Below, one piece after another: positions 1 to 64,000 of a stretch of 64,000 nucleotides of DNA; position 1 is the stretch's first letter, and each line of letters opens with the position of its first letter. The stretch covers positions 8,966-72,965 of the forward strand of contig JAONMX010000002.1 of the NCBI GenBank assembly GCA_028378565.1, in the 5' to 3' direction. The notes under the pieces were generated by a model. That model had not been told where the DNA came from. It saw only the letters and a program-made list of their open reading frames with translations, and made no database searches. Source of the DNA: Bacteriovoracaceae bacterium (GTDB taxonomy: Bacteria; Bdellovibrionota; Bacteriovoracia; Bacteriovoracales; Bacteriovoracaceae). A program made the position numbers and the translations under genes.

Positions 1-281
1 CTCATATGCACCATCAAATTCGATGTTACTCCACCTGGGCAAGATGCTATGACCATCAGACCAAAGGCAATTTCTAGTGAGATATAATTTTGAGCAATGC
101 CAATACTCGCTATTACAAAAGCAATTATCGGTAGGCTCGTTAATTGTAAGAGGGCACCAACAATAAAGGCTTTTGGGTATTTTTTTATATTTGTAAAGTC
201 TTCTAGGGTAAGAGTCAGGCCCATTGAGAACATGATAAAGGCCAGCGAGAGAGGGAGTATGATTTGAGTGAGTATTTCCAT
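1..281 (-). CDS. Bile acid:Na+ symporter (BASS/SBF-like) family transporter, N-terminal part; the gene runs off the window edge
   Basis: Not in the ORF track because it is truncated. A reverse-strand ATG at 279-281 opens MEILTQIILPLSLAFIMFSMGLTLTLEDFTNIKKYPKAFIVGALLQLTSLPIIAFVIA...LMVIASCPGGVTSNLMVHM (hand translation). The hydrophobic helices and the MFSMGLTL..EDF and CPGG.TSN stretches are typical of SBF/BASS carriers. Confidence 0.6.
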   Translation of the reverse strand, partial: MEILTQIILPLSLAFIMFSMGLTLTLEDFTNIKKYPKAFIVGALLQLTSLPIIAFVIASIGIAQNYISLEIAFGLMVIASCPGGVTSNLMVHM

Positions 282-615
282 AAATTTAATTTTAGTCTAA
301 AACTCCTCAATGACAATCATTATTGTGTTAAACGATTAGAAGTCTCAAGCATCGTAAGATGAAATGATCAAATTTAAACTCTCATTGATAAAGCTTTCAA
401 ACGCTACGAAGCCATTTTAGGAATCTATATACTCAACTTTTTATCACATTAGTTTAAAGTAATATAACCTTTATAGAAATACTCTATAGAGGTATGCATC
501 ATTGTCTGATATCCTATAAAATTATTCATAAAGATATCTTGTCTTATGAAGACTTAAACTATAGATAAACTTTGCCTTTTGTAATTTTCAATATTAGCTA
601 TATTATATATAGAAT

Positions 616-2424
616 ATGATTAAAGAATTCTTTAAATTTTCTATCGATTTACTTTGTATAGCTAATACTAAAGGCTACTTTATTAAAGTAAGTCCTTCTT
701 TTACTAGTACACTTGGTTATAGCGAAGAAGAATTGTTGACTACGCCATACCTTGATTTTGTCCATCCTGATGATCATGAGAAAACAGAAAATGCAGCAAG
801 TTCACTAAAAGTAGGAGAAGATCTATTTCATTTTGATAATAGGTATCGATGCAAAGATGGCACTATAAAACATCTCTCTTGGACATGCAAAGCCAATGAT
901 GAAGACCATATTATCTATGCTATTGCTAGAGATATTACAGCTAAAAAGGAAGTCGAGAGTCGACTTAATAACCTCATTAAGACGTTATCAGATTACTCAA
1001 TTATTGCTTTTACGGATAAAAATGGTGTCATCACAGAAGTGAGTGATAGTTTCTGTAAAATTAGTAGATATTCTAAAGTAGAACTCATTGGAAAAACTCA
1101 TAAAGTAGTAAACTCAGGTAAGCATCCTCAAAAATTTTGGAAAGAGCTTTGGAGCACCATCTCCTCTGGAAAAACTTGGGTCGGAGATATTCAAAATAAG
1201 GCAAAGGATGGAAGTTTTTATTACGTCTATAGTATTATCTCTCCAATTATAAATATTGAAGGTGAAATTGAAGGATATTTTGCAGTACGTTTCGATAGGA
1301 CAAAAGAGTTTCAATTTAAAGAAAGGTTATCAAATACATTAAGTATTTTAAATTCAACAAATAAAATAGCTAAGGTTGGAGGCTGGGAATTAGATCTTAA
1401 AACAAAAAAGCAGTCTTGGACTGAAGAAACCTTTAATATTATGGAAATTAAAGGTCGTGATGGGATGGAGCCTACTCTCGAAGAGGGAATCAGCGGATAT
1501 GCACCAGAGTATCAAAGCATCATAGACGAAGCCGTTCGAGAAGCAATTGAGAATGGAAAGTCTTACAGGTTAGAGTTAAAAGCATTAAAAAGAAAAGGTG
1601 GAACTAAGTGGGTTTTAGCAACAGGGAGTCCTTTTTTTGAAGATGGTAAAATAGTAAAGCTTGTAGGAACAGTTCAAGATATTGATAATCAAAAGAAAGC
1701 AGATGAAAAGTTAAAGCTTGAGACACAGAAAGTTGTTATTCAATCTCGACTTGCTTCTATTGGTGAGCTAGCAGCCGGAGTCGGTCATGAGATTAATAAT
1801 CCCTTAACAATTGCAATTGGTAATCTTTTAAAAATTAAGAAGAAGGCTTCTTTAGATGAATCAATGCTAAAATCTTTAAACATTATAGAGAAGGCACATG
1901 AAAGGATTCAAGGAATAACAAGTAGATTGAGAGATTTGTCACGATCAGGACAGGGTAAAGCGACTATTAATCTGTCTGAGATTTTATTAGACTCATTTTC
2001 ATTTGTTGAAGATATCTATAAATCTAGTGATATAGATATTTCTTTTAATGATAATAAATTAAAAGAGGTTTATATTAAGGGAAATCGCTCAGAGCTTCAG
2101 CAAGTTTTTATGAATCTAATTTCAAACGCTAAAGACGCGAGTGAGGGAAAGGATAAGAGAAAGATCGCTATTGAACTTAAGGCCTTAAAGAATAAGGCCA
2201 TCATCAATTTTGTTGATAACGGAGAGGGAGTAGCAGATGAAATAAAAGAGAAAATTTTTGACTCTTTTTATACATCAAAGGAAGTTGGGAAAGGAACTGG
2301 AATTGGGCTCTCAATATCGAATAGAATAGTAGTCGATCATAAAGGTGAAATTTCTTTTAAATCAAAGATTGGAAAAGGTTCTACATTTACAGTAATGTTG
2401 CCAATAATATCTAATAAAAATTAA
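616..2424 (+). CDS. PAS/PAC-domain sensor histidine kinase with no response regulator adjacent
   Basis: 602 aa. Three PAS/PAC-like segments are followed by an H-box (GVGHEINNPLT), an N-box (FMNLISNAKDA), G1 (VDNGEGV) and G2 (GKGTGIGLS). Confidence 0.9.
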   Translation: MIKEFFKFSIDLLCIANTKGYFIKVSPSFTSTLGYSEEELLTTPYLDFVHPDDHEKTENAASSLKVGEDLFHFDNRYRCKDGTIKHLSWTCKANDEDHIIYAIARDITAKKEVESRLNNLIKTLSDYSIIAFTDKNGVITEVSDSFCKISRYSKVELIGKTHKVVNSGKHPQKFWKELWSTISSGKTWVGDIQNKAKDGSFYYVYSIISPIINIEGEIEGYFAVRFDRTKEFQFKERLSNTLSILNSTNKIAKVGGWELDLKTKKQSWTEETFNIMEIKGRDGMEPTLEEGISGYAPEYQSIIDEAVREAIENGKSYRLELKALKRKGGTKWVLATGSPFFEDGKIVKLVGTVQDIDNQKKADEKLKLETQKVVIQSRLASIGELAAGVGHEINNPLTIAIGNLLKIKKKASLDESMLKSLNIIEKAHERIQGITSRLRDLSRSGQGKATINLSEILLDSFSFVEDIYKSSDIDISFNDNKLKEVYIKGNRSELQQVFMNLISNAKDASEGKDKRKIAIELKALKNKAIINFVDNGEGVADEIKEKIFDSFYTSKEVGKGTGIGLSISNRIVVDHKGEISFKSKIGKGSTFTVMLPIISNKN

Positions 2425-2469
2425 TCTTTCTTATTTTACAGAAGACAGCTAACACATTAAAATCTTGCT

Positions 2470-3435
2470 GTGTTAACTTTCTATATCTCACTTTCACTTG
2501 TGGTCTCTTTTACCTGTTCTGTATTAGAAGCGGTAATATTGAGTCTTACACCAAGTTATGCAGCTTCCTTAGAGACTAGAAAACCTAAGCTCTATGAAAA
2601 AATTAAGTTTTTAAAAGATGATATAGAAAGACCTCTAGCATCAATCTTAACGTTTAATACCATTGCTCACACTATTGGAGCTGCTGGTGCAGGAGCCGAG
2701 GCCCAGAAACTTTGGGGCAATGAATACCTGACAATTTTCTCTGCGGTTCTCACTTTTGCTATTCTCTTTTTTAGTGAGATTATCCCAAAGTCTATTGGAG
2801 CAAAGTTTTGGAAGTCTTTACTCCCTTTTTCCATGAGAATTATTACTCCCATGATTATTTTGTCTTATCCTGTGGTCTGGCTTTCAGAAAAAATTACAAA
2901 TCTAATAAAAGGAAATGGAATTGATAAAATTTCTAGGGAAGAGATTTCGGCGTTAGCTGAACTTGGTTTCTCAAGTGGAAGTATCCATAAAAATGAATAT
3001 CAGACTATGAAATCCTTAATGAAGTTTACCAATATCAATATGAAAGATATTTTAAAGCCTGCTGATACAGTTGTTGGTTTGAATTATAACGAATCGATTG
3101 CAGAGTCTATGGTGGATATCAATTCTCATACCTTCTCTCGTTTAATAGTCTTCGGTGTGAATCGAGATGATTTAAAGGGTTATGTTATGAGAAAGGATAT
3201 TCTGGATTCCTATATAAAAAAGAAAGAGATACAAGTAAAAGATATCATGATGAAAATAGATATCCTTCCCCATACAGTACAAAGTCATATATTATTGGAA
3301 AGACTACTTAAGAGAAAAGCTCACATATGTGCAATAGTGGATGATGGTGGAGCATTCTTAGGGATAATAACTCTCGAAGATTTGATTGAAAGTTTACTTG
3401 GTCTTAGTATCTATGATGAGTTTGATCGCCCCTAA
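2470..3435 (+). CDS. CNNM/DUF21 transmembrane domain plus CBS-pair protein (HlyC/CorC-type transporter family)
   Basis: GTG start. The N-terminal membrane domain (LEAVILSLTP..., SEIIPKSIG) is typical of DUF21, followed by a CBS-pair-like region. No C-terminal CorC_HlyC domain is evident. Confidence 0.8.
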   Translation: MLTFYISLSLVVSFTCSVLEAVILSLTPSYAASLETRKPKLYEKIKFLKDDIERPLASILTFNTIAHTIGAAGAGAEAQKLWGNEYLTIFSAVLTFAILFFSEIIPKSIGAKFWKSLLPFSMRIITPMIILSYPVVWLSEKITNLIKGNGIDKISREEISALAELGFSSGSIHKNEYQTMKSLMKFTNINMKDILKPADTVVGLNYNESIAESMVDINSHTFSRLIVFGVNRDDLKGYVMRKDILDSYIKKKEIQVKDIMMKIDILPHTVQSHILLERLLKRKAHICAIVDDGGAFLGIITLEDLIESLLGLSIYDEFDRP

Positions 3436-3460
3436 ATAAGTAATGATAAATGGAGTTTAA

Positions 3461-4243
3461 ATGAAGAAGAAATTAAAAATTTCATCATGGAATGTCGCTG
3501 GACTTAGGGCCTGTGAAAAAAAAGGTTTTCATGATTGGGTATCTGAACATAAGCCCGACATCATTTGCTTGCAGGAAACGAAGGCCTTACCTGAGCAGTT
3601 AAGTGAAGAGCTTGTTAATCCTAAAAAATATTCTGCCCTATATGCCCCAGCTGAACGTAAAGGTTATTCCGGTGTCGCGACATGGGTAAAAGAGGGGATT
3701 GAGCATAAACATACTATTGGTTTAGGGGTCGAAGAGTTTGACTGTGAAGGAAGAACTCTGATTACTGAATTTTCAGAATTTATTTTAATTAATTGCTATT
3801 TCCCCAATGGAAAAAGAGATCATAGTCGTGTTCCTTACAAACTCGATTTTTGTCGAAAGGTTGCTGAAGTTGCCTTGAAAATGAAAAAGAAGAAAAAGAA
3901 AGAAGTGATTATCACTGGTGATTATAATACTGCCCATACTGAACTTGATCTGGCCAATCCCAAGACAAATAAGAAAACAACAGGCTTTCTTCCTATAGAA
4001 AGAGAATGGATGGATGAGTTTAAAGAGCAAGGCTTTACCGACTTATTTCGAGAGTTTACTCCAGATGAGAATGGACATTATACGTGGTGGACTTATAGGG
4101 GAGATTGTCGTGAAAGAAATGTTGGTTGGAGGATTGATTACTTTTGGTCCACTGATGACTTTGTAAAAAAAGTAAAATCTTGTACTCACTCACCGGAAGT
4201 TCTAGGCAGTGATCACTGTCCAATTAATTTAGAAATTAAGTAA
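3461..4243 (+). CDS. xth: Exodeoxyribonuclease III (AP endonuclease)
   Basis: Motifs SWNVAGLRA, CLQETK, PNG, GDYNTAH, WTYR, RIDY and SDHCP, all typical of the ExoIII/Ape1 family. It carries a lysine-rich insert (KMKKKKKKE). Confidence 0.95.
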   Translation: MKKKLKISSWNVAGLRACEKKGFHDWVSEHKPDIICLQETKALPEQLSEELVNPKKYSALYAPAERKGYSGVATWVKEGIEHKHTIGLGVEEFDCEGRTLITEFSEFILINCYFPNGKRDHSRVPYKLDFCRKVAEVALKMKKKKKKEVIITGDYNTAHTELDLANPKTNKKTTGFLPIEREWMDEFKEQGFTDLFREFTPDENGHYTWWTYRGDCRERNVGWRIDYFWSTDDFVKKVKSCTHSPEVLGSDHCPINLEIK

Positions 4244-4402
4244 AATTCCATAAATTTGCACTATAAAATTGGCACCGAAAGTTTGACTTTATTATCTCAT
4301 TTGCAATCTCTAACTATCTGATATTATTGGTAAGTTGATGCCCTTTTTGTTTATAGAAAATCTATTAATAAAGATAACTGAGATATCCGATAAGATACTT
4401 GT

Positions 4403-7060
4403 ATGTGGGTATTTAAAATAATTCCATTCTTTGTCTTTCTAATGCTGAATCTTCAAGCAGACGAATTCAATCATCAAACTTTAGCAAGAATGTTAAGTGA
4501 GTTTGAAGCTGCTAAGAATGGCCCTTTTTCTGAAAAATGTGGTCAGCATGAATTTCGCTCACAATCAAAGTGTCCTTTTACTTTTAAGCAATATGAAAAA
4601 GATAAATCTAATGGCTGGCTCAATAGTGTTTTTAGTAGTGCTCCAGGACAGTCCCCAGCTGCTGCATGTGAGTTAGCAATTAGTAGCTATAAAAAAGGTG
4701 TCTTTAGTAACCCACAAGTTCTAGAGAAATTCTATTCAGATCACTCAGCTTCAAAACTTGGGTTAACAGAAGACTACTTCTCTAGTCGAATGGAGCAGTG
4801 TTATGAAGCCGATCTCTATGGAAATCAAGAAAAGATAGAAAAAGAAAAAAATACGATCATCGCTATGAACTATAAATACCTCAAGCGAAGTTCACTAGGA
4901 ACGGAGCAAGCGTTTATTGAGTTAACGAATTTAAACTCTCTTCTTGGGATAAATCCTCTCGATCAAGTTCCTTGTGACCAAATGGTGACTCCAGGTGATG
5001 CGGCCCTTTGTCGACAATTTGAACAGCAAGATTGTCGTCCAAGAGGTGGGCTAAGGCAACTTGCAGAAAGTTTAAGAACTAATGCTATTGAACCTTTGCT
5101 TGCTTTAAAAATGGAATTAAAAAAGACAAGAGGCAGAGGGCGAGGCAAGAAAGAAAAGAGGGATAAGATTAATGCTAGTATTCGCTTAATTGAAAGTACA
5201 TTCCCAATTCTTGCCGGTAATCATATGGAAGATTTCTTAGAGGATGAAGTTTATGACAAAGATAGTATGCCAACTCAGTCAAACTTAATGCTCGCTTTGA
5301 GGCAACAGTTTTTAAATAATAGAGAAGCTATCGTCGAAAAAATTCAAAAAAATAATACTGTTAATCGGTGTCTCATTTATGGAGACTACAATGACGATTG
5401 TGATGATTTTCAAGAAAATATGCAAACGAATCCAAATTATGATGTGAGCCTCTTTGCACCAAGAGAAGAAAACCAAAGGGCACGAGAGGCCAACCCTGAA
5501 CAATTTTTAAATCATGATCTTCCGCTACAATCCTCAGCGAGTTCTTACTATCATATGGTAGATTGCATGGATAATTTTAGAGATATTAAACAAGGTGTAA
5601 ACTCTCTTGTACTCGATACGGGAATAAACTTGGCGCTAACTGTTGGTACCTTTGGAGCAGGAGCCGTTGTTGGATTAGGACGAGCTGCGATCATTTCTGC
5701 TAGAGTGGTCACTCTTGGAGCAGATGCTGTTTTTCTTGGAGCTGGAGTAAAGAGTACAATAGAAACTTGTAAGGAGTCCTTTAATCAACTTCGTGGAAGT
5801 AGTACTCATCAAAGTCAAAATGGCCGCGTTACTTGTCCTTCAGACCCAGAGTCGCCAGAGTTTATGGCGGTGGATGACTTAAGAGCATGTATTACTGCTG
5901 CTGCATTAACTCCAATTGATGCTCTTCCATTTGTGCCTGCTGTAGCAAGAAGATTTTCTAGACCTAGAGTCAATCCGCCATCTGGTGGAGGTAGTGTTTC
6001 TCGATCTGCTAACGCGCCCAATACAAGAGCTGTGAGCTCTTCTCCAAATGTTACCTTGAGAGTAAGTGCGATAGATCAGAGAAACTATCGTAATTTAGTC
6101 GATGATAAGATTTTTAAAAAGTGTGTCGGTGGTTCTGGAGTTGGAAAGAAGAATGCTGTCTGTACTCAGTTCATCGAAAGCAATCGACAAAGATTTAGAG
6201 AGCTGGCCAAGGCCTGTGTGAATCCTACATTTGGTCCCGCAAATAAAGCATTATGTCTTCAGGCCGAAAAATTTATGAATGCCAACAAAGTCTTAAGACT
6301 TTCAGATTTAATACCTAAAGAAAAGCAAGGAAAAGCAGTGGTTGTAGAGTTCACTGGAGATCGAGGACATTTAGTTCTTCGTTATATGAAAGAAGTAGTA
6401 GATGAAAGCGGAAATAAAGTCATGAAATCATTTTCACAAGATGGTTCATCATTTTTGTTTCCAAGAAGAATTAATGAAAAATGGTTCCAAGGAAGAAAAG
6501 CCGCTCATCAAATGGGGGATATGGATAAGTATGTTCCAGGATCTCATTATATTTTAGATGCCACTCCAGAACAATTAGAAACCATTATGGAAGTTGGCCG
6601 TAAAGGTGGACTCTCACAGGCCTGTACCCATGATGCGAGACGCGCTCTAGATAAAGCGGGACTTGTGACAATGCCACGGGGTCTTACTTCAGTTAAAAGT
6701 TCCGTTAGTATAAAAGACATGGCCAAGCAAATGACGAGAGAGTTTGGGCCACCTGATCAAAATACAGTAAGAGCGATTCAAGATGTTCTAGATCCTAAGA
6801 AAGCAGGATTCTCTGATGAACAGTGGAAGAACTTTTTTGTAACAGAAGCTGGTTGGGCCGCCCTTAGTCCCCTTGCAATCATGGGGCTCTATCCTGCCTT
6901 TGTACCGCTTTCTACTGTTGCCGGAACCACAGCTGTAGACTACTCATTAGTTTTAATGGGAAAAGACGGAAATGTTACCTATATGACGGTTGAGAAAATG
7001 ACTGAACTCTTTGGGGCCTATGCCGGTGAGAATGATATCGATATTCCTTATGAAAGATAA
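4403..7060 (+). CDS. Large hypothetical protein (885 aa) with a signal-like N-terminus and internal and C-terminal hydrophobic Gly/Ala-rich segments
   Basis: Long uninterrupted ORF. No confidently recognisable domain. See the finding for a weak His...Cys motif in the C-terminal third. Confidence 0.6.
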   Translation: MWVFKIIPFFVFLMLNLQADEFNHQTLARMLSEFEAAKNGPFSEKCGQHEFRSQSKCPFTFKQYEKDKSNGWLNSVFSSAPGQSPAAACELAISSYKKGVFSNPQVLEKFYSDHSASKLGLTEDYFSSRMEQCYEADLYGNQEKIEKEKNTIIAMNYKYLKRSSLGTEQAFIELTNLNSLLGINPLDQVPCDQMVTPGDAALCRQFEQQDCRPRGGLRQLAESLRTNAIEPLLALKMELKKTRGRGRGKKEKRDKINASIRLIESTFPILAGNHMEDFLEDEVYDKDSMPTQSNLMLALRQQFLNNREAIVEKIQKNNTVNRCLIYGDYNDDCDDFQENMQTNPNYDVSLFAPREENQRAREANPEQFLNHDLPLQSSASSYYHMVDCMDNFRDIKQGVNSLVLDTGINLALTVGTFGAGAVVGLGRAAIISARVVTLGADAVFLGAGVKSTIETCKESFNQLRGSSTHQSQNGRVTCPSDPESPEFMAVDDLRACITAAALTPIDALPFVPAVARRFSRPRVNPPSGGGSVSRSANAPNTRAVSSSPNVTLRVSAIDQRNYRNLVDDKIFKKCVGGSGVGKKNAVCTQFIESNRQRFRELAKACVNPTFGPANKALCLQAEKFMNANKVLRLSDLIPKEKQGKAVVVEFTGDRGHLVLRYMKEVVDESGNKVMKSFSQDGSSFLFPRRINEKWFQGRKAAHQMGDMDKYVPGSHYILDATPEQLETIMEVGRKGGLSQACTHDARRALDKAGLVTMPRGLTSVKSSVSIKDMAKQMTREFGPPDQNTVRAIQDVLDPKKAGFSDEQWKNFFVTEAGWAALSPLAIMGLYPAFVPLSTVAGTTAVDYSLVLMGKDGNVTYMTVEKMTELFGAYAGENDIDIPYER

Positions 7061-7079
7061 GGGAAGCACGTGGCTTCCC
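7061..7079. terminator. Hairpin between convergent genes, a possible bidirectional terminator
   Basis: GGGAAGC-acgtg-GCTTCCC forms a 7-bp perfect stem immediately after the stop of 4403..7060 and 10 nt from the stop of the reverse gene. The flanking U-runs are weak. Confidence 0.5.
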
Positions 7080-7088
7080 ATCATTATT

Positions 7089-9253
7089 TTAAAAACTATA
7101 AAATAGTGCTACTTCAGTGTCATAATTACCTTTCTTTGCTTCTTCTATTTCTTCAGTTTTATTACACATAATTCTTTGGTCCATGAAAGCTACTTTTGTC
7201 TCATAAGCTTTACTTTCTAAAAAGACTGGGTCATTACAGTGATATATTTCAGATCCGTTAACTGTAACTTTAATGATATCTTCACCCTTAGAGTTCTTAA
7301 CACGTTCAGCGATAAAATCACCTCTTTCTCCGTTACGACTAGAGACAAGAGCTTTCATACTCCGGTCATTGGACTCATCTGAAAGCACCTGAAAGTTTCT
7401 AAAGTTCCCATATTTAAAGTCACTAATCACTATTTCTCTTAATATCATTTTGTGATATTCATCATCATAATTAGAATCACTTTCCATGTTTTCATCTATA
7501 TCGATAGGAGCTACTTCTACAACCTTTACTTTTTCATAAGTACTTGTTTTATCCTGTTGTGAGAATTCTTGTCTTTCAATATCTCCAGCAGCTTGAGCTG
7601 ATTTACCAAATGATAAAGGTGAGCTATTAATTTTGAATTGAAAGCTTTCTTTCTCTTTTCTTTCAATTTGTTCTTCATCATGTGAATAAAGATCTTCTAT
7701 ATTGATACCATATTGTTCTTTAGAAAAAGTTAACATCTTTGTTAAAACTTCTTTACGCTTTTGATTATCAAATCCATAGAGATCAAAGAGGAGGTATTGT
7801 TTTGCATCAAGAATTCTTATTTTCCCTTGAAGGCTAGAGGAATGTCCATATTTAACAGTCGCTTTTCCTGCGGCCGTTGTTTCGATCCCATACAGGATTC
7901 TCTTTCCCTCTTCAATGGAGATATAACCAGGAAGGATATGAGCATCTTTTGAGATGACCACTTGATTATTTAAACTAGGGTTTTTGAGAAAGTTTAATAT
8001 CAGATATAGTGATGTTCCAGAATAACACTGTAGTTTTCCTTCACTGATAATATCTACAATGGTTGTATCCTCTCTATTATATATTAAACCTGTTCCAAGC
8101 TCATTTTCAATTTCTGCTTCGTATAAAGGTTTAATCTCGGAATATGTATTATTATCCATTTTTCCCGCAAGAGACGTCAGTTTTTGATGAAGCTCTTCAA
8201 GAGTAATCTCTGAGTGAGGGTTATTTATTTTGTAATAAACAAAATGCTTTTGAATTGTGAGGTCTATTAATTTACCAAAATCAACAGCAACTTCATTATG
8301 ATCATTGATCAATGACTGATGAAATACTTTCTTAGCTTTATAGAAATTATCCATATGATGAACAAGCTCTAGTTTAGGTGAAATACTTTTTAAGTAATCT
8401 GAATACTCTTGGTTGAGCTCTAGGATTTCCTTCTTTTTTTCTTCAATAGAACTTTTTAAAGTATCAATAGTTAAAGAAAGATTTTTAGCAGGTTGATTAT
8501 CTTCAAAATTATGCACTTCTAGTCTTCTTTTGAGAGCTTCATTTTGCTTATTATATTTTGTGATTTCGTTTGCAGAAAAATTAACTCTTGCTACATAGTC
8601 TGAAATCTCTTTATTCAATTGTTTTACATTATGCTCTTCGTACAATCTCTTGCTCATGATTTCTTTATCGTCTTCGTGAGTATCATAACCGAAAAATAAA
8701 AGAGATTCAGAAAATAAATGTCTCTCTGATTCTAATTTAGCCTGTTCTTTTTTAACTTCTTGCTTGTAGTTATTGATCAAAACTAAAGTCTTTTCGAGGT
8801 CTGCTTCAAGGGCCGCTTTTTGTGCTGTTAAGTTTTTAATCTTTTAATTGTTTTCCTCAATTTTAATCTGTGAAGACTCATTTGATTTTGCTAAAGTTTC
8901 CTTGATTCCTGCAATCTTTTCATTTGCTTCTGAAATATCTGATTCTATTTGTTTAATTTGTTCTTGGGATTGCTTTTGAGCTTCACTTTTTCTATCTTAA
9001 CTCGTTCAAGCTCTTTTTGTACTTCTGCTAAATCTTGAGAGAGCTTTAATTCATTTTTAGCATCAATATTGACAGTAAAGTTTTGAAGTGAATCTACAGC
9101 ACTCAATGATTCGCTAGCAACGGTTTTCTTAGATTCTGTTGTGATTGAGTTCGCAACTGCTGGTGCTGATGAATCTTTTGAATCATTACATGCTGTTAAG
9201 TTAAGGAGTAATAAGAAAGAAAGGCAAAATCTAAACTTCACTGGAGTCTCCAT
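7089..9253 (-). pseudogene. Coiled-coil lipoprotein gene that appears split into three pieces by one frameshift and one in-frame TAA
   Basis: ORF 8945..9253 has a lipobox (LLLNLTAC) and a coiled-coil. The reading frame continues in another frame from the T5 run at 8987-8991. It then reads through a TAA at 8844-8846 straight into ORF 7089..8780 (hand translation: ...EKSEAQKQSQEQIKQIESDISEANEKIAGIKETLAKSNESSQIKIEENN*KIKNLTAQKAALEADLEKTLVLINNYKQEV...). Confidence 0.55.
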
Positions 9254-9361
9254 TGTCTTGATTGATTAAAATATAGACATATAGAAGCAAGATTTATGCC
9301 GATGGAGGTTAAGTAATAATAGCTATTTAGATTTTTTTAAGTGTCTAAACTTTGATCAGTT

Positions 9362-11548
9362 CTAGAGCTTGTTCTTCGCTTTTTGAAGCTTATGATAGCT
9401 TTCTATGAGCTTTATATGTTTTTCAAGACCTTCTAGTTGATTATTAGTTTTAGTCAGGCCAAAGAAGCGAAGTTCACCAGTAGAGGTCTTCAGAGCGTTC
9501 GAAATTGTTTCTTCTCCAAACATTCTTGTCATATTGGGAAGGTAGTCAGCAAGCTCAAGATCTTCGTTCATCTGGATCTCTATAATGGTATCAAGTGCTT
9601 GATAGAATCTCTTTCTTTCTGGAGAATTATCATTGAAAGTAAAAAACATTTCAACAAAGGACTTTGCTTCTTCAAGGTTACCTAGCGCCAAAAGTGAAAG
9701 ACACTTGAGTTCACCAATCGTAAGCTGACCCCAAACGGAATTCTCATCAAAGGCAATCCCAATAAGTTCAGAAATAGGCATGTAATTATCTAATTCACTT
9801 TCTTCTAGGTTTTCTATTAATTGTTGTAACTTTAAATCATCTAAGGAGTGAAGATTGAGAATATCATCTCTAAAACTTAAAGCTTGATTATTATTATCCC
9901 AAATCAAGTCTTCAGGAAGATAGATCTCTGAGTAGTCTGGTACAAGAATGCGACAGGCCTTTGCTCCTAATTCTTCATAATCAGCTATGTAGACTTCTTT
10001 TTCTAACTCTTTAAGAATATTCATCAGATAATTATATTCATCTTGAGTTGATCCAGATAAGTTCCACTCAACAAAATCATATTCTGTTTTTTCACTAAAG
10101 AACTTCCAAGAAATAACACCGGTAGAATCAATGAAGTGATCAACGATATTATTGTGCTCGCATATGGCACTTTGATTAAAAGTTGGTGCTAGAACATCAT
10201 TCATTCCTTCAAAGCTTCGACCTTGTAGTAGTTCCGTAAGACTTCTTTCTAATGCAACTTCAAACTTTGGGTGTGCTCCAAAAGAAGCAAAAACACCACC
10301 ATTACGTGGGTTCATTAGGGTCACACACATAACTGGAAATTTACCTCCAAGAGAGGCGTCTTTTACAACAATAGGGAAGCCTTGTTCTTCTAACTTCTCA
10401 ATACCTTCTTGAATTTTAGGAAATTTTGCAATGATCTCTTTAGGAACATCCGGCAGTGTTAGCTCTTCAACGATAATTTTATTTTTAACAGCTCTTTCAA
10501 ATATTTCTGAAAGACACTGGACTCTCGCTTCGTAAATAGTGTTACCAGCACTCATTCCATTACTCACAAAGAGGTTTCCAATAAGGTTGACAGGAATATA
10601 AACAAGTTCTTTGTCAGATTGTCTTTCATAAGGAAGAGCACAAATACCTCTTTCAGTATTTCCAGAGTTTGTGTCAATTAAATGTGAGCCTTTTAGTTCA
10701 CCATCATTTCCATAAACTGCAAGAAGTCTTTCATCCATCAGACCGGCTGGGATTGAATCATCTTCAGTGAGTTTAAACCATTTCTCATCTTTGTAGTGAA
10801 CAAAGGAATCATTCGCGATTTCTTCACCAAGGTAGTAGTCATTGTAAAAATAGTTATTACTTATTCTTTCTAGGTATTCCCCAAGTGCTGAGCAAAGTGC
10901 CGCATCTTTTGTGGTCCCTTTTCCATTGGTAAAACACATGGGTGAGTCTGCATCTCTAATATGAACAGACCAAACGTGAGGAACCTGATTTCGCCATGAA
11001 GCGATTTCAATATTAATTCCTAGATCTGTGAGAATGCTCGTCATATTCGTGATTGTTTCTTCGAGAGAACAGTCTTTACCGAGTATCATTGTTTGGCCGC
11101 TAGAGTCTGTTTTATAAGATAAAGTTTCGTCTTGCCCTAGTACATCTTTTGAATCAATTTGAAAGCCTAAATCATTTTGGATAACTCTTTTGACTGTACA
11201 GCGATCCATTGACCTAAGAATACCTTCTTTGTCTTTTTCCGAAATGCTTGCAGGTAATTCAACTTGGATATTAAAAATTTGCTTATAACGATTTTCTGGA
11301 TCGACAATATTATTTTGGGTGAGTTTAATATCTTCTGTAGGAATATCTCTGGCCTTGCAATAAATCTTTACAAAGTATGCAGCACAAAGAGCAGAAGAGG
11401 CGAGGAAGTAGTCAAAAGGACTAGGGGCCGTCCCATCACCCTTATATCTTATTGGCTGATCAGTTTTGATGCTAAAGTCATCGAAATTAGCTTCTAATTT
11501 TAAATTTTCTAAAAATCGTACGTTTACTTGCATAGCTTCTAGTACCAC
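9362..11548 (-). CDS. OsmC-domain / YcaO-domain fusion protein with a TPR-like C-terminal region
   Basis: 728 aa. The N-terminus is OsmC/Ohr-like (GDGTAPSPFDYFLASSALCAAY). A long YcaO-type domain and a helical C-terminus follow. As I recall, this architecture is described as TIGR03549. The track start is a GTG at 11548. An alternative ATG lies at 11533. Confidence 0.8.
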   Translation of the reverse strand: MVLEAMQVNVRFLENLKLEANFDDFSIKTDQPIRYKGDGTAPSPFDYFLASSALCAAYFVKIYCKARDIPTEDIKLTQNNIVDPENRYKQIFNIQVELPASISEKDKEGILRSMDRCTVKRVIQNDLGFQIDSKDVLGQDETLSYKTDSSGQTMILGKDCSLEETITNMTSILTDLGINIEIASWRNQVPHVWSVHIRDADSPMCFTNGKGTTKDAALCSALGEYLERISNNYFYNDYYLGEEIANDSFVHYKDEKWFKLTEDDSIPAGLMDERLLAVYGNDGELKGSHLIDTNSGNTERGICALPYERQSDKELVYIPVNLIGNLFVSNGMSAGNTIYEARVQCLSEIFERAVKNKIIVEELTLPDVPKEIIAKFPKIQEGIEKLEEQGFPIVVKDASLGGKFPVMCVTLMNPRNGGVFASFGAHPKFEVALERSLTELLQGRSFEGMNDVLAPTFNQSAICEHNNIVDHFIDSTGVISWKFFSEKTEYDFVEWNLSGSTQDEYNYLMNILKELEKEVYIADYEELGAKACRILVPDYSEIYLPEDLIWDNNNQALSFRDDILNLHSLDDLKLQQLIENLEESELDNYMPISELIGIAFDENSVWGQLTIGELKCLSLLALGNLEEAKSFVEMFFTFNDNSPERKRFYQALDTIIEIQMNEDLELADYLPNMTRMFGEETISNALKTSTGELRFFGLTKTNNQLEGLEKHIKLIESYHKLQKAKNKL

Positions 11549-11580
11549 TCAGACAAACGTCTTTATAGTGCTAGAAGCTA
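11533..11580 (-). promoter_or_regulatory. Intercistronic stem-loop whose 3' arm abuts the ATG of the OsmC-YcaO gene
   Basis: 10-bp perfect inverted repeat: TAGCTTCTAG (11533-11542) and CTAGAAGCTA (11571-11580), with a 28-nt loop. It lies 13 nt downstream of the YeeE/YedE stop. Confidence 0.35.
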
Positions 11581-11593
11581 AACTAGGTAAGAA

Positions 11594-11998
11594 TTACTTG
11601 AAAATAAGCTTATAAGAGCCCATGCCTACAAGCATTGAGCCAACAAACCAAAAAGCACCTGTTTTGAGGGTTACTAGATTCACAATCCCAGGCCCAGGGC
11701 AAATTCCTGCTAGTCCCCAACCAATACCAAAAAGGGCAGAGCCAATGATGAGCTTTTTATCAATACTCTTGTTGAGAGGAAGAGAGTGTGCGTCTGCAAA
11801 GAGAGGCTTTTTAGATAGAACAAGTTTATAAAAAAGTAGGTTTACGCCAATTGCTCCACCCATAACAAAGGCCAGTGAATAGTCCCACTCTCTAAAGATA
11901 TCGAGAAAGCCAATCACTTTCTCAGGATTAACCATTCCAGAGATAACCAGTCCAATCGCAAATATAATTCCGCTTATTAAGCTTATGATATTTTTCAT
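11594..11998 (-). CDS. YeeE/YedE-family (DUF395-type) sulfur-compound transport membrane protein, second of a pair
   Basis: I prefer the internal ATG at 11998 (MKNIISLISGIIFAIGLVISGM...), which overlaps the upstream stop by 4 nt (ATGA). The protein is small, has about four TM helices and carries a GICPGPG motif. Confidence 0.75.
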   Translation of the reverse strand: MKNIISLISGIIFAIGLVISGMVNPEKVIGFLDIFREWDYSLAFVMGGAIGVNLLFYKLVLSKKPLFADAHSLPLNKSIDKKLIIGSALFGIGWGLAGICPGPGIVNLVTLKTGAFWFVGSMLVGMGSYKLIFK

Positions 11999-12411
11999 AA
12001 AAGTAATCCTTTGATAAGTACAGTGATCACCCCAAAGAACATAAACGTTATTGTTGCCACAAAAGATCTTGCAGATTTTCTTGAGAGACCACAAACTCCA
12101 TGTCCTGATGTACAACCGCTTCCTAGTCTTGTCCCAAACCCAACAATTAACCCTGCTGCGATCATCATGGGAATTGATGATCCTAGATGATAGTCAAAGA
12201 AGTCTGGTCTTAAGGTCTTCATCAGAAGTCCTCCTAATAAAAGACCTCCTATAAAAAAGAACCTCCAACTCTCATGGGGCTTGAATTTTTCTAATAAGGA
12301 ACTAGCAAAAATCCCACTAATTCCTGTAATTTTACCGAGTCCAAAAAGCATTAATGTGCTTGCCAGCCCAATGAGTACTCCACCTGCTAGTGGTAACCAT
12401 ATTGTTTCCAT
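11995..12411 (-). CDS. YeeE/YedE-family sulfur-compound transport membrane protein, first of a pair
   Basis: 138 aa membrane protein with the conserved GSGCTSGHGVCG motif of the YeeE/YedE family. Confidence 0.8.
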   Translation of the reverse strand: METIWLPLAGGVLIGLASTLMLFGLGKITGISGIFASSLLEKFKPHESWRFFFIGGLLLGGLLMKTLRPDFFDYHLGSSIPMMIAAGLIVGFGTRLGSGCTSGHGVCGLSRKSARSFVATITFMFFGVITVLIKGLLL

Positions 12412-12428
12412 TATATTCTCCCTCTATC

Positions 12429-13286
12429 TTAAGAAATTGGAATTCTTAAGTATGATTTTCCATTATCTTCTTCTTTAGGTAAACGTCCACCATGAATATT
12501 TACCTGAATACTTGGCAGTAAAAGCTTTGGTGCTGCTAACGTGGAGTCCCTTTTTTCTCTAAAGGTAATAAACTCACTTTCACTTGTTGATTTTTTTAAT
12601 TGTATATTAGAAGTTTTACTTTCTCCAATGGTTGATTGAAATTTAAGTTTTCTTCCATTTGGTTGATAATCATGTCCTGTATAAAATTTTGTCTCGTCAG
12701 GTAGTTGATAAAGTTTTTCATGTATTGAATGATAGAGTTCCTGTGCACTTCCCATAGGGAAATCACATCTTCCAGTTCCATAATCGGGCATGAAAAGAGC
12801 ATCCCCGGTGAAAAGATTTTCATTTACTAAATATGAGGAACAAGCAGGAGTATGGCCAGGAGTGTAGATAACTTCAATCTCTAAGCTTCCTGCATGAAAG
12901 CTTTTACCTTCTTCAAGTAAGATATCAAATTGAATACCATCGGTGTTAAAATCTTTGAGGTTAAAGATACCTTTAAAAGTCTCTTGAACTAAAGTTATAT
13001 TTTTTCCAATGGCCACTTTTGCATTTGGATATCTTTTTTTCAATTCCATTGCGCCAGTTAAGTGATCTGCATGAGCATGGGTCTCAAGGATAGTATGGAG
13101 CTTAAGATCATTGCTTTTAATAAACTCATCTAACTCATTAACTGATTCAAAACTCGTCTTTGATGAAGCTTGATCGTAATTTAAGACTGAATCAATAACA
13201 ACACAGTCTTTTGTGAGCTTATCGAAAACCACATAAGTGAGGGTGAAGGTGGCCTGATCGAAGAAATGCTTAACTTGTGTACTCAT
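12429..13286 (-). CDS. MBL-fold metallo-hydrolase of the persulfide dioxygenase (ETHE1/Blh-like) type
   Basis: THAHADH metal motif, TPGHTP and a later GHDY. The size and the context with YeeE/YedE and TauE genes match sulfide-detoxification dioxygenases. Confidence 0.75.
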   Translation of the reverse strand: MSTQVKHFFDQATFTLTYVVFDKLTKDCVVIDSVLNYDQASSKTSFESVNELDEFIKSNDLKLHTILETHAHADHLTGAMELKKRYPNAKVAIGKNITLVQETFKGIFNLKDFNTDGIQFDILLEEGKSFHAGSLEIEVIYTPGHTPACSSYLVNENLFTGDALFMPDYGTGRCDFPMGSAQELYHSIHEKLYQLPDETKFYTGHDYQPNGRKLKFQSTIGESKTSNIQLKKSTSESEFITFREKRDSTLAAPKLLLPSIQVNIHGGRLPKEEDNGKSYLRIPIS

Positions 13287-13347
13287 AATTGACTCCCTTT
13301 TTTAATTTGTTACAGTTATAATTTAACTCAGTGATAAAATTAAAACA

Positions 13348-13361
13348 TTGACGTGGATCAA
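13348..13361. promoter_or_regulatory. FNR/CRP-type box TTGAC-gtgg-ATCAA in the divergent promoter region
   Basis: One mismatch to TTGAT-N4-ATCAA. It lies between the MBL-fold gene start (13286, minus strand) and the Crp/Fnr gene ATG (13384). Confidence 0.5.
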
Positions 13362-13383
13362 TGTTATTAGGGTAGTGATTTCA

Positions 13384-13986
13384 ATGATTTATGATCAGGT
13401 AAGTGAGTTTATTTCTCAATTCCCAGTCCAACAACTAGAAAGAAATGATATTCTCTATCACCAAGATGATACTCCCCAGTTTATTTACTTTATTAAAAAA
13501 GGACTCGTGGGGCTTTTCCATATCACAGAAAATGGTAAAGAAACTTTTCTTAGAGTTTTTAGTGATAAGGCCATGCTTGGACACCGCTCTTATTTTGCCG
13601 AACAAAACTATCATGCCACGGCTATATGCTTATCAAAGACGGAAATCATAAAAGTTCCAAAAGAGAAATGTGAAGAAGTTTGTGCAACAAGCCCTAGCTT
13701 TTTAAAAATGGTTTTAAAGAGGGTCGCTACAGATTTAGCTGAAGCCGAGCTAAGGCTTTCTCATATACAGGATAAAACGGCAAAGCAGAGAATTGCAGAA
13801 GCACTCTTATTCTTAAAACTTAAGTATCCAGATATTACTTGGACTAGAAAAGAAATTGCTGAATACTCTTCTAGTACACATGAGTCTGTAGCAAGATTAA
13901 TGACGGAACTAGAGGAACTAAAGATTATAAAAAAAATTGGAAGAGACTTTGAAATCTTAGATAAAGATAAACTATTACATTTCTAA
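13384..13986 (+). CDS. Crp/Fnr-family transcriptional regulator
   Basis: A cNMP-binding-like beta-roll is followed by a C-terminal HTH whose recognition helix is HESVARLM (Glu and Arg at the FNR E--SR positions). There is no N-terminal FNR cysteine cluster. I prefer the ATG at 13384 over the TTG at 13348. Confidence 0.85.
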   Translation: MIYDQVSEFISQFPVQQLERNDILYHQDDTPQFIYFIKKGLVGLFHITENGKETFLRVFSDKAMLGHRSYFAEQNYHATAICLSKTEIIKVPKEKCEEVCATSPSFLKMVLKRVATDLAEAELRLSHIQDKTAKQRIAEALLFLKLKYPDITWTRKEIAEYSSSTHESVARLMTELEELKIIKKIGRDFEILDKDKLLHF

Positions 13987-13988
13987 TA

Positions 13989-14002
13989 TTGATGACCATC
14001 AA
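13989..14002. promoter_or_regulatory. Perfect FNR-type box TTGAT-gacc-ATCAA upstream of the TauE/SafE gene
   Basis: The palindrome centre lies 32 bp upstream of the centre of a TAATAT -10-like hexamer (14025-14030). This is class II FNR-type geometry. An AAGGAG RBS at 14039-14044 and the ATG at 14051 follow. Confidence 0.6.
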
Positions 14003-14050
14003 CTTTTATTATCTTCAGAACCTGTAATATATAACTCAAAGGAGTTACTT

Positions 14051-14797
14051 ATGTTAGGTTATCTTTTAGCAGGTGTTGCAGGTATTAGTTTAGGTTTACT
14101 TGGCGGTGGGGGCTCAATTCTCACTGTACCAATACTGGTCTACGTTCTTCACATAGATTCAAAAATAGCAGTGGCCTTAAGTCTTGCAATTGTTGGGATA
14201 AGTGCACTTGCTGGTGTCATTGGACATTACCGTAATGGTAATATTGATCTAAAATTAGCAATTGTTTTCGGAGGGTTTGCTCTTCCGGGAACTTTTATTG
14301 GTGCTCAAATAAGCCGCTATATTTCTGGAACGACTCAGTTAATTATTTTTGCCAGTATTATGATTATTGCAGCATCATTTATGTTGAGAGGGCGAAAGGC
14401 CCTAGAAGAAAGTGATGTGAAGTTAAAAGATATAAACTATCCCCTGATCTCAATTTCAGCCTTAGGAGTCGGTGTGATAACAGGACTAATTGGAGTAGGT
14501 GGAGGCTTTCTTATCGTTCCTGCTCTCATGTTCTTTGCAGGTATATCTATAAAAAAAGCAGTAGGAACTTCACTTTTTATTATTGCCTTTAATTCGATAT
14601 TTGGTTTTGCTTCATACCTAAATATAGTGGATGTACCTTGGGTGTTCTTAGGTAAGTTCACAAGTGCATCAGTGTTAGGAATTTTGATTGGAACAAGACT
14701 CGTGAATTATATTCCTCAAGCACTCATGAAGAGAATTTTCGCAATTTTTCTTATTATTATGGGAATGATGATTTTGTATAAGAATATTTATTTATAG
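14051..14797 (+). CDS. TauE/SafE-family sulfite/anion exporter
   Basis: 248 aa polytopic membrane protein with duplicated GGGGS/GVGGGF glycine motifs typical of TauE/SafE (DUF81). Confidence 0.85.
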   Translation: MLGYLLAGVAGISLGLLGGGGSILTVPILVYVLHIDSKIAVALSLAIVGISALAGVIGHYRNGNIDLKLAIVFGGFALPGTFIGAQISRYISGTTQLIIFASIMIIAASFMLRGRKALEESDVKLKDINYPLISISALGVGVITGLIGVGGGFLIVPALMFFAGISIKKAVGTSLFIIAFNSIFGFASYLNIVDVPWVFLGKFTSASVLGILIGTRLVNYIPQALMKRIFAIFLIIMGMMILYKNIYL

Positions 14798-14875
14798 TAT
14801 CTAGTAACTATTACATGTCTATATTTAAAGAGTGGCAGACACCCAAAAGAATGCTAAGTAATAACAGTTATTTAA

Positions 14876-15753
14876 TTGGGGATTGGTTTGTCGAAAGTAT
14901 TAGTACGATTCATTTGTTTATCTACTTTTTATTCTTGCTCAAAGGGTGAGAAGGGTCCTTTGGTCTTTGTGGATAGAATTGGAAATGAGCTCGCTCGTCA
15001 AAAGGCAGTTTCTCTTGAAAACCAAAGAATCTTAGAAGAAGAGCTTTTTCTAAAAAATTTAGAAGCTGAGAAGAAAGTTGAATGGCTTAATATAACTGAG
15101 CAGGCAAAAGAGTCATATCAACCAATCTCTGAATTAGTGAAGAAGAAGTGCTTTGATTGTCATGATTCTAAAACAAAGCTTCCTTTCTATGGGAGAATAT
15201 TTCCTCGCTATAATTTTGTTAATAAACATCAAGTTGATGGTCTCGCTGCACTCGACTTTGCAGAAACTTTTCCTTTGAAAACACCAGTGCTACTCCAGAT
15301 CAAGTGGCCATGTTGAAGGCCATTCGTAATGCCGTTATTGATAAGACTATGCCTCTAAAGTCTTATAAGCTTTTCTACCCATTTAAAAGAATTACGAAAC
15401 AAGACCAAGAGGACTTTTTAAATTGGGTTGATCCCCTGATTGAAGAAATCGAAAACTTTGAGAAGAAGTATGAAATACTCTTAGTTGCTAACAGTATTGA
15501 AGCAAAGACACAGCGACTTATTCAAAAGAAATGTCTTCGTTGCCACGGAAATGGAAATAATCGAGGTGGCTTCGGTGGACTTGAAGATCTAGAGAAAACA
15601 GTACGAAATCCGAAGTTTGGTAATCTTGAAGCACCAGAAAAATCCTTACTTTATACATTGAGCTTTTCCGGCGAAATGCCAACAGACCCTCGTGAGAGAC
15701 TCTCTGGTGAGGAACTTCAGTTAATGCTCGATTATATTGACGGCCTTGAATAA
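14876..15753 (+). pseudogene. Two-CxxCH haem-binding protein (Haem_bd-like domain plus PSCyt1-like domain) interrupted by an apparent 1-nt deletion
   Basis: ORF 14876..15316 carries CFDCH. The rest of that domain (..AMLKAIRNAVIDKTMPLKSY...DFLNW) lies in ORF 15304..15753 in another frame. The second frame is open from 15238. The second domain carries CLRCHG...GEMP. Confidence 0.55.
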
Positions 15754-15800
15754 TTTACAATAATCACAGTGGTTAATTCTTTTTTTGCTATATTAGTTTT

Positions 15801-16256
15801 ATGTTAAAAATCTCTCTCATCTTTAAATTACTTATTATTGCAGTGGTTTCCACTTCTTCGCTTTTCGCCAAGTCACGAAACCTCTCTGATTCTATGAGAC
15901 CTAGTCATTATGAAAAAAGAACAGAGGCCATCTATAATATTGGACTGGCCTATTATGGAGATCATTGGAGTAGAGAAGATTTAAAAAGAATTGTACCTAT
16001 GTTGCAAAAGAGGTTTTCACTAGCAACTCTTTACGGACCAACTAAAGATTCTGATGGAAATATCACTCAACATGGTGGGATTTTCTTTGTCTTAAGTGCT
16101 TCACACTTCATGGGAAAAATGGCCAGAGACTTTACTCTAACTCCAGGAGATGTTGAATTTACTGGTAGAGACGCTCATCGTTACGAAAGTAAGAAAGCTA
16201 AGAAGAAACTAATCAAAAAAATACAAAAAGCTGTAAAAGAATTTAATGAAAAGTAA
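15801..16256 (+). CDS. Hypothetical secreted protein (151 aa)
   Basis: Signal-peptide-like N-terminus and a lysine-rich C-terminus. No recognisable domain. Confidence 0.5.
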   Translation: MLKISLIFKLLIIAVVSTSSLFAKSRNLSDSMRPSHYEKRTEAIYNIGLAYYGDHWSREDLKRIVPMLQKRFSLATLYGPTKDSDGNITQHGGIFFVLSASHFMGKMARDFTLTPGDVEFTGRDAHRYESKKAKKKLIKKIQKAVKEFNEK

Positions 16257-16284
16257 TATACTGAATTAAGTTTATGTTTTATAA

Positions 16285-16308
16285 AGGGCCTTTACGGGCC
16301 CTTTTTTT
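16285..16308 (+). terminator. Rho-independent terminator-like hairpin
   Basis: AGGGCC-tttacg-GGCCCT followed by T7. It lies only 9 nt upstream of the arsC ATG. Confidence 0.65.
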
Positions 16309-16317
16309 ATTGGAAAA

Positions 16318-16743
16318 ATGATGAAAAATATACTTTTTTTATGCACAGGAAACTCATGTCGATCCCAGATGGCCGAAGGATTTGGTAAGGCCTTAAAAGG
16401 AGAAGATTTTCAGTTTTTCTCTGCTGGCACAAAGAAGCATGGGCTAAACCCTAGAGCGATTCAAGTGATGAAAGAAGTAGGAATTGATATTTCAGATCAT
16501 AAATCAAATACACTTGATGAGATTGATTCTAAACTTGATATTATTTACACCGTTTGTAGCGATGCTCATGAAAACTGTCCCTATGTACCAAATGTTAAAA
16601 CTATTCATGTGGGTTTTGAGGATCCACCAAGACTAACGGCTGAGATGAGCGATGAAGAAGAAATTTTAAATGTCTATCGTCGTGTACGAGATGAGATTAA
16701 ATCTTTTATTTTAAATATCGAAAAAACCTTGGAGAATAAGTGA
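16318..16743 (+). CDS. arsC: Arsenate reductase, LMW-PTPase (thioredoxin-coupled) type
   Basis: CTGNSCRSQMAEG P-loop at the N-terminus, plus the downstream Cys (CSDAHENCP) typical of the Trx-coupled ArsC family. Confidence 0.9.
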   Translation: MMKNILFLCTGNSCRSQMAEGFGKALKGEDFQFFSAGTKKHGLNPRAIQVMKEVGIDISDHKSNTLDEIDSKLDIIYTVCSDAHENCPYVPNVKTIHVGFEDPPRLTAEMSDEEEILNVYRRVRDEIKSFILNIEKTLENK

Positions 16744-17456
16744 GATCAAAATATAAACTTTCTCAATACTTTGCAGAACTGATTGGAACTTTCTTTCTCA
16801 TTTTCTTTGGTTGTGGGTCGATGGTTCTCGCTGAAGTTAACCCAAGTTATGATTCAGGTTTTATACCTGTGATATGGGGTGGTGCGGTCCTTATTATGAT
16901 CTATGCTGTTGGGCATATATCAGGAGCACATTTTAATCCAGCAGTAACACTCTCTTTTTGGGTGACGAGAAAATTTCCTTCAAATAAATTATTAGGATAT
17001 CTTTCATTTCAAGTGATGGGTGGATTACTTGCTTGTTTTGCCCTTCGATTTATTTTTGGTGGAGATCATCATTTTGGAGCAACAGTCTTTACGACCTCTG
17101 TTCAAGGTGCTTTTGTTGTAGAGCTTATATTAAGCTTTGCACTGATGTTTGTCATAATGAGTGTGGCAACTGATGCTAGAGCTGTAGGGGAACTTGCAGG
17201 GATTGCCATTGGTGCGACAGTTGGACTTTGTGCCTTTGTGGGTGGCCCTCTAACGAATGCTTCCATGAATCCAGCTAGATCTATTGCACCAGCTATTTTT
17301 AGTGGTGACATTACTCACCTTTGGCTTTATATTTTATCTCCTATTATAGGAGCTATTTTAGGTGCAAAAACCTATGAGTGGATAAGATGTCAAAAGATCT
17401 TATCTGATACTGAAAAACTGGAAAAAGAAGACTCGTCTAAACATGGTTGCTGTTAA
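16740..17456 (+). CDS. MIP-family channel (aquaglyceroporin-like, a probable arsenite channel by context)
   Basis: Two NPA boxes (HFNPAVT, SMNPARS). The GTG start overlaps the arsC stop (GTGA). The C-terminal tail ends in ...KHGCC. Confidence 0.85.
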   Translation: MRSKYKLSQYFAELIGTFFLIFFGCGSMVLAEVNPSYDSGFIPVIWGGAVLIMIYAVGHISGAHFNPAVTLSFWVTRKFPSNKLLGYLSFQVMGGLLACFALRFIFGGDHHFGATVFTTSVQGAFVVELILSFALMFVIMSVATDARAVGELAGIAIGATVGLCAFVGGPLTNASMNPARSIAPAIFSGDITHLWLYILSPIIGAILGAKTYEWIRCQKILSDTEKLEKEDSSKHGCC

Positions 17457-17481
17457 ACTGTAATATTTAAAAAGAGGAAAC

Positions 17482-17967
17482 ATGAGATCATTTATACTAA
17501 CTCTAACATTATTATTTAATTCAGCACTCTTTGCTTCTGGTAGTAGAGCAACTTTGGAGAGTGAAACGAAGAATCAATTAATAGAAGTCTTTAAAGAAAA
17601 TGAAAAACTTCACGCAGCTTTCTTTAATTATGATGCTAAAAAAATAAATATGATCGCCACTTCATTAAATAAAAAAATGAAACTTGTTAAAAAAAATGAG
17701 GTATCTAAATTATTAAAACAAGCTATTGTGAATGCTGAAAAGATATCTAAGACTAGCGATCGTAAGAAGAATAATGATTACTATGCGGATTTATCAATTG
17801 CACTCATTTATATTCTTAATAAGTATGATCTAGGAAGAGAGTATAATTCTTATTCATGCCCTATGGTAAAGAAAAAGTGGGTTCAAAATAGTAAGAAAAA
17901 ACAAAAGGTGCACAATCCCTATGCACCTGAAATGCCCCACTGTGGAAGGCAAGACTCTCGTCATTAA
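17482..17967 (+). CDS. Secreted DUF3347-like protein
   Basis: Signal peptide. The C-terminal YSCPMVKKKWVQ...NPYAPEMPHCG pattern resembles the conserved end of DUF3347 as I remember it. Needs HMM confirmation. Confidence 0.45.
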   Translation: MRSFILTLTLLFNSALFASGSRATLESETKNQLIEVFKENEKLHAAFFNYDAKKINMIATSLNKKMKLVKKNEVSKLLKQAIVNAEKISKTSDRKKNNDYYADLSIALIYILNKYDLGREYNSYSCPMVKKKWVQNSKKKQKVHNPYAPEMPHCGRQDSRH

Positions 17968-18833
17968 TCAAACTTTGATCTGCTAGTATCAAGCTCTACA
18001 ATGTCATCCTTTTCTACAAGACTTTTGTTACTTGAGTTACTAGGGAAATTAACATCCGAGAAGCCAATCTTTTCGAAAACAAACTCATTATTACTAGTAG
18101 ACATTGCTCGGTAAAGAGCTTTTCCACTATCCTCTGGTCTCATTAAGGCGATTTGATACCCAAGGGTATGAGGAGTAGAGATTTCAATTGTTGATTCATC
18201 TACGACTTCCCAATTCACGCCGGTTTCAAATTGAAAGTAGTCTCCAACATTATCTGAGCTAAGTCCAATGTTAGTACCTCCAAGTCTTTTTAAAGAAATT
18301 TTCATAGAGCTGGTGTGGATCGTTTGGATAAAGAAACCAACGTCCTCTAAGTATTCTCTACAGGTTGAACTCATTCCTTCTCGATACCAATCCGTAACGT
18401 CAATTGAGTCCATATACTCTATGACCAGACCATCTAATTCAATATCTACAGTAATAGACTTATTTAAATTAAGTCCTGCACTTAAGAAAGGGATACCAAG
18501 AGTTAGAAATCCAAAATTTCCTTTATAGCTGTAGTTATACTTTTTGTTAATATTGGCAACATCTGTATAGCGTCGTAGATCATCACCGTTTGGAAAACAT
18601 GTTTGTGTGTTGGAGACATAGGCCAATCCGGTAGGCTTACCTCCGATTAATGTTCCTGTATGAGTGCCAATTTCTGGTCGACTCATAGCATTTTGAAAAC
18701 CGATAAAACCGTATTCTTTTACTAGAGAATTAAGTTCACTAACAGGATCTTTTGTAATGTCTTCCTCAGGTTGGCATGACGAAAAGAGTAGAATACTAGA
18801 AAATGTAATTGCGAGTAGTGGTTTAAACTGCAT
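17964..18833 (-). CDS. Hypothetical lipoprotein (289 aa)
   Basis: Lipobox LLFSSC. No recognised domain. Its 3' end overlaps the convergent gene by 4 nt. Confidence 0.6.
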   Translation of the reverse strand: MQFKPLLAITFSSILLFSSCQPEEDITKDPVSELNSLVKEYGFIGFQNAMSRPEIGTHTGTLIGGKPTGLAYVSNTQTCFPNGDDLRRYTDVANINKKYNYSYKGNFGFLTLGIPFLSAGLNLNKSITVDIELDGLVIEYMDSIDVTDWYREGMSSTCREYLEDVGFFIQTIHTSSMKISLKRLGGTNIGLSSDNVGDYFQFETGVNWEVVDESTIEISTPHTLGYQIALMRPEDSGKALYRAMSTSNNEFVFEKIGFSDVNFPSNSSNKSLVEKDDIVELDTSRSKFD

Positions 18834-19006
18834 CTTGTTCTCCTTATTTTTGTTAAAAAGCAGAACCAGGGTAGATGACGTACAACTTTTTACTGGTAAG
18901 CATTAGAATAGTGTTTTGATCAAAAGAAACAAGACTTAAATAAGTTACCGGAACTTCTCAAAAAAAAAGAAATGAAGTTGCCATTATTTTAGGGCATAAT
19001 AAGAAA

Positions 19007-19573
19007 ATGGATCATAGTTATTTTGAGAATAAAGACTTTAAAGTATTACCTGACAAGGTTTTAAAAGACTCTGAGTTTTATGAATGTCACTTTGACAAAA
19101 TAGTCTTTGAACATTCTTTTCTCTATCATAAAAAGTTTATTGATTGCACTTTCACAAGCTGTGATCTTTCAAATATTGATTTAACAAATGTTACTCTCAG
19201 AGATAGCAAGTTTGAAAACTGCAAACTTATTGGAAATAATTGGTGTAAGAGTCAGTCAATCGCTTTGCTTAAGTTTTATAACTCCATCCTCGACTTATCA
19301 ACTTTTCAAAGTCTCGATTTAACAGGTTTTGTCTTCGATGAGTGTCGTTTAATTGATGTTGATTTCTCTGATTCAATTCTCTCAAATAGTTCATTTGTAG
19401 GAAGTGACCTCCATAATACAAACTTCAACGGAGCTAATGTAAAAGATTCTGACTTTCGTAAAGCACAGAATTATTATATTGACCCTCATTTTACTCAATT
19501 AGGAAACTCAAAATTTAATATACCTGAAGCTCATTCGTTTTTTAAAGCATTAGGGATAGTGATAGAACCATGA
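19007..19573 (+). CDS. Pentapeptide-repeat protein
   Basis: Repeated A(D/N)LxX-type pentads (CDLSNIDLTNVTLRDSKFENCKL..., DFSDSILSNSSFVGSDLHNTNFNGANVKDSDF). Confidence 0.85.
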   Translation: MDHSYFENKDFKVLPDKVLKDSEFYECHFDKIVFEHSFLYHKKFIDCTFTSCDLSNIDLTNVTLRDSKFENCKLIGNNWCKSQSIALLKFYNSILDLSTFQSLDLTGFVFDECRLIDVDFSDSILSNSSFVGSDLHNTNFNGANVKDSDFRKAQNYYIDPHFTQLGNSKFNIPEAHSFFKALGIVIEP

Positions 19574-20430
19574 TTAGCGTTGAAGTAACAACAGATCCAC
19601 AAGACTTCCTCGCGAGAAATGAGTATCTTCTTTTGAAAGAAGAATCGTTAAATAACCTAAAGCTCGGACTTGCTGATGCCGCAATAAAAGATCCATCTTC
19701 TTTTACCCAACCTTATTTTTTCACAATCTATAAAAATAAAGAAATCGTTGGTCAAGCAGTGAGATCACATTCTGACCGACCTTTATTAGTGAAGGGTCTC
19801 TATGATGAAAGTGCCTTGGCCCTTATGAGAGAGGTTGAGAGGTTGCGTTTAAACCTTGTTGGAGTAGTGGGAGAGAGCCAGTCTGCAGACTTATTTAAAG
19901 AGAATTGGATGACTAAATATCAATGTGAGCTTTCTTTAGGAATGCATCAAGGTATCTATGAATTAGAGAAGGTCACTCTTCCTAAGATGAATAATGGATC
20001 ATTTGTGATTGCCAATGAAGCAAGCTACACAATTATTAATAATTTTATGCTTGGTTTTATCAAAGACTGTTTTCCTAATGATAATCAGGCAAAAGAAAAG
20101 GCAAAAGCATTAACAGAAAGACATATAGAAAATAAAACTCTTTTTTTGTGGAAGAATAAAGATGGAGAGGCCGTTTCCATGGCCGCAAAAAATAGAGAAT
20201 CTCGAAATGCAGCAACCATTTCCCTTGTCTATACCGCTGAGAGCGAGAGAGGAAAGGGGTATGGCAGTATCATAACAGCACTGGTTTCTCAAAGAATGTT
20301 AGATGAGGGAAAGAAAATGTGTAATTTGTATACAGATATGGCCAATTCCGTTTCAAATTCTATTTATCAAAAAGTTGGCTATAAGAAAATCGGTGAAAGT
20401 AAGCACTACTTATTTAAGGAAAGAAAATGA
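19570..20430 (+). CDS. GNAT-family N-acetyltransferase
   Basis: C-terminal acetyl-CoA motif ERGKGYGSIITALV...YQKVGYKKIGE. The ATGA start overlaps the pentapeptide gene. Confidence 0.8.
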   Translation: MISVEVTTDPQDFLARNEYLLLKEESLNNLKLGLADAAIKDPSSFTQPYFFTIYKNKEIVGQAVRSHSDRPLLVKGLYDESALALMREVERLRLNLVGVVGESQSADLFKENWMTKYQCELSLGMHQGIYELEKVTLPKMNNGSFVIANEASYTIINNFMLGFIKDCFPNDNQAKEKAKALTERHIENKTLFLWKNKDGEAVSMAAKNRESRNAATISLVYTAESERGKGYGSIITALVSQRMLDEGKKMCNLYTDMANSVSNSIYQKVGYKKIGESKHYLFKERK

Positions 20431-21422
20431 AAATTGTATTGTCTATTGCAGGTGTCGTCTTAGCTCTTTTGATTGTTTTTTTCATTGATAGAGAAGTGAT
20501 AGAAGTTGAGCATAATACTGAAGATGGTTGTGAGAACCTTGAATTAACTAAAAGAGTTGAAGAAGGTATCTATAAAAATTATGGGCTACGAATTCCTCCT
20601 AATACTAAAGGAGAATTTGAGGTTTTATTAGACGGTAAGATACTTACCTCTGGAAAGGTAAATACAGATCAATACCATAGAAGATTATCAGGAGTTAAAC
20701 AGACGGATAATGCTTTTGTATTATTTGGAGCTTCTGTTTTATTTGGTACTGGAGTAAGTGATGAAGAGACAATTGCCTATGTACTACAAAGTAAAGTTAA
20801 TGAGCACTCTGTATACAATTATGCAAGTCGTGCCACGGCTCCTAATAATATTTATCACTTTTTAAAAAATCATGACTTAAGACCAGAGTTACCCCATGGA
20901 AACTTTCACTTTGTTTATGTGCAGTCACACGCAACTGCCTACAGTGTTGATGCCGCACCAGAGTATTCAGGTTGGATGCACTTATCACCATGGTATTCCC
21001 TCGAAGAGGGGAAACTCGTTCATAAGGGAGTCATGGAAGATCGACCTTATCATAAAAAGTATTTAGAACTGGCAAAGTCCGGTACCTACCGAAACTCTGG
21101 CCTTTCCACTTAGTTATCGAATGATGAAGTTTATGAGTTAACTTGCCATTTATACACTGGAATAAGAAAAGAGCTCATCAAACAATTTCCAAATGCTAAG
21201 TTTTCAGTGGTTAATTTTCCTCTAAGTAATAATGAGAAAGAGATAGAGTATATTTCTAGTTGTTTAAAGAAAGATAATATACCATTTTTTAACTTTGCAG
21301 AGATGTTAAAGGAGATGGACGAGGGGAGTCCGGAGTTTGTATTTCCTTGTTTAGATCATTACACGCCAAAAAGTAGTGATGCTTTATCAGATCTCTTTAT
21401 TAAAATGTTTGACCTAAAATAG
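20427..21422 (+). pseudogene. Membrane-anchored SGNH/GDSL-like protein with a single in-frame TAG
   Basis: ORFs 20427..21113 and 21207..21422 share one frame and are separated only by the TAG at 21111-21113. Hand translation across it gives ...RNSGLST*LSNDEVYELTCHLYTGIRKELIKQFPNAKFSVVNFPLSNNEKE... with no other stop. Confidence 0.5.
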
Positions 21423-21536
21423 TGAATAGACAAATGGGGCAAGGGGAGAAATAAACTTCACAGTAGCAAAGAGAACGGCAAATATAATGAGTGTTGAAAT
21501 AAAAGGAATAAAAAAGTAGAGCTTTTGTTCTTTCAT
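21414..21536 (-). CDS. 40-aa membrane micro-protein, DUF5989/SxtK-like
   Basis: Below the ORF-track cutoff. Hand translation: MKEQKLYFFIPFISTLIIFAVLFATVKFISPLAPFVYSLF. It has one TM helix, and its C-terminal ...APF(I/V)Y(T/S)LF resembles the DUF5989 family usually found next to NodU-type carbamoyltransferases. It lies 38 nt downstream of the carbamoyltransferase gene. Confidence 0.55.
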   Translation of the reverse strand: MKEQKLYFFIPFISTLIIFAVLFATVKFISPLAPFVYSLF

Positions 21537-21574
21537 ATTTTGGATCAACTTTCTATAAGTAATGATTAACTTCT

Positions 21575-23392
21575 TCATAAATCTACCTTTTTAATAATTG
21601 TATCGTTAATCAAAAGGATGTCCATATCTGTTCTCAAAAACATAGCGAAAGCATGACTTGGATGTTCTACAATAGGATAACCACTCGGGTTAAAAGATGT
21701 GTTAATAAGAGCTTTTAAACCTTTAGATGATGAGTGCTTCAATATTAATGAGAAGAGTGGATTGTCTTGCTCTGTTACAACCTGTGGTCTTGTGCTTTGA
21801 TCAGTATGACATCCATATTTTACTTCTTCATAAAAACTTGGATTAACATCACACGAGTACTGCATCCACTTAAAGTTTAAAAGATCTTTATTTGTATTTA
21901 ATAGAACTTCTGCATCTTCTTTTGTCATACTTAAAGCATATGGCCTATAAGCAGCTCGTCTTTTAATTTTATGACTGAGTTTTAGAGCAATTTCTTGATC
22001 ATCAGCTCTACAGATAATTGATCGATTCCCAAGTGCTCTTGGACCCAGTTCAGATCGACCTTGATAGATTCCAATAATCTTTCCCTCGTAAACGTTTTCA
22101 GATAGCATTTTCGCCAGCTCTTGCTTGTCTTCAATTACTTGTGTCTCTAACTTATACTTCTGTTCAGTAGCTTCAGACATAATGTACTTATTAAATTGGG
22201 GTGATTTGAGGTATTGAGATATTTCTAGAGTTTTTTCATGATCATAACTTAGCCCCAGATAAGCACTGTTAATACTTTCTTTGGGGTCACTGGCTTGCTC
22301 TTGGGCATTGACATAAAGGGCACAGCCAAAGCTTGTTCCACAATCACCTGGCTCAATAGGGATATAGATATTTTCAAAGATATTTTCATCCAGAAGCTTT
22401 TTATTTGCCACGCAGTTTAGTGAAACTCCTCCGGTTAGGCATAGATTCTTTGATGGAAATTTTTCTTTAGCATACTTCGACAGAGCAATGATTGCTTCCT
22501 CAATTCTCTTTTGTAGGGAGCAAGCAATATCTAAGTAACGTTTTGTATCAGCATCTAATTTTTCATAATCAGTAACTTCAAAACTAGAAACATTGAGTTT
22601 ATGATTAAACTTTCTTTCGTTTCCAAATATCTTTTGAAACTTCTTGGTGACAGCTCCTGAATAGAATTTCACAAAATGAAAATAATCAGTATCAATAGAG
22701 TATCTGCCAACTTTTTCAATTTTAATGATGTCACACATTTCATTGTAATAAGTAGGTTTACCAAATGAGGCCAAGGCCATGACAGAACATTCATTATCAT
22801 TAGGAGAGAAGCCTAGAAAACCTGTAATGGCAGAGTAGGCAAGCCCTAGAGAGTTGGGAAATGATATTTCCTCTAAGCAAGTTACATTTGGTTTCGAGTC
22901 TTCCCATTTCCCTTGATATATTCCACTACAGGCCCAGTCGCCAACGGCATCTATCACTAGAATTGTGGCTTCTTCAAAACCTGAACCCATGAAGCCTTGA
23001 ACACTATGGCTAAAGTGATGACCAAGGTATTCAATTTTTTCAACGGGAAATGAAACCTCTTTAGCAACATTAAAAGGCGCCCAAAGTTTTTCACTAAGCC
23101 ATGATTTCATGGACTCAACAAATTCAAGTCTGGTATTAGGAAAACCAGAGATTGATGAGGTAAGAACACGTGAAAATTTATTGTATGAGTCTTCATGTAA
23201 AACTATCTTATCAATATCACTTGTTTTCCAACCGAGATAGCTCATTCCATCGTAGAAGGCATTTATTGGGAGATTCGGATCATGTTTCTGTCTGGTAATT
23301 CTCTCTTCAGGTATAACAGCAAGAACTTTATTATTTTCAATAAAGGCAACAGAGGAGTCATGGTATCCGAATGAAAAGCCAACTATCTTCAT
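21575..23392 (-). CDS. Carbamoyltransferase (NodU/CmcH family)
   Basis: 605 aa. N-terminal MKIVGFSFGYHDSSVAFIENNK...ERITRQKHD and a C-terminal carbamoyltransferase-like region (ALINTSFN). Confidence 0.9.
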   Translation of the reverse strand: MKIVGFSFGYHDSSVAFIENNKVLAVIPEERITRQKHDPNLPINAFYDGMSYLGWKTSDIDKIVLHEDSYNKFSRVLTSSISGFPNTRLEFVESMKSWLSEKLWAPFNVAKEVSFPVEKIEYLGHHFSHSVQGFMGSGFEEATILVIDAVGDWACSGIYQGKWEDSKPNVTCLEEISFPNSLGLAYSAITGFLGFSPNDNECSVMALASFGKPTYYNEMCDIIKIEKVGRYSIDTDYFHFVKFYSGAVTKKFQKIFGNERKFNHKLNVSSFEVTDYEKLDADTKRYLDIACSLQKRIEEAIIALSKYAKEKFPSKNLCLTGGVSLNCVANKKLLDENIFENIYIPIEPGDCGTSFGCALYVNAQEQASDPKESINSAYLGLSYDHEKTLEISQYLKSPQFNKYIMSEATEQKYKLETQVIEDKQELAKMLSENVYEGKIIGIYQGRSELGPRALGNRSIICRADDQEIALKLSHKIKRRAAYRPYALSMTKEDAEVLLNTNKDLLNFKWMQYSCDVNPSFYEEVKYGCHTDQSTRPQVVTEQDNPLFSLILKHSSSKGLKALINTSFNPSGYPIVEHPSHAFAMFLRTDMDILLINDTIIKKVDL

Positions 23393-24080
23393 GATTCAAA
23401 TCTTTTTATTTTGTTAGAATCTAAACTAACGTTATATTGTTTTAGTTTTTTTCTACTTTGTAGAAAAAGAAAGGGTGCAAAAATGTAGTAGAGAATTGAA
23501 AGAATTGTATTAGCAAACTTTTCATAGATAAATGATAAAAGTCTGAAAAATGATTCCTTCCATCGATTTTGAGCAATTGACTTATACTCGTTATCTATAT
23601 CTTCTCTACTGGCACCAACTTCTAATAATAAATTGTCTGTTAAATCCACATGACCCATTTCATCTTCAACAATTGAGTCGATATTTTTTTTGAAGTAGGG
23701 ATCATTATGAAACTTTGAAATATATTGAAAGCGATCTGTTGCATGTTCTTCACCAATATGAACAAAAGCAATACTCTTCCAAAGGGGTCAACAGGAGATC
23801 CTATGGGTCTTCTTTCGAAAAGTAACTTTACAAACTTTTCGTCTGCCATTTTCTCATACATTCTTGCAAACGAGTCAGCATGTGATTCTTCTTCTAGTAA
23901 GTGAAGAAATAACTTAAATCTTGTTTTCTTGTCTTCAACTTGATCTAAGCTTCTTTGAAGATGCCAGACACCATCAGCCTCCACAGCTTGGAAGCGTCTT
24001 AGGGCCTTATGGAATATTGGGCGGTATTTCCAAATGATTTTGACAGTCAAAAAGATAAAGGCCCGTTCTAGAAATTTCAT
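23389..24080 (-). pseudogene. Ferritin-like di-iron protein with a C-terminal membrane tail, split by an apparent 1-nt deletion
   Basis: The first ExxH (LEEESHADSF) is in ORF 23640..24080. The second (GEEHATDRF) and a third acidic/His motif (EDEMGHVD) are in the frame of ORF 23389..23658, which is open from 23787. The shift must fall between about 23764 and 23787 (plus-strand G4 run at 23784-23787 or A4 run at 23764-23767). Confidence 0.55.
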
Positions 24081-24132
24081 ATCTCTATTGTATTATGGGT
24101 CTAAAATTAGAGCAAGGTAGTTCCCCTAGATA

Positions 24133-24189
24133 AGGAACAGTATAGAGGAACAGTATAGTTCTACTGTTGTAGAACCATTGTTGTAGAAC
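24133..24189. repeat. Two sets of tandem direct repeats in the 108-bp spacer upstream of the di-iron/carbamoyltransferase operon
   Basis: AGGAACAGTATAG occurs twice back to back (24133-24158). Then (C/A)TTGTTGTAGAAC occurs twice (24164-24175 and 24177-24189). GTTCTAC-tgtt-GTAGAAC (24158-24175) is also an inverted repeat. Confidence 0.6.
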
Positions 24190-25781
24190 TATTGTTTAAG
24201 CTTTCTTGAGAGATATTCTTCATATGTTGAGATTCTATCTTCAGTAACACCTGGATTTAGCTCAATGACTCTGTTTCCAACGGTTTGCATAAATTGATGA
24301 TCGTGAGTGTAGAGTAGGACAGTCCCCTTAAAACGCTCAACACCTTCGTTAACGGCAGAAATGCTTTCAAGATCTAGGTGATTAGTAGGACCATCAAGCA
24401 TGATAACATTTGGCTCTGTCATCATCATTTTAGAGAGCATACAACGTACTTTTTCCCCACCTGAGAGAACATTTGTCTTCTTGAGAGCGTCATCTCCTGA
24501 AAAGAGCATTTTCCCTAAAAAGCCTCTGATATAAGTTTCATGATCATCTTTTGAATACTGACGTAGCCAATCAACAATTGTGTACTTACCAGCACTAAAA
24601 AAGCTTTCGTGATTTCTAGGAAGGTAAGCAACTTTTGTTGTTACACCCCAAGTATAGGTACCAGAGTCTGGCTCCATGTCTCCACCAAGAATGGAAAAGA
24701 GACTGGTTACTGTTTGGTCGTTATCACTTAAGAAAACAATCTTATCATTTTTATTAAGGGTAAAACTAACGTTATCAAGAACTTTTTTTCCATCAATAGT
24801 TTTTGTAAGACCTTCGACTTTTAAAATATCTTTTCCTACTTCTCTTTCCGATTCAAAATGGATGAAGGGATACTTTCTTGATGAGATAGGTAAGTCGTCT
24901 AACTGAAGTTTTTCTAATTGTTTTTGTCTTGAAGTTGCTTGAGAAGACTTTGAAGCGTTAGCACTAAACCTTTGGATAAAGGCCTTAAGTTCTTTGGCCT
25001 TATCTTCAGCTTTCTTTTTCTGATCTCCTCTTAGCCTTTGAGCGAGCTCGCTAGAAGATTTCCAAAAGTCGTAATTCCCAGCATAGATATTTATTTTTTT
25101 AAAATCTAAATCGGCAATGTGAGTACAAACCTTATTGAGAAAGTGTCTATCGTGAGACACAACAATGACAGTATTTTCAAAATTTAAAAGAAAGTTCTCA
25201 AGCCAGTTAATGGCCTTAATATCTAAGTTGTTAGTTGGCTCATCAAGTAAGAGAACGTCTGGTTTTCCAAAAAGAGCTTGTCCTAAAAGAACCTTAACTT
25301 TTTCACTGTCTTTTAAATCTTTCATTAATTTATGATGGCTTGATTCATCTAGGCCAAGACCACTTAACATGATTGCTGCATCAGACTCAGCTTCCCAGCC
25401 ATTCATTTCAGCAAACTCCGATTCTAATTCAGCAGTTCTTAAACCGTCCTCATCTGTAAAAGGATCCTTTGCATAGAGTTCGTCTTTTTCTTTCATGATG
25501 GCATAGAGCTTATCGTTACCCATCAGCATAGTATCTAAAACCGTTACTTCATCATATTTAAATTGATCCTGCTTTAGAACAGAAAGCCTTTGACCAGGAG
25601 AGAGCTCAACGTTACCTGAATTTGGCTCTATTTCACCCGATAGGATTTTAACAAATGTTGATTTTCCTGCACCATTGGCCCCAATGAGCCCATAGCAATT
25701 TCCTGGTGTGAACTTTATAGAAACATCTTCAAAGAGTTTTTGGCCGCCAAAACTAAGAGCGACATTATGGGTACTGAGCAT
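24189..25781 (-). CDS. ABC-F family ATPase (YbiT-like, 530 aa)
   Basis: Colinear with my recollection of E. coli YbiT. NBD1 has Walker A GANGAGKST and Walker B LLLDEPTNNLD. NBD2 has the signature LSGGE but degenerate Walker A and B motifs (see finding). Confidence 0.9.
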   Translation of the reverse strand: MLSTHNVALSFGGQKLFEDVSIKFTPGNCYGLIGANGAGKSTFVKILSGEIEPNSGNVELSPGQRLSVLKQDQFKYDEVTVLDTMLMGNDKLYAIMKEKDELYAKDPFTDEDGLRTAELESEFAEMNGWEAESDAAIMLSGLGLDESSHHKLMKDLKDSEKVKVLLGQALFGKPDVLLLDEPTNNLDIKAINWLENFLLNFENTVIVVSHDRHFLNKVCTHIADLDFKKINIYAGNYDFWKSSSELAQRLRGDQKKKAEDKAKELKAFIQRFSANASKSSQATSRQKQLEKLQLDDLPISSRKYPFIHFESEREVGKDILKVEGLTKTIDGKKVLDNVSFTLNKNDKIVFLSDNDQTVTSLFSILGGDMEPDSGTYTWGVTTKVAYLPRNHESFFSAGKYTIVDWLRQYSKDDHETYIRGFLGKMLFSGDDALKKTNVLSGGEKVRCMLSKMMMTEPNVIMLDGPTNHLDLESISAVNEGVERFKGTVLLYTHDHQFMQTVGNRVIELNPGVTEDRISTYEEYLSRKLKQ

Positions 25782-25903
25782 CGTGAATTTTCCTTATTTG
25801 TTTTATGGCAGATATAGCCTTACTTTCTGCAAAATTCAAGACTTAGCTTTGCTTCTCAAGGCCCTATCTGAGGGATTTATTACGAGCACAAGATGAGTCA
25901 ATA

Positions 25904-25986
25904 TTTTTCACAGTTTTTCACAAGAAAATATTTATTTTTCACATAAAGTGTTGAAAATAAAGGCTTTGTGAACTATTTTTTTCACA
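25904..25986. promoter_or_regulatory. Array of four phased TTTTTCACA repeats in a divergent intergenic region
   Basis: Copies at 25904, 25914, 25935 and 25978 give offsets of 10, 21 and 43 bp. Inverted TGTGAA cores lie at 25967-25972 and 26019-26024. Confidence 0.5.
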
Positions 25987-26001
25987 AAAATGCAAAAAAT
26001 G

Positions 26002-26030
26002 TTGACGAGATTAGGATATGTGAATAATTT
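26002..26030 (+). promoter_or_regulatory. Candidate sigma70-type promoter for the 26105 gene
   Basis: TTGACG (26002-26007), a 17-nt spacer, then TAATTT (26025-30). It sits directly downstream of the repeat array. Confidence 0.35.
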
Positions 26031-26104
26031 TCATAAAGTCGAAACAAGCTTGTAATAACCGACACAAACTGTTAAATATTAATCACTTGTTAGGAGTAAC
26101 AAAA

Positions 26105-26641
26105 ATGAAAAACGTAGCTTTACTATTAGCGTTATTATTCACATTTACATCAAATGCGGGAATCTTTGACCGTCGCCCAGATCCAACTTCAGATATGACT
26201 TGGAAAGAATTGGTAAGAGACCGTTACAGACAAAAAGTATTCTTTATTCTTCCACAATATCAACTTTCAAATGGTTTCTTCATGAATGCTGAAACTCTTT
26301 GTTTAGCTGGTGAGAATCAAGACATTATCGAGCCAATCGGTAAGAAAGAAAGAAAAGTATGTGCTGATCATGGTAACGATGGCCCATGTCGTAGATACAA
26401 AGTTGTTTACCCAAAGATTGCAGTTGAAGGAACACGTTTTGGTTGTCTAGAGTGGCAAGATCGTGGTGATGATCGTCGTTGTGTTCAGTATGGACAAGTT
26501 CCTTATAAATATACAACTGAATTAGATGTAAAAGTAACAAAGCATACAAAAAGAAGTGAAGGAAGATTTGATAGAGAAAACTACGGACGTTTTCTTTTCA
26601 ATAAGGTCTTCTCTATGCCTGCTTGTAGCGAAATAGAGTAA
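26105..26641 (+). CDS. Cysteine-rich secreted hypothetical protein
   Basis: I prefer the ATG at 26105, preceded by an AGGAG RBS. It has a signal peptide (MKNVALLLALLFTFTSNAG). No recognised domain. Confidence 0.6.
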   Translation: MKNVALLLALLFTFTSNAGIFDRRPDPTSDMTWKELVRDRYRQKVFFILPQYQLSNGFFMNAETLCLAGENQDIIEPIGKKERKVCADHGNDGPCRRYKVVYPKIAVEGTRFGCLEWQDRGDDRRCVQYGQVPYKYTTELDVKVTKHTKRSEGRFDRENYGRFLFNKVFSMPACSEIE

Positions 26642-26658
26642 TCTCTCTCTCTTAAAGT

Positions 26659-26696
26659 GGGTCTTCTAAAAGTGTAAAGTTAGAAGGCCCATTTTT
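26659..26696 (+). terminator. Rho-independent terminator-like hairpin
   Basis: GGGTCTTCTAA ... TTAGAAGGCCC forms an 11-bp stem with one G-U pair, followed by ATTTTT. Confidence 0.5.
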
Positions 26697-26724
26697 AAGA
26701 AATAGAAATTTGATAGGAATTTGA

Positions 26725-27624
26725 ATGGAAACAGTAACATCAGCAATTAACAAAAGCGGAATTGAGATCAAAAAGATCGAAATTTTTAGTTTCACTGATT
26801 ACAGTGATTTTCTAAATGCTTATGTTAATGAGTATGGTCGTTACAGTCACGGTCCATTCAATTTAAAGAATTGGGCGAAGAGGCTTGGTTATAAATCGCC
26901 TAGCTCTCTTGCAATGGTTCTCAATAAACAGCGCTTTCCAACTTGGAAAATGATCGCTGCCTTTTCAGAAGACTTTAAGTTAAATAAGAATGAAAGAAGA
27001 TATTTTGAGCTACTCGTTGAGCTTGAAAGAAAGAAACTAAAGGGTGAGCCTTTAGAGGAAATCATCAAAGAAGCAAAAAGAATAAGTGGACTTCACGAAT
27101 ATCAGCAGATTAACTTTAATCAATTTACTGTCGTAAGTGATTGGTACTGTTATGCCATTAAGAGGCTTGTTGCCCTTAAAGATTTTCAAAATAATGAAGA
27201 TTGGATCTTTAAAAAACTAAGAAGAAAAGTTTCAAAAGCAAAAATAAGAAATGCTATCGACTCACTAATTGGTGTCGGACTAGTAAAGCAAACCGCTGAT
27301 GGTGGGCTTGCTGACTCTAATCCAAAAACTCACACTGGTAATGAAGTACCTTCTGCGGCTATCAGAAGCCATCATAGAGGAATGATTGAAAGATCATTAG
27401 AAGCGTTAGAAGAGCAATCAATAGAAAATCGAATTTTTCAGGCCATGACTTTGAGTATGGATAAAAGTACAGATAAAGAAAAGGCCTTCGACGATATTAA
27501 AAACTTTATAAATGATTTTAACCGTAAATATTCTAAAGATAACAATGGGGATAGTGTTTATCAGCTGAATGTACAACTTTTTGAACATTCTGTTGAAATT
27601 GATGAAAGTCAAAATGAGCACTAG
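26725..27624 (+). CDS. TIGR02147/DUF4423-like protein (putative HTH regulator family)
   Basis: The N-terminus (...YSDFLNAYVNEYGRYSHGPFNLKNWAKRLGYKSPSSLAMVLNKQR...) and its length fit the paralogous family seen in Fibrobacter and Bdellovibrio-like genomes, as I recall it. Confidence 0.7.
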   Translation: METVTSAINKSGIEIKKIEIFSFTDYSDFLNAYVNEYGRYSHGPFNLKNWAKRLGYKSPSSLAMVLNKQRFPTWKMIAAFSEDFKLNKNERRYFELLVELERKKLKGEPLEEIIKEAKRISGLHEYQQINFNQFTVVSDWYCYAIKRLVALKDFQNNEDWIFKKLRRKVSKAKIRNAIDSLIGVGLVKQTADGGLADSNPKTHTGNEVPSAAIRSHHRGMIERSLEALEEQSIENRIFQAMTLSMDKSTDKEKAFDDIKNFINDFNRKYSKDNNGDSVYQLNVQLFEHSVEIDESQNEH

Positions 27625-27634
27625 GGGTTTAGTT

Positions 27635-28636
27635 ATGACAAAAAATATGGGTTTAACTTTTTTATTACTTTGTCTTTTTAGCATTGGATCAAATATTCAT
27701 ACTGGAGGTCATGCACATCATGGAGAGACTTTAAAAGTTGATTTAAACGATAAAAAAGTTATTAAAGATTTATCAGAATTAAACTTAAATTTTGAAGACT
27801 TTATGTCTGATTTTAGAGATATCATTTCTGAAGCAAGAGACGGTGATGTTGTTGGTAACGGTGGCGGACAGATTGAAGGTCAGGTTCAATTCTATCTTAA
27901 CTCACTTCCTAGTTTTATCATGTCAGCACTTAATCAGGATATTATCTACTTCACTCAAGTAGAAAAAGAAGTGCTTGAAAGAATTGCTAAAAATATTACT
28001 AATAATGCCGCTGATATTGTCTACATTGATAATAACCCTAATGACTTCTTTTCTTCAGATGAAGATGGAGCCATACGAATTGCAAAAACAGGTTTTCATC
28101 CAAAATATCCAATATTTCTAAATAGAACAATGATCTATTCAATGTTTGAAAATGATGTGAATTTCAATATTTTATCTGTTCTTGTTCACGAACTTGGGCA
28201 TCAAGCAGGCATTAAAAGTCACCGAGGACTAGATGATCTAGGTGCAAAAATGGAATTAGTTTCTCGATTCTCTAGAGACAAGGTCTTCTATGAAATTGGA
28301 AATAACGGTGTTTCTGTTGAAATTTTTAACCATGGAACTTTAAGTTCTAGAACAAGTATACTCGTCACTTATTTTAATCAATCTTTAACAGTGAAAGCTT
28401 GGGACTTTAAAAAACTTCAAAGTAAATGTGGTACGGGATTTCCTGCTGGATTTCAACTTCTTAATCCCCATTGGACATCACGACCTGTATCAAATAGGAA
28501 AGTTAAGACTATTAAACTTGCAGGTTGGATGAATATTGTTTGTGTTCAAAGTTCAGGTTCTTATATCTCAAGTGCTGACTTTGAAATTACATTAACTCTA
28601 TCTAATGTAGTAGATTATAAAACGAAGATTGATTAA
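27635..28636 (+). CDS. Secreted protein with an HExxH zinc-metallopeptidase-like motif
   Basis: I prefer the ATG at 27635 (RBS AGGGG at 27623-27627), followed by a signal peptide. The motif is VLVHELGHQAG. There is no other family assignment. Confidence 0.55.
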   Translation: MTKNMGLTFLLLCLFSIGSNIHTGGHAHHGETLKVDLNDKKVIKDLSELNLNFEDFMSDFRDIISEARDGDVVGNGGGQIEGQVQFYLNSLPSFIMSALNQDIIYFTQVEKEVLERIAKNITNNAADIVYIDNNPNDFFSSDEDGAIRIAKTGFHPKYPIFLNRTMIYSMFENDVNFNILSVLVHELGHQAGIKSHRGLDDLGAKMELVSRFSRDKVFYEIGNNGVSVEIFNHGTLSSRTSILVTYFNQSLTVKAWDFKKLQSKCGTGFPAGFQLLNPHWTSRPVSNRKVKTIKLAGWMNIVCVQSSGSYISSADFEITLTLSNVVDYKTKID

Positions 28637-28648
28637 TCTTAGATTGAT

Positions 28649-29302
28649 TTACTTAACTTTTTCTTTTTCATCATTGCTGGATACTCCATAGAGATGTCCA
28701 TCAATGACTTCTATGCTGACATACTTCTTATCAATAATTGAAATTGTCTTAATCGGATCTAGTTTCTTGTGACCTTCTCGACCATTAGAGTTAGCTAAAA
28801 TATTAAAATGGAAAATGGTTTTATTTTCATTATTAAGAACCACGAGTTCCGAGTTCTTATAAACTATGTCAGAAGATCCATGTAGTTCTTTTACCGAAAT
28901 TGTTCGATAAGGAGCAACATTTCCCGTAATAATTGAAGAGAATATTAAAATATCTCCAGATTTTTGTAAGACTGCAATCTCATTTCTATCTTTTATAATC
29001 GTAACAGCAATGGAGTTTTCCAAGTTAGTATAGATACCTGTAATAAAGTCTTTCTTATTATTTAATTTATTAATTACATAGACTCTATTAGAGTGGGCCA
29101 TCACTTTGATGTTATCATTTTCATCTTTAGCAGTTGGTAGAGCTTTACTTAAATCAAAGTCATAACAAGAATGAGATACCTTATCGTGTCCCTGAGCATT
29201 ACCATATTTAAAGGCCTGCTCTTTACAAAAATCTTCATTGCCCATTATAGATAATGAAAAAATTGATAGTAATAAAAAATTAGTAATCATCTTTTTCTTC
29301 AT
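28649..29302 (-). CDS. Secreted hypothetical protein co-transcribed with the giant IPT/TIG gene
   Basis: I prefer the ATG at 29302 (MKKKMITNFLLLSIFSLS...), 10 nt after the giant gene's stop, with a GAGGGA RBS. The longer track start would overlap the upstream gene. Confidence 0.6.
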   Translation of the reverse strand: MKKKMITNFLLLSIFSLSIMGNEDFCKEQAFKYGNAQGHDKVSHSCYDFDLSKALPTAKDENDNIKVMAHSNRVYVINKLNNKKDFITGIYTNLENSIAVTIIKDRNEIAVLQKSGDILIFSSIITGNVAPYRTISVKELHGSSDIVYKNSELVVLNNENKTIFHFNILANSNGREGHKKLDPIKTISIIDKKYVSIEVIDGHLYGVSSNDEKEKVK

Positions 29303-29312
29303 ATGTTCCCTC

Positions 29313-32300
29313 TTATGGAACAGTTGCTTGTACGGCATTGACTGCTGTCCCGCTTGCTGTTGCATTGGCATTTATATTGGCACTATAACTACCACTACCA
29401 AGGAACGCTCCAAGGAAGGTCAGTTGTACTGTGCAAGTTGCTGCTGGTGCTAAGGTAGTTCCATTACAATTATCTGTTCCCACTAGCCAAGCTGCTGGAG
29501 CACTTCCATCCATATAGGTAGAGATCGTTCCAGATGTAACAGCACCATTATTTTCTAGAGTAAAGGTATGGGTAACATTCGTTGATTGTGGGCCGTAATT
29601 ATCTGGGTTTGGCGGAGTAGGGGAGGCACCACCAACTTGCCACGATAAATTTGCTGCTGCTGCATATGTGTAGGCACTTGCAAGGTTGCCTGTTTGTGTA
29701 TCTGGATTTGTAACCGTGGCAGTAATCGCACCTGCTGCGTGAGCCGTCGTCGTACATGTCAGTGATGTTGAATTATTAAATGTCACTGGCGTACAGGCAC
29801 TTCCACCAAAGTCTACTGTTGCTCCACTTACAAAGTTAACTCCTGTTATTGTCACTAAAGTCGAACCAGTTGTGGCACCACTATTTGGAGAAACACTGCT
29901 TACAGTAGGTGTCGGGCTATAGGTAAATCCTGATGATAAGTTTCCACTTTGAGCATCTGCATTTGTTACCGTTACAGTAACTGCTCCAGTAGCATGAGCC
30001 GTTGTGGTACATGTGATCGTTGTAGCATTGACTACCGTTATTCCACCGCAGGCACTACCTCCAAAATCAACAATTGCTCCAGCATAGTAACCTGAACCTG
30101 TTACGGTGACAGCTGTTCCGCCGGTTAATATTCCGCTATTTGGAGTAATGGATGTAACTGTAGGAGGGGCATCATAAGTAAAAGCACTCGCTTGATTTCC
30201 ACTTTGAGAATCAGCATTTATTACTGTCACAGTGACCGCTCCTGCTGCATGAGCAGTGGTGGTACATGTAATTGAGTTTGCTGTCACAACCGTAACACTT
30301 CCGCAGGCACTACCACCAAAGTCGACTGTCGCTCCAGTTAAAAATCCTGTTCCTGCAACTGTAACCGCACTACCGCCAGCTGTTGGACCTCTATTAAGGG
30401 TAACTGTCGTTACAGTTGGTGCTGCTTGATAAGTATAAGCAGTTGCCACATTACCAGTTTGTGTATCTGCATTGGTGACTGTTGCGGTAACGGCTCCAGC
30501 AGCGTGAGCAGTGGTTATACAAGTTAAAGTTGTAGAGCTTGTAACATTAACCGTTCCACAATTACTTCCACCTAAATCAACTGTCGCACCGGCGACAAAG
30601 TTTGTTCCGGTAACAGTAACTGTTGTTCCTCCTGCAAGAGCACCTGCATTCGGACTTACACTTGTGACATTTGGAGCAGGTTGATAAGTATAAACATTAG
30701 TACCTGTACCTGCTTGAGTATCAGGATTAATAACCATGACATTAACCGAACCTGCGGCATGAGTTGGTGTTGTACAATTAATTGTTGTCGCATTAACAAA
30801 AGTGACTCCGGTACATGGAAGACCGTCGATTGTGACAGTGGCTCCAGAGACAAAGTCTGTACCAGTAATAACAATGGTGGTACTACCAGCTAGTGCACCT
30901 GCACTTGGAGCAACGGAAGTTACACCAGGAGCAGGATCATAGGTATAAGCCGTGGCCAAAGAACCATTCTGTGTATCGGCATTGGTAACAGTAACGGTTT
31001 TAGCTCCAGTAGTATTGGCACCAGTTGTACATGTAATCGTTGTAGGACCTACAACATTAACACCACTACAAGCGACACCACCTATACTAACGCTAGCACC
31101 TGTAACATAACCAGTTCCCGTTATGGTAACGGCCGTTCCCCCTGCTAAAATTCCGCTTGTTGGGGCAACTCCACTAACTGTTGGAGCGGCTTGATAAGTA
31201 TAGGCCGTAGCTAAGTTTCCTGATTGAGTATCTGTATTGGTTACCGTGACAGTGACAGCTCCTGCAGCGTGTGCAGTGGTCGTACATGTAATTGAAGTTG
31301 CACTGACAACGGTGACTCCACCACAAGCACTTCCACCAAAATCAACTGTCGCACCGGCCGTATAACCACTACCTGTAATGGTAACGGCAGTTCCTCCAGC
31401 AAGGGCTCCCGCAGTAGGGGAAACACTGGTTACAGTTGGAGCCGGAATATAGGTAAAGCCACTGGCCAATGTTCCTGCTTGAGAATCTGAATTGGTAACA
31501 GTAACAGTCACCGCTCCAGTAGCGTGAGCAGTAGTCGTACAAGTTATAGAAGTTGAGGAAACTACCACGACAGATCCACAAGCACTTCCACCAAAATCAA
31601 CAGTGGCACCAGCTAAAAAACCTGTACCAGTAATAGTCACTGCGGTTCCTCCAGCGTTAGGGCCAGAGTTTGCAACAACAGATGTAACAGTCGGAGCTGC
31701 TATGTAAATATATCCCGTTGCTAAAGTAACAAATTGAGTATCGGCATTGGTCATGGTAACGGAAACAGCCCCATTTGCATGAGCACCGGTTATACAAGAA
31801 ATTGAAGTCGCACTAATAACGTTGACTCCTGTACAAGCACTTCCGCCGAAATCAACAGTTGCTCCTGCAACAAAACCTGTTCCCGTAAGAGTTACAGTTT
31901 GTCCGCCAGCTGAAGGTCCAAAGCTAGGACTTACATTTGAAAGAGTTGGTGCCAGTTGGTAAGAAAAGCCAGACGCAAGAGTTCCCGTTTGAGTATCAGG
32001 GTTAGTAACTGTGACCGTCACAGCTCCTACTGCGTGAGCAGTGGTGGTACAAGTCATTGAGGTTGAGTTGACAAATGTTACTGGCGTACATGCACTTCCA
32101 CCAAAATCAACGGTTGCACCACTAACAAAAGCAGTACCAGTTATGGTAACCAATGTTCCGCCTAAATTTGTTCCCGCACTATTTGTTACGCTTGTAACAG
32201 TGGGTGGAGGATCAAAAGTAAAGGCCGAAGCAAGTGTTCCCGTTTGGGCATCAGGGTTTGTCACTGTGGCCGTTACGCTTCCAGCAGCATGGGCAGTGGT

Positions 32301-34400
32301 GGTACAAGTCAATGAAGTAGAGCTAACAAAAGTAACTGGTGTACAAGCACTTCCTCCAAGATCAACAGTTGCTCCACTAACAAAATTAGTTCCAGTTACA
32401 GTGATTAAATCTCCACCGGTGTAAACTCCGTTACTAGGAGAAAGAGAAGTAATTGTTGGGTTAGGGTCATAGGTATAAGCCGCTGCCAGTGTTCCTGTTT
32501 GTCCATCTTGATTGGTCGCTGTAACACTGACACTGCCAGAAGCGTGAGCTGTCGTTGTACATGTTAGTTGAGTTGAGTTTACCCAAACGACACTTGCACA
32601 AGCACTTCCTCCAAAACTTATATTAGAAATATCAGAAGCAAAGTTTGTTCCATTGATTGTGACAGCTGTTCCTCCATCGTCCACTCCATTTGAAGGAACT
32701 ACTGAAGTGACAGTCGGGGCACCTTGGTAAGTAAAAGCACTAGCAAGTGTTCCACTTTGTGCATCAGTATTCGTCACGACCACATTTCCATTACCAGCAG
32801 TTCGTGCTGCCGTTACACAAGTCATCGTTGTTGAATTTACAACTGTAGCTGAGGTACATGATGTTCCAACGACTGATACCGAGGCACCAGTTCTAAAGTT
32901 TGTACCTGTTATTGTCATTGTTGTTCCACCAGCAAGTGGACCAGTGACCGGACTTACTGCAGTGACAGTTGGTGCGGCTTGAGTTGTATAAGAATTTACA
33001 AGTGTTCCTGTTTGAGTGTCAGGGTTCGTTACCACAACGTCGTATGTCCCTGCAGCCAGTGCTGGAGTTACACACGTCATTGAGATTGCATTTACAAAAG
33101 TCGGAACTGTACATGTAGAACCGCCAACTGTAATAGTAGCTCCGGAAACAAAATTAGTACCAGTTAAATTAATAGTTGCTCCACCACCAACTGGACCTGC
33201 ACTAAGAGTAACAGATGTTAGAGTCGGTGCTGCGATATAAGTAAATGAACCAGCAAGAGTTCCTATTTGTGTGTCTGGATTTGTAACAACTACATCATAA
33301 GTTCCAGCAGCACTTGCTCCCGCAGTACATGTTATGGAGGTTGCACTTCCTACGACAGGACTAGTACAAGTTGTGCCACCAATGGATACGGTAGCACCTG
33401 TTACAAAACCTGTTCCGGTAATAGTTACACCGGTCCCCCCTTGAGAGAGTCCACTTGTTGGAGCAATTCCAGTAACGGTAGGTGCAACTCTATATTCATA
33501 AGCATTTGCTAGCGATCCACTTTGGGTATCTGTATTTGTTACAGTTGCTGTTACAAGTCCTGCTGCATGAGCGTTAGTGGTACAAGTTAGAGAGGTTGAA
33601 CTTGCAACGATAACACCATTACAATTGCTCCCACCCAAGTCTACTGTTGCTCCTGTTAAAAAACCGGTACCAGTAATTGTTACGTTAGCGGCACCTATAA
33701 CTGGACCAGAATTTAGGCTAACACCTGTAACCGTCGGAGGAGGTTGATAGGTGTATCCATTAGTCAGAGTTCCTATTTCTCCATCATCGTTTGTAATGAC
33801 AATATCACCAGTTGCTGCTGCACTTGCTGATGTTACACAGGTTGCAGAAGTTGAAGAAACAATCGTGACAGTATTACAAGTTGAACCATTAACAGTTACG
33901 GTAGCACCGCTTCTGAAGGCAACACCTGTTAGAGTTAAAGTTGTTCCACCAAGAGTTGATCCAGAAGTGGGTGATACTGAAGTTATATTTGGAGTAGGGT
34001 AACGATAGGTAAAGGCATTTGCTAAAATCATTTCCTGGTTATCTGGATTGGTCACAGTAACATCATAGGTTCCAACAGTTCCAGAGTTCACATTACATGT
34101 AATTTGGTTACTGTTGATAAAAGAAACATTTGGACAATCAGTTGTTCCAATTTGGACTGTGGCACCAAAAGTAAATCCAGTACCTGTAATAGAAAGGGAG
34201 TAGCCTCCAGTATTTAATCCGTTACTTGGTGAGACTGAGGCCACTGAGGGAGCGGCTGGAGTAGAAGCGCCTTCTGATTTTTTGGCCTGCTTTACTCCAC
34301 CTTGCATACAAGAACTTATGAATAGGGTAATAAGAAATAGTCTTGATAATGAAATCAATTTTTCATAAATGAAAAGTGAAACAGCGTTTCGATTTCTCAA
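29313..34400 (-). CDS. Giant surface lipoprotein with 18 tandem IPT/TIG (Ig-like fold) domains and a distinct 113-aa C-terminal domain
   Basis: 1695 aa. Lipobox LFISSC. The 85-aa repeat consensus is APTVTSVSP..G...GGT.VTITGTGF..GATVDFGGSAC..V.VVS.TSITCTT.AHA.GAVTVTVTN.D.Q.G.L...FTY. Confidence 0.9.
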   Translation of the reverse strand: MRNRNAVSLFIYEKLISLSRLFLITLFISSCMQGGVKQAKKSEGASTPAAPSVASVSPSNGLNTGGYSLSITGTGFTFGATVQIGTTDCPNVSFINSNQITCNVNSGTVGTYDVTVTNPDNQEMILANAFTYRYPTPNITSVSPTSGSTLGGTTLTLTGVAFRSGATVTVNGSTCNTVTIVSSTSATCVTSASAAATGDIVITNDDGEIGTLTNGYTYQPPPTVTGVSLNSGPVIGAANVTITGTGFLTGATVDLGGSNCNGVIVASSTSLTCTTNAHAAGLVTATVTNTDTQSGSLANAYEYRVAPTVTGIAPTSGLSQGGTGVTITGTGFVTGATVSIGGTTCTSPVVGSATSITCTAGASAAGTYDVVVTNPDTQIGTLAGSFTYIAAPTLTSVTLSAGPVGGGATINLTGTNFVSGATITVGGSTCTVPTFVNAISMTCVTPALAAGTYDVVVTNPDTQTGTLVNSYTTQAAPTVTAVSPVTGPLAGGTTMTITGTNFRTGASVSVVGTSCTSATVVNSTTMTCVTAARTAGNGNVVVTNTDAQSGTLASAFTYQGAPTVTSVVPSNGVDDGGTAVTINGTNFASDISNISFGGSACASVVWVNSTQLTCTTTAHASGSVSVTATNQDGQTGTLAAAYTYDPNPTITSLSPSNGVYTGGDLITVTGTNFVSGATVDLGGSACTPVTFVSSTSLTCTTTAHAAGSVTATVTNPDAQTGTLASAFTFDPPPTVTSVTNSAGTNLGGTLVTITGTAFVSGATVDFGGSACTPVTFVNSTSMTCTTTAHAVGAVTVTVTNPDTQTGTLASGFSYQLAPTLSNVSPSFGPSAGGQTVTLTGTGFVAGATVDFGGSACTGVNVISATSISCITGAHANGAVSVTMTNADTQFVTLATGYIYIAAPTVTSVVANSGPNAGGTAVTITGTGFLAGATVDFGGSACGSVVVVSSTSITCTTTAHATGAVTVTVTNSDSQAGTLASGFTYIPAPTVTSVSPTAGALAGGTAVTITGSGYTAGATVDFGGSACGGVTVVSATSITCTTTAHAAGAVTVTVTNTDTQSGNLATAYTYQAAPTVSGVAPTSGILAGGTAVTITGTGYVTGASVSIGGVACSGVNVVGPTTITCTTGANTTGAKTVTVTNADTQNGSLATAYTYDPAPGVTSVAPSAGALAGSTTIVITGTDFVSGATVTIDGLPCTGVTFVNATTINCTTPTHAAGSVNVMVINPDTQAGTGTNVYTYQPAPNVTSVSPNAGALAGGTTVTVTGTNFVAGATVDLGGSNCGTVNVTSSTTLTCITTAHAAGAVTATVTNADTQTGNVATAYTYQAAPTVTTVTLNRGPTAGGSAVTVAGTGFLTGATVDFGGSACGSVTVVTANSITCTTTAHAAGAVTVTVINADSQSGNQASAFTYDAPPTVTSITPNSGILTGGTAVTVTGSGYYAGAIVDFGGSACGGITVVNATTITCTTTAHATGAVTVTVTNADAQSGNLSSGFTYSPTPTVSSVSPNSGATTGSTLVTITGVNFVSGATVDFGGSACTPVTFNNSTSLTCTTTAHAAGAITATVTNPDTQTGNLASAYTYAAAANLSWQVGGASPTPPNPDNYGPQSTNVTHTFTLENNGAVTSGTISTYMDGSAPAAWLVGTDNCNGTTLAPAATCTVQLTFLGAFLGSGSYSANINANATASGTAVNAVQATVP
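29655..34256 (-). repeat. 18 tandem coding repeats of about 255 bp (IPT/TIG units)
   Basis: Repeat boundaries counted from the protein (aa 49-1582). The region is visibly more GC-rich than its flanks because of its Gly/Ala/Thr/Val-rich codons. Confidence 0.85.
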
Positions 34401-34633
34401 TTTACCTACCTAAATAGTTGTTTTTAAGAATATCACTGGAAATGATTTCTATTTGCTTTCTTGTTATTTCAATTACCTAGGCATTCACTTAAAAAATGCT
34501 GATTGAAAATATGACAAATAAATATGCCTTTCCACTATAATTATCGGTATTTAGGACTAAAAAACTGAGCTTTAGGGATGGAAAATGCTATACATAACTA
34601 TTTAAAATTACAGGATTCATATAATATTATTTT

Positions 34634-36055
34634 ATGAAAAGAATCGCTATCATTGGTGGTGGGGCCGCAGGCCTTGCCAGTGCCACACTTCTGGCCAAAA
34701 AAGGACACTCAGTTGTGTTGTTTGAGTCCCATACTCACATTGGTGGCTGTGGTGGTTTCTTTCGTCGAGCAAAGTATATTTTTGATGTAGGTGCTACAAC
34801 CTTGAGCCCTATGAGTGAGCTGAGTCCACTGACTAAATTCTTAAATGATTTTGATATTCACGTAGATACAAAAAACTTAGAAACACCGATGACCATTTAT
34901 TCAGGTGATAAGAAAATATTTAGGTATAAGAATAGAGAAAAATGGATAAAAGAATTAGAGAGGCATTGGCCTGACATTGATCATCGACTTATCTGGGAAA
35001 AAATTTTTGGACTTTCTGATAGGTTATGGAAAAATACTGATCTCATTGAAAATATTTTTACTAAGTCACTTAGTTTTTCAATGGACCCTCTTTTGCTAGG
35101 TCTCAATTCTTTTTGGACTATGAAAAAATTCTTAGACTTTCATAATATTTACGATGAATCTTACATTAAGTTTCTTGATGAGCAGTTGATCATCAGTACG
35201 CAAGCACACTGTCATGATGTTAATTTTTTAATTGCGACTATTGGTCTTACTTACCCAGAGGATATGGTTTATCCCATGGGTGGGATCTCAAATGTCTTAA
35301 ATTTAATTGAAAAAAAAGCAAGAGAGTTGAGCGTTGATATTCAAACTAGAACTAAAGTTGAAAAGATAATAAAAAGCAAAGGTCTCTATAGAATTACTAG
35401 TAATAAAGGAGATGATGAGTTTGATATTGTCATAAGCACATTACCTTTAGTTAATACTGCAAAGCTTTATCAAGATAGAAAACTTTCAAAGATTTCGAAA
35501 AAATTTGTTGGAAAATATAGTGCTCTTACATTCTATATTGGAATGGACGATTTCTTGCTACCAGAAGAAAGTCTTTATCACCAAGTACATCTTAAGAAAG
35601 GAGAGTTACTTGATGATATTGGTGGTAGCCTTTTCTTTAGCTTTTCAAGACACGACGATAATAGCAAAGCCCCCAAGGGAAAGATTACTTTAACGTCATC
35701 CACTCATATCGAAAATTTTAACTTAGAGATGAACGAAGAGGACTATGAAAAATTTAAGAAAAAATTGAAAGAAAAATTTCTCGTTATTTTAAAGAAGTAC
35801 TTTCCAAATATTAAAACAGAATCTTTTGAGTTTTTTGAAATGGGAACACCTCGTACCTTTAAACGTTTTACCTCTAGGGAAGAAGGACTTGTTGGAGGCA
35901 TTCCACATGTCTTAAAGAATCATCCTTTATTATTCCCTAAACCAAATATTCTTGGAGAGAACTTTTACTTACTGGGTGATAATATATTTCCAGGGCAAGG
36001 AGTTGCATCAGTTGTTTTAGGAGCTCAGAATTTAATTAAGAAAAAATTTAGATAA
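34634..36055 (+). CDS. FAD-dependent oxidoreductase, phytoene-desaturase (CrtI-like) family
   Basis: N-terminal dinucleotide fold (IAIIGGGAAGLASATLLAKKGHSVVLFE). The 473-aa length and the C-terminal GDNIFPGQGV motif are typical of the family. Confidence 0.8.
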   Translation: MKRIAIIGGGAAGLASATLLAKKGHSVVLFESHTHIGGCGGFFRRAKYIFDVGATTLSPMSELSPLTKFLNDFDIHVDTKNLETPMTIYSGDKKIFRYKNREKWIKELERHWPDIDHRLIWEKIFGLSDRLWKNTDLIENIFTKSLSFSMDPLLLGLNSFWTMKKFLDFHNIYDESYIKFLDEQLIISTQAHCHDVNFLIATIGLTYPEDMVYPMGGISNVLNLIEKKARELSVDIQTRTKVEKIIKSKGLYRITSNKGDDEFDIVISTLPLVNTAKLYQDRKLSKISKKFVGKYSALTFYIGMDDFLLPEESLYHQVHLKKGELLDDIGGSLFFSFSRHDDNSKAPKGKITLTSSTHIENFNLEMNEEDYEKFKKKLKEKFLVILKKYFPNIKTESFEFFEMGTPRTFKRFTSREEGLVGGIPHVLKNHPLLFPKPNILGENFYLLGDNIFPGQGVASVVLGAQNLIKKKFR

Positions 36056-36294
36056 AGGAAAAGTTAAAACTAAAAAGGCGACTTCAAAATCCATTTTTCA
36101 ATCGCCAATATAATCTCATATGCGTTTTTGTCTCTGTATTAAAATTTTATAGGTAACTTGGTTATTATATAAGAACTCTTTTCTTACAATTCATTACTGA
36201 TTTATAAACCGATATTAGTTATTTGATGGTGGTTTCATGACGGTATATCGTAAATAGCCGATATTACATACTCACTGAATTTAATTAAAATGCT

Positions 36295-36963
36295 TTAGTA
36301 AGACTTTTTTCCGACTAAAGCGTTTTTAATTTTAAGAGAGTATTTCTCTTTTAATTTTGGATTACTTTGTTCAACCTTTTCAATTTCAGCAATAATGGCC
36401 TTAATGGTTTTAACAACGTCATTAACCATAAGCTTTCTTAAGACTCCAGCAAAAATACTCTTAGGCTCAACTAAGGAGACATAGTACATCAGAGTTTTAT
36501 TTTTATAGTTTGTAAAACTAGCACGACCATTAACAGAGTCAGCAGATGTCGATTTCACAAGATACCATTCCACCTCATAACCATCTTTAATTTTTTTTAA
36601 ATGGTGGCCATGGACGTAGACGCCATTTGAAAGTGGCCAAGGCATTTCCAACTCATACTCAACAAGAACATTGGTTGCAGTTGGCTGTTCAACAACTTTA
36701 CTTCTAGCAAGTTTAGGAACGTAATTTTTTTGATAATCATAAGCTGCGAAGATTCCCATACTATTTAAAGGTTGGGAGTTAACAAGTGCAAAGATTTTAA
36801 GTCGAGGCCATATCTTATTTTCAACTTTTTCTTTTAGAACAATAACTTTATTTTCTTCTAGATCTTTTATTTGGGAGTTAGAAAGAAGGTGAAGAGGAGC
36901 TCCTGCATTAGTGCGCGTAGCGTTAATTAGGAGAATAAGCCCTATAAGAATGATACTTTTCAT
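36295..36963 (-). CDS. Secreted SRPBCC/START-like (lipid-binding fold) protein, tentative
   Basis: I prefer the ATG at 36963 (MKSIILIGLILLINA...). The size and alternating beta-pattern suggest an SRPBCC fold. No catalytic motif. Confidence 0.4.
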   Translation of the reverse strand: MKSIILIGLILLINATRTNAGAPLHLLSNSQIKDLEENKVIVLKEKVENKIWPRLKIFALVNSQPLNSMGIFAAYDYQKNYVPKLARSKVVEQPTATNVLVEYELEMPWPLSNGVYVHGHHLKKIKDGYEVEWYLVKSTSADSVNGRASFTNYKNKTLMYYVSLVEPKSIFAGVLRKLMVNDVVKTIKAIIAEIEKVEQSNPKLKEKYSLKIKNALVGKKSY

Positions 36964-37082
36964 AAGCTCCTCAGAATCATAATAAAACCTGTTGTACATC
37001 TAGTTTTATTGACTGATTTGTAGATTTACAAGCTAATAATTTTGTTATAGCTTGGTGCAATAATTAGATCAAGGAATAAACA

Positions 37083-37703
37083 GTGAACAAAAAGACAGAT
37101 AGCTCTATCAGACTATTTGAAAATGACTTATTAGAGGCCATCACACATGTGCATCCAATTACTCCACTCGTTATGTGGTCGCCGGTAACCTGTTACTTGT
37201 TATGGCGTTCTTATACTGTTCACGCCTTAAGTTTTTTAGACTTTGTTACTTGGTTCTTTATAGCCATTTTAGTATGGACGTTTACTGAATATACAGTTCA
37301 TCGTTTTGTTTTCCATTATCCAGCGAAATCAAAAATTGGAAAAAAGCTAATCTTTTTATTTCATGGTATTCATCATGATGATCCTGATGATGCTACTAGG
37401 CTAGTGATGCCTCCTGTTCCAGGAGTTATTTTAATGGCGTTACTTTGGGGCTTCTTTCAACTTGTTATACCAGTAAAGTTTATGGATGCTTTCATGGCCT
37501 TTTTTATTGTAGGCTATCTTTGTTATGACTATATTCACTATGCCACTCACCATTTTCCAATGACCTCACCCGTTGGCAAATACTTAAGAAAATTTCATCT
37601 AAGACATCATCATGCTAAAGAGCATAGCAAATATGGTGTATCTAATCCTTTATGGGATTATGTTTTTAATACTGTGACTGGCCCAAAGAAAGATCAAAAA
37701 TAA
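37083..37703 (+). CDS. Fatty acid hydroxylase superfamily membrane enzyme
   Basis: Histidine boxes HRFVFH, HGIHHDD, HYATHH and HLRHHH within a roughly four-TM protein. Confidence 0.85.
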   Translation: MNKKTDSSIRLFENDLLEAITHVHPITPLVMWSPVTCYLLWRSYTVHALSFLDFVTWFFIAILVWTFTEYTVHRFVFHYPAKSKIGKKLIFLFHGIHHDDPDDATRLVMPPVPGVILMALLWGFFQLVIPVKFMDAFMAFFIVGYLCYDYIHYATHHFPMTSPVGKYLRKFHLRHHHAKEHSKYGVSNPLWDYVFNTVTGPKKDQK

Positions 37704-38515
37704 TGTCTTATAAATGTTTATTACTTTCTTTTTTTCTATCTATAACTATATCTGCAAGTGAAAGCAAAAAAGCAGAGGATGAGTCTCAAACTTGGATAGA
37801 CTTTAAAGAAACAGTCTCACTTTTTGCAAAGGGCTCTTACACTCAGTTTCAAACAAAGAGTAATCTTGCCTATGCAGCCGCAGCCGCTCCTGTTGTTTGG
37901 TATTCTTTTGAAAATGATAAGAGAATTCAAGCTCGTTATGGTGGAACAGAGATAAAAAATATTGTTGATCATGTTGGAGATGCTGGAGTTATCTTTAATT
38001 TTCCAGTTATACCTATTGGTTTTTATTACTATGGCCGTAAAAATAATAATGATCATCATATTCAATTTGCTAAAGAGTATCTGGCTGCAATGTATTTAAC
38101 TCTGGCAGAAACTGGTATCATGAGTTACTTCTATGTTCACTCGAGACCAGTTACTGGAGATGAGAGTTTTTGGGAAACTGAGTTTAGAGAAAAGTCTAGT
38201 TGGCCAAGTGGTCATGTTGTCCCATATATGACCCTCTTTTTTAAAACGCTACAATTTTATGGGCCAGCTTACGCTACAGCTCCTTTTGTCTTAACCATCA
38301 TGTCGAGTATGCAAAGAATGCAAGATAATAAGCACTGGTTATCAGATATTACCATGAGCTTTTTTCTAAGTGCTTGGGCCAGTGAAGGGGTGAGGAAAGC
38401 TGCAGGCTATAAAAAAAATCACCCATTTTATCGCTGGGTATTTGAAAACGATGCCTCCCTTTCACTTCTTAGATACCAAAACTCTGTAGGACCAAAACTA
38501 TCTTGGACTTTCTAA
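37703..38515 (+). CDS. PAP2-superfamily (acid phosphatase / lipid phosphate phosphatase) protein
   Basis: C2 motif PSGH (SWPSGHVV) and C3 motif R-x5-H-x3-D (QRMQDNKHWLSD). Its start overlaps the upstream stop by 1 nt (TAATG). Confidence 0.75.
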   Translation: MSYKCLLLSFFLSITISASESKKAEDESQTWIDFKETVSLFAKGSYTQFQTKSNLAYAAAAAPVVWYSFENDKRIQARYGGTEIKNIVDHVGDAGVIFNFPVIPIGFYYYGRKNNNDHHIQFAKEYLAAMYLTLAETGIMSYFYVHSRPVTGDESFWETEFREKSSWPSGHVVPYMTLFFKTLQFYGPAYATAPFVLTIMSSMQRMQDNKHWLSDITMSFFLSAWASEGVRKAAGYKKNHPFYRWVFENDASLSLLRYQNSVGPKLSWTF

Positions 38516-38557
38516 TTTAAAGTATCTTTTTTTTTGTATTCATCTTAAAATATCTTT

Positions 38558-40102
38558 ATGGCCAATGTATTTTTCTTAGGAAAAGATTCAGGATATTATC
38601 AAACAATCAAAGAAGTATTTGAGTCAGAATATTCTGGAGAAGAATTTCAGTACAAAGAGCAATTTCCAGATGATGTAGAAGAATTTCATAAAGTGGTTAT
38701 AGAAATAAAGAAATTTAATACAAATATTGTCTTTTTAGATTATGGAATGCTACCTGAAAAAGTATTAACTGTAGCGAGAACAATTCATCGTGCTATTCCT
38801 TCAGTAAAGTCTGTAATTGGTCTTTGGGATTTTCTTTCAACAAAGAAACTAATAGATGAAGGTAATATTACTGGAGTGGCCATAAGCCATATAAAGTCTG
38901 GAGAAGTTGGTGACGTAGTTCACCATGCAATGCAACTCTATACCCGTGCTAAATTTAGTATGCGTGAATTTGCCAAAGCTGAGAAATGTTTCAATGTAGA
39001 AATAAATGTTCAACATCAGATGAAGGTTGGCTTCATTACACCTGATTATGTACATGTAGAACACGACTTGTATCCTTGTGTAAGTGCACCTTTCCAATTA
39101 AAAACTTATTTTGGAAAAATATTTCCGATCACTCATTATAAAATAAAAAGAAAACTAAATAATAATTTCTATTATCATTATAAATATTCTTCAGACCTAT
39201 CTTTTCATTTTGAACCAGTCGTTAAGATAATTGGAGAAGAGTCGGAAAAAGATAAAAAATGGAGACTTGAACATCAAAAAGAAGTTGTTGCTAATAGGAA
39301 AAAACAAATTGAAAAGTTTTTTGATACATATCCTCATAGCTCTGTGCCGAAGAGAACAAAGCTACTTGTGATAGATCATGAATTACGTATTTTTGAGCAA
39401 TCAAAAATTCCACTTGATCATTATCCTTATTCTATTAGAGTGTATTCTAGCCTAGAAGAAACACCAGATGTTATCGATCGTGAAATGCCTGGTGTTGTCG
39501 CGATCCAGTGCCCAAAAGGCTCAGAAGGAGATCTTTCACTCCTCATTGAATCTATTGAAAAACACCCAAATCATTTACCATTTATCGTGGTATTTAACTC
39601 TCACTGGGACACTGAGAAACTTAAAGAACATTTTCAATACCAAAAAATTATTGCTCATACTGAAGATTTTGAATTAGATCTGGTTTTAAATTTATGTGAG
39701 GTCTATACAAAGTCTGGAGGTAGAGAGAAGTCTCACAATCAATCAGACTCGTATCATAACAAAGAACGTAGAGTTTATATTCCTAAGAATAGAAGTGAAA
39801 GCAATATTGATTATGATTTTAAAATTTTCTTAAATACGATTACAGAAGCCTATTTAACTTTCCAATGTCATGAAGAACTATCTTTTTTAGCACCATATAA
39901 TATTAAGAAACCGTTTAACTTTTCTATTACAGTACTAGAGAAGATTGATGATCCAGAATGGTGTCTAGACAGTATGAATCAGTACCTTGCGGTCATACAC
40001 TGCATTGGAGAAAGTGAAAAGAGTGCACTTAGAAGAAAGGTGAATGAATATATTCAAATGGCCAATGAAAAAGATAATGAAGAAAAGAATGAAGAAAAAT
40101 AA
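38558..40102 (+). CDS. Hypothetical cytoplasmic protein (514 aa), possibly an internally duplicated receiver-like architecture
   Basis: Long clean ORF. Two flavodoxin/CheY-like beta-alpha patterns are seen by eye (VFFLG...IVFLDYGM...VIGLWD and LLVID...VVAIQCP...FIVVFNS). No confident family. Confidence 0.55.
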   Translation: MANVFFLGKDSGYYQTIKEVFESEYSGEEFQYKEQFPDDVEEFHKVVIEIKKFNTNIVFLDYGMLPEKVLTVARTIHRAIPSVKSVIGLWDFLSTKKLIDEGNITGVAISHIKSGEVGDVVHHAMQLYTRAKFSMREFAKAEKCFNVEINVQHQMKVGFITPDYVHVEHDLYPCVSAPFQLKTYFGKIFPITHYKIKRKLNNNFYYHYKYSSDLSFHFEPVVKIIGEESEKDKKWRLEHQKEVVANRKKQIEKFFDTYPHSSVPKRTKLLVIDHELRIFEQSKIPLDHYPYSIRVYSSLEETPDVIDREMPGVVAIQCPKGSEGDLSLLIESIEKHPNHLPFIVVFNSHWDTEKLKEHFQYQKIIAHTEDFELDLVLNLCEVYTKSGGREKSHNQSDSYHNKERRVYIPKNRSESNIDYDFKIFLNTITEAYLTFQCHEELSFLAPYNIKKPFNFSITVLEKIDDPEWCLDSMNQYLAVIHCIGESEKSALRRKVNEYIQMANEKDNEEKNEEK

Positions 40103-40109
40103 CTTACGT

Positions 40110-41105
40110 TTATAGCCAGCCTCTTTCTTTATAGTCTTCATATGTCACTTTAATTGTTTTATATAAATCCCATTCATAGTTCATATTAAGTAACTCTACA
40201 GATTTTTGTCCACTACAGGTCCAGCTATCAGGTTCTAATTCGTAGAGTTTGTCTGGAGTAAGTCTAAACTCTATTGGAATAACTTTTCTCGCAGTATCTA
40301 TTGTATGGGCCAGTACTTTTACAAAGGAAAAGGGAACCACTAGATTAAGAGTTGATTTATTCATCGTGGACTTGATCATATCGATGAGCAACTCCATGGT
40401 AATCACCTGTGGGTGAGAAGCAAAAAAAGATTCATTATGCATCTTCTCTTGTGTTTCAACAGCTTTCTTGATTACTTGAATGAGATCGTAGACACAAATA
40501 AAACTATATTCTTTTGCTTTTGCATTGAGGCCAGCAAAGAGAACAAATCTGGAGTTAACCATTTTAAAAACATCGAGCACACCAGTATCTCGTGGTCCAA
40601 TAACCATTGGCGGTCGTATAATAGATGTACTCCACTCTTTTGGAGCGAGGTCTTCCAAGTATTTTTCTGCTTTCAGCTTTGATTTTCCATACCGACTTAT
40701 TGCATGAGTTGAGCATTCTTCAGTATGAAGTTTTCCTTTTGAACTAGGACCAACTGCTGCTAATGATGAAACAAGAATAAATTTTAAATTGCTATATTTA
40801 GACCTCAAATTTTCTATTAAATTTTTTGTGGCAAGAGCGTTTACATTGGTAAAAAGGTCTTCGTTAAATGAATGAACGACTCCTGCCGTATGGACAACGG
40901 CATCCAAATCAGATGGGAGTTCGTCAATCCATCCGATATCTCCCTGACTTGGTAGGTCGCCTTTAATCATTGTCCCTTGAACATTAAAAGCCGAGAATTT
41001 ATTTGGATTTCTTGCAAGGGAATATACTTGATGTCCTGCTTCGCTTAGTAAGTCACTTAAGTGGCTGCCAACAAACCCTGTAGAACCTGTTATTAATACT
41101 TTCAT
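40110..41105 (-). CDS. NAD-dependent epimerase/dehydratase-family SDR, a candidate ceramide reductase (CerR-like)
   Basis: MKVLITGSTGFVGSHL Rossmann motif and YGKSK catalytic motif. Its start overlaps the upstream stop by 1 nt. Confidence 0.8.
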   Translation of the reverse strand: MKVLITGSTGFVGSHLSDLLSEAGHQVYSLARNPNKFSAFNVQGTMIKGDLPSQGDIGWIDELPSDLDAVVHTAGVVHSFNEDLFTNVNALATKNLIENLRSKYSNLKFILVSSLAAVGPSSKGKLHTEECSTHAISRYGKSKLKAEKYLEDLAPKEWSTSIIRPPMVIGPRDTGVLDVFKMVNSRFVLFAGLNAKAKEYSFICVYDLIQVIKKAVETQEKMHNESFFASHPQVITMELLIDMIKSTMNKSTLNLVVPFSFVKVLAHTIDTARKVIPIEFRLTPDKLYELEPDSWTCSGQKSVELLNMNYEWDLYKTIKVTYEDYKERGWL

Positions 41106-42223
41106 TAGATTTCTTTTTGATAAATACGATATTTCTTATAAGGCTCTCCACCCATTCTAATGAGGGGTTTATTCATATTGAGGTTGTCCTCAAGAATCCA
41201 ACTCATTTCAATTTCACCGTAACCTTGCTCTTTAATTACTTGATGGGCCTTGGTGTAAAGGAGTGTCTCTAAACCCTTTTTTCTAAACTCTTTTTTCATA
41301 CCTAAGGTGATAACTCTACATCTATTGACATACTTCTTTTGGTTTAAGAGTTTAAATAATCCAGTTGGAAGTAATTTACCATTTGGAATTTTCTTCAATA
41401 CTTGATGAAGATCTGGAAGAGTTACGATAAAGCCAGCAGGTTTATTGTCTACTTCTACAATAATAATAAGTTTTTCATCAATAATTGTTTTAAGATCTTT
41501 TGCTGTATGTAGAAACTCTGCGGGAGTCATTGGGATAAAGCCCCAATTCTTTTCCCAGGCATCGTTATAAATTTCATGCATGAGATCCACTTCTGCATCC
41601 CAATTTTTCTTCTTAGCATGACGGTAAGTGATTTTTTCTTTTTTCTCAGTTCTATCAGCAATTCTTTTGATAATCTCTGGCATATCAAATTCTGTTTTTA
41701 GGCGATAAGCGATGAGATCTTTTGCTTTTGTATAACCATTCTTTTTATATAAGTCATCATGGTAAGGTTGGTTATAAGTCATCATGATTTGAGCTGGATC
41801 TTCAAAACCTTCTACAAGTGTTCCGCACTCATAATTTGTCGATGGGTTCATTGGTCCAAGGATACAATTGGCTCCTTTTTCTTTAAGCCATTTTTCAGCA
41901 GTATCAAAGAGCTTTTGAGCTATTCCTTGATCGTTTGGAAATTCGGTAAAGCCAATAAAACCTCTTTTTTCTTCGTGAAAATCATTATGGTTTTTATTCC
42001 ATACAGCAGAAATTCTACCTATTGGTTTTTTTCCTTGGTAAGCGACAAAGTTTTGCATATCGCTTGTTTCATAAAAGGGATGTTTTGGTTTTAATAAGTC
42101 AGCAACGGCCATTCTAAGGGGTGGTACCCACTTTTCATCACCTTGGTATAGATTCCATGGGGTATGAATAAAATCTTTAAGCTGTTTTGATGTTCGTACT
42201 GGTACAATTTTTACATCAGACAT
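41105..42223 (-). CDS. GNAT-fold N-acyltransferase, a candidate bacterial ceramide synthase (bCerS-like)
   Basis: I prefer the ATG at 42223 (MSDVKIVPV...), 10 nt after the Spt stop. About 372 aa, with a C-terminal GNAT-like core (RKKGLETLLYTKAHQVIKEQGY). Confidence 0.55.
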   Translation of the reverse strand: MSDVKIVPVRTSKQLKDFIHTPWNLYQGDEKWVPPLRMAVADLLKPKHPFYETSDMQNFVAYQGKKPIGRISAVWNKNHNDFHEEKRGFIGFTEFPNDQGIAQKLFDTAEKWLKEKGANCILGPMNPSTNYECGTLVEGFEDPAQIMMTYNQPYHDDLYKKNGYTKAKDLIAYRLKTEFDMPEIIKRIADRTEKKEKITYRHAKKKNWDAEVDLMHEIYNDAWEKNWGFIPMTPAEFLHTAKDLKTIIDEKLIIIVEVDNKPAGFIVTLPDLHQVLKKIPNGKLLPTGLFKLLNQKKYVNRCRVITLGMKKEFRKKGLETLLYTKAHQVIKEQGYGEIEMSWILEDNLNMNKPLIRMGGEPYKKYRIYQKEI

Positions 42224-42233
42224 TTTAAACCTT

Positions 42234-43436
42234 TTAATGAAATGTAGCAGGAATATCGAATTCTTTTTTGGCCTTAGCAAAGACCTCTAAAACTTTTGTT
42301 AACTCTTCTTTGTTATGTGTCGCCATATAACTTGTTCTGATTAAGGCCTCACCCTTAGGAACAGCAGGTGGAAGAACTGGAGTTGCAAAAATTCCATTAT
42401 CCATTAGATAGTTTGTTACTTGTAATGATTTCATTTCATCACCAATAAAGATCGGAATGATTGGTGTTTGAGAGTTGTACGTGTAGAAACCGATATCTTT
42501 GAAGCCTTCTCTTATAAATCCAACATTGGCCCATAAATTTTCATGAATAGGCTCATCGCTCATAATAACATCTAGGCATGCAGACACAGTTGCAACGGCT
42601 GATGGTGCCATTGAGGCAGAGAACATAAAACTTCTCGCATTATGTTTTATATAATCAACAAGGTCCGCTTTTCCAGAGATCACGCCTCCAATTGATGCAA
42701 AACTTTTTGAAAATGTACCCATGTTTAATTGAACATCGTCAGTAACATCAAAGAAGTTCATTGTCCCACGGCCACGGTCTCCCATGACGCCAATACCGTG
42801 AGCATCATCAATATAAACATGTGCTCCGTATTTCTTAGCAAGGGCAATAACCTCAGGCATTTTTAATAATTCACCAGTCATTGAGAAAACACCGTCTGCA
42901 ACAATCCAAACATTTTTGAATCGACTAATGTTTTCTTCTAAAACCTCTTCTAGAGATTCCATATTATTGTGCTTGTATTTAAATGTTGGACCAAGAGCTA
43001 ATCTTGAAGAATCAACGATACTTGCATGGTTTTCACTATCAAAGATGAGACAATCTTTCGGACCACATACTGCTGATATGGAGCCTAGGTTTGTTTGCAT
43101 CCCAGTACTAAAAATTAAAGCTGCTTCATGACCTAAGTACTTGGCGAGCTTCTCTTCTAATTCTTCGTGTATGGATAAGTTTCCATTTAAAAATCTTGAA
43201 CCTGTACAACCAGTTCCATAAATATCAATGGCCTTTTTTGCTTCTTCAACAACATGAGGATGGTGAGTTAAGCCTAAGTAGTTGTTAGAACCAATCATGA
43301 TTTGGTCTTTACCTTCTACGTTAACAACTGTTCCTTCACTGTTTTCAATTGATCTAAAGAAAGGGTAGAGGTTATTTTCACGCATGTGATTAACCTTTTG
43401 CATCATCCGATATCCGCGCAGCGTACTAATGTCCAT
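42234..43436 (-). CDS. spt: Alpha-oxoamine synthase, most likely serine palmitoyltransferase
   Basis: PLP-lysine motif GTFSKSFASIGG (the SPT/ALAS-style GTFSKS, rather than the GTLSKA/GTLGKA of BioF/Kbl). It appears colinear with my recollection of Sphingomonas SPT through the C-terminus. Confidence 0.75.
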   Translation of the reverse strand: MDISTLRGYRMMQKVNHMRENNLYPFFRSIENSEGTVVNVEGKDQIMIGSNNYLGLTHHPHVVEEAKKAIDIYGTGCTGSRFLNGNLSIHEELEEKLAKYLGHEAALIFSTGMQTNLGSISAVCGPKDCLIFDSENHASIVDSSRLALGPTFKYKHNNMESLEEVLEENISRFKNVWIVADGVFSMTGELLKMPEVIALAKKYGAHVYIDDAHGIGVMGDRGRGTMNFFDVTDDVQLNMGTFSKSFASIGGVISGKADLVDYIKHNARSFMFSASMAPSAVATVSACLDVIMSDEPIHENLWANVGFIREGFKDIGFYTYNSQTPIIPIFIGDEMKSLQVTNYLMDNGIFATPVLPPAVPKGEALIRTSYMATHNKEELTKVLEVFAKAKKEFDIPATFH

Positions 43437-43561
43437 TTTTCATCCAAGTGAGATTAAGATAATTAAAGTTTTGTGCTAAGTTTCATATCGCTTTAGACTA
43501 GATACGTCAACTATTGTTAGCTAGATGTGAAAAATTAATAGGGTTTAAAGTATTGAAATAA

Positions 43562-44314
43562 TTAGTCTTTTGGCTTTGCTAACTTTTTACGCATTTCTTC
43601 CGCTCTGGCCTCGCCATTGATATGGATGAAGAGGTCTTCCTCAGTTCTAGAGCTTAAATCCATGAAGGCTATTCCTGCACACATTTTACCAGTAGGGTTA
43701 CCGGCCTTATCTTTTTCAGGGAATTGTGCTACTATCTTTGCTTTTGGAATAGCAAATTTCTTTCCATTGAAATGAAGTTCACAATCTGGAAACTCAGCGT
43801 CCTTTGCATATTTTTCATTTTCTTCGGGGTCATTAATGACAAATGATGTTCCTCCAGCACTTACATCAAGTCCGTCTAGAATATGATCATCATCAATTTT
43901 AAACTTTAGTTTAATAAAGCGACTGGCCATTAGACGATAGTTTGATCTTTGTTGGGTTTTAAACATATCTTTATTTAAAACAACAAAATATTCTTTTTTT
44001 TCTTTGCTATAAGTGAGGGCAGAGTAGGTAAAGTATTGAGACTTTCCTTCACCAATTTTCATAAAAACTTCTTTACCCGCTTTCTTACTGGTTCCAATTT
44101 TCGCAAGAAGTCCGCCGGAACTTTTTAAATTCAAACGACTATTCTCGGTATCAAAGGAAATACACTCAAACTCTTCTACATCTTTGTCACTCTTACCTTG
44201 AATCCAAAGGAAGACTTTCCATTTATCTTCGCAAGCACGCTCCATCATAGAGAACTTCTCTTCGTCATCTACGGGCGTAAAGTAATGTTTTTGATTAGCG
44301 TCTTTTGTTGCCAT
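43562..44314 (-). CDS. PilZ-domain (YcgR-like) c-di-GMP-binding protein
   Basis: RxxxR (QQRSNYRL) followed by D.SxxG (DVSAGGTSF), preceded by a YcgR-N-like domain. Confidence 0.75.
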   Translation of the reverse strand: MATKDANQKHYFTPVDDEEKFSMMERACEDKWKVFLWIQGKSDKDVEEFECISFDTENSRLNLKSSGGLLAKIGTSKKAGKEVFMKIGEGKSQYFTYSALTYSKEKKEYFVVLNKDMFKTQQRSNYRLMASRFIKLKFKIDDDHILDGLDVSAGGTSFVINDPEENEKYAKDAEFPDCELHFNGKKFAIPKAKIVAQFPEKDKAGNPTGKMCAGIAFMDLSSRTEEDLFIHINGEARAEEMRKKLAKPKD

Positions 44315-44491
44315 AGGGCAAAAATACTCCTAAGTATCTAAAATATCGTTAATATCATTTTAAACAAAAGTTGGGATAACTCCAAGCGGAAAAATTAGTT
44401 GGAAAATCTAGTTATTTGGGCAAAAACCTGACAAATTGGGACGAAATTGGCATACTTTCCAGCATTTTAAGACTTTTTTGAAGGATAATTA

Positions 44492-47116
44492 ATGAAAGAA
44501 CCAGCACCAAAAACTATTTATTTAAAAGATTACAAGGTACCAAACTTTCTAATTGAGACCATTCACCTAACTTTTGATCTTCATGATACAGCTACGAAAG
44601 TAACGACTAAGATGAAAATTAAGAAAAATAGTGACTCAAAAGAAGGGAATGATCTTTTACTAAATGGAGAAGAACTTAAATTTGTATCGGCTGAAGTTAG
44701 CGGTAAAGTTCTTGATAGCTCTCAATATGATTTACAAGAAGACACACTAACAATTTTAAATGCTCCTGATTCTTTTGAGCTTGTCATCAATAACGAAATT
44801 GATCCAACAGCAAATACTGCGCTTGATGGTTTGTATAAGTCAGGTGATATTTTTTGTACACAAAACGAGCCTGAAGGTTTCAGACGAATTACTTACTTCA
44901 TGGATCGTCCTGATGTCATGGCCAAATTTACCACAAAGATCATTGCCGATAAGAAGCTCTTTCCGACTCTTCTTTCTAATGGAAATCTAGTAGGTGAAGG
45001 TGATCTTGATAATGGAAGGCATTGGGTTGAATGGGAGGATCCATTCTTAAAACCGGCTTATCTCTATGCTCTTGTAGCCGGTGACCTAGGTATGATCCAA
45101 GATACTTACACAACAATGAATAATAGAAAAATTGATCTCAGAATTTACTGTGACAAAGGAAATGAGTCTCGTTGTTTTCATGCCATGGAGTCTCTTAATA
45201 AATCCATGAAGTGGGATGAAGATACTTTTGGTCTTGAGTACGACCTTGATATCTATATGATAGTTGCAGTGGACTCATTTAATATGGGCGCTATGGAAAA
45301 TAAAGGTCTTAATATTTTTAATAGTGTCTACGTGCTTGCTAATCCAGAAACAGCAACTGATGATAACTTTCTTGGTATTGAATCAGTAGTAGGTCACGAG
45401 TACTTCCATAACTGGACAGGAAATAGAATCACATGTCGTGATTGGTTTCAACTCACTCTTAAAGAAGGTTTAACTGTTTTTAGAGATCAAGAGTTTTCAT
45501 CTGATCTTAATGATAGAACCGTTCAGCGTATCCAAGATGTAGCACGTCTTCGTGGTCATCAGTTTGTAGAAGACGCTGGTCCAAATGCTCATCCAATTAA
45601 GCCTGACCACTACATGGAAATTAATAACTTCTATACCGCTACTATCTATGAAAAAGGGGCAGAGGTTATTCGTATGATTCGTACTTTTCTTGGTCGTGAT
45701 GGTTTTAGAAAGGGAATGGATAAGTACTTTGAGCTCTTTGATGGACAAGCTGTAACTACTGAAGACTTTCTTCATGCAATGAGTGTTGCCAATGATAATC
45801 TTGAGCTTACTCAATTTAAAAATTGGTATAAACAAGCGGGCACGCCTGAAGTCACTGTTAATTGGGAATACAAAGAAGGAAGTATTTTACTTACTGTTGA
45901 ACAAAATACTCCTGCAACACCTAATCAGCCAGTAAAAGAAGCTTATCACTTTCCACTTGGAGTAGCACTCTTAGAAAAAGATGGAAGCTCCGTTTTAAAA
46001 TTAGATCTGGCTTCTGAAAATGGAGAGCAACCTCAATTAGATAATGGAGTTCTTCATATAAGAAAGAAAAAAGAAACATTTTCGATTAAGGCAAATGAAG
46101 GAGCTCTTCCAAGCCTTAATAGAGGCTTTACTGCTCCAATTAAGCTCATCGTTCCATATACGACAGAAGATTACCTTTTCTTAATGGCAAATGAATCGGA
46201 TGCTTTCAATCGCTATGAAGCCACTCAAGTTTTAGCGAAAAAAATGATTGATGATATATTAGAAGGTAGAGAAGTTGATTCGAGATACTTTGAATCTTTT
46301 GAATTGCTTTTAAATGATAAGAATTTACCAGCAGGGATCAAGGCCCTTTGTTTATCAACTCCTTCTCTTACCATTCTTCTTCAAGCTAAAGAAGTTTTAG
46401 AAGTTCATAAAGTTGATAAGGCCAGAAGTGAGCTAAGGGCCCTTATTGCTACCAAGCTTGAGAGTTCCATCATTAATCTTTATCAGTCTCTTGTTAATGA
46501 ATTAAAAGAATACAATCTGGATGGAGATTCAATTGCTAAAAGGTCTTTAAAGAACACTCTTCTAGGATATATTTCGAAGATGGACTCTCAGAAAACTCTT
46601 GTTTTTGATCAATTTGAACAAGCGAATAATATGACAGACGAAATTTCAGCTTTTTCAATTATTTGTAATCTTGATGATCAGAGAACTCCAGTTGCTATCG
46701 ATAAGTTTTATAAGAAATGGAAAGGGGATACTCTTGTTATTCAAAAGTGGTTATCAGCACTATCTTCAAGTTCGCTCGATTCTACTTATGATAAAGTTCA
46801 AGAGCTTGAAAAAGACGCTGTCTTTAATTGGAATGTTCCAAATCTTGTACGCTCTGTTTACTGGGCCTTTTCAAGTAATAAGGTTCAATTCCATCATGAA
46901 TCAGGAAGAGGTTACGAACTAGTGGCCGATAAAATTATTAAGCTAGATAGTATTAATCCACAAATTGCTAGTCGAATTGTGACTTCTTTTAATGACTACA
47001 AGAGAATGCCAAGTCGTGCTCAGGCCCTTATGAAAACTCAATTGGAAAAGATTGTTGATCATAAAGGAATTTCAAAGAATGTTTATGAAAGAGCTGATAA
47101 CGTTTTAAATAGTTAG
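44492..47116 (+). CDS. pepN: Aminopeptidase N (M1 family)
   Basis: GAMEN exopeptidase motif, HEYFHNWTGNR zinc motif, a downstream LKEGLTVF Glu, and 874 aa. Confidence 0.95.
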   Translation: MKEPAPKTIYLKDYKVPNFLIETIHLTFDLHDTATKVTTKMKIKKNSDSKEGNDLLLNGEELKFVSAEVSGKVLDSSQYDLQEDTLTILNAPDSFELVINNEIDPTANTALDGLYKSGDIFCTQNEPEGFRRITYFMDRPDVMAKFTTKIIADKKLFPTLLSNGNLVGEGDLDNGRHWVEWEDPFLKPAYLYALVAGDLGMIQDTYTTMNNRKIDLRIYCDKGNESRCFHAMESLNKSMKWDEDTFGLEYDLDIYMIVAVDSFNMGAMENKGLNIFNSVYVLANPETATDDNFLGIESVVGHEYFHNWTGNRITCRDWFQLTLKEGLTVFRDQEFSSDLNDRTVQRIQDVARLRGHQFVEDAGPNAHPIKPDHYMEINNFYTATIYEKGAEVIRMIRTFLGRDGFRKGMDKYFELFDGQAVTTEDFLHAMSVANDNLELTQFKNWYKQAGTPEVTVNWEYKEGSILLTVEQNTPATPNQPVKEAYHFPLGVALLEKDGSSVLKLDLASENGEQPQLDNGVLHIRKKKETFSIKANEGALPSLNRGFTAPIKLIVPYTTEDYLFLMANESDAFNRYEATQVLAKKMIDDILEGREVDSRYFESFELLLNDKNLPAGIKALCLSTPSLTILLQAKEVLEVHKVDKARSELRALIATKLESSIINLYQSLVNELKEYNLDGDSIAKRSLKNTLLGYISKMDSQKTLVFDQFEQANNMTDEISAFSIICNLDDQRTPVAIDKFYKKWKGDTLVIQKWLSALSSSSLDSTYDKVQELEKDAVFNWNVPNLVRSVYWAFSSNKVQFHHESGRGYELVADKIIKLDSINPQIASRIVTSFNDYKRMPSRAQALMKTQLEKIVDHKGISKNVYERADNVLNS

Positions 47117-47125
47117 ACGAAGCAA

Positions 47126-47713
47126 CTAAAAGATCATTGAATAATTTGCTGCCGGAGTAATGGCCTTTATCCTAACAGGGTAAGGGCTAAACTCTGCGAT
47201 ATGCTGACCAAATTTTATATCAGCTTCACTTAATCCATTTTTAATATAAATCCCTTCACCATCATCTTTCATGGCAAGAACTTCAATGGATGGGTGAGTA
47301 TGGGAGATGACAACTTCTTCAATGGTAATCCCACGTTGGCGAGCCTTTAAAATTAAATTGGCCATGGCCTTTTTAAAGTTCTGAGTAGGAAGGTAACCAC
47401 GCATGGATCCTCTGTAGATTTTACTTTCAATGATTTCATTTTGAGAATTGATAAGAGTTATCTGACATACTTCTTTTGGGTAGTAACTAAGAGTACTGGC
47501 TTTTAAAAGTTTCTTATCTGCTGCTTCGTTCTCTTTAACTTCTTGGTTATGATATTCATTTAGAGCTTTAATTTCTTTCCAAGTCAGGTGGTATATTTCA
47601 CTGACTCCTTTAGGTAATCTAATATCTCTAAAAAGTTTCCAAATTAAGCTTAGTGCTGGCATTGGACCTCTAAAATTAAATATATGATTGAAATTGTAGA
47701 CTAAATTGAACAT
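47126..47713 (-). CDS. Hypothetical protein with a weak JAB/MPN-like H-x-H...S-x-x-D pattern
   Basis: ISHTHPS...NGLSEADI. The spacing is longer than in the canonical JAMM motif. The start codon is uncertain. Confidence 0.35.
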   Translation of the reverse strand: MFNLVYNFNHIFNFRGPMPALSLIWKLFRDIRLPKGVSEIYHLTWKEIKALNEYHNQEVKENEAADKKLLKASTLSYYPKEVCQITLINSQNEIIESKIYRGSMRGYLPTQNFKKAMANLILKARQRGITIEEVVISHTHPSIEVLAMKDDGEGIYIKNGLSEADIKFGQHIAEFSPYPVRIKAITPAANYSMIF

Positions 47714-47806
47714 CCTGTTCTCCTTTAGTTACTTATCGGTAATGAGAATCGTTGCTTCAGTGCAATTGGCCTTAAGGCTTGAAAGCGGAAAAAAGGTGCT
47801 ATTTTA

Positions 47807-48715
47807 GTGGAGAAAAGCTATATAATAGTCACTATGACAAAGCGATTTAGTAGGATTTATATTGAAGTTACCAATATTTGCAATCTTAATTGTTCCTTTT
47901 GTCCTATTGATCAACGTGATTCAGATGTTATGCCTGTTGAAAATTTCTCTAAAATTATTGCGCAATCATCTCCATTAGCGAATCAAGTCTGCCTTCATCT
48001 AATGGGGGAGCCTTTGGCCCATCCTAGAATTGATGAAATACTAAAGCTTTCTGCAAAAGAAAACTGTCCTATTCAGATTACAACTAATGGTGTTTTACTT
48101 TCAAAACATTCAGAACTAATTTTTAATTCTAAAATTGTCAGACAAGTAAATATCTCACTTCAAAGTTATATGGATAATTATCCAAATAAAGATTTTTCTG
48201 ATTACTTAACTATGATTGATACTTTTATTAAGACAGCAAGTAAGAGAAGACCTGATCTTTATATAAACCTTAGACTTTGGAACTTAGATGACCAAGAAGG
48301 CAATAAAGAAAATAATAATGAGAACGAAAAAGTATTTCAGTTCTTTGAGAACTCACTACAGATTAATATTAAGAGAAGTGTTGATGTTGGGGGAATAAAG
48401 TCTAAGAAAATTGCACCTATGCTCTACCTTCATTTTGATTCTCGTTTTGAATGGCCACGAATGGAATTGCCTCTGCAAGGTAAGGTTGGCCGTTGTAATG
48501 CCCTTAAAGATCACATTGCTATCCATGCTGATGGAACAGTTGTTCCTTGTTGTTTGGATGATCAAAAAATATTAAAACTTGGAAATTGTCTGGATGACGG
48601 CCTTGAAAATATTTTAGAATCTAAAATGGCAAAGGATATGAAAATTGGATTTGAAAATCATGTCTTAGTTGAAGAGCTTTGCCAGCGTTGTAGTTATATC
48701 AAGCGCTTCAAATAA
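47807..48715 (+). CDS. Radical SAM enzyme with a SPASM/twitch-like C-terminal cysteine cluster
   Basis: CNLNCSFCP (CxxxCxxC) near the N-terminus. The C-terminus has GRCNAL...VVPCCLDD...GNCLDD...LCQRCSY. The start may be the ATG at 47834. Confidence 0.85.
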   Translation: MEKSYIIVTMTKRFSRIYIEVTNICNLNCSFCPIDQRDSDVMPVENFSKIIAQSSPLANQVCLHLMGEPLAHPRIDEILKLSAKENCPIQITTNGVLLSKHSELIFNSKIVRQVNISLQSYMDNYPNKDFSDYLTMIDTFIKTASKRRPDLYINLRLWNLDDQEGNKENNNENEKVFQFFENSLQINIKRSVDVGGIKSKKIAPMLYLHFDSRFEWPRMELPLQGKVGRCNALKDHIAIHADGTVVPCCLDDQKILKLGNCLDDGLENILESKMAKDMKIGFENHVLVEELCQRCSYIKRFK

Positions 48716-48740
48716 AAAAAGACCCAGTATTCACTGGGTC
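48714..48740 (-). terminator. Rho-independent terminator for the reverse-strand gene
   Basis: GACCCAG-tattca-CTGGGTC hairpin followed on the minus strand by T7. The hairpin overlaps the stop codon of 48739..49329. Confidence 0.6.
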
Positions 48741-49329
48741 ATGTTTCACTATGAACCTCTCTCAATATTCCTTGAATAGCGTACGCAGTTTCTTTCATTG
48801 ATTTGAAGTATCTTCTTCTTGTTCTCTTTGTTTTTCCTTTAGCATCTTGATCAAAAAGGTGATTGAAAAGTTTCTTTATTCTTCTCTTTCCACCAAGATC
48901 AAGAATCGAATGAGCAAGATATCCAACAAAGACAATTGGTGCTTTCACAACATCAACGACAACACCTGCTGCAAAAACCGGAACTCCAAGTCCATTACCA
49001 GTCCAAATGAGGGCAAAACCAGGAAGCATTCCAATAGCACCAATCGTACGATATGTATCCTTAAGTCTATCATTTGAAGCATCTCTTGCTTCTTTGGATA
49101 AGTCCGCAGGATTCACTTGGTAGAGACTTGTAAGGGTATAGAAATCATTTCCACTATCAACATTAATATCGAAGGCCACACAGGTTTCTTGGTTGTATTC
49201 AGTACAAACAACATAAAGCTTTTCCTTGCCACTTTTTACAACTCCACCAAAAACATCATCTATATTGGCAAATGTGTTTGTTGATAGAAGCGTAAGGATA
49301 GCCGTCATTAAAATAAATATCTTTTTCAT
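48739..49329 (-). CDS. Secreted hypothetical protein, paralog A of a tandem pair
   Basis: I prefer the ATG at 49329, preceded by a GGAGG RBS. It has a signal peptide, a central Gly-rich hydrophobic segment and a strongly basic C-terminal tail. It shares motifs with 49411..49995. Confidence 0.6.
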   Translation of the reverse strand: MKKIFILMTAILTLLSTNTFANIDDVFGGVVKSGKEKLYVVCTEYNQETCVAFDINVDSGNDFYTLTSLYQVNPADLSKEARDASNDRLKDTYRTIGAIGMLPGFALIWTGNGLGVPVFAAGVVVDVVKAPIVFVGYLAHSILDLGGKRRIKKLFNHLFDQDAKGKTKRTRRRYFKSMKETAYAIQGILREVHSET

Positions 49330-49410
49330 AAATCCTCCCAGATTTAGATTTGTTTCAGTGAGAGGAAAGTACTGTGGATGCTGCAAAAGCACATTGCTCT
49401 AGGTCAAGAT

Positions 49411-49995
49411 TTAGCGTTTATTTTTAAAATCTCTCATTCCATTTCTAAGCAGAGGAAGAAGCCTCTTGCTCATTTTCTTTGTTTTTCCGCGTTTATTAGG
49501 GTTCATGATAAACCTCATTGCTTTCTTTGCTCGAGCAGGGTTTCTTGTGTCGATCAGCAGTGCCTGTAGAATTCGTGTTGTCCAAACAACGGGTGATTTT
49601 GCTAAATCAATGGCTGAAGCTCCTATGTAACTAGTAACACCAAAAGGTTTACGTTCCTTAATTCTATTGTAGGCCTTAGTTCTAAGGTAATAATGAGCAT
49701 CTGCATATTTATCATTTGAAGCTCTATTCATACGTCCCGCGGTGAAGTTTGCAATCTTACTTAAGTCTAAATCATCGATATCAATAGTTAGAGTCTTTTC
49801 ACCGGCCCTTTCAGGACGATCGTAATAATAGAAGGAGAACTCAGTACATTTGTCATCATTGAGATTTAAGCAAGTCGCTACTAAACGACGACCTTTTTTA
49901 TCGACAACGCTACCTCCATAAATATCTAGATCATGAGCATGAATACTTGTAAGAAAATTTGATAATACAAATGAAATTAAAAAGAAATGTTTCAT
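49411..49995 (-). CDS. Secreted hypothetical protein, paralog B of a tandem pair
   Basis: Shares D(V/I)(F/Y)GG.VV.K.G..L...C......C..F, D(V/L)(V/A)K(A/S)P(I/V)V and (K/R)GKTK(R/K) with paralog A. Confidence 0.6.
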   Translation of the reverse strand: MKHFFLISFVLSNFLTSIHAHDLDIYGGSVVDKKGRRLVATCLNLNDDKCTEFSFYYYDRPERAGEKTLTIDIDDLDLSKIANFTAGRMNRASNDKYADAHYYLRTKAYNRIKERKPFGVTSYIGASAIDLAKSPVVWTTRILQALLIDTRNPARAKKAMRFIMNPNKRGKTKKMSKRLLPLLRNGMRDFKNKR

Positions 49996-50086
49996 ATAAA
50001 GCCTCTCTCACTTTATAACTCCCATGGGGTTTATAACAGAGAAAGGCTTTTATTAAATGTTATTGAGTAAGAATTACAATTCACAT

Positions 50087-51112
50087 TTATAGAAGAATTG
50101 ATTTGCCTTCTGACTTTAGATCTTTAATGGAAGCGATAATTCTTTCAGTCATGCTATTTTCAGCAGCTTTTGACCAAGCTCTTGGGTCGTAGAATTTCTT
50201 ATTTCCAACTTCACCCTCAACTTTTAAAACTTTATTATAATGCTTGAACATATGATCAACTACTGGTCTGGTATAAGCATATTGAGTGTCAGTATCAACA
50301 TTCATTTTAACAACTCCATAAGTAAGAGTTTCATGAATATCTGAAAGTTCTGAACCAGAACCACCGTGGAAAACAAGCCAGTGACGTGCCTCTTTACCAA
50401 GCTCTTTTTCAACAGCATCTTGTCCATCTCTTAAAATTTCAGGACGAAGCTTTACGTTACCTGGCTTGTAAACACCATGAACATTTCCAAAAGTTGCCGC
50501 ATACATAAAGCGTCCTAATGGAAGAAGTTCTTTAGACATTTTTACCATTTCTTCTGGAGTGGTATAAAGTTTATCTGCTGGAGTATCTTCATTATTCACC
50601 CCATCTTCTTCTCCACCAACAACGCCGGTTTCAACTTCTAGAATGATTTCATTTTTAGCACATCTTTCTAAAAGTTTTTTAGCGATCGCAATATTTTCAT
50701 CTAATGGTAGAACTGATCCATCAAACATATGTGAGTTAAAAAGGTTTGGTTGTCCAGCAGCTCTTCTCTTTTCTGTTTCTTCAATAAGAGGAATCATGAA
50801 AGAATCAACATGTTCTGGGTGACAGTGATCAGTATGAAGGGCAATACAAATATCATATTTTTCGGCCACAAGATGGACGTGTTGAGCAAGAGAGATAGCA
50901 CCAATGGCCATATCATTTACGCCTTGTCCGCTAGCAAACTTTCCGCCTCCTGTAGAGACTTGAATAATTCCATCTGTTTTCATGTCACCAAATGCTTTGA
51001 TGGCAGCATTGGCAGTTGAGGTTGAAGTGACGTTAATTGCTGGAAATGCGTAACCACCTTTAGCTGCTTTATCAAGCATTTGGCAGTACTGTTCATAATT
51101 AGCTACTGGCAT
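50087..51112 (-). CDS. fba: Fructose-bisphosphate aldolase, class II
   Basis: MPVANYEQYCQMLDKAAKGGYAFPAINV..., HTDHC, FHGGSGS and DTDTQYA motifs. I prefer the ATG at 51112, preceded by a GGAGGA RBS. Confidence 0.9.
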   Translation of the reverse strand: MPVANYEQYCQMLDKAAKGGYAFPAINVTSTSTANAAIKAFGDMKTDGIIQVSTGGGKFASGQGVNDMAIGAISLAQHVHLVAEKYDICIALHTDHCHPEHVDSFMIPLIEETEKRRAAGQPNLFNSHMFDGSVLPLDENIAIAKKLLERCAKNEIILEVETGVVGGEEDGVNNEDTPADKLYTTPEEMVKMSKELLPLGRFMYAATFGNVHGVYKPGNVKLRPEILRDGQDAVEKELGKEARHWLVFHGGSGSELSDIHETLTYGVVKMNVDTDTQYAYTRPVVDHMFKHYNKVLKVEGEVGNKKFYDPRAWSKAAENSMTERIIASIKDLKSEGKSILL

Positions 51113-51286
51113 AAATTCCTCCATAAGTTTTGTTCGAGACTTTTATACCTGAGCGAGATTGGTTTTGCTATACATAGTGCTCATGAACAGCGCGTTAACA
51201 GTAGAATTTTGTTGGAAAATATTGCACTTTCGTAAATATATTTATAGTTTTAGAGTCTTCAAATATTTACATCCCCTGAGGTTGAT

Positions 51287-53338
51287 ATGCTTATGAAAGT
51301 TGCAAAAAGATACACGATTAAAAATACCGATAAAGATACATTAAAGCAGTGGTATTCACTTTTATCACTAGGACGTAAGTTAGATGATCGTGCTCCTAAT
51401 TACTTAAAGCAGGCCATTGGTTGGTCTTACCATGCTCCTTATGCTGGTCATGATGCTATTCAAATGGCCATCGGACAGGCATTTACTCTAGGTAAAGATC
51501 ATCTCTTTCCTTACTACCGCGATATGATGACTTGTCTCTCTGCCGGAATGAGTGCTGAAGAAATTATTTTAAATGGGATCTCTAAAGCAACTGACCTTGC
51601 TTCAGGTGGTCGCCATATGTCGAATCACTTTGCAAAGCCTGAGTGGAATATTCATAACGTTTCATCTTGTACAGGTAACCATACTCTGCACGCTGTTGGT
51701 GTTGCCAAGGCCATGAAGTATTATAAGCACGAAGGTGTTTCGATTTCCTCTCAGGGTGAGTCTTCTGTTTCTGAAGGTTATTGTTATGAGGCCATCAACG
51801 GAGCTTCAAATAAGAAACTACCTGTCATCTTTGTATTCCAAGATAATGGTTATGGAATTTCAGTTCCTAAGTGGGAACAAACTGCCAACGAAATGGTTGC
51901 TGATAATTTCTCAGGTTTCAAAAACCTAAGAATTATTCATTGTGACGGTAAAGATGTTTTTGATTCTATGAATGCCATGGCAGAAGCGAGAGCACATGCT
52001 CTTGAAAAAGAGGAACCTGTTATTGTTCATGCTATGTGTGTGAGAATGCATTCCCACTCTAACTCTGATAAGCATGAATTATATAGAGATGAAAAGGAAA
52101 GAGAAGAAGCTCTTGCTCAAGATCCTCTCAAGCATTTTAGAGAACAACTTCTATCAAATAAAATTTTTACAAAAAAAGAATTAGAAGAAATTGATAATGA
52201 AGCACAAGCTCAAATGCTTGATGCTCATAAACTTTCTATGAAAGCTCCAAATCCAGATCCAGAATCTATTTATGATTTTGTTATTCCTGAAGCGCATACT
52301 TCAACAAAGTATCCTGAAGGGGTGAACGATGGAAATACTGGTGAAGAGATGAAGTTTATTGATGCCCTAAATTCAACTTTAAAAGCAGAGTTTAGAGCAA
52401 ACCCAGATACTTTTATCTGGGGACAAGATATGGCCAATAAAGATAAGGGCGGAATTTTCAACGTTTCCAAAGGAATGCAACAAGAGTTTGGTTATGATCG
52501 TGTTCATAGCGCTCCAATTGCAGAAGATTATATCTTAGGAACGGCCAATGGATTCTCAAGATTCAATCAAGAAGCCCACATTGTTGTTGAAGGTGCTGAG
52601 TTTGCTGATTATTTTTGGCCTGCCATGGAGCAATTTGTAGAAACAACTCATGATTACTGGCGATCGAATGGTGCCTTTTCTCCAAATATGACTGTTAGAC
52701 TAGCTTCTGGTGGTTATATTGGTGGTGGGCTTTATCACTCACAAAATATTGAGGCCTCACTCGCTCCACTCCCAGGATGTCGTATTGTTGTTCCGGCGTT
52801 TGCTGATGATGCAGCAGGATTGTTAAGAACTTGTATGAAGTCAAAAGGGTTGAGTCTTTTCTTAGAGCCTAAAGCACTTTACAACGCAAAACAGGCCATG
52901 AGTAAAGTTCCTGAAGACTTTGAGGTTCCGTTTGGAAAATGTCGTGTAAGAAGAGAGGGAACAGACCTAACTGTTCTTACTTATGGAAATACAGTTCATC
53001 ATTGTTTAGATGCTGCTGAAAAAATCTCTACCGATCTTGGTAAGAGTGTAGAAGTTGTAGATCTTCGCTCACTGAAGCCACTTGATGAAGAGGGAATTCT
53101 TAAGTCAGTGGCCAAAACGAATCGTTGTCTTGTTGTTCATGAAGACAAAGTCTTTGCAGGCTTTGGTGGAGAGTTAGTCGCTCTGATCAATGAGAAAGGT
53201 TTTGAAACTCTAGATGCACCTGTTAGAAGACTTGGTAGTGAGAATACTCCTGTAGGATTTAATCGTATTTTAGAAAAAGCAGTTCTTCCAAATAATGAAA
53301 AAGTCTATCTAGGAATGAAAGACATTCTTGAGTATTAG
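51287..53338 (+). CDS. Thiamine-diphosphate-dependent 2-oxoacid dehydrogenase E1 component, fused alpha/beta
   Basis: 683 aa. A TPP motif (QGESSVSEGYCYEAINGAS) is followed by transketolase-like Pyr and C-terminal domains. No E2 or E3 gene lies in the window. Confidence 0.8.
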   Translation: MLMKVAKRYTIKNTDKDTLKQWYSLLSLGRKLDDRAPNYLKQAIGWSYHAPYAGHDAIQMAIGQAFTLGKDHLFPYYRDMMTCLSAGMSAEEIILNGISKATDLASGGRHMSNHFAKPEWNIHNVSSCTGNHTLHAVGVAKAMKYYKHEGVSISSQGESSVSEGYCYEAINGASNKKLPVIFVFQDNGYGISVPKWEQTANEMVADNFSGFKNLRIIHCDGKDVFDSMNAMAEARAHALEKEEPVIVHAMCVRMHSHSNSDKHELYRDEKEREEALAQDPLKHFREQLLSNKIFTKKELEEIDNEAQAQMLDAHKLSMKAPNPDPESIYDFVIPEAHTSTKYPEGVNDGNTGEEMKFIDALNSTLKAEFRANPDTFIWGQDMANKDKGGIFNVSKGMQQEFGYDRVHSAPIAEDYILGTANGFSRFNQEAHIVVEGAEFADYFWPAMEQFVETTHDYWRSNGAFSPNMTVRLASGGYIGGGLYHSQNIEASLAPLPGCRIVVPAFADDAAGLLRTCMKSKGLSLFLEPKALYNAKQAMSKVPEDFEVPFGKCRVRREGTDLTVLTYGNTVHHCLDAAEKISTDLGKSVEVVDLRSLKPLDEEGILKSVAKTNRCLVVHEDKVFAGFGGELVALINEKGFETLDAPVRRLGSENTPVGFNRILEKAVLPNNEKVYLGMKDILEY

Positions 53339-53468
53339 CGACACGTGCAAATTACAAAGTAATTTGACGGCTCGGAACTTACGTTCCTCATTACCGTAAT
53401 GAACAGCAGTAGCGATAGTGCTCTGCTGTGCATGGGCGGAACAAACAACTTTTTAATTAGAAATATCC

Positions 53469-55301
53469 ATGAAAAATACTATTGAAAAATATCTTAAGAG
53501 CTTCCCCTATATAAATGATTTTTTAGGGGAAGACGATATCACTCTTTTTTTCCAAAAAATCGAATCTGGTAAAGGTGTTCTTCGAATGCTTGACCTTGAA
53601 AGAAGCGATGAACTTGAAGATGCAATTGTTGCCTGCGATCTGGACTTTAATAAGAGAAACTTTTGGCCGAGAAAGTTTTTCCCTGAGCGCAACGAGCTGC
53701 TTTACTTTGGTGATGATGACAATAAAGAAAGAATTAATGCCTATGTTATCGATTTAAATTCTCGTACTTCTCGTAAAATTACCGATAGTCCTTATGTTGC
53801 TCTTTTTGGTATTTCTCCCGATCGTAAAACGATGGTCTATAGTGACCGCTTTAATGTAAAAGATGGAATGTATCAGCATAAACTCTATATTCGTTCTTTC
53901 CCAGACGGTAAAGATAGAGAAATTTATTGTGATATTGATCAAGATTATAAGATCACATGGGGGAGAGTGGCCTTTAGTCATGATCAGAAGAAAATTTACT
54001 TTGGGGTCGATTACCAAAATCAGCGGCAAAGAATGAACTTCTTAGAACTTGATTTAGAATCGGGTGCTACCAAATTACTACTTCCCAAAGATCAAGAATG
54101 TTCATTTCCTTACTTTAAAGGTGATGGTTTTGAAAGAGGGTTCTTTTATATTAGTGATATTGATGGTTTCGAAAATATCTATCATCTAGATTTTAAGACA
54201 AATGAAATCTCACAGCATACATTTCTTAGTGAAGAAAATTACGGTATTGGTCTTTCTAAAAACGAAAAACAATTTATTGTCTTAGAGTATGACTTGAAAA
54301 AAGATATCACTACATTTTCCTTGTTTGATATTGATAAGAACAAGATAAAGCTAAGCAAAAAATTAAATCGAAAATCAAAATATTCTCTTAATTCTTTCTA
54401 TGAATCTATTTGGGTTTATAAAAATAATTTATCAATTCCTAATCAAATTATTGAATTAAATTCTAACTTAGAAGAAATTAGAACCATTAATATGTTCTTA
54501 GGTGAGGTTGATCAGCTTTCACATAATACTTATGAATATATTGAATATGAAAGTTTTGATGGCAAGAAAGTTCCTAGCTTTATTACTCTTCCAAAAGGGG
54601 AAATTAAGGGGGCAGTGATCACATCTTTTTATGGTGGAAGTAATGCCTATGGATCTAGGAACCAATTATATAGTGAACTTGGTCTTGTCCATCTCTCACC
54701 AGGAGTAAGAGGTAGTAGTCAGTTTGGAAAAGAGTGGAGAGAGCATATTCAAGGGGATCTTGGGGGCAAGGAGATTGTCGATCTTACTTGGGGGGCTCGT
54801 TATCTGGAAGAAAGATTTGGCCTTGATTCTTCAAAAATTGGAGTTCAAGGAGGAAGTCATGGAGGTTATGCTGTCTTACGGGCACTGACTCTTCCTCAGA
54901 ATTACAATGATATTGAGAACGCTCGTTATGAGTGGGGTTTTGGGCTTTGTTGGTGTGGTTTTGCTTCCCTTGAGCACTTCTATGAAACAAGTAATATTCC
55001 AGATTGGCTTGTTTATATGTTAGGACCAATTGAAGAAAATAGGGATCGATATATAGATCGTAGTCCTGTCACTCATGTGGATAAATTATCTTCTAAGGTT
55101 TTTATAAGTCATGGAGAGAATGATTCGCGAGTCGATATTGGTTCTATAAATGACTTTATTAATCGATGTGATGAAGAAAAGAAGAGTACTTTGTTAACAA
55201 CTCATATCGTTTCCGGAGCAGGTCATAGTTACAATAAATATGAAGATAAATATCGTGACCATGAACTACTCGTTAACTTTTTAAACTCTATTTTGAAGTA
55301 A
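53469..55301 (+). CDS. S9-family serine peptidase (prolyl oligopeptidase / dipeptidyl peptidase type) with an N-terminal beta-propeller
   Basis: Nucleophile elbow GGSHGGY, then GENDSRV (Asp) and GAGHS (His) in S-D-H order. Confidence 0.85.
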   Translation: MKNTIEKYLKSFPYINDFLGEDDITLFFQKIESGKGVLRMLDLERSDELEDAIVACDLDFNKRNFWPRKFFPERNELLYFGDDDNKERINAYVIDLNSRTSRKITDSPYVALFGISPDRKTMVYSDRFNVKDGMYQHKLYIRSFPDGKDREIYCDIDQDYKITWGRVAFSHDQKKIYFGVDYQNQRQRMNFLELDLESGATKLLLPKDQECSFPYFKGDGFERGFFYISDIDGFENIYHLDFKTNEISQHTFLSEENYGIGLSKNEKQFIVLEYDLKKDITTFSLFDIDKNKIKLSKKLNRKSKYSLNSFYESIWVYKNNLSIPNQIIELNSNLEEIRTINMFLGEVDQLSHNTYEYIEYESFDGKKVPSFITLPKGEIKGAVITSFYGGSNAYGSRNQLYSELGLVHLSPGVRGSSQFGKEWREHIQGDLGGKEIVDLTWGARYLEERFGLDSSKIGVQGGSHGGYAVLRALTLPQNYNDIENARYEWGFGLCWCGFASLEHFYETSNIPDWLVYMLGPIEENRDRYIDRSPVTHVDKLSSKVFISHGENDSRVDIGSINDFINRCDEEKKSTLLTTHIVSGAGHSYNKYEDKYRDHELLVNFLNSILK

Positions 55302-57519
55302 GGGTTGTCACTCCATCCCACTCTGGTGGTGGTGGGATTTCTAAGAAGTCTTTACAACGCTGAATATATATTTCAGATGGGTTTGTTTTAACACCTTTGA
55401 GCTTTGGAAATCTTTTATACTCAAGCTCAAGAGTATCAGTAAAAACATCAATGGCTTCAGTAAAATTTTGTTCTTTATAGAGCTTCACTCCATAATCAAA
55501 TTTGTTAGCAAGATCAAAAAGGTATTCTTCACTTGTTTCTTTGATTCCGATTAGCTCAAATGATTGAACTGGAACAGTCTTACCCATAACTCTGACCGTA
55601 TCAAGCTCACGCCAAATAAACTCGTCTCCCGCTAAATCTTTTGTTTCTCTTGCAACCTGAGTAAAGATTCCGAATTGCTTTGCTGATTCTTCAAGTCTTG
55701 CGGCAAGGTTAACGGCATCGCCCATCATGGTATAATTCATTCTCGAGGCTGATCCCATATTTCCAGTTACAATTTCACCAGAGTTAATACCAATTCTCAT
55801 TCTCATTTCATGGACAATTTCTGGCCATTTATCACCTTCTGATACCCACTTTTCGCGAAGCTTTAAAAGAGCTTCCTGCATCCTGTGTGCTACTAAACAA
55901 GCTCGTTTAGCATGATCTTCAAGGGGCATAGGAGCTCCAAAGAAGGCGATAATGGCATCACCTTCATACTTATCAAGAGTTCCTTTTTCTTCTAAGAGGA
56001 GGTCTGTCATAACAGTTAAGTATTCATTTAAAAGTTCAACTAATTGAGTTGCCGTTAGCTTTTCTGAGAAAGTAGAAAATGATTGAATATCTGTAAAGTA
56101 AGCTGTTCTAACACCACTATCACCACCTAGTTTTGGAGGCTCTCCTGTAGAATACATTTCATCAATAAGCTCCGGAGAAATGTAGTTTCCAAATGCCTGT
56201 TTTAAAAATTGCTTATCTTTGTTGGCAAGATAGAAATGCAAGAAGGTGTTCCATGAATAACAGGCAATAACACTAAAGAGACAAAAGAAAAGTTTAATCT
56301 CATAACCTTGAGGTAGAAGATAATAAGTATCAAATAGGTAGGCCCCAAGTGAAATAATAACAACGGCGGCAAGATCAAGTAGGGCATGACCGAAGAATTG
56401 AATAATCAGTATGAGGAGTGTTCCCACTCCTAACATGATCCAAGAGGCAAAGGTACTCTTGTAGGTATCAATAAAGAAGTTACCATCGAGGAGCATTTTT
56501 ACCATATTCATATGCATGTAGACTCCTGGCATTTGAGAGTCAACAGGAGTGTGTCTTAAGTCGTGAGCTCCATATGCAGTAGAACCAATAAAGACAATAT
56601 TACCATCAAATACTTGCTTCATTTTTGAATCTGTATCAGGAGCTTGGAGAACATCCCAAAAACTAACTTTTGGAAAAGCTCCTTCATTACCAAACCAACG
56701 TACCTTCGTTTCGCCTTTATAGTTAAGATAAAGCTTACCTGTTTTTAATCTTAAACTACTTTCGTTAATACTAGAAAGATCTAGTCGATAGTTATCACCA
56801 GTGAAGAGTTGATAAGTCATTAACGAAAAAGAAGGAAAGTAGAGCTCATCAACATTACCAACTAGTGGATAATGTCTAAAAATTCCATCTCTATCAGCAG
56901 AGGCCTGAATATGGGCAAGTGCTGCATTTGAACTTAAAAAAGTTTTATAAGGAAAAACCTTCTTTTCCATGAAAGCTGGTCTGAGGTTAAGTCCAGGGGC
57001 TTGTTTGGTGTCCATAATAAAATCATACATATTATCCGGAACTTCCTCAAAAGTATCTCCAGGGTAAGGACTTAAAGAATAGGGAAGGATAACTCGATTA
57101 CCAGGCTTTTCTTGAAAATCTATAATTGCTTTTGCCATATCTTCATCAGGGGTAATACCCGGACAAGTGAGACTTTCTTCAGAAAAGAAAACATCATAAG
57201 CAATAACTTTGGCCCCAAAGACTTTTAGTTTTTCCATTAAACGAGCGTAATTATCACGAGGTAGTGGCCAACGACCAATATTATTAATAGAGGCATCATC
57301 AATAGCAACTAGTACAACACGAGGCTCGAAGGCGTCGTCTTTTAATGTCTGCTTCATCCTAATGTCGTAAAACCTATCTTCAAAGAAAGAGGTATAATAG
57401 TAACGACCTTCAGACTCAAGACCGACACCCTCTCTTTCCTGCAAAGAAAAGAAAATACTAATTGTTGAAAATAAGACAATTAAAATTAGACCTAAATATT
57501 TAACGACATTTGAAATCAT
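55288..57519 (-). CDS. CHASE2-domain membrane sensor fused to a class III adenylate cyclase (Lys/Thr, class IIIb-like) and a TPR-like tail
   Basis: 743 aa. A periplasmic CHASE2-like domain is followed by a TM cluster, then FTDIQSFSTFSE, DKYEGDAIIAFFGAP and YTMMGDAVNLAARLE. The Lys in K-x-x-GD and the Thr in Y-T-M-M-GD favour ATP as substrate. Its 3' end overlaps the convergent S9 peptidase gene by 14 nt. Confidence 0.85.
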   Translation of the reverse strand: MISNVVKYLGLILIVLFSTISIFFSLQEREGVGLESEGRYYYTSFFEDRFYDIRMKQTLKDDAFEPRVVLVAIDDASINNIGRWPLPRDNYARLMEKLKVFGAKVIAYDVFFSEESLTCPGITPDEDMAKAIIDFQEKPGNRVILPYSLSPYPGDTFEEVPDNMYDFIMDTKQAPGLNLRPAFMEKKVFPYKTFLSSNAALAHIQASADRDGIFRHYPLVGNVDELYFPSFSLMTYQLFTGDNYRLDLSSINESSLRLKTGKLYLNYKGETKVRWFGNEGAFPKVSFWDVLQAPDTDSKMKQVFDGNIVFIGSTAYGAHDLRHTPVDSQMPGVYMHMNMVKMLLDGNFFIDTYKSTFASWIMLGVGTLLILIIQFFGHALLDLAAVVIISLGAYLFDTYYLLPQGYEIKLFFCLFSVIACYSWNTFLHFYLANKDKQFLKQAFGNYISPELIDEMYSTGEPPKLGGDSGVRTAYFTDIQSFSTFSEKLTATQLVELLNEYLTVMTDLLLEEKGTLDKYEGDAIIAFFGAPMPLEDHAKRACLVAHRMQEALLKLREKWVSEGDKWPEIVHEMRMRIGINSGEIVTGNMGSASRMNYTMMGDAVNLAARLEESAKQFGIFTQVARETKDLAGDEFIWRELDTVRVMGKTVPVQSFELIGIKETSEEYLFDLANKFDYGVKLYKEQNFTEAIDVFTDTLELEYKRFPKLKGVKTNPSEIYIQRCKDFLEIPPPPEWDGVTTLTSK

Positions 57520-57537
57520 ATTGTTGATCTCTCTTTT

Positions 57538-59136
57538 TTAAAATGAAGCACTAACTTCAAAAGTGGTAACATGCTTTGTGTAATTAAAACTGGCAGCATC
57601 TTTAGAGCGATTCTTTGTATACTCATAAGAAAAATTTGTTGAAAGAAACTTATTAACATTTCTTGTCCACTTAAACATGGGAGTATACGTTTTTTCAGTT
57701 CCCCTTGTCGCTTGTTTTGCTTTTGTATCAAGAAAACTTACTGACATGGCAAGGTTTAAAGTATGACCTTTTAGAATATTTGGATATAAGTAATCTGTTC
57801 TAAAAAGATGATTATTCGTTGATGATATCGGATCATTATAAGAGTCTATGAAGTCAGATTGGTAAAAGAAAATGAGAATATTTCGATTACTTGTAATAAA
57901 AGTGTGATTAAGACTTACTGTTTTTGTTTTATTATTTAAATTATTAAGATAGCCTTGGTAATCTTTGTATTTAAACTTAATTGTTGTACTTCCTAAAGTC
58001 GTTAATTTAAATTTTTCTCCAAAACTAACTGTCCATGACCTGGCATAAAACTCTTTGTTTTTCGTAGAATTTCTATCCCTAGAAATATAGCTAAAATCTA
58101 GATCTAGCATCATACTAGCTTGTTGTTTAAATAAGGTATGTTCAAAAGAATTTTTAAGACCATAGAAAAGTGACAAACTATCATTTTTAAAAACAGTGGA
58201 GTTATTTCTATCACTATGTTCTTTATTAGAAATTCTGAAATTTGGACTCAGGATAAATCTGTTATTTGGATTATATTTATAATTAGTTCCTAACTCGGTA
58301 TTAAATATGTAACTATCTTTTTGAGTTGCTTGTGAAGTTGGTAGGTCAGTAGATTGAGTTATATTATTGTCATATTTGATATCTTGAGAGAAGTTTATCG
58401 ACCATCTTTTTTCCGGAAGGTTCTTACCATTTTTCATAATATTTGGATCTAATCCATACTGTTTTTGAAGTTCTTTTATTCTGTCTTTGATGTCTGAAGC
58501 AGTATTACTTTTCGGATCGACTTCTATCGCTTTTTCCATTTGAGGGAGAATATAATCAGCAATTAGTCGTTCAGTTTGATCTTTGGTTGTGGCTATGGCC
58601 AACAAGCTTTCTGCTAATTGAAATCTTGAAATTTGAAGTATATTAAAATCTTCTTTTTCTTCTTTAAGTATTTGAGTGAATATATTCTTGGCGTCTTTAT
58701 GTTTTTCAAGAACTTGACTGACATGGGCCATGTAGTAAAGAGAAGAAGTTTTCTTAAAACCAACTCTATAGCTTTTTCTAAAAGCAATTCTAGCTTCTTC
58801 TAGAGCATTTGTTGCATAAAGAGCTTGCCCCATTTCATAGTATAAGTCTTTAGCTTTTGATTTAAGTCTTACTGCTCTTTTAAAGTGTGGGATAGATTTA
58901 TCATAGGATTGTAATTTATTGTATATGACACCTTTTAAATATTCTCTTGTTGCTAACTTCTTTTTTGAAGTCATTTTTTTATTTAATGCTTTTAAAGCAG
59001 TTTGATATTCACCCATTTTATAAAACTTAAAAGCATCAGCAATAGGTTCTGCATAACTATTTATAGATAGTAATAATGTGGATAAAGTAATTAATTTCAA
59101 AAACTTGAAGAGAAGAAAGCTATCCCTAATTCTCAC
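57538..59136 (-). CDS. Outer-membrane protein with N-terminal TPR repeats and a C-terminal predicted beta-barrel
   Basis: GTG start and a signal peptide. The first 200 aa or so show TPR-like helices. The C-terminal half alternates in a Tyr/Asn/Ser/Thr-rich pattern and ends ...TTFEVSASF, with a terminal Phe typical of OMPs. Confidence 0.6.
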   Translation of the reverse strand: MRIRDSFLLFKFLKLITLSTLLLSINSYAEPIADAFKFYKMGEYQTALKALNKKMTSKKKLATREYLKGVIYNKLQSYDKSIPHFKRAVRLKSKAKDLYYEMGQALYATNALEEARIAFRKSYRVGFKKTSSLYYMAHVSQVLEKHKDAKNIFTQILKEEKEDFNILQISRFQLAESLLAIATTKDQTERLIADYILPQMEKAIEVDPKSNTASDIKDRIKELQKQYGLDPNIMKNGKNLPEKRWSINFSQDIKYDNNITQSTDLPTSQATQKDSYIFNTELGTNYKYNPNNRFILSPNFRISNKEHSDRNNSTVFKNDSLSLFYGLKNSFEHTLFKQQASMMLDLDFSYISRDRNSTKNKEFYARSWTVSFGEKFKLTTLGSTTIKFKYKDYQGYLNNLNNKTKTVSLNHTFITSNRNILIFFYQSDFIDSYNDPISSTNNHLFRTDYLYPNILKGHTLNLAMSVSFLDTKAKQATRGTEKTYTPMFKWTRNVNKFLSTNFSYEYTKNRSKDAASFNYTKHVTTFEVSASF

Positions 59137-59201
59137 ATGAACTTCCTTGTTCTATAATAATAAAATCTAGCTATTATTATAGTTGAACAGGGTGTGAGAT
59201 G

Positions 59202-60575
59202 CTAGTTGATAGTTATTTCAAAGTTGGCGGTTGTTGCTCCACCGGTATCTACTGGATTATTTAAGTCATCTACTAAATCTTGTTCAATATTATCAACTAC
59301 CTCGTCACAAATACCTGTTGCACATGGATCATCCATAAAATCTGAACTACCACCCTCTGCAAATGGATCCATAGTTCCATCAATTAAACCGCCTCCATCA
59401 AGAGTAATGGTTTCTGGAGGTGGTGGAGGAGGAGATTGTGCATCTGCTGGAGCTCTACCGTCTTCGTTGATAATTTCTTTTGCTACAAATGTTCCATCTG
59501 GTTGAAGTTCATAGTGATCGTTGACGAAGTCACCTGTTGCCAGATCAATTCTTCCCATTGTCGGAGGTGGTATATAAACATCCTGGTTAGGGTCGTAAGC
59601 CGATCCTGGTGGAGGTGGAATATATTGAGCTGTTCCAAGGTCTACATATCCACCTGCTGTAGGGGCAACTTCTCCTGTTTCACTATTCATCATTCCCTCT
59701 GCTGAAGCACTTCCTTCAACACCTGAGAGTTCTTGTTTAATTTCTTCTTTAATTTCGTTCATGGTGGATCTTCCGACACTAGTGAACATTTCCTTATCCA
59801 TTTCTTTGTTGTCGTTGGCAAATTTCTTACCATCAACACCTGGAGGCAGGACACTTCTAAAGGACTTACCTGGAGCTTTTCTTGTTTCTTGCTTTAATGA
59901 AGAGACTTCATTATTTCTAAGAGTTTCTAGTTGGACAGGAGAGATCTTTACAGGAAGAGTTGCCCTTTGCATTTTTGGAGATGCTCCTGAGTATTGTCCT
60001 TTCATGACGATAACTGCTTGATCACTACTAACAGTTCTCTCAAGATCGGCCTGAGTTGGAGGCCTAATATTATCTGCCATGCTTTCAAACCTTGCCATGG
60101 CCACAGCACCGTGAAAAGTTACAAGTGAAGTTGCACCATTTTCTGGATTATAGTTAACTTGAAAATCAGTTCCTCTAACACCCATTGCCGCAGACTTAGT
60201 TTTAATGAAGAGTTTAGATTTATCTTTCTTCTTCATATCCATATAGTTCTTAGTTACCTTGGATCTGATTTGACCTTTTATGAGGGTAATAATTCCAGCA
60301 TCTTTTTTAGGGAAAGCTGTAATTTTCATAGTGGACTTAGGACCAACATTCATACTTGATTTATCAATGAAAAGTAATTTAGTGAAGCTTTTAGCTTCTG
60401 TTGAAACTTCTGCACCTTCTGGAAGCCACATTCCTTTCTTCATCGGGACTTTTTTACCATTCAAGGTAGAGTAGGCTTTTCCTTTTAATATAATAACCTT
60501 AGCAACGCCTTCGCCAGCAAAGGTGCTCACATTAATTAAAGAAAAAACCGTAATAATAAAAAGAAAAAATTTCAT
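59202..60575 (-). CDS. FecR-domain secreted protein with a Pro-rich acidic C-terminal region
   Basis: Signal peptide. The N-terminal VAKVIILKGKAY...LPEGAEVSTEAKSFTKLLFIDKSSMNVGPKSTMKI fits a FecR (PF04773-like) beta-sandwich. A PPPPPP tract follows. Confidence 0.75.
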   Translation of the reverse strand: MKFFLFIITVFSLINVSTFAGEGVAKVIILKGKAYSTLNGKKVPMKKGMWLPEGAEVSTEAKSFTKLLFIDKSSMNVGPKSTMKITAFPKKDAGIITLIKGQIRSKVTKNYMDMKKKDKSKLFIKTKSAAMGVRGTDFQVNYNPENGATSLVTFHGAVAMARFESMADNIRPPTQADLERTVSSDQAVIVMKGQYSGASPKMQRATLPVKISPVQLETLRNNEVSSLKQETRKAPGKSFRSVLPPGVDGKKFANDNKEMDKEMFTSVGRSTMNEIKEEIKQELSGVEGSASAEGMMNSETGEVAPTAGGYVDLGTAQYIPPPPGSAYDPNQDVYIPPPTMGRIDLATGDFVNDHYELQPDGTFVAKEIINEDGRAPADAQSPPPPPPETITLDGGGLIDGTMDPFAEGGSSDFMDDPCATGICDEVVDNIEQDLVDDLNNPVDTGGATTANFEITIN

Positions 60576-60731
60576 AAATATCCCTAGAGAAAGTCACTCT
60601 TCTCTTTCTTTTCGTTATTATAGAAAGTTTCTTTAGGATACCCTAGGAAAGAAGTAAGCTATTGATATTATTGCGTCGCTATTTACCTGTAATTAGAGAA
60701 CTGCAAATAATTGTTGGGGTATATTACTCAA

Positions 60732-61073
60732 TTAAAGGATCTTCTCAAGGTTCTCAGTAGGACGGCCAATAACGGCTTTTACGCCATTACTTAATATTGG
60801 ACGCTCGAGAAGCTTTGGAGATTTAACAATCTCATTGGCCCACTGCTCGATTGATAGCTCTGTGGATGAAAGTGCTTTATAAGCTTCTTCTTTTTTTCTT
60901 ATGAAGTAATTCTCATCGTCTTTAAGTAGTTTCAATAGTTCTATAAGCTCCGAGCTTTCAAGTGAAGTTTTCATATATTCTACAACTTCAACTTCAAGAT
61001 CTTTATTTTTTAAGAACTCTAGGCCTTGACGAGATTTAGAACATTTAGAATTATGATAGTATTTCCAGTTCAT
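60732..61073 (-). CDS. ArsC/Spx-family thioredoxin-fold reductase (glutaredoxin-type ArsC/YffB-like)
   Basis: 113 aa. The N-terminal YHNSKCSKSRQGLEFLK matches the Y(H)NP.C..SR catalytic-Cys region of the family. Confidence 0.75.
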   Translation of the reverse strand: MNWKYYHNSKCSKSRQGLEFLKNKDLEVEVVEYMKTSLESSELIELLKLLKDDENYFIRKKEEAYKALSSTELSIEQWANEIVKSPKLLERPILSNGVKAVIGRPTENLEKIL

Positions 61074-61082
61074 TTAAAACTC

Positions 61083-61754
61083 CTAAAATATAGTGATACC
61101 TATTGTGACCATAAAGAAGTGGCCACTTAAGTCTTGTTTAGATTCTTCAGTTGATAAAATATTTGTTTCTGTAAAGTCTCTTGAATCTACCACTTTAAGT
61201 TCTTTACTTTTCTTATAGCTATATAGAATTTCAATATAGGCAGGATGCATTTCTTTATACTTTGTTTGTTCTTCTACACCAAAGAAAAGAAATCCTCCTT
61301 GTGAATCGTAAGTGAGTTTATGATTTTCATCAAAGATAGATTGGTTGCCCGCATCTGGTTCGTCGAACTTAATAGTTTGTAATGACCAAGATGGACCAAG
61401 GCCCGTATAAAACTTCCAGTTCTTATAAGGCTCAAAGGACTGAATAATATATTTTACTGTTGGTCCAAAGCTTACATGCCTTAAGTGTGCATCTCCAGTG
61501 AAAGTTTGCCCTTGTGCTCGATAGGTAAGTTCATCAACTTCACCCCAGAAGATATAACTAGAAAAATTTACTTCCCATTTGGTCCAGCGATAGCCAAAGT
61601 GTGTGCTAAAGCCAGCTCCTTTCATCGTATCTTCAGTTCCTGAAATTCCTTTCACTTTTGCATTTGAATAGCTTAATCCACCCTTTAGAACGAGATCGTT
61701 TTCAAAAGCAAAGAGGTTGGTAATTAATATGAAGATAAAGAATAGCGTTTTCAT
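61083..61754 (-). CDS. Small outer-membrane beta-barrel protein (OmpA-N/OmpW-like porin family), tentative
   Basis: Signal peptide, alternating aromatic/Gly pattern, C-terminal ...GITIF. Confidence 0.5.
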   Translation of the reverse strand: MKTLFFIFILITNLFAFENDLVLKGGLSYSNAKVKGISGTEDTMKGAGFSTHFGYRWTKWEVNFSSYIFWGEVDELTYRAQGQTFTGDAHLRHVSFGPTVKYIIQSFEPYKNWKFYTGLGPSWSLQTIKFDEPDAGNQSIFDENHKLTYDSQGGFLFFGVEEQTKYKEMHPAYIEILYSYKKSKELKVVDSRDFTETNILSTEESKQDLSGHFFMVTIGITIF

Positions 61755-62539
61755 TAGTAGTTCACCACCAAGGTTAAACGACCACTATTTTTTAAATTAT
61801 ATTCAGGAATGATTCTTACTTTACCTTCATAGAACCATAAAAGAGTTGTTGGATTGATAGCGTGACCAAGAACACGGCCAAGCATATTTCCTGTGTTCAA
61901 AAGATACATAGATAATGACTCGATTCCAACTCCTAGAACTGAACCAAGAACAGGAGTTTGATAAAGGTCTTGAATACTAGCAGGTTCAGTATAAATTTCC
62001 ACAGTAAATTCAAAGAGAGCTGAAGAAATAAAAGACATTCCTAAACTGTCGACTCTATTATATCCATTGGCCCTATAATAGAGGTAGAGCTGACTTCCAC
62101 TGATTGGATGAACAAACCAATTCCAAAATGGTTCATCTCTATCAAAAACTAATTTTCCAAAATTTTTCTTATATACTTTAAAGCTTCCTTTCTTACGAAC
62201 CACATCCGGTTGAGTAAGAGGATAGAGAACTAGTGTTGCACCATAAATTCCTGCAATATGCTTAGCACTTTCACTATAAGAGTGTTCTCTATTTATATAA
62301 CCATAGTGATACTTTGGTGTTCTTTTTCGAGAGTGTGACTCAAGAACTTCTTCATCAATATCACTTGGTGAACTAAAGTGATCAATTGGTTGGATGGACT
62401 CAGTATCACTTTGTGATATGTAAAAGCCTTGAGAAATATGGTAGTTTTGCGCTAAAAGTGCTCTGGTATCACTTGCAAACAAGTTAATATTGTTAAATAT
62501 TAGCAAAGGTAAAAGTGTTAAAAATTTGATCTGAATCAT
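61754..62539 (-). CDS. Secreted DUF3943-like protein, tentative
   Basis: I prefer the ATG at 62539 (MIQIKFLTLLPLLIF...). The conserved-looking block WNWFVHPISGSQLYLYYRANGY...FEFTVEIYTEPASIQDLYQTPVLGS is present. Its 3' end overlaps the start codon of the downstream gene (61083..61754) by 1 nt. Confidence 0.4.
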   Translation of the reverse strand: MIQIKFLTLLPLLIFNNINLFASDTRALLAQNYHISQGFYISQSDTESIQPIDHFSSPSDIDEEVLESHSRKRTPKYHYGYINREHSYSESAKHIAGIYGATLVLYPLTQPDVVRKKGSFKVYKKNFGKLVFDRDEPFWNWFVHPISGSQLYLYYRANGYNRVDSLGMSFISSALFEFTVEIYTEPASIQDLYQTPVLGSVLGVGIESLSMYLLNTGNMLGRVLGHAINPTTLLWFYEGKVRIIPEYNLKNSGRLTLVVNY

Positions 62540-62618
62540 ATTAATACTGTCATTGTTTGTGATATTACTCTTGATACCATGTGACAGATACATTAGAAAC
62601 TAAAACTCTAGGGATATT

Positions 62619-63509
62619 ATGCTAAGCGAAACAAAAGAAAAATTTCATCAACATGTTTGTGACCTTCAAGATGCTATATGTAATAAAATGAAGGAATTTG
62701 ACCCTGCGTTAGAAACTGTTGAAGATCTATGGGAGCGCAAAGACTTTGCTGGAAATAATGGTGGAGGGGGAAGAACCCGAGCTATGAGTGGTAAGGTTTT
62801 TGAAAATGCTGGGGTAAATACCAGCCTTGTTCATGGAAAAGTTGATCCGGCGTTTGCTAAGAGAATTGGGGGAACAACAGACGAAATGTGGGCCGCAGGA
62901 ATTAGCCTTATTCTTCACCCATTTAATCCTAAGGTTCCTACTGTTCATGCCAACTTTAGAATGATTCAAGCTGGAGAGCGCTTTTGGTTTGGTGGTGGGG
63001 CAGATCTAACTCCTTTTTATCCAAACGAAGAAGATTTCAAATACTTTCACCAAGTATGGAAAGATGCTTGTAAACCATATGGGCATTATGAAAATTTTAA
63101 AAAACAGTGTGATGATTATTTTGTGAATAAACATAGAGATCAGGAGATGCGTGGAGTTGGTGGAATTTTCTTTGATCACTACAATACAGGTGATTTAGAA
63201 AAAGATTCTGCCATGGCAACGGATTTGTCTAACTTTTTTATTAAAAGTTATTTTCCGATTGTTGAGAAGAGAATTGATGAAAGCTTTAACGATGATGACG
63301 TTGATTTTCAACTCCATCGTAGAGGACGATATGTAGAGTTTAACTTGTTACATGATAGAGGGACCTCTTTTGGCCTTCAGAGTAATGGAAGGACAGATTC
63401 AATACTAATTAGTTTACCTGCAAGGTGTAAGTTTACTTATAAATACCGGCCTCAAGCCGGCTCAGCTCATGAAAAAATGTTGAGTTACTATCGACCAAAA
63501 GACTGGTGA
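62619..63509 (+). CDS. hemF: Oxygen-dependent coproporphyrinogen III oxidase
   Basis: GGGGRTR, SLILHPFNPKVPTVHANFR, WFGGGADLTPFYP and RRGRYVEFNLLHDRGT, all typical HemF blocks. Confidence 0.95.
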   Translation: MLSETKEKFHQHVCDLQDAICNKMKEFDPALETVEDLWERKDFAGNNGGGGRTRAMSGKVFENAGVNTSLVHGKVDPAFAKRIGGTTDEMWAAGISLILHPFNPKVPTVHANFRMIQAGERFWFGGGADLTPFYPNEEDFKYFHQVWKDACKPYGHYENFKKQCDDYFVNKHRDQEMRGVGGIFFDHYNTGDLEKDSAMATDLSNFFIKSYFPIVEKRIDESFNDDDVDFQLHRRGRYVEFNLLHDRGTSFGLQSNGRTDSILISLPARCKFTYKYRPQAGSAHEKMLSYYRPKDW

Positions 63510-63591
63510 GTTTAGGCCGTCAAACTTAAATTTTATTCAGTATTCTTTTTTAAAATGCTATATTGATCACATAATTTTATAGGAGATACTT

Positions 63592-63960
63592 ATGTCAATA
63601 AACTCAAGAAGAAACTTCTTTAAGAAAGCATTTTTTGGAGCTGCTTCAATTGCTTTTTTAAAATCATCAGAAACATTAGCTGCTCTTGCAAAGTCTTGTC
63701 CTCAAGCTGCACCAACTACTGATAAGGTGAAGAAAAAGCTATTAGATATCAATAGTAAAACTGCAAAGAGAATTGATTATGTGGTCAATGCTCCAGATGC
63801 AAAAGCTCATAAGAAATTTAAGGCCGGTAGTAACTGTGCTAATTGTAAATTCTATAAAGCTGATAAGAAAGAGCCTGTGTATGGTAGATGTGCTATGGCA
63901 GCTAATAAGTATGTTCCATCTTGTGGATGGTGTAAGAGTTATAGACCAGCAAAGAAGTAA
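63592..63960 (+). CDS. High-potential iron-sulfur protein (HiPIP) with a Tat signal
   Basis: Twin-arginine SRRNFFKK. Cys pattern C-x2-C-x13-C-x12-C (CANCKFY...GRCAM...GWCKSY). Confidence 0.85.
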   Translation: MSINSRRNFFKKAFFGAASIAFLKSSETLAALAKSCPQAAPTTDKVKKKLLDINSKTAKRIDYVVNAPDAKAHKKFKAGSNCANCKFYKADKKEPVYGRCAMAANKYVPSCGWCKSYRPAKK

Positions 63961-64000
63961 TTATTATTAAATCAATTAAGGCCTAACCTTTTATTCATTT

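Follow-up and report, generated by a model that had tools for sequence, protein, structure and literature searches.

Does this stretch of a Bacteriovoracaceae genome encode a ceramide pathway and, if so, which of the genes around the candidate core enzymes belong to it? We analyzed the whole 64,000-nucleotide stretch, hereafter the window, making family calls with Pfam and NCBIfam models. In the best explanation, to which we assign a probability of about 0.8, the region is the locus with which a marine predator of the Bacteriovoracales (Bdellovibrionota) makes sphingolipids (ceramide). This reading draws on which genes are present, on their families (by sequence or predicted fold), and on synteny; from these we infer all enzymatic, transport, and regulatory roles. 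The three-enzyme core is known chemistry; the accessory set is undescribed and lineage-specific, and its genes are candidates for the tailoring, movement, and regulation of sphingolipids in these predators.

The eight ORFs and the couplings between them that had been proposed in a first-pass annotation were borne out, as the ORF listing of the window contains all eight at matching coordinates and the junctions can be read directly. Ten nucleotides separate the stop codon of the α-oxoamine synthase (AOS) gene from the GNAT ATG at 42223, and a TAATG at 41105 holds both the stop codon of the GNAT gene and the start codon of the SDR gene, which overlap by 1 nt. The fatty acid hydroxylase (FAH) and PAP2 genes likewise overlap by 1 nt, at 37703, and 7 nt separate the stop codons of the convergent 514-aa gene and SDR gene. 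Chance ORFs are excluded because each gene has clear homologs elsewhere, and the shorter start choices for the GNAT (372 aa) and the secreted protein (222 aa) fit the homolog alignments. By homology and conserved linkage, the core would form a minus-strand operon, PilZ-spt-bCerS-cerR, on which a second operon, FAH-PAP2-(514-aa protein), would converge from its own conserved promoter-like element.

The Core Enzymes

The predicted Spt, a PLP-dependent AOS of 400 aa (42234..43436, minus strand), was assigned from NCBIfam models, PDB matches, and a neighbor-joining (NJ) tree. The protein matches Aminotran_1_2 with an E value of 1e-51 (Pfam), and its top NCBIfam model is SPT NF047600 at 488 bits, a score that falls below the curated cut-off of 640; the BioF/Kbl subfamily, Kbl, and BioF models score 405, 380, and 367 bits, respectively. 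Its top PDB match is the Sphingobacterium multivorum SPT (384 bits); Kbl/BioF entries reach at most 274 bits (Kbl 252 to 274), and cysteate-C-fatty acyltransferase (28eh) also matches, at 246 bits. In the NJ tree, the AOS nests with bCerS-linked AOS proteins and the S. multivorum SPT, with Escherichia coli Kbl and BioF outside (bootstrap 90/100). HMM scores, PDB scores, and the tree thus agree on Spt rather than BioF/Kbl, and the GTFSKS PLP-lysine motif, described beforehand as SPT-style, is indeed present and aligns with the same motif of the S. multivorum enzyme. The Halobacteriovorax marinus SJ ortholog is 75% identical. The first-pass annotation had also mentioned a characterized Bacteriovorax SPT and phosphonate sphingolipids, in agreement with published work on Bacteriovorax stolpii, whose SPT has been characterized and whose sphingolipid bears a phosphonate head group (PMC6148460); we found no phosphonate-biosynthesis gene in the window. 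As the first step of the pathway, Spt would convert serine and an acyl thioester to 3-ketosphinganine. No dedicated ACP or acyl-ACP synthetase adjoins spt, unlike in α- and γ-proteobacteria, and the acyl substrate is therefore probably acyl-CoA.

The second core gene encodes a bCerS-type GNAT N-acyltransferase of 372 aa (41105..42223, minus strand), a bacterial ceramide synthase homolog by Pfam GNAT and YghO homology. Aligned over its full length, it shares 35% identity (E 7e-75) with YghO of E. coli BL21, itself a homolog of Caulobacter CC_1154 (aca/bCerS) (PMC9386255); the GNAT has 6643 homologs. The third is a CerR-type extended SDR of 331 aa (40110..41105, minus strand), a candidate ceramide (3-keto) reductase, which matches Pfam Epimerase (E 1.5e-25), carries an N-terminal TGSTGFVG (Rossmann) motif and a YGKSK (YxxxK) motif, and is 26% identical (E 2e-22) to the product of the BL21 "epi" gene ECD_02852, the counterpart of CC_1164 (PMC9386255). 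The likeness to Caulobacter bCerS and CerR was thus reached with the BL21 homologs as a bridge.

The three genes are linked in most of the 80 loci examined, which span Bdellovibrionota, Myxococcota, Bacteroidota, Acidobacteriota, Gemmatimonadota, and other phyla. The AOS adjoins the GNAT in ∼65 of the 80, across many phyla, and a CerR homolog is in the cluster in ∼50, being absent from it in L003 and L004; frequent clustering of the three genes has already been published (PMC11334938). Family models, BL21 matches, and the tree therefore agree with the proposal that the minus-strand trio are Spt, bCerS, and CerR homologs, clustered across phyla. In such a pathway, the YghO/CC_1154-type GNAT would N-acylate the Spt product and the CerR-type SDR would then reduce the 3-keto group to give dihydroceramide, the order of steps following the Caulobacter pathway.

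Hydroxylase, PAP2, and START-Like Neighbors

The FAH, PAP2, START-like, and PilZ genes have the same arrangement in L001, L002, L004, L006, L081, L083, L086, L087, and H. marinus SJ. Of the five neighbors originally grouped with the core, four are syntenic with it, though solely in Bacteriovoracales-type genomes, the cultured H. marinus SJ among them: the genes for FAH, PAP2, and the secreted protein and, within one subclade, that for the 514-aa protein. The CrtI-like gene is not.

The FAH (206 aa; 37083..37703, plus strand) is an Scs7/FA2H-type di-iron hydroxylase by Pfam (FA_hydroxylase, E 1.7e-19) and by alignment to yeast Scs7p (PDB 4zr0/4zr1), with which it shares 37% identity (E 1e-25) across the whole hydroxylase domain, all His boxes being aligned. 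The earlier call of a His-box hydroxylase can accordingly be sharpened to a homolog of the Scs7/FA2H-type ceramide acyl 2-hydroxylases and a candidate ceramide N-acyl 2-hydroxylase. Hydropathy analysis revealed three strongly hydrophobic segments. All informative Bacteriovoracales-type loci keep the gene in synteny with the core, and loci of Chitinophagaceae and Cyclobacteriaceae contain homologs (37 to 44% identity) at a distance of 5 to 8 kb from bCerS. As a membrane di-iron enzyme, the FAH would most likely 2-hydroxylate the amide-linked acyl chain. Upstream of it lies a promoter-like element, TTTACA-N15-TATAGCTTGGTGCA (37025..37059, plus strand), named for its resemblance to the consensus only; L081, L083, L086, and L087 carry a near-identical element between sec222 and FAH.

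The next gene, whose start overlaps the FAH stop, encodes a predicted exported PAP2-superfamily protein of 270 aa (37703..38515, plus strand). It matches the Pfam PAP2 family (E 3e-9); so do 8/8 orthologs, in which H-x-R-P, PSGH, and R-x5-H-x2-SD are invariant and the C1 lysine is missing. The protein has an N-terminal signal-peptide-like segment of the cleavable type and weak hydropathy (Kyte-Doolittle 19-residue peaks of at most 1.4, GRAVY −0.21), compared to 1.5 to 2.0 for the FAH helices. A profile search gave marginal matches to PhoN and PgpB-type phosphatases, and a weak NCBIfam match was to undecaprenyl-diphosphate phosphatase; the protein is highly divergent, in that no PDB sequence match was found, nor did the profile match the PAP2_3 protein of Chitinophagaceae L044. 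Synteny extends to 8 of the 9 informative Bacteriovoracales-type loci and to H. marinus; the gene is missing in L003. Family and synteny bear out the earlier PAP2 call, but the signal peptide and weakly hydrophobic helices are not those of a typical polytopic membrane phosphatase. We consider the protein a candidate phosphatase or head-group transferase acting outside the cytoplasm on a phospho(no)-head group or lipid phosphate. Its substrate would most likely be a phosphorus-containing head group or a phosphorylated sphingolipid intermediate; Bacteroides BT_1522 (AUR1-like), a PAP2-superfamily protein, is a ceramide head-group transferase (PMC9246714).

Divergent from FAH is the gene for a predicted exported protein of 222 aa (36295..36963, minus strand) with a hydrophobic signal-like N-terminal segment. 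Its AF2 model (pLDDT 88, pTM 0.83) has a START/SRPBCC fold, in line with the initial description as a secreted SRPBCC-like protein. The top Foldseek matches were 3qsz (E 2e-9), a lipid transfer protein of the STAR-related type from Xanthomonas, and STARD10 and CERT START–ceramide complexes (E ∼1e-7); polyketide cyclases also matched. Identity to the structural matches was 14 to 18%. The protein matches no Pfam or NCBIfam family, and its own family comprises ∼500 clusters at 50% identity. Each informative Bacteriovoracales-type locus has a homolog next to FAH; none of the other loci examined has one. Based on the predicted fold, the protein is a candidate periplasmic lipid (sphingolipid) binder or shuttle, which would most likely bind the hydrophobic product in the periplasm.

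Candidate Regulators and a Nonconserved Neighbor

Directly upstream of spt and on the same strand, a gene (43562..44314, minus strand) encodes a PilZ-domain protein of 250 aa, a candidate c-di-GMP receptor by its motifs and Pfam PilZ. It lies beyond the range covered by the first-pass annotation and is a fifth conserved neighbor. RxxxR and DxSxxG (QQRSNYRL ... DVSAGG) are invariant in nine orthologs, seven of which match Pfam PilZ (best E 8e-9; window copy, E 0.039). The gene is upstream of spt in L001, L002, L004 to L006, L081, L083, and H. marinus SJ. In L003, the match is weaker (E 7e-35), and in L086, a PilZ homolog is on the spt strand with a small ORF between it and spt.

The last gene of the FAH-PAP2 operon (38558..40102, plus strand) encodes a cytoplasmic protein of 514 aa, characterized from its AF2 model and synteny, with no assigned family. 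The AF2 model (pLDDT 86.5, pTM 0.84) predicts a receiver-like domain, a β-barrel, and a helix, twice in tandem, and its Foldseek matches are PleD tandem receivers, CheY-like proteins, and the YcgR PilZ barrel; searches by sequence matched no Pfam or NCBIfam family, CheY, or PilZ protein. Its family consists of 16 proteins with identity down to 27%, in which D10, D61, and K113 are invariant. Homologs (36 to 67% identity) lie between PAP2 and CerR in L081, L083, L086, and L087, and the gene is absent from L001, L002, L004, L006, and H. marinus. From this modeled signaling-type architecture, the protein is a candidate regulator. Through the PilZ and 514-aa proteins, sphingolipid output could be linked to signaling by c-di-GMP or a phosphorelay.

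The CrtD/CrtI-family FAD oxidoreductase of 473 aa (34634..36055, plus strand), a TIGR02733 match at 195 bits (cut-off, 550), had been included in the cluster for a possible role in desaturation, a placement without synteny support. A homolog (52% identity) was found near the cluster only in L081, where it lies beyond a pstSCAB operon, and the gene is absent near the cluster in L083, L086, L087, L001 to L006, and L090. It is therefore probably a neighbor outside the sphingolipid system.

Alternative Readings of the Locus

The AOS could in principle be a Kbl/BioF-type housekeeping enzyme in a three-gene block unrelated to sphingolipids, since it is a general member of the family with strong Kbl/BioF model scores (367 to 405 bits). 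However, the SPT models and SPT structures give the top scores, Kbl and BioF fall outside its group in the tree (90/100), linkage of the gene to bCerS and CerR homologs is seen across phyla, and no tdh or bio genes are present in the gene context; this reading is disfavored, and we regard it as extremely improbable. A somewhat less remote alternative, still quite improbable, is that the synthase uses a nonserine amino acid, such as cysteate, alanine, or glycine, so that the locus would produce a sulfonolipid or 1-deoxy-type N-acyl amino lipid instead of a true ceramide. Homology does not reveal which amino acid is used: the AOS is below the curated SPT cut-off, cysteate-C-fatty acyltransferase and BioF/Kbl are clear homologs (246 to 274 bits), and a few residues set substrate choice in the AOS family. 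Against this, the closest characterized relative is a true SPT by a margin of >100 bits, the AOS falls in a clade linked to bCerS and CerR, and the related B. stolpii, with its characterized SPT, makes sphingolipids (PMC6148460).

For the accessory genes, it is conceivable, but in our view unlikely, that FAH, PAP2, and the START-like protein function in a different envelope process and not in sphingolipid tailoring or transport, for example in lipid A/undecaprenyl-phosphate remodeling or prey-lipid attack, and that their proximity reflects envelope-gene clustering in this lineage. PAP2 targets could then be lipid A, undecaprenyl phosphate, or prey lipids. In favor of this reading are the export and weak hydrophobicity of PAP2, which resemble those of secreted class A phosphatases, and its marginal PhoN and PgpB-type and weak undecaprenyl-diphosphate phosphatase matches. 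PepN and other unrelated genes are just as syntenic, and the accessory genes occur in none of the non-Bacteriovoracales sphingolipid loci, so that ceramide synthesis itself does not require them. The FAH, however, is specifically Scs7/FA2H-like and hence of the ceramide acyl hydroxylase family, it is translationally coupled to PAP2 by the 1-nt overlap, and FAH and a PAP2_3 gene recur by Spt-bCerS-CerR in a second phylum. Moreover, in L086, spt has moved 5 kb off, yet FAH, PAP2, and the START-like gene remain with bCerS-CerR.

Comparison with Known Systems

Caulobacter crescentus reportedly makes ceramide by an Spt-bCerS-CerR pathway, in the accounts of Stankeviciute et al. 2022 and Olea-Ozuna et al. 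2021. The window has the same three enzyme families as that system and BL21 yghO-spt, clustered here too, and its AOS is homologous to their Spt. However, the window Spt is of the Bacteroidetes/δ-proteobacterial SPT subgroup rather than the α/γ subgroup, and its gene has no adjoining ACP, acyl-ACP synthetase, or LptF2/LptG2 paralogs. Whereas the Caulobacter hydroxylase is the DesA-family CC_0202, located elsewhere, the window acyl hydroxylase is Scs7-like and in the cluster. The BL21 locus and every non-Bacteriovoracales locus examined are without the START-like, PAP2, PilZ, and 514-aa genes of the window.

In the Bacteroidota, the sphingolipid and inositol-lipid cluster BT_1522-BT_1526 (PMC9246714) is fused to Spt-bCerS-CerR in Chitinophagaceae L044, where, as in the window, an Scs7-like FAH directly precedes a PAP2-superfamily gene in the same array as the ceramide genes. 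The AUR1-like PI-DHC synthase of this system provides the precedent for a PAP2-superfamily ceramide head-group transferase (PMC9246714). The L044 protein is a PAP2_3 member, whereas the window protein fits the general PAP2 model (PAP2_3 is touched by 3/8 orthologs) and differs in its signal peptide and weak hydropathy, and none of the inositol-lipid genes (MIPS, PIP synthase, PgpA) is in the window.

Like yeast Scs7p and human FA2H, the FAH has a full hydroxylase domain with all histidine boxes, and its hydrophobic helices fit a membrane enzyme; unlike them, it has no N-terminal cytochrome b5 domain, the alignment beginning at Scs7p residue 185. The START-like protein shares the helix-grip START fold of the CERT/START lipid transfer proteins in its predicted structure but has no detectable sequence-family membership, and the fold also occurs in polyketide cyclases. 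Like the window protein, the periplasmic Xanthomonas protein 3qsz, crystallized from residue 25, is a single domain with an N-terminal export signal. Sphingolipid export in Caulobacter is LptF2/LptG2-dependent, and the periplasmic and outer-membrane export steps are stated to be unknown and expected to vary among taxa (bioRxiv 10.64898/2026.04.12.717747). The Bacteriovoracales locus would face the same inner-to-outer-membrane problem and likewise has transport candidates within the sphingolipid locus but, rather than Lpt paralogs, its only export-related candidates are the START-like protein and PAP2.

Identity and spread of the core genes

All eight genes that the first-pass annotation had assigned to a ceramide/sphingolipid locus were present in our ORF listing at its coordinates, and for six of their protein products Pfam and NCBIfam searches recovered the family that had been proposed; the other two, of 222 and 514 residues, had no match. 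The core consists of three reverse-strand genes, encoding an oxoamine synthase (Spt, 42234-43436), a GNAT-family acyltransferase (bCerS, 41105-42223) and an SDR (CerR, 40110-41105). Their spacing is as had been described, with the spt stop codon 10 nt ahead of the GNAT ATG, and the stop and start codons of the GNAT and SDR genes sharing one base in TAATG. On the forward strand, the reading frames of a fatty acid hydroxylase (FAH, 37083-37703) and a PAP2 protein (37703-38515) share one base, and the gene for the 514-residue protein (38558-40102) is convergent with that for the SDR, their stop codons being 7 nt apart. The G+C content of the window is ∼35%, and the closest named relatives of its proteins come from Halobacteriovoraceae, Bacteriovoracales and "Oligoflexia" MAGs, together with a Tara Oceans protein; from these relatives we take the source to be a marine bacterium of the Bacteriovoracales type. 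A conserved, putative promoter-like element, recognized by its resemblance to the consensus, lies ahead of FAH (37025-37059); in a promoter and terminator consensus scan, shuffled sequences matched as often and no enrichment was seen. Searches across the window for Rfam families and tRNAs found none.

Spt matched the Pfam family Aminotran_1_2 (E = 1e-51), and its GTFSKS motif, which carries the catalytic PLP lysine, aligns to GTFSKS in the SPT of Sphingobacterium multivorum. The top NCBIfam model was serine palmitoyltransferase (NF047600, 488 bits), ahead of the BioF/Kbl subfamily (405 bits), Kbl (380 bits) and BioF (367 bits), and the lowest of the compared non-SPT models (Kbl, BioF, HemA test) gave 235 bits. 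The score of 488 bits is below the 640-bit curated cut-off of NF047600, an SPT equivalog of the CFB group, so that by this measure Spt is outside the narrow equivalog and is filed in the broader SPT clade only. Among PDB structures, S. multivorum SPT scored 384 bits and Kbl/BioF enzymes at most 274 bits. We then considered a neighbor-joining tree of 74 sequences, comprising the window Spt, bCerS-adjacent synthases from other genomes and four references (S. multivorum SPT, E. coli BL21 Spt, E. coli Kbl and E. coli BioF). The window Spt fell inside the bCerS-linked/SPT clade, leaving out Kbl and BioF, with bootstrap support of 90/100. Thus, by tree, model scores and PDB scores, the synthase groups with Spt and not with BioF/Kbl, the main alternative named in the first-pass annotation. 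Its candidate function is the conversion of serine and an acyl-CoA or acyl-ACP to 3-ketosphinganine. Neither an ACP nor an acyl-ACP synthetase gene lies beside spt, which fits the Bacteroidetes/delta-type SPT subgroup, to which the characterized B. stolpii SPT, UniProt A7BFV8, belongs (PMC9386255, PMC6148460).

For the other two core proteins, the yghO-spt cluster of E. coli BL21 served as a bridge to Caulobacter bCerS and CerR, since YghO (ECD_02850) is a homolog of the Caulobacter acyltransferase CC_1154 and ECD_02852 is a homolog of the reductase CC_1164 (PMC9386255). Over essentially their whole lengths (residues 4-372 against 8-380), the GNAT protein and YghO share 35% identity (E = 7e-75). 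A sequence search of the PDB gave no usable match for the GNAT protein, which would be expected to N-acylate 3-ketosphinganine or sphinganine. The SDR contains the Rossmann motif TGSTGFVG (GxxGxxG) and the motif YGKSK (YxxxK), matches Pfam Epimerase (E = 1.5e-25) and is 26% identical over 311 residues to the BL21 "epi" reductase ECD_02852 (E = 2e-22). Homology support for this putative CerR is weaker than that for Spt or bCerS.

A scan for relatives of the GNAT protein, covering one genome per species, returned at least 594 loci, the best 80 of which were examined. A Spt homolog adjoins the GNAT relative in ∼65 of these 80, and a CerR-type SDR is in the cluster in ∼50. The 80 loci span Bdellovibrionota, Myxococcota, Bacteroidota, Acidobacteriota, Gemmatimonadota, Calditrichota, Zixibacteria and others. 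Together, the SPT scores and tree, the homology to YghO and ECD_02852, and this linkage bear out the Spt, bCerS and CerR families proposed for the three genes. Clustering of the genes for Spt, bCerS and CerR is known to be frequent ("often found clustered"), and ∼40 phyla have Spt-like genes (PMC11334938). The window core matches this published three-gene clustering, which makes it a further example of a known system; the core pathway itself is not new, as Spt-bCerS-CerR clusters have already been reported in dozens of phyla.

A conserved set of accessory genes adjoins the core in Bacteriovoracales-type loci

Synteny was assessed by BLAST and HMM searches over all loci compared with the window (numbered from L001 onward). 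Among these, the genes for FAH, PAP2, the 222-residue protein (36295-36963, reverse strand) and a 250-residue protein (43562-44314, reverse strand) adjoin the core only in Bacteriovoracales-type loci (L001-L006, L081-L083, L086 and L087); none of the four was found beside the core in other Bdellovibrionota (L007-L012, L021) or in the other phyla compared. The gene for the 250-residue protein was absent from the first-pass list, and its distribution is as restricted as that of the other three. The common order is PepN (−); 250-aa → Spt → bCerS → CerR; ← [514-aa] ← PAP2 ← FAH; 222-aa →. The complete genome of the cultured Halobacteriovorax marinus SJ has the same arrangement minus the 514-aa gene, at ∼1.158-1.180 Mb of FQ312005.1, with proteins 43-75% identical.

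The 514-aa gene is confined to the subclade of the window. Its exact position is kept down to 36% identity, even in L086, where spt is displaced by ∼5 kb, and for this constancy we rejected the reading of it as a strain-specific insertion. The CrtI-like gene (34634-36055, forward strand) had been put forward as a possible desaturase of the locus. In the relatives compared, a CrtI-like homolog is near the cluster only in L081, the closest relative, where it lies past the pstSCAB operon; we therefore left this gene out of the system, of which it is probably no part, and for lack of synteny rejected it as the sphingolipid desaturase of the locus. Hence the proposal that the flanking genes are syntenic in relatives holds for FAH, PAP2, the 222-aa gene and, within the subclade, the 514-aa gene, and fails for the CrtI-like gene.

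Individual loci depart from the common arrangement. A phosphofructokinase gene occupies exactly the PAP2 position of relatives in L003 (5982-6971), and PAP2 is broken into two ORFs in L001 (12073-12951); of the accessory genes, PAP2 thus seems to be the one most readily lost. CerR is missing from the cluster in L003 and L004. In L081, whose bCerS is 83% identical, the pstSCAB phosphate-uptake operon (12672-17349) is between the genes for the START-like 222-residue protein and the CrtI-like protein. Sphingolipid output rises under phosphate limitation in some bacteria, and the juxtaposition may be a coincidence. A full Bacteriovoracales-type locus is also found on a 730-kb contig (L002, JBLHVN010000003.1) labeled as MAG: Sulfitobacter sp., with bCerS 58% and Spt 72% identical and with the PilZ, PAP2, FAH and START-like genes also there; either the taxonomy given to this contig or its binning is probably in error.

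FAH and PAP2 as candidate tailoring enzymes

FAH scored 71 bits against Pfam FA_hydroxylase (cut-off 31) and aligned with yeast Scs7p, a ceramide very-long-chain fatty acid 2-hydroxylase, over the entire catalytic domain (E = 1e-25, 37% identity), including the histidine boxes HRFVFH, HGIHH, HYATHH and HLRHHH. The protein has 206 residues and no N-terminal cytochrome b5 domain, the alignment starting at Scs7p residue 185. FAH may work like Scs7, its likeness being to the catalytic domain only and not to the full architecture. H. marinus SJ (FQ312005.1, locus L090) has another gene of the FA_hydroxylase family (647-1537, 296 aa), distinct in type, which is upstream of spt by ∼7 kb and separated by ∼11 kb from the FAH of the cluster. 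Its product may be a long-chain-base hydroxylase, and no counterpart was seen near the window locus.

Chitinophagaceae and Cyclobacteriaceae also have FAH homologs, at a distance of 5-8 kb from bCerS. In Chitinophagaceae bacterium MMS25-I14 (L044, 8763-19709), a one-strand array runs from Spt to PAP2_3, in the order Spt-bCerS-CerR-MIPS-PgpA-GtrA-DUF5686-CDP-alcohol phosphatidyltransferase(+DUF4833)-FAH-PAP2_3. This array is a complete inositol-phosphoceramide "super-operon," and FAH is positioned similarly in L013, L040, L042, L055, L062 and L078. Its genes from MIPS to the CDP-alcohol phosphatidyltransferase are inositol-lipid genes, and the array corresponds to the Bacteroides inositol-lipid set that contains BT_1522, the AUR1-like protein identified by knockout as the phosphoinositol-dihydroceramide synthase (PMC9246714). 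BT_1522 thus provides a bacterial precedent for a PAP2-type ceramide head-group transferase, and the window locus and L044 show that the pairing of FAH with a PAP2-superfamily gene by ceramide genes recurs in two phyla.

PAP2 of the window matched the generic Pfam PAP2 family (37 bits, cut-off 27). Its C2 motif PSGH and its version R-x5-H-x2-SD of the C3 consensus SRxxxxxHxxxD are invariant among orthologs, and C1 keeps H-x-R-P, with Ser replacing the Lys of KxxxxxxRP in all orthologs. The PAP2_3 model matched three of eight orthologs (best E = 9e-7) and did not match the window protein at E ≤ 1; hhalign comparison of the family with the L044 PAP2_3 protein gave no match, and a sequence search of the PDB gave no usable one. 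Judged from these comparisons, the protein is very divergent within the PAP2 superfamily. We rejected the reading of PAP2 as an ordinary polytopic inner-membrane phosphatase since the hydropathy is too weak: GRAVY is −0.21 and Kyte-Doolittle 19-residue peaks reach at most 1.4, compared to 1.5-2.0 for the FAH helices by the same method. From its predicted, cleavable-type signal peptide we conclude that PAP2 is exported, and it may be soluble or peripheral. All orthologs close with an alternating ...GP-x-(V/L)-S-(W/L)-x-(F/Y/L) (38440-38515 in the window), a C-terminal motif reminiscent of the outer-membrane-protein C-terminal signal, which goes with the weak hydropathy. The candidate activity of PAP2 is either phosphatase or transferase. 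As for phosphonate head-group genes, the PEP-mutase motif was not found in the window, and Pfam scans of its 17-29 kb and 47-60 kb regions revealed no such gene.

A predicted START-like fold for the 222-residue protein

The 222-residue protein has a signal-like N-terminus, and its AF2 model, built from a 14-sequence alignment, displays a helix-grip START/SRPBCC fold (pLDDT 88, pTM 0.83), consistent with its earlier description as a secreted SRPBCC-like protein. Foldseek searches with this model matched the Xanthomonas STAR-related lipid transfer protein 3qsz (E = 2e-9), the ceramide-bound START domain of CERT (E ∼1e-7) and STARD10, with target TM-scores of up to 0.8; polyketide cyclases were matched as well. 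Sequence profiles (Pfam START, Polyketide_cyc and others, and NCBIfam) gave no match even at E ≤ 10, and the modeled likeness to START/SRPBCC proteins is at the fold level only. The family comprises ∼500 clusters at 50% identity, all of ∼220 residues, and is in no curated family.

PilZ-type and receiver-like proteins as candidate regulators

In the 250-residue protein, the PilZ motifs QQRxNYRL (RxxxR) and D(I/V)SAxG (DxSxxG) are invariant among nine orthologs. Pfam PilZ (PF07238) matches seven of the nine, with a best E value of 8e-9, and gives the window copy 14.7 bits against a gathering cut-off of 22.5. The AF2 model of the 514-residue protein (pLDDT 86.5) contains a unit of receiver-like domain, β-barrel and helix twice, and its structural matches include the PleD tandem receivers, CheY-like proteins and the YcgR PilZ barrel. 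Three invariant residues, D10, D61 and K113, terminate strands 1, 3 and 5 of the model; these positions match those of the acidic pocket, phospho-acceptor and lysine of receivers. Profile-profile comparison of the family with CheY found no similarity, so phospho-acceptance is only a guess, and a conserved Thr/Ser after strand 4 was not found in the receiver-like domains. The PilZ protein and the 514-residue family did not match in profile-profile comparison. In L086, the ∼5 kb between spt and bCerS (13832-18601) holds a HisKA/HATPase histidine kinase and thioredoxin/DsbD-type genes; this kinase by bCerS could be a partner of the receiver-like 514-residue protein.

Other features of the window

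A reverse-strand gene at 29313-34400 encodes a 1695-residue protein with 18 IPT/TIG repeats, and its DNA has a G+C content of 44-46% compared to ∼35% elsewhere, which may reflect the base composition of the repeats or may mark an acquired surface protein. At 55288-57519, 57538-59136 and 59202-60575, three consecutive reverse-strand genes encode, in turn, a CHASE2-sensor adenylate/guanylate cyclase, a TPR protein and a FecR-domain protein; they look like a signaling module unrelated to the ceramide locus. A radical SAM/SPASM-domain protein is encoded on the forward strand (47807-48715), adjoined by genes for small proteins without a family match (47126-47713 and 48739-49392), with which it could form a peptide-maturation pair.

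Proposed mechanism and comparison with known systems

The observations are of gene content, homology and synteny, and from them we infer every mechanistic role in the following scheme. Dihydroceramide would be made by Spt, bCerS and CerR at the cytoplasmic face, with acylation preceding reduction by analogy with the Caulobacter proposal cited in PMC9386255. FAH would 2-hydroxylate the N-acyl chain, exported PAP2 would act on a phosphorus head group or phosphorylated intermediate, and the exported START-like protein would bind the lipid in the periplasm. The PilZ and 514-residue proteins would regulate the system. Taken jointly, the parts allow a speculative reading, to which we assign roughly one chance in five, of an Lpt-independent sphingolipid route to the outer membrane in Bacteriovoracales. 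The START-fold protein would be a periplasmic CERT-like shuttle, possibly handing its substrate to exported PAP2 for head-group finishing or remodeling, and the PilZ protein (via c-di-GMP) and the tandem receiver-like protein would gate Spt flux. If this shuttle and c-di-GMP reading is true, the sphingolipid content of the envelope would be linked to the predatory life cycle. Older work linked the sphingophosphonolipids of Bacteriovorax/Halobacteriovorax-type predators to prey entry.

According to a 2026 preprint by the Klein laboratory, both the periplasmic and the outer-membrane stages of bacterial sphingolipid transport are unknown and probably taxon-dependent (bioRxiv 10.64898/2026.04.12.717747). 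The locus supplies gene candidates for the periplasmic crossing, in the exported START-fold protein and exported PAP2, and for regulation of synthesis, in the PilZ and receiver-like 514-residue proteins, if their putative roles are correct. It also places an Scs7/FA2H-type hydroxylase and a PAP2-family gene beside bacterial ceramide genes in two phyla. All of the candidates other than the 514-residue protein have orthologs in H. marinus SJ, which is cultured and fully sequenced, so that most of these ideas are directly testable.

No description of the Bacteriovoracales accessory set turned up in literature searches, which also gave nothing relevant on a sphingophosphonolipid synthase, on bacterial PAP2 proteins in sphingolipid clusters or on Bdellovibrionota sphingolipid genetics. 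Compared to the Caulobacter and E. coli BL21 system, the window core is the same minus the ACP, acyl-ACP synthetase and LptF2/G2 paralogs that flank the core in alpha- and gamma-proteobacteria. The chemistry is ordinary, and the novelty is a conserved accessory module restricted to Bacteriovorax/Halobacteriovorax-type predators.
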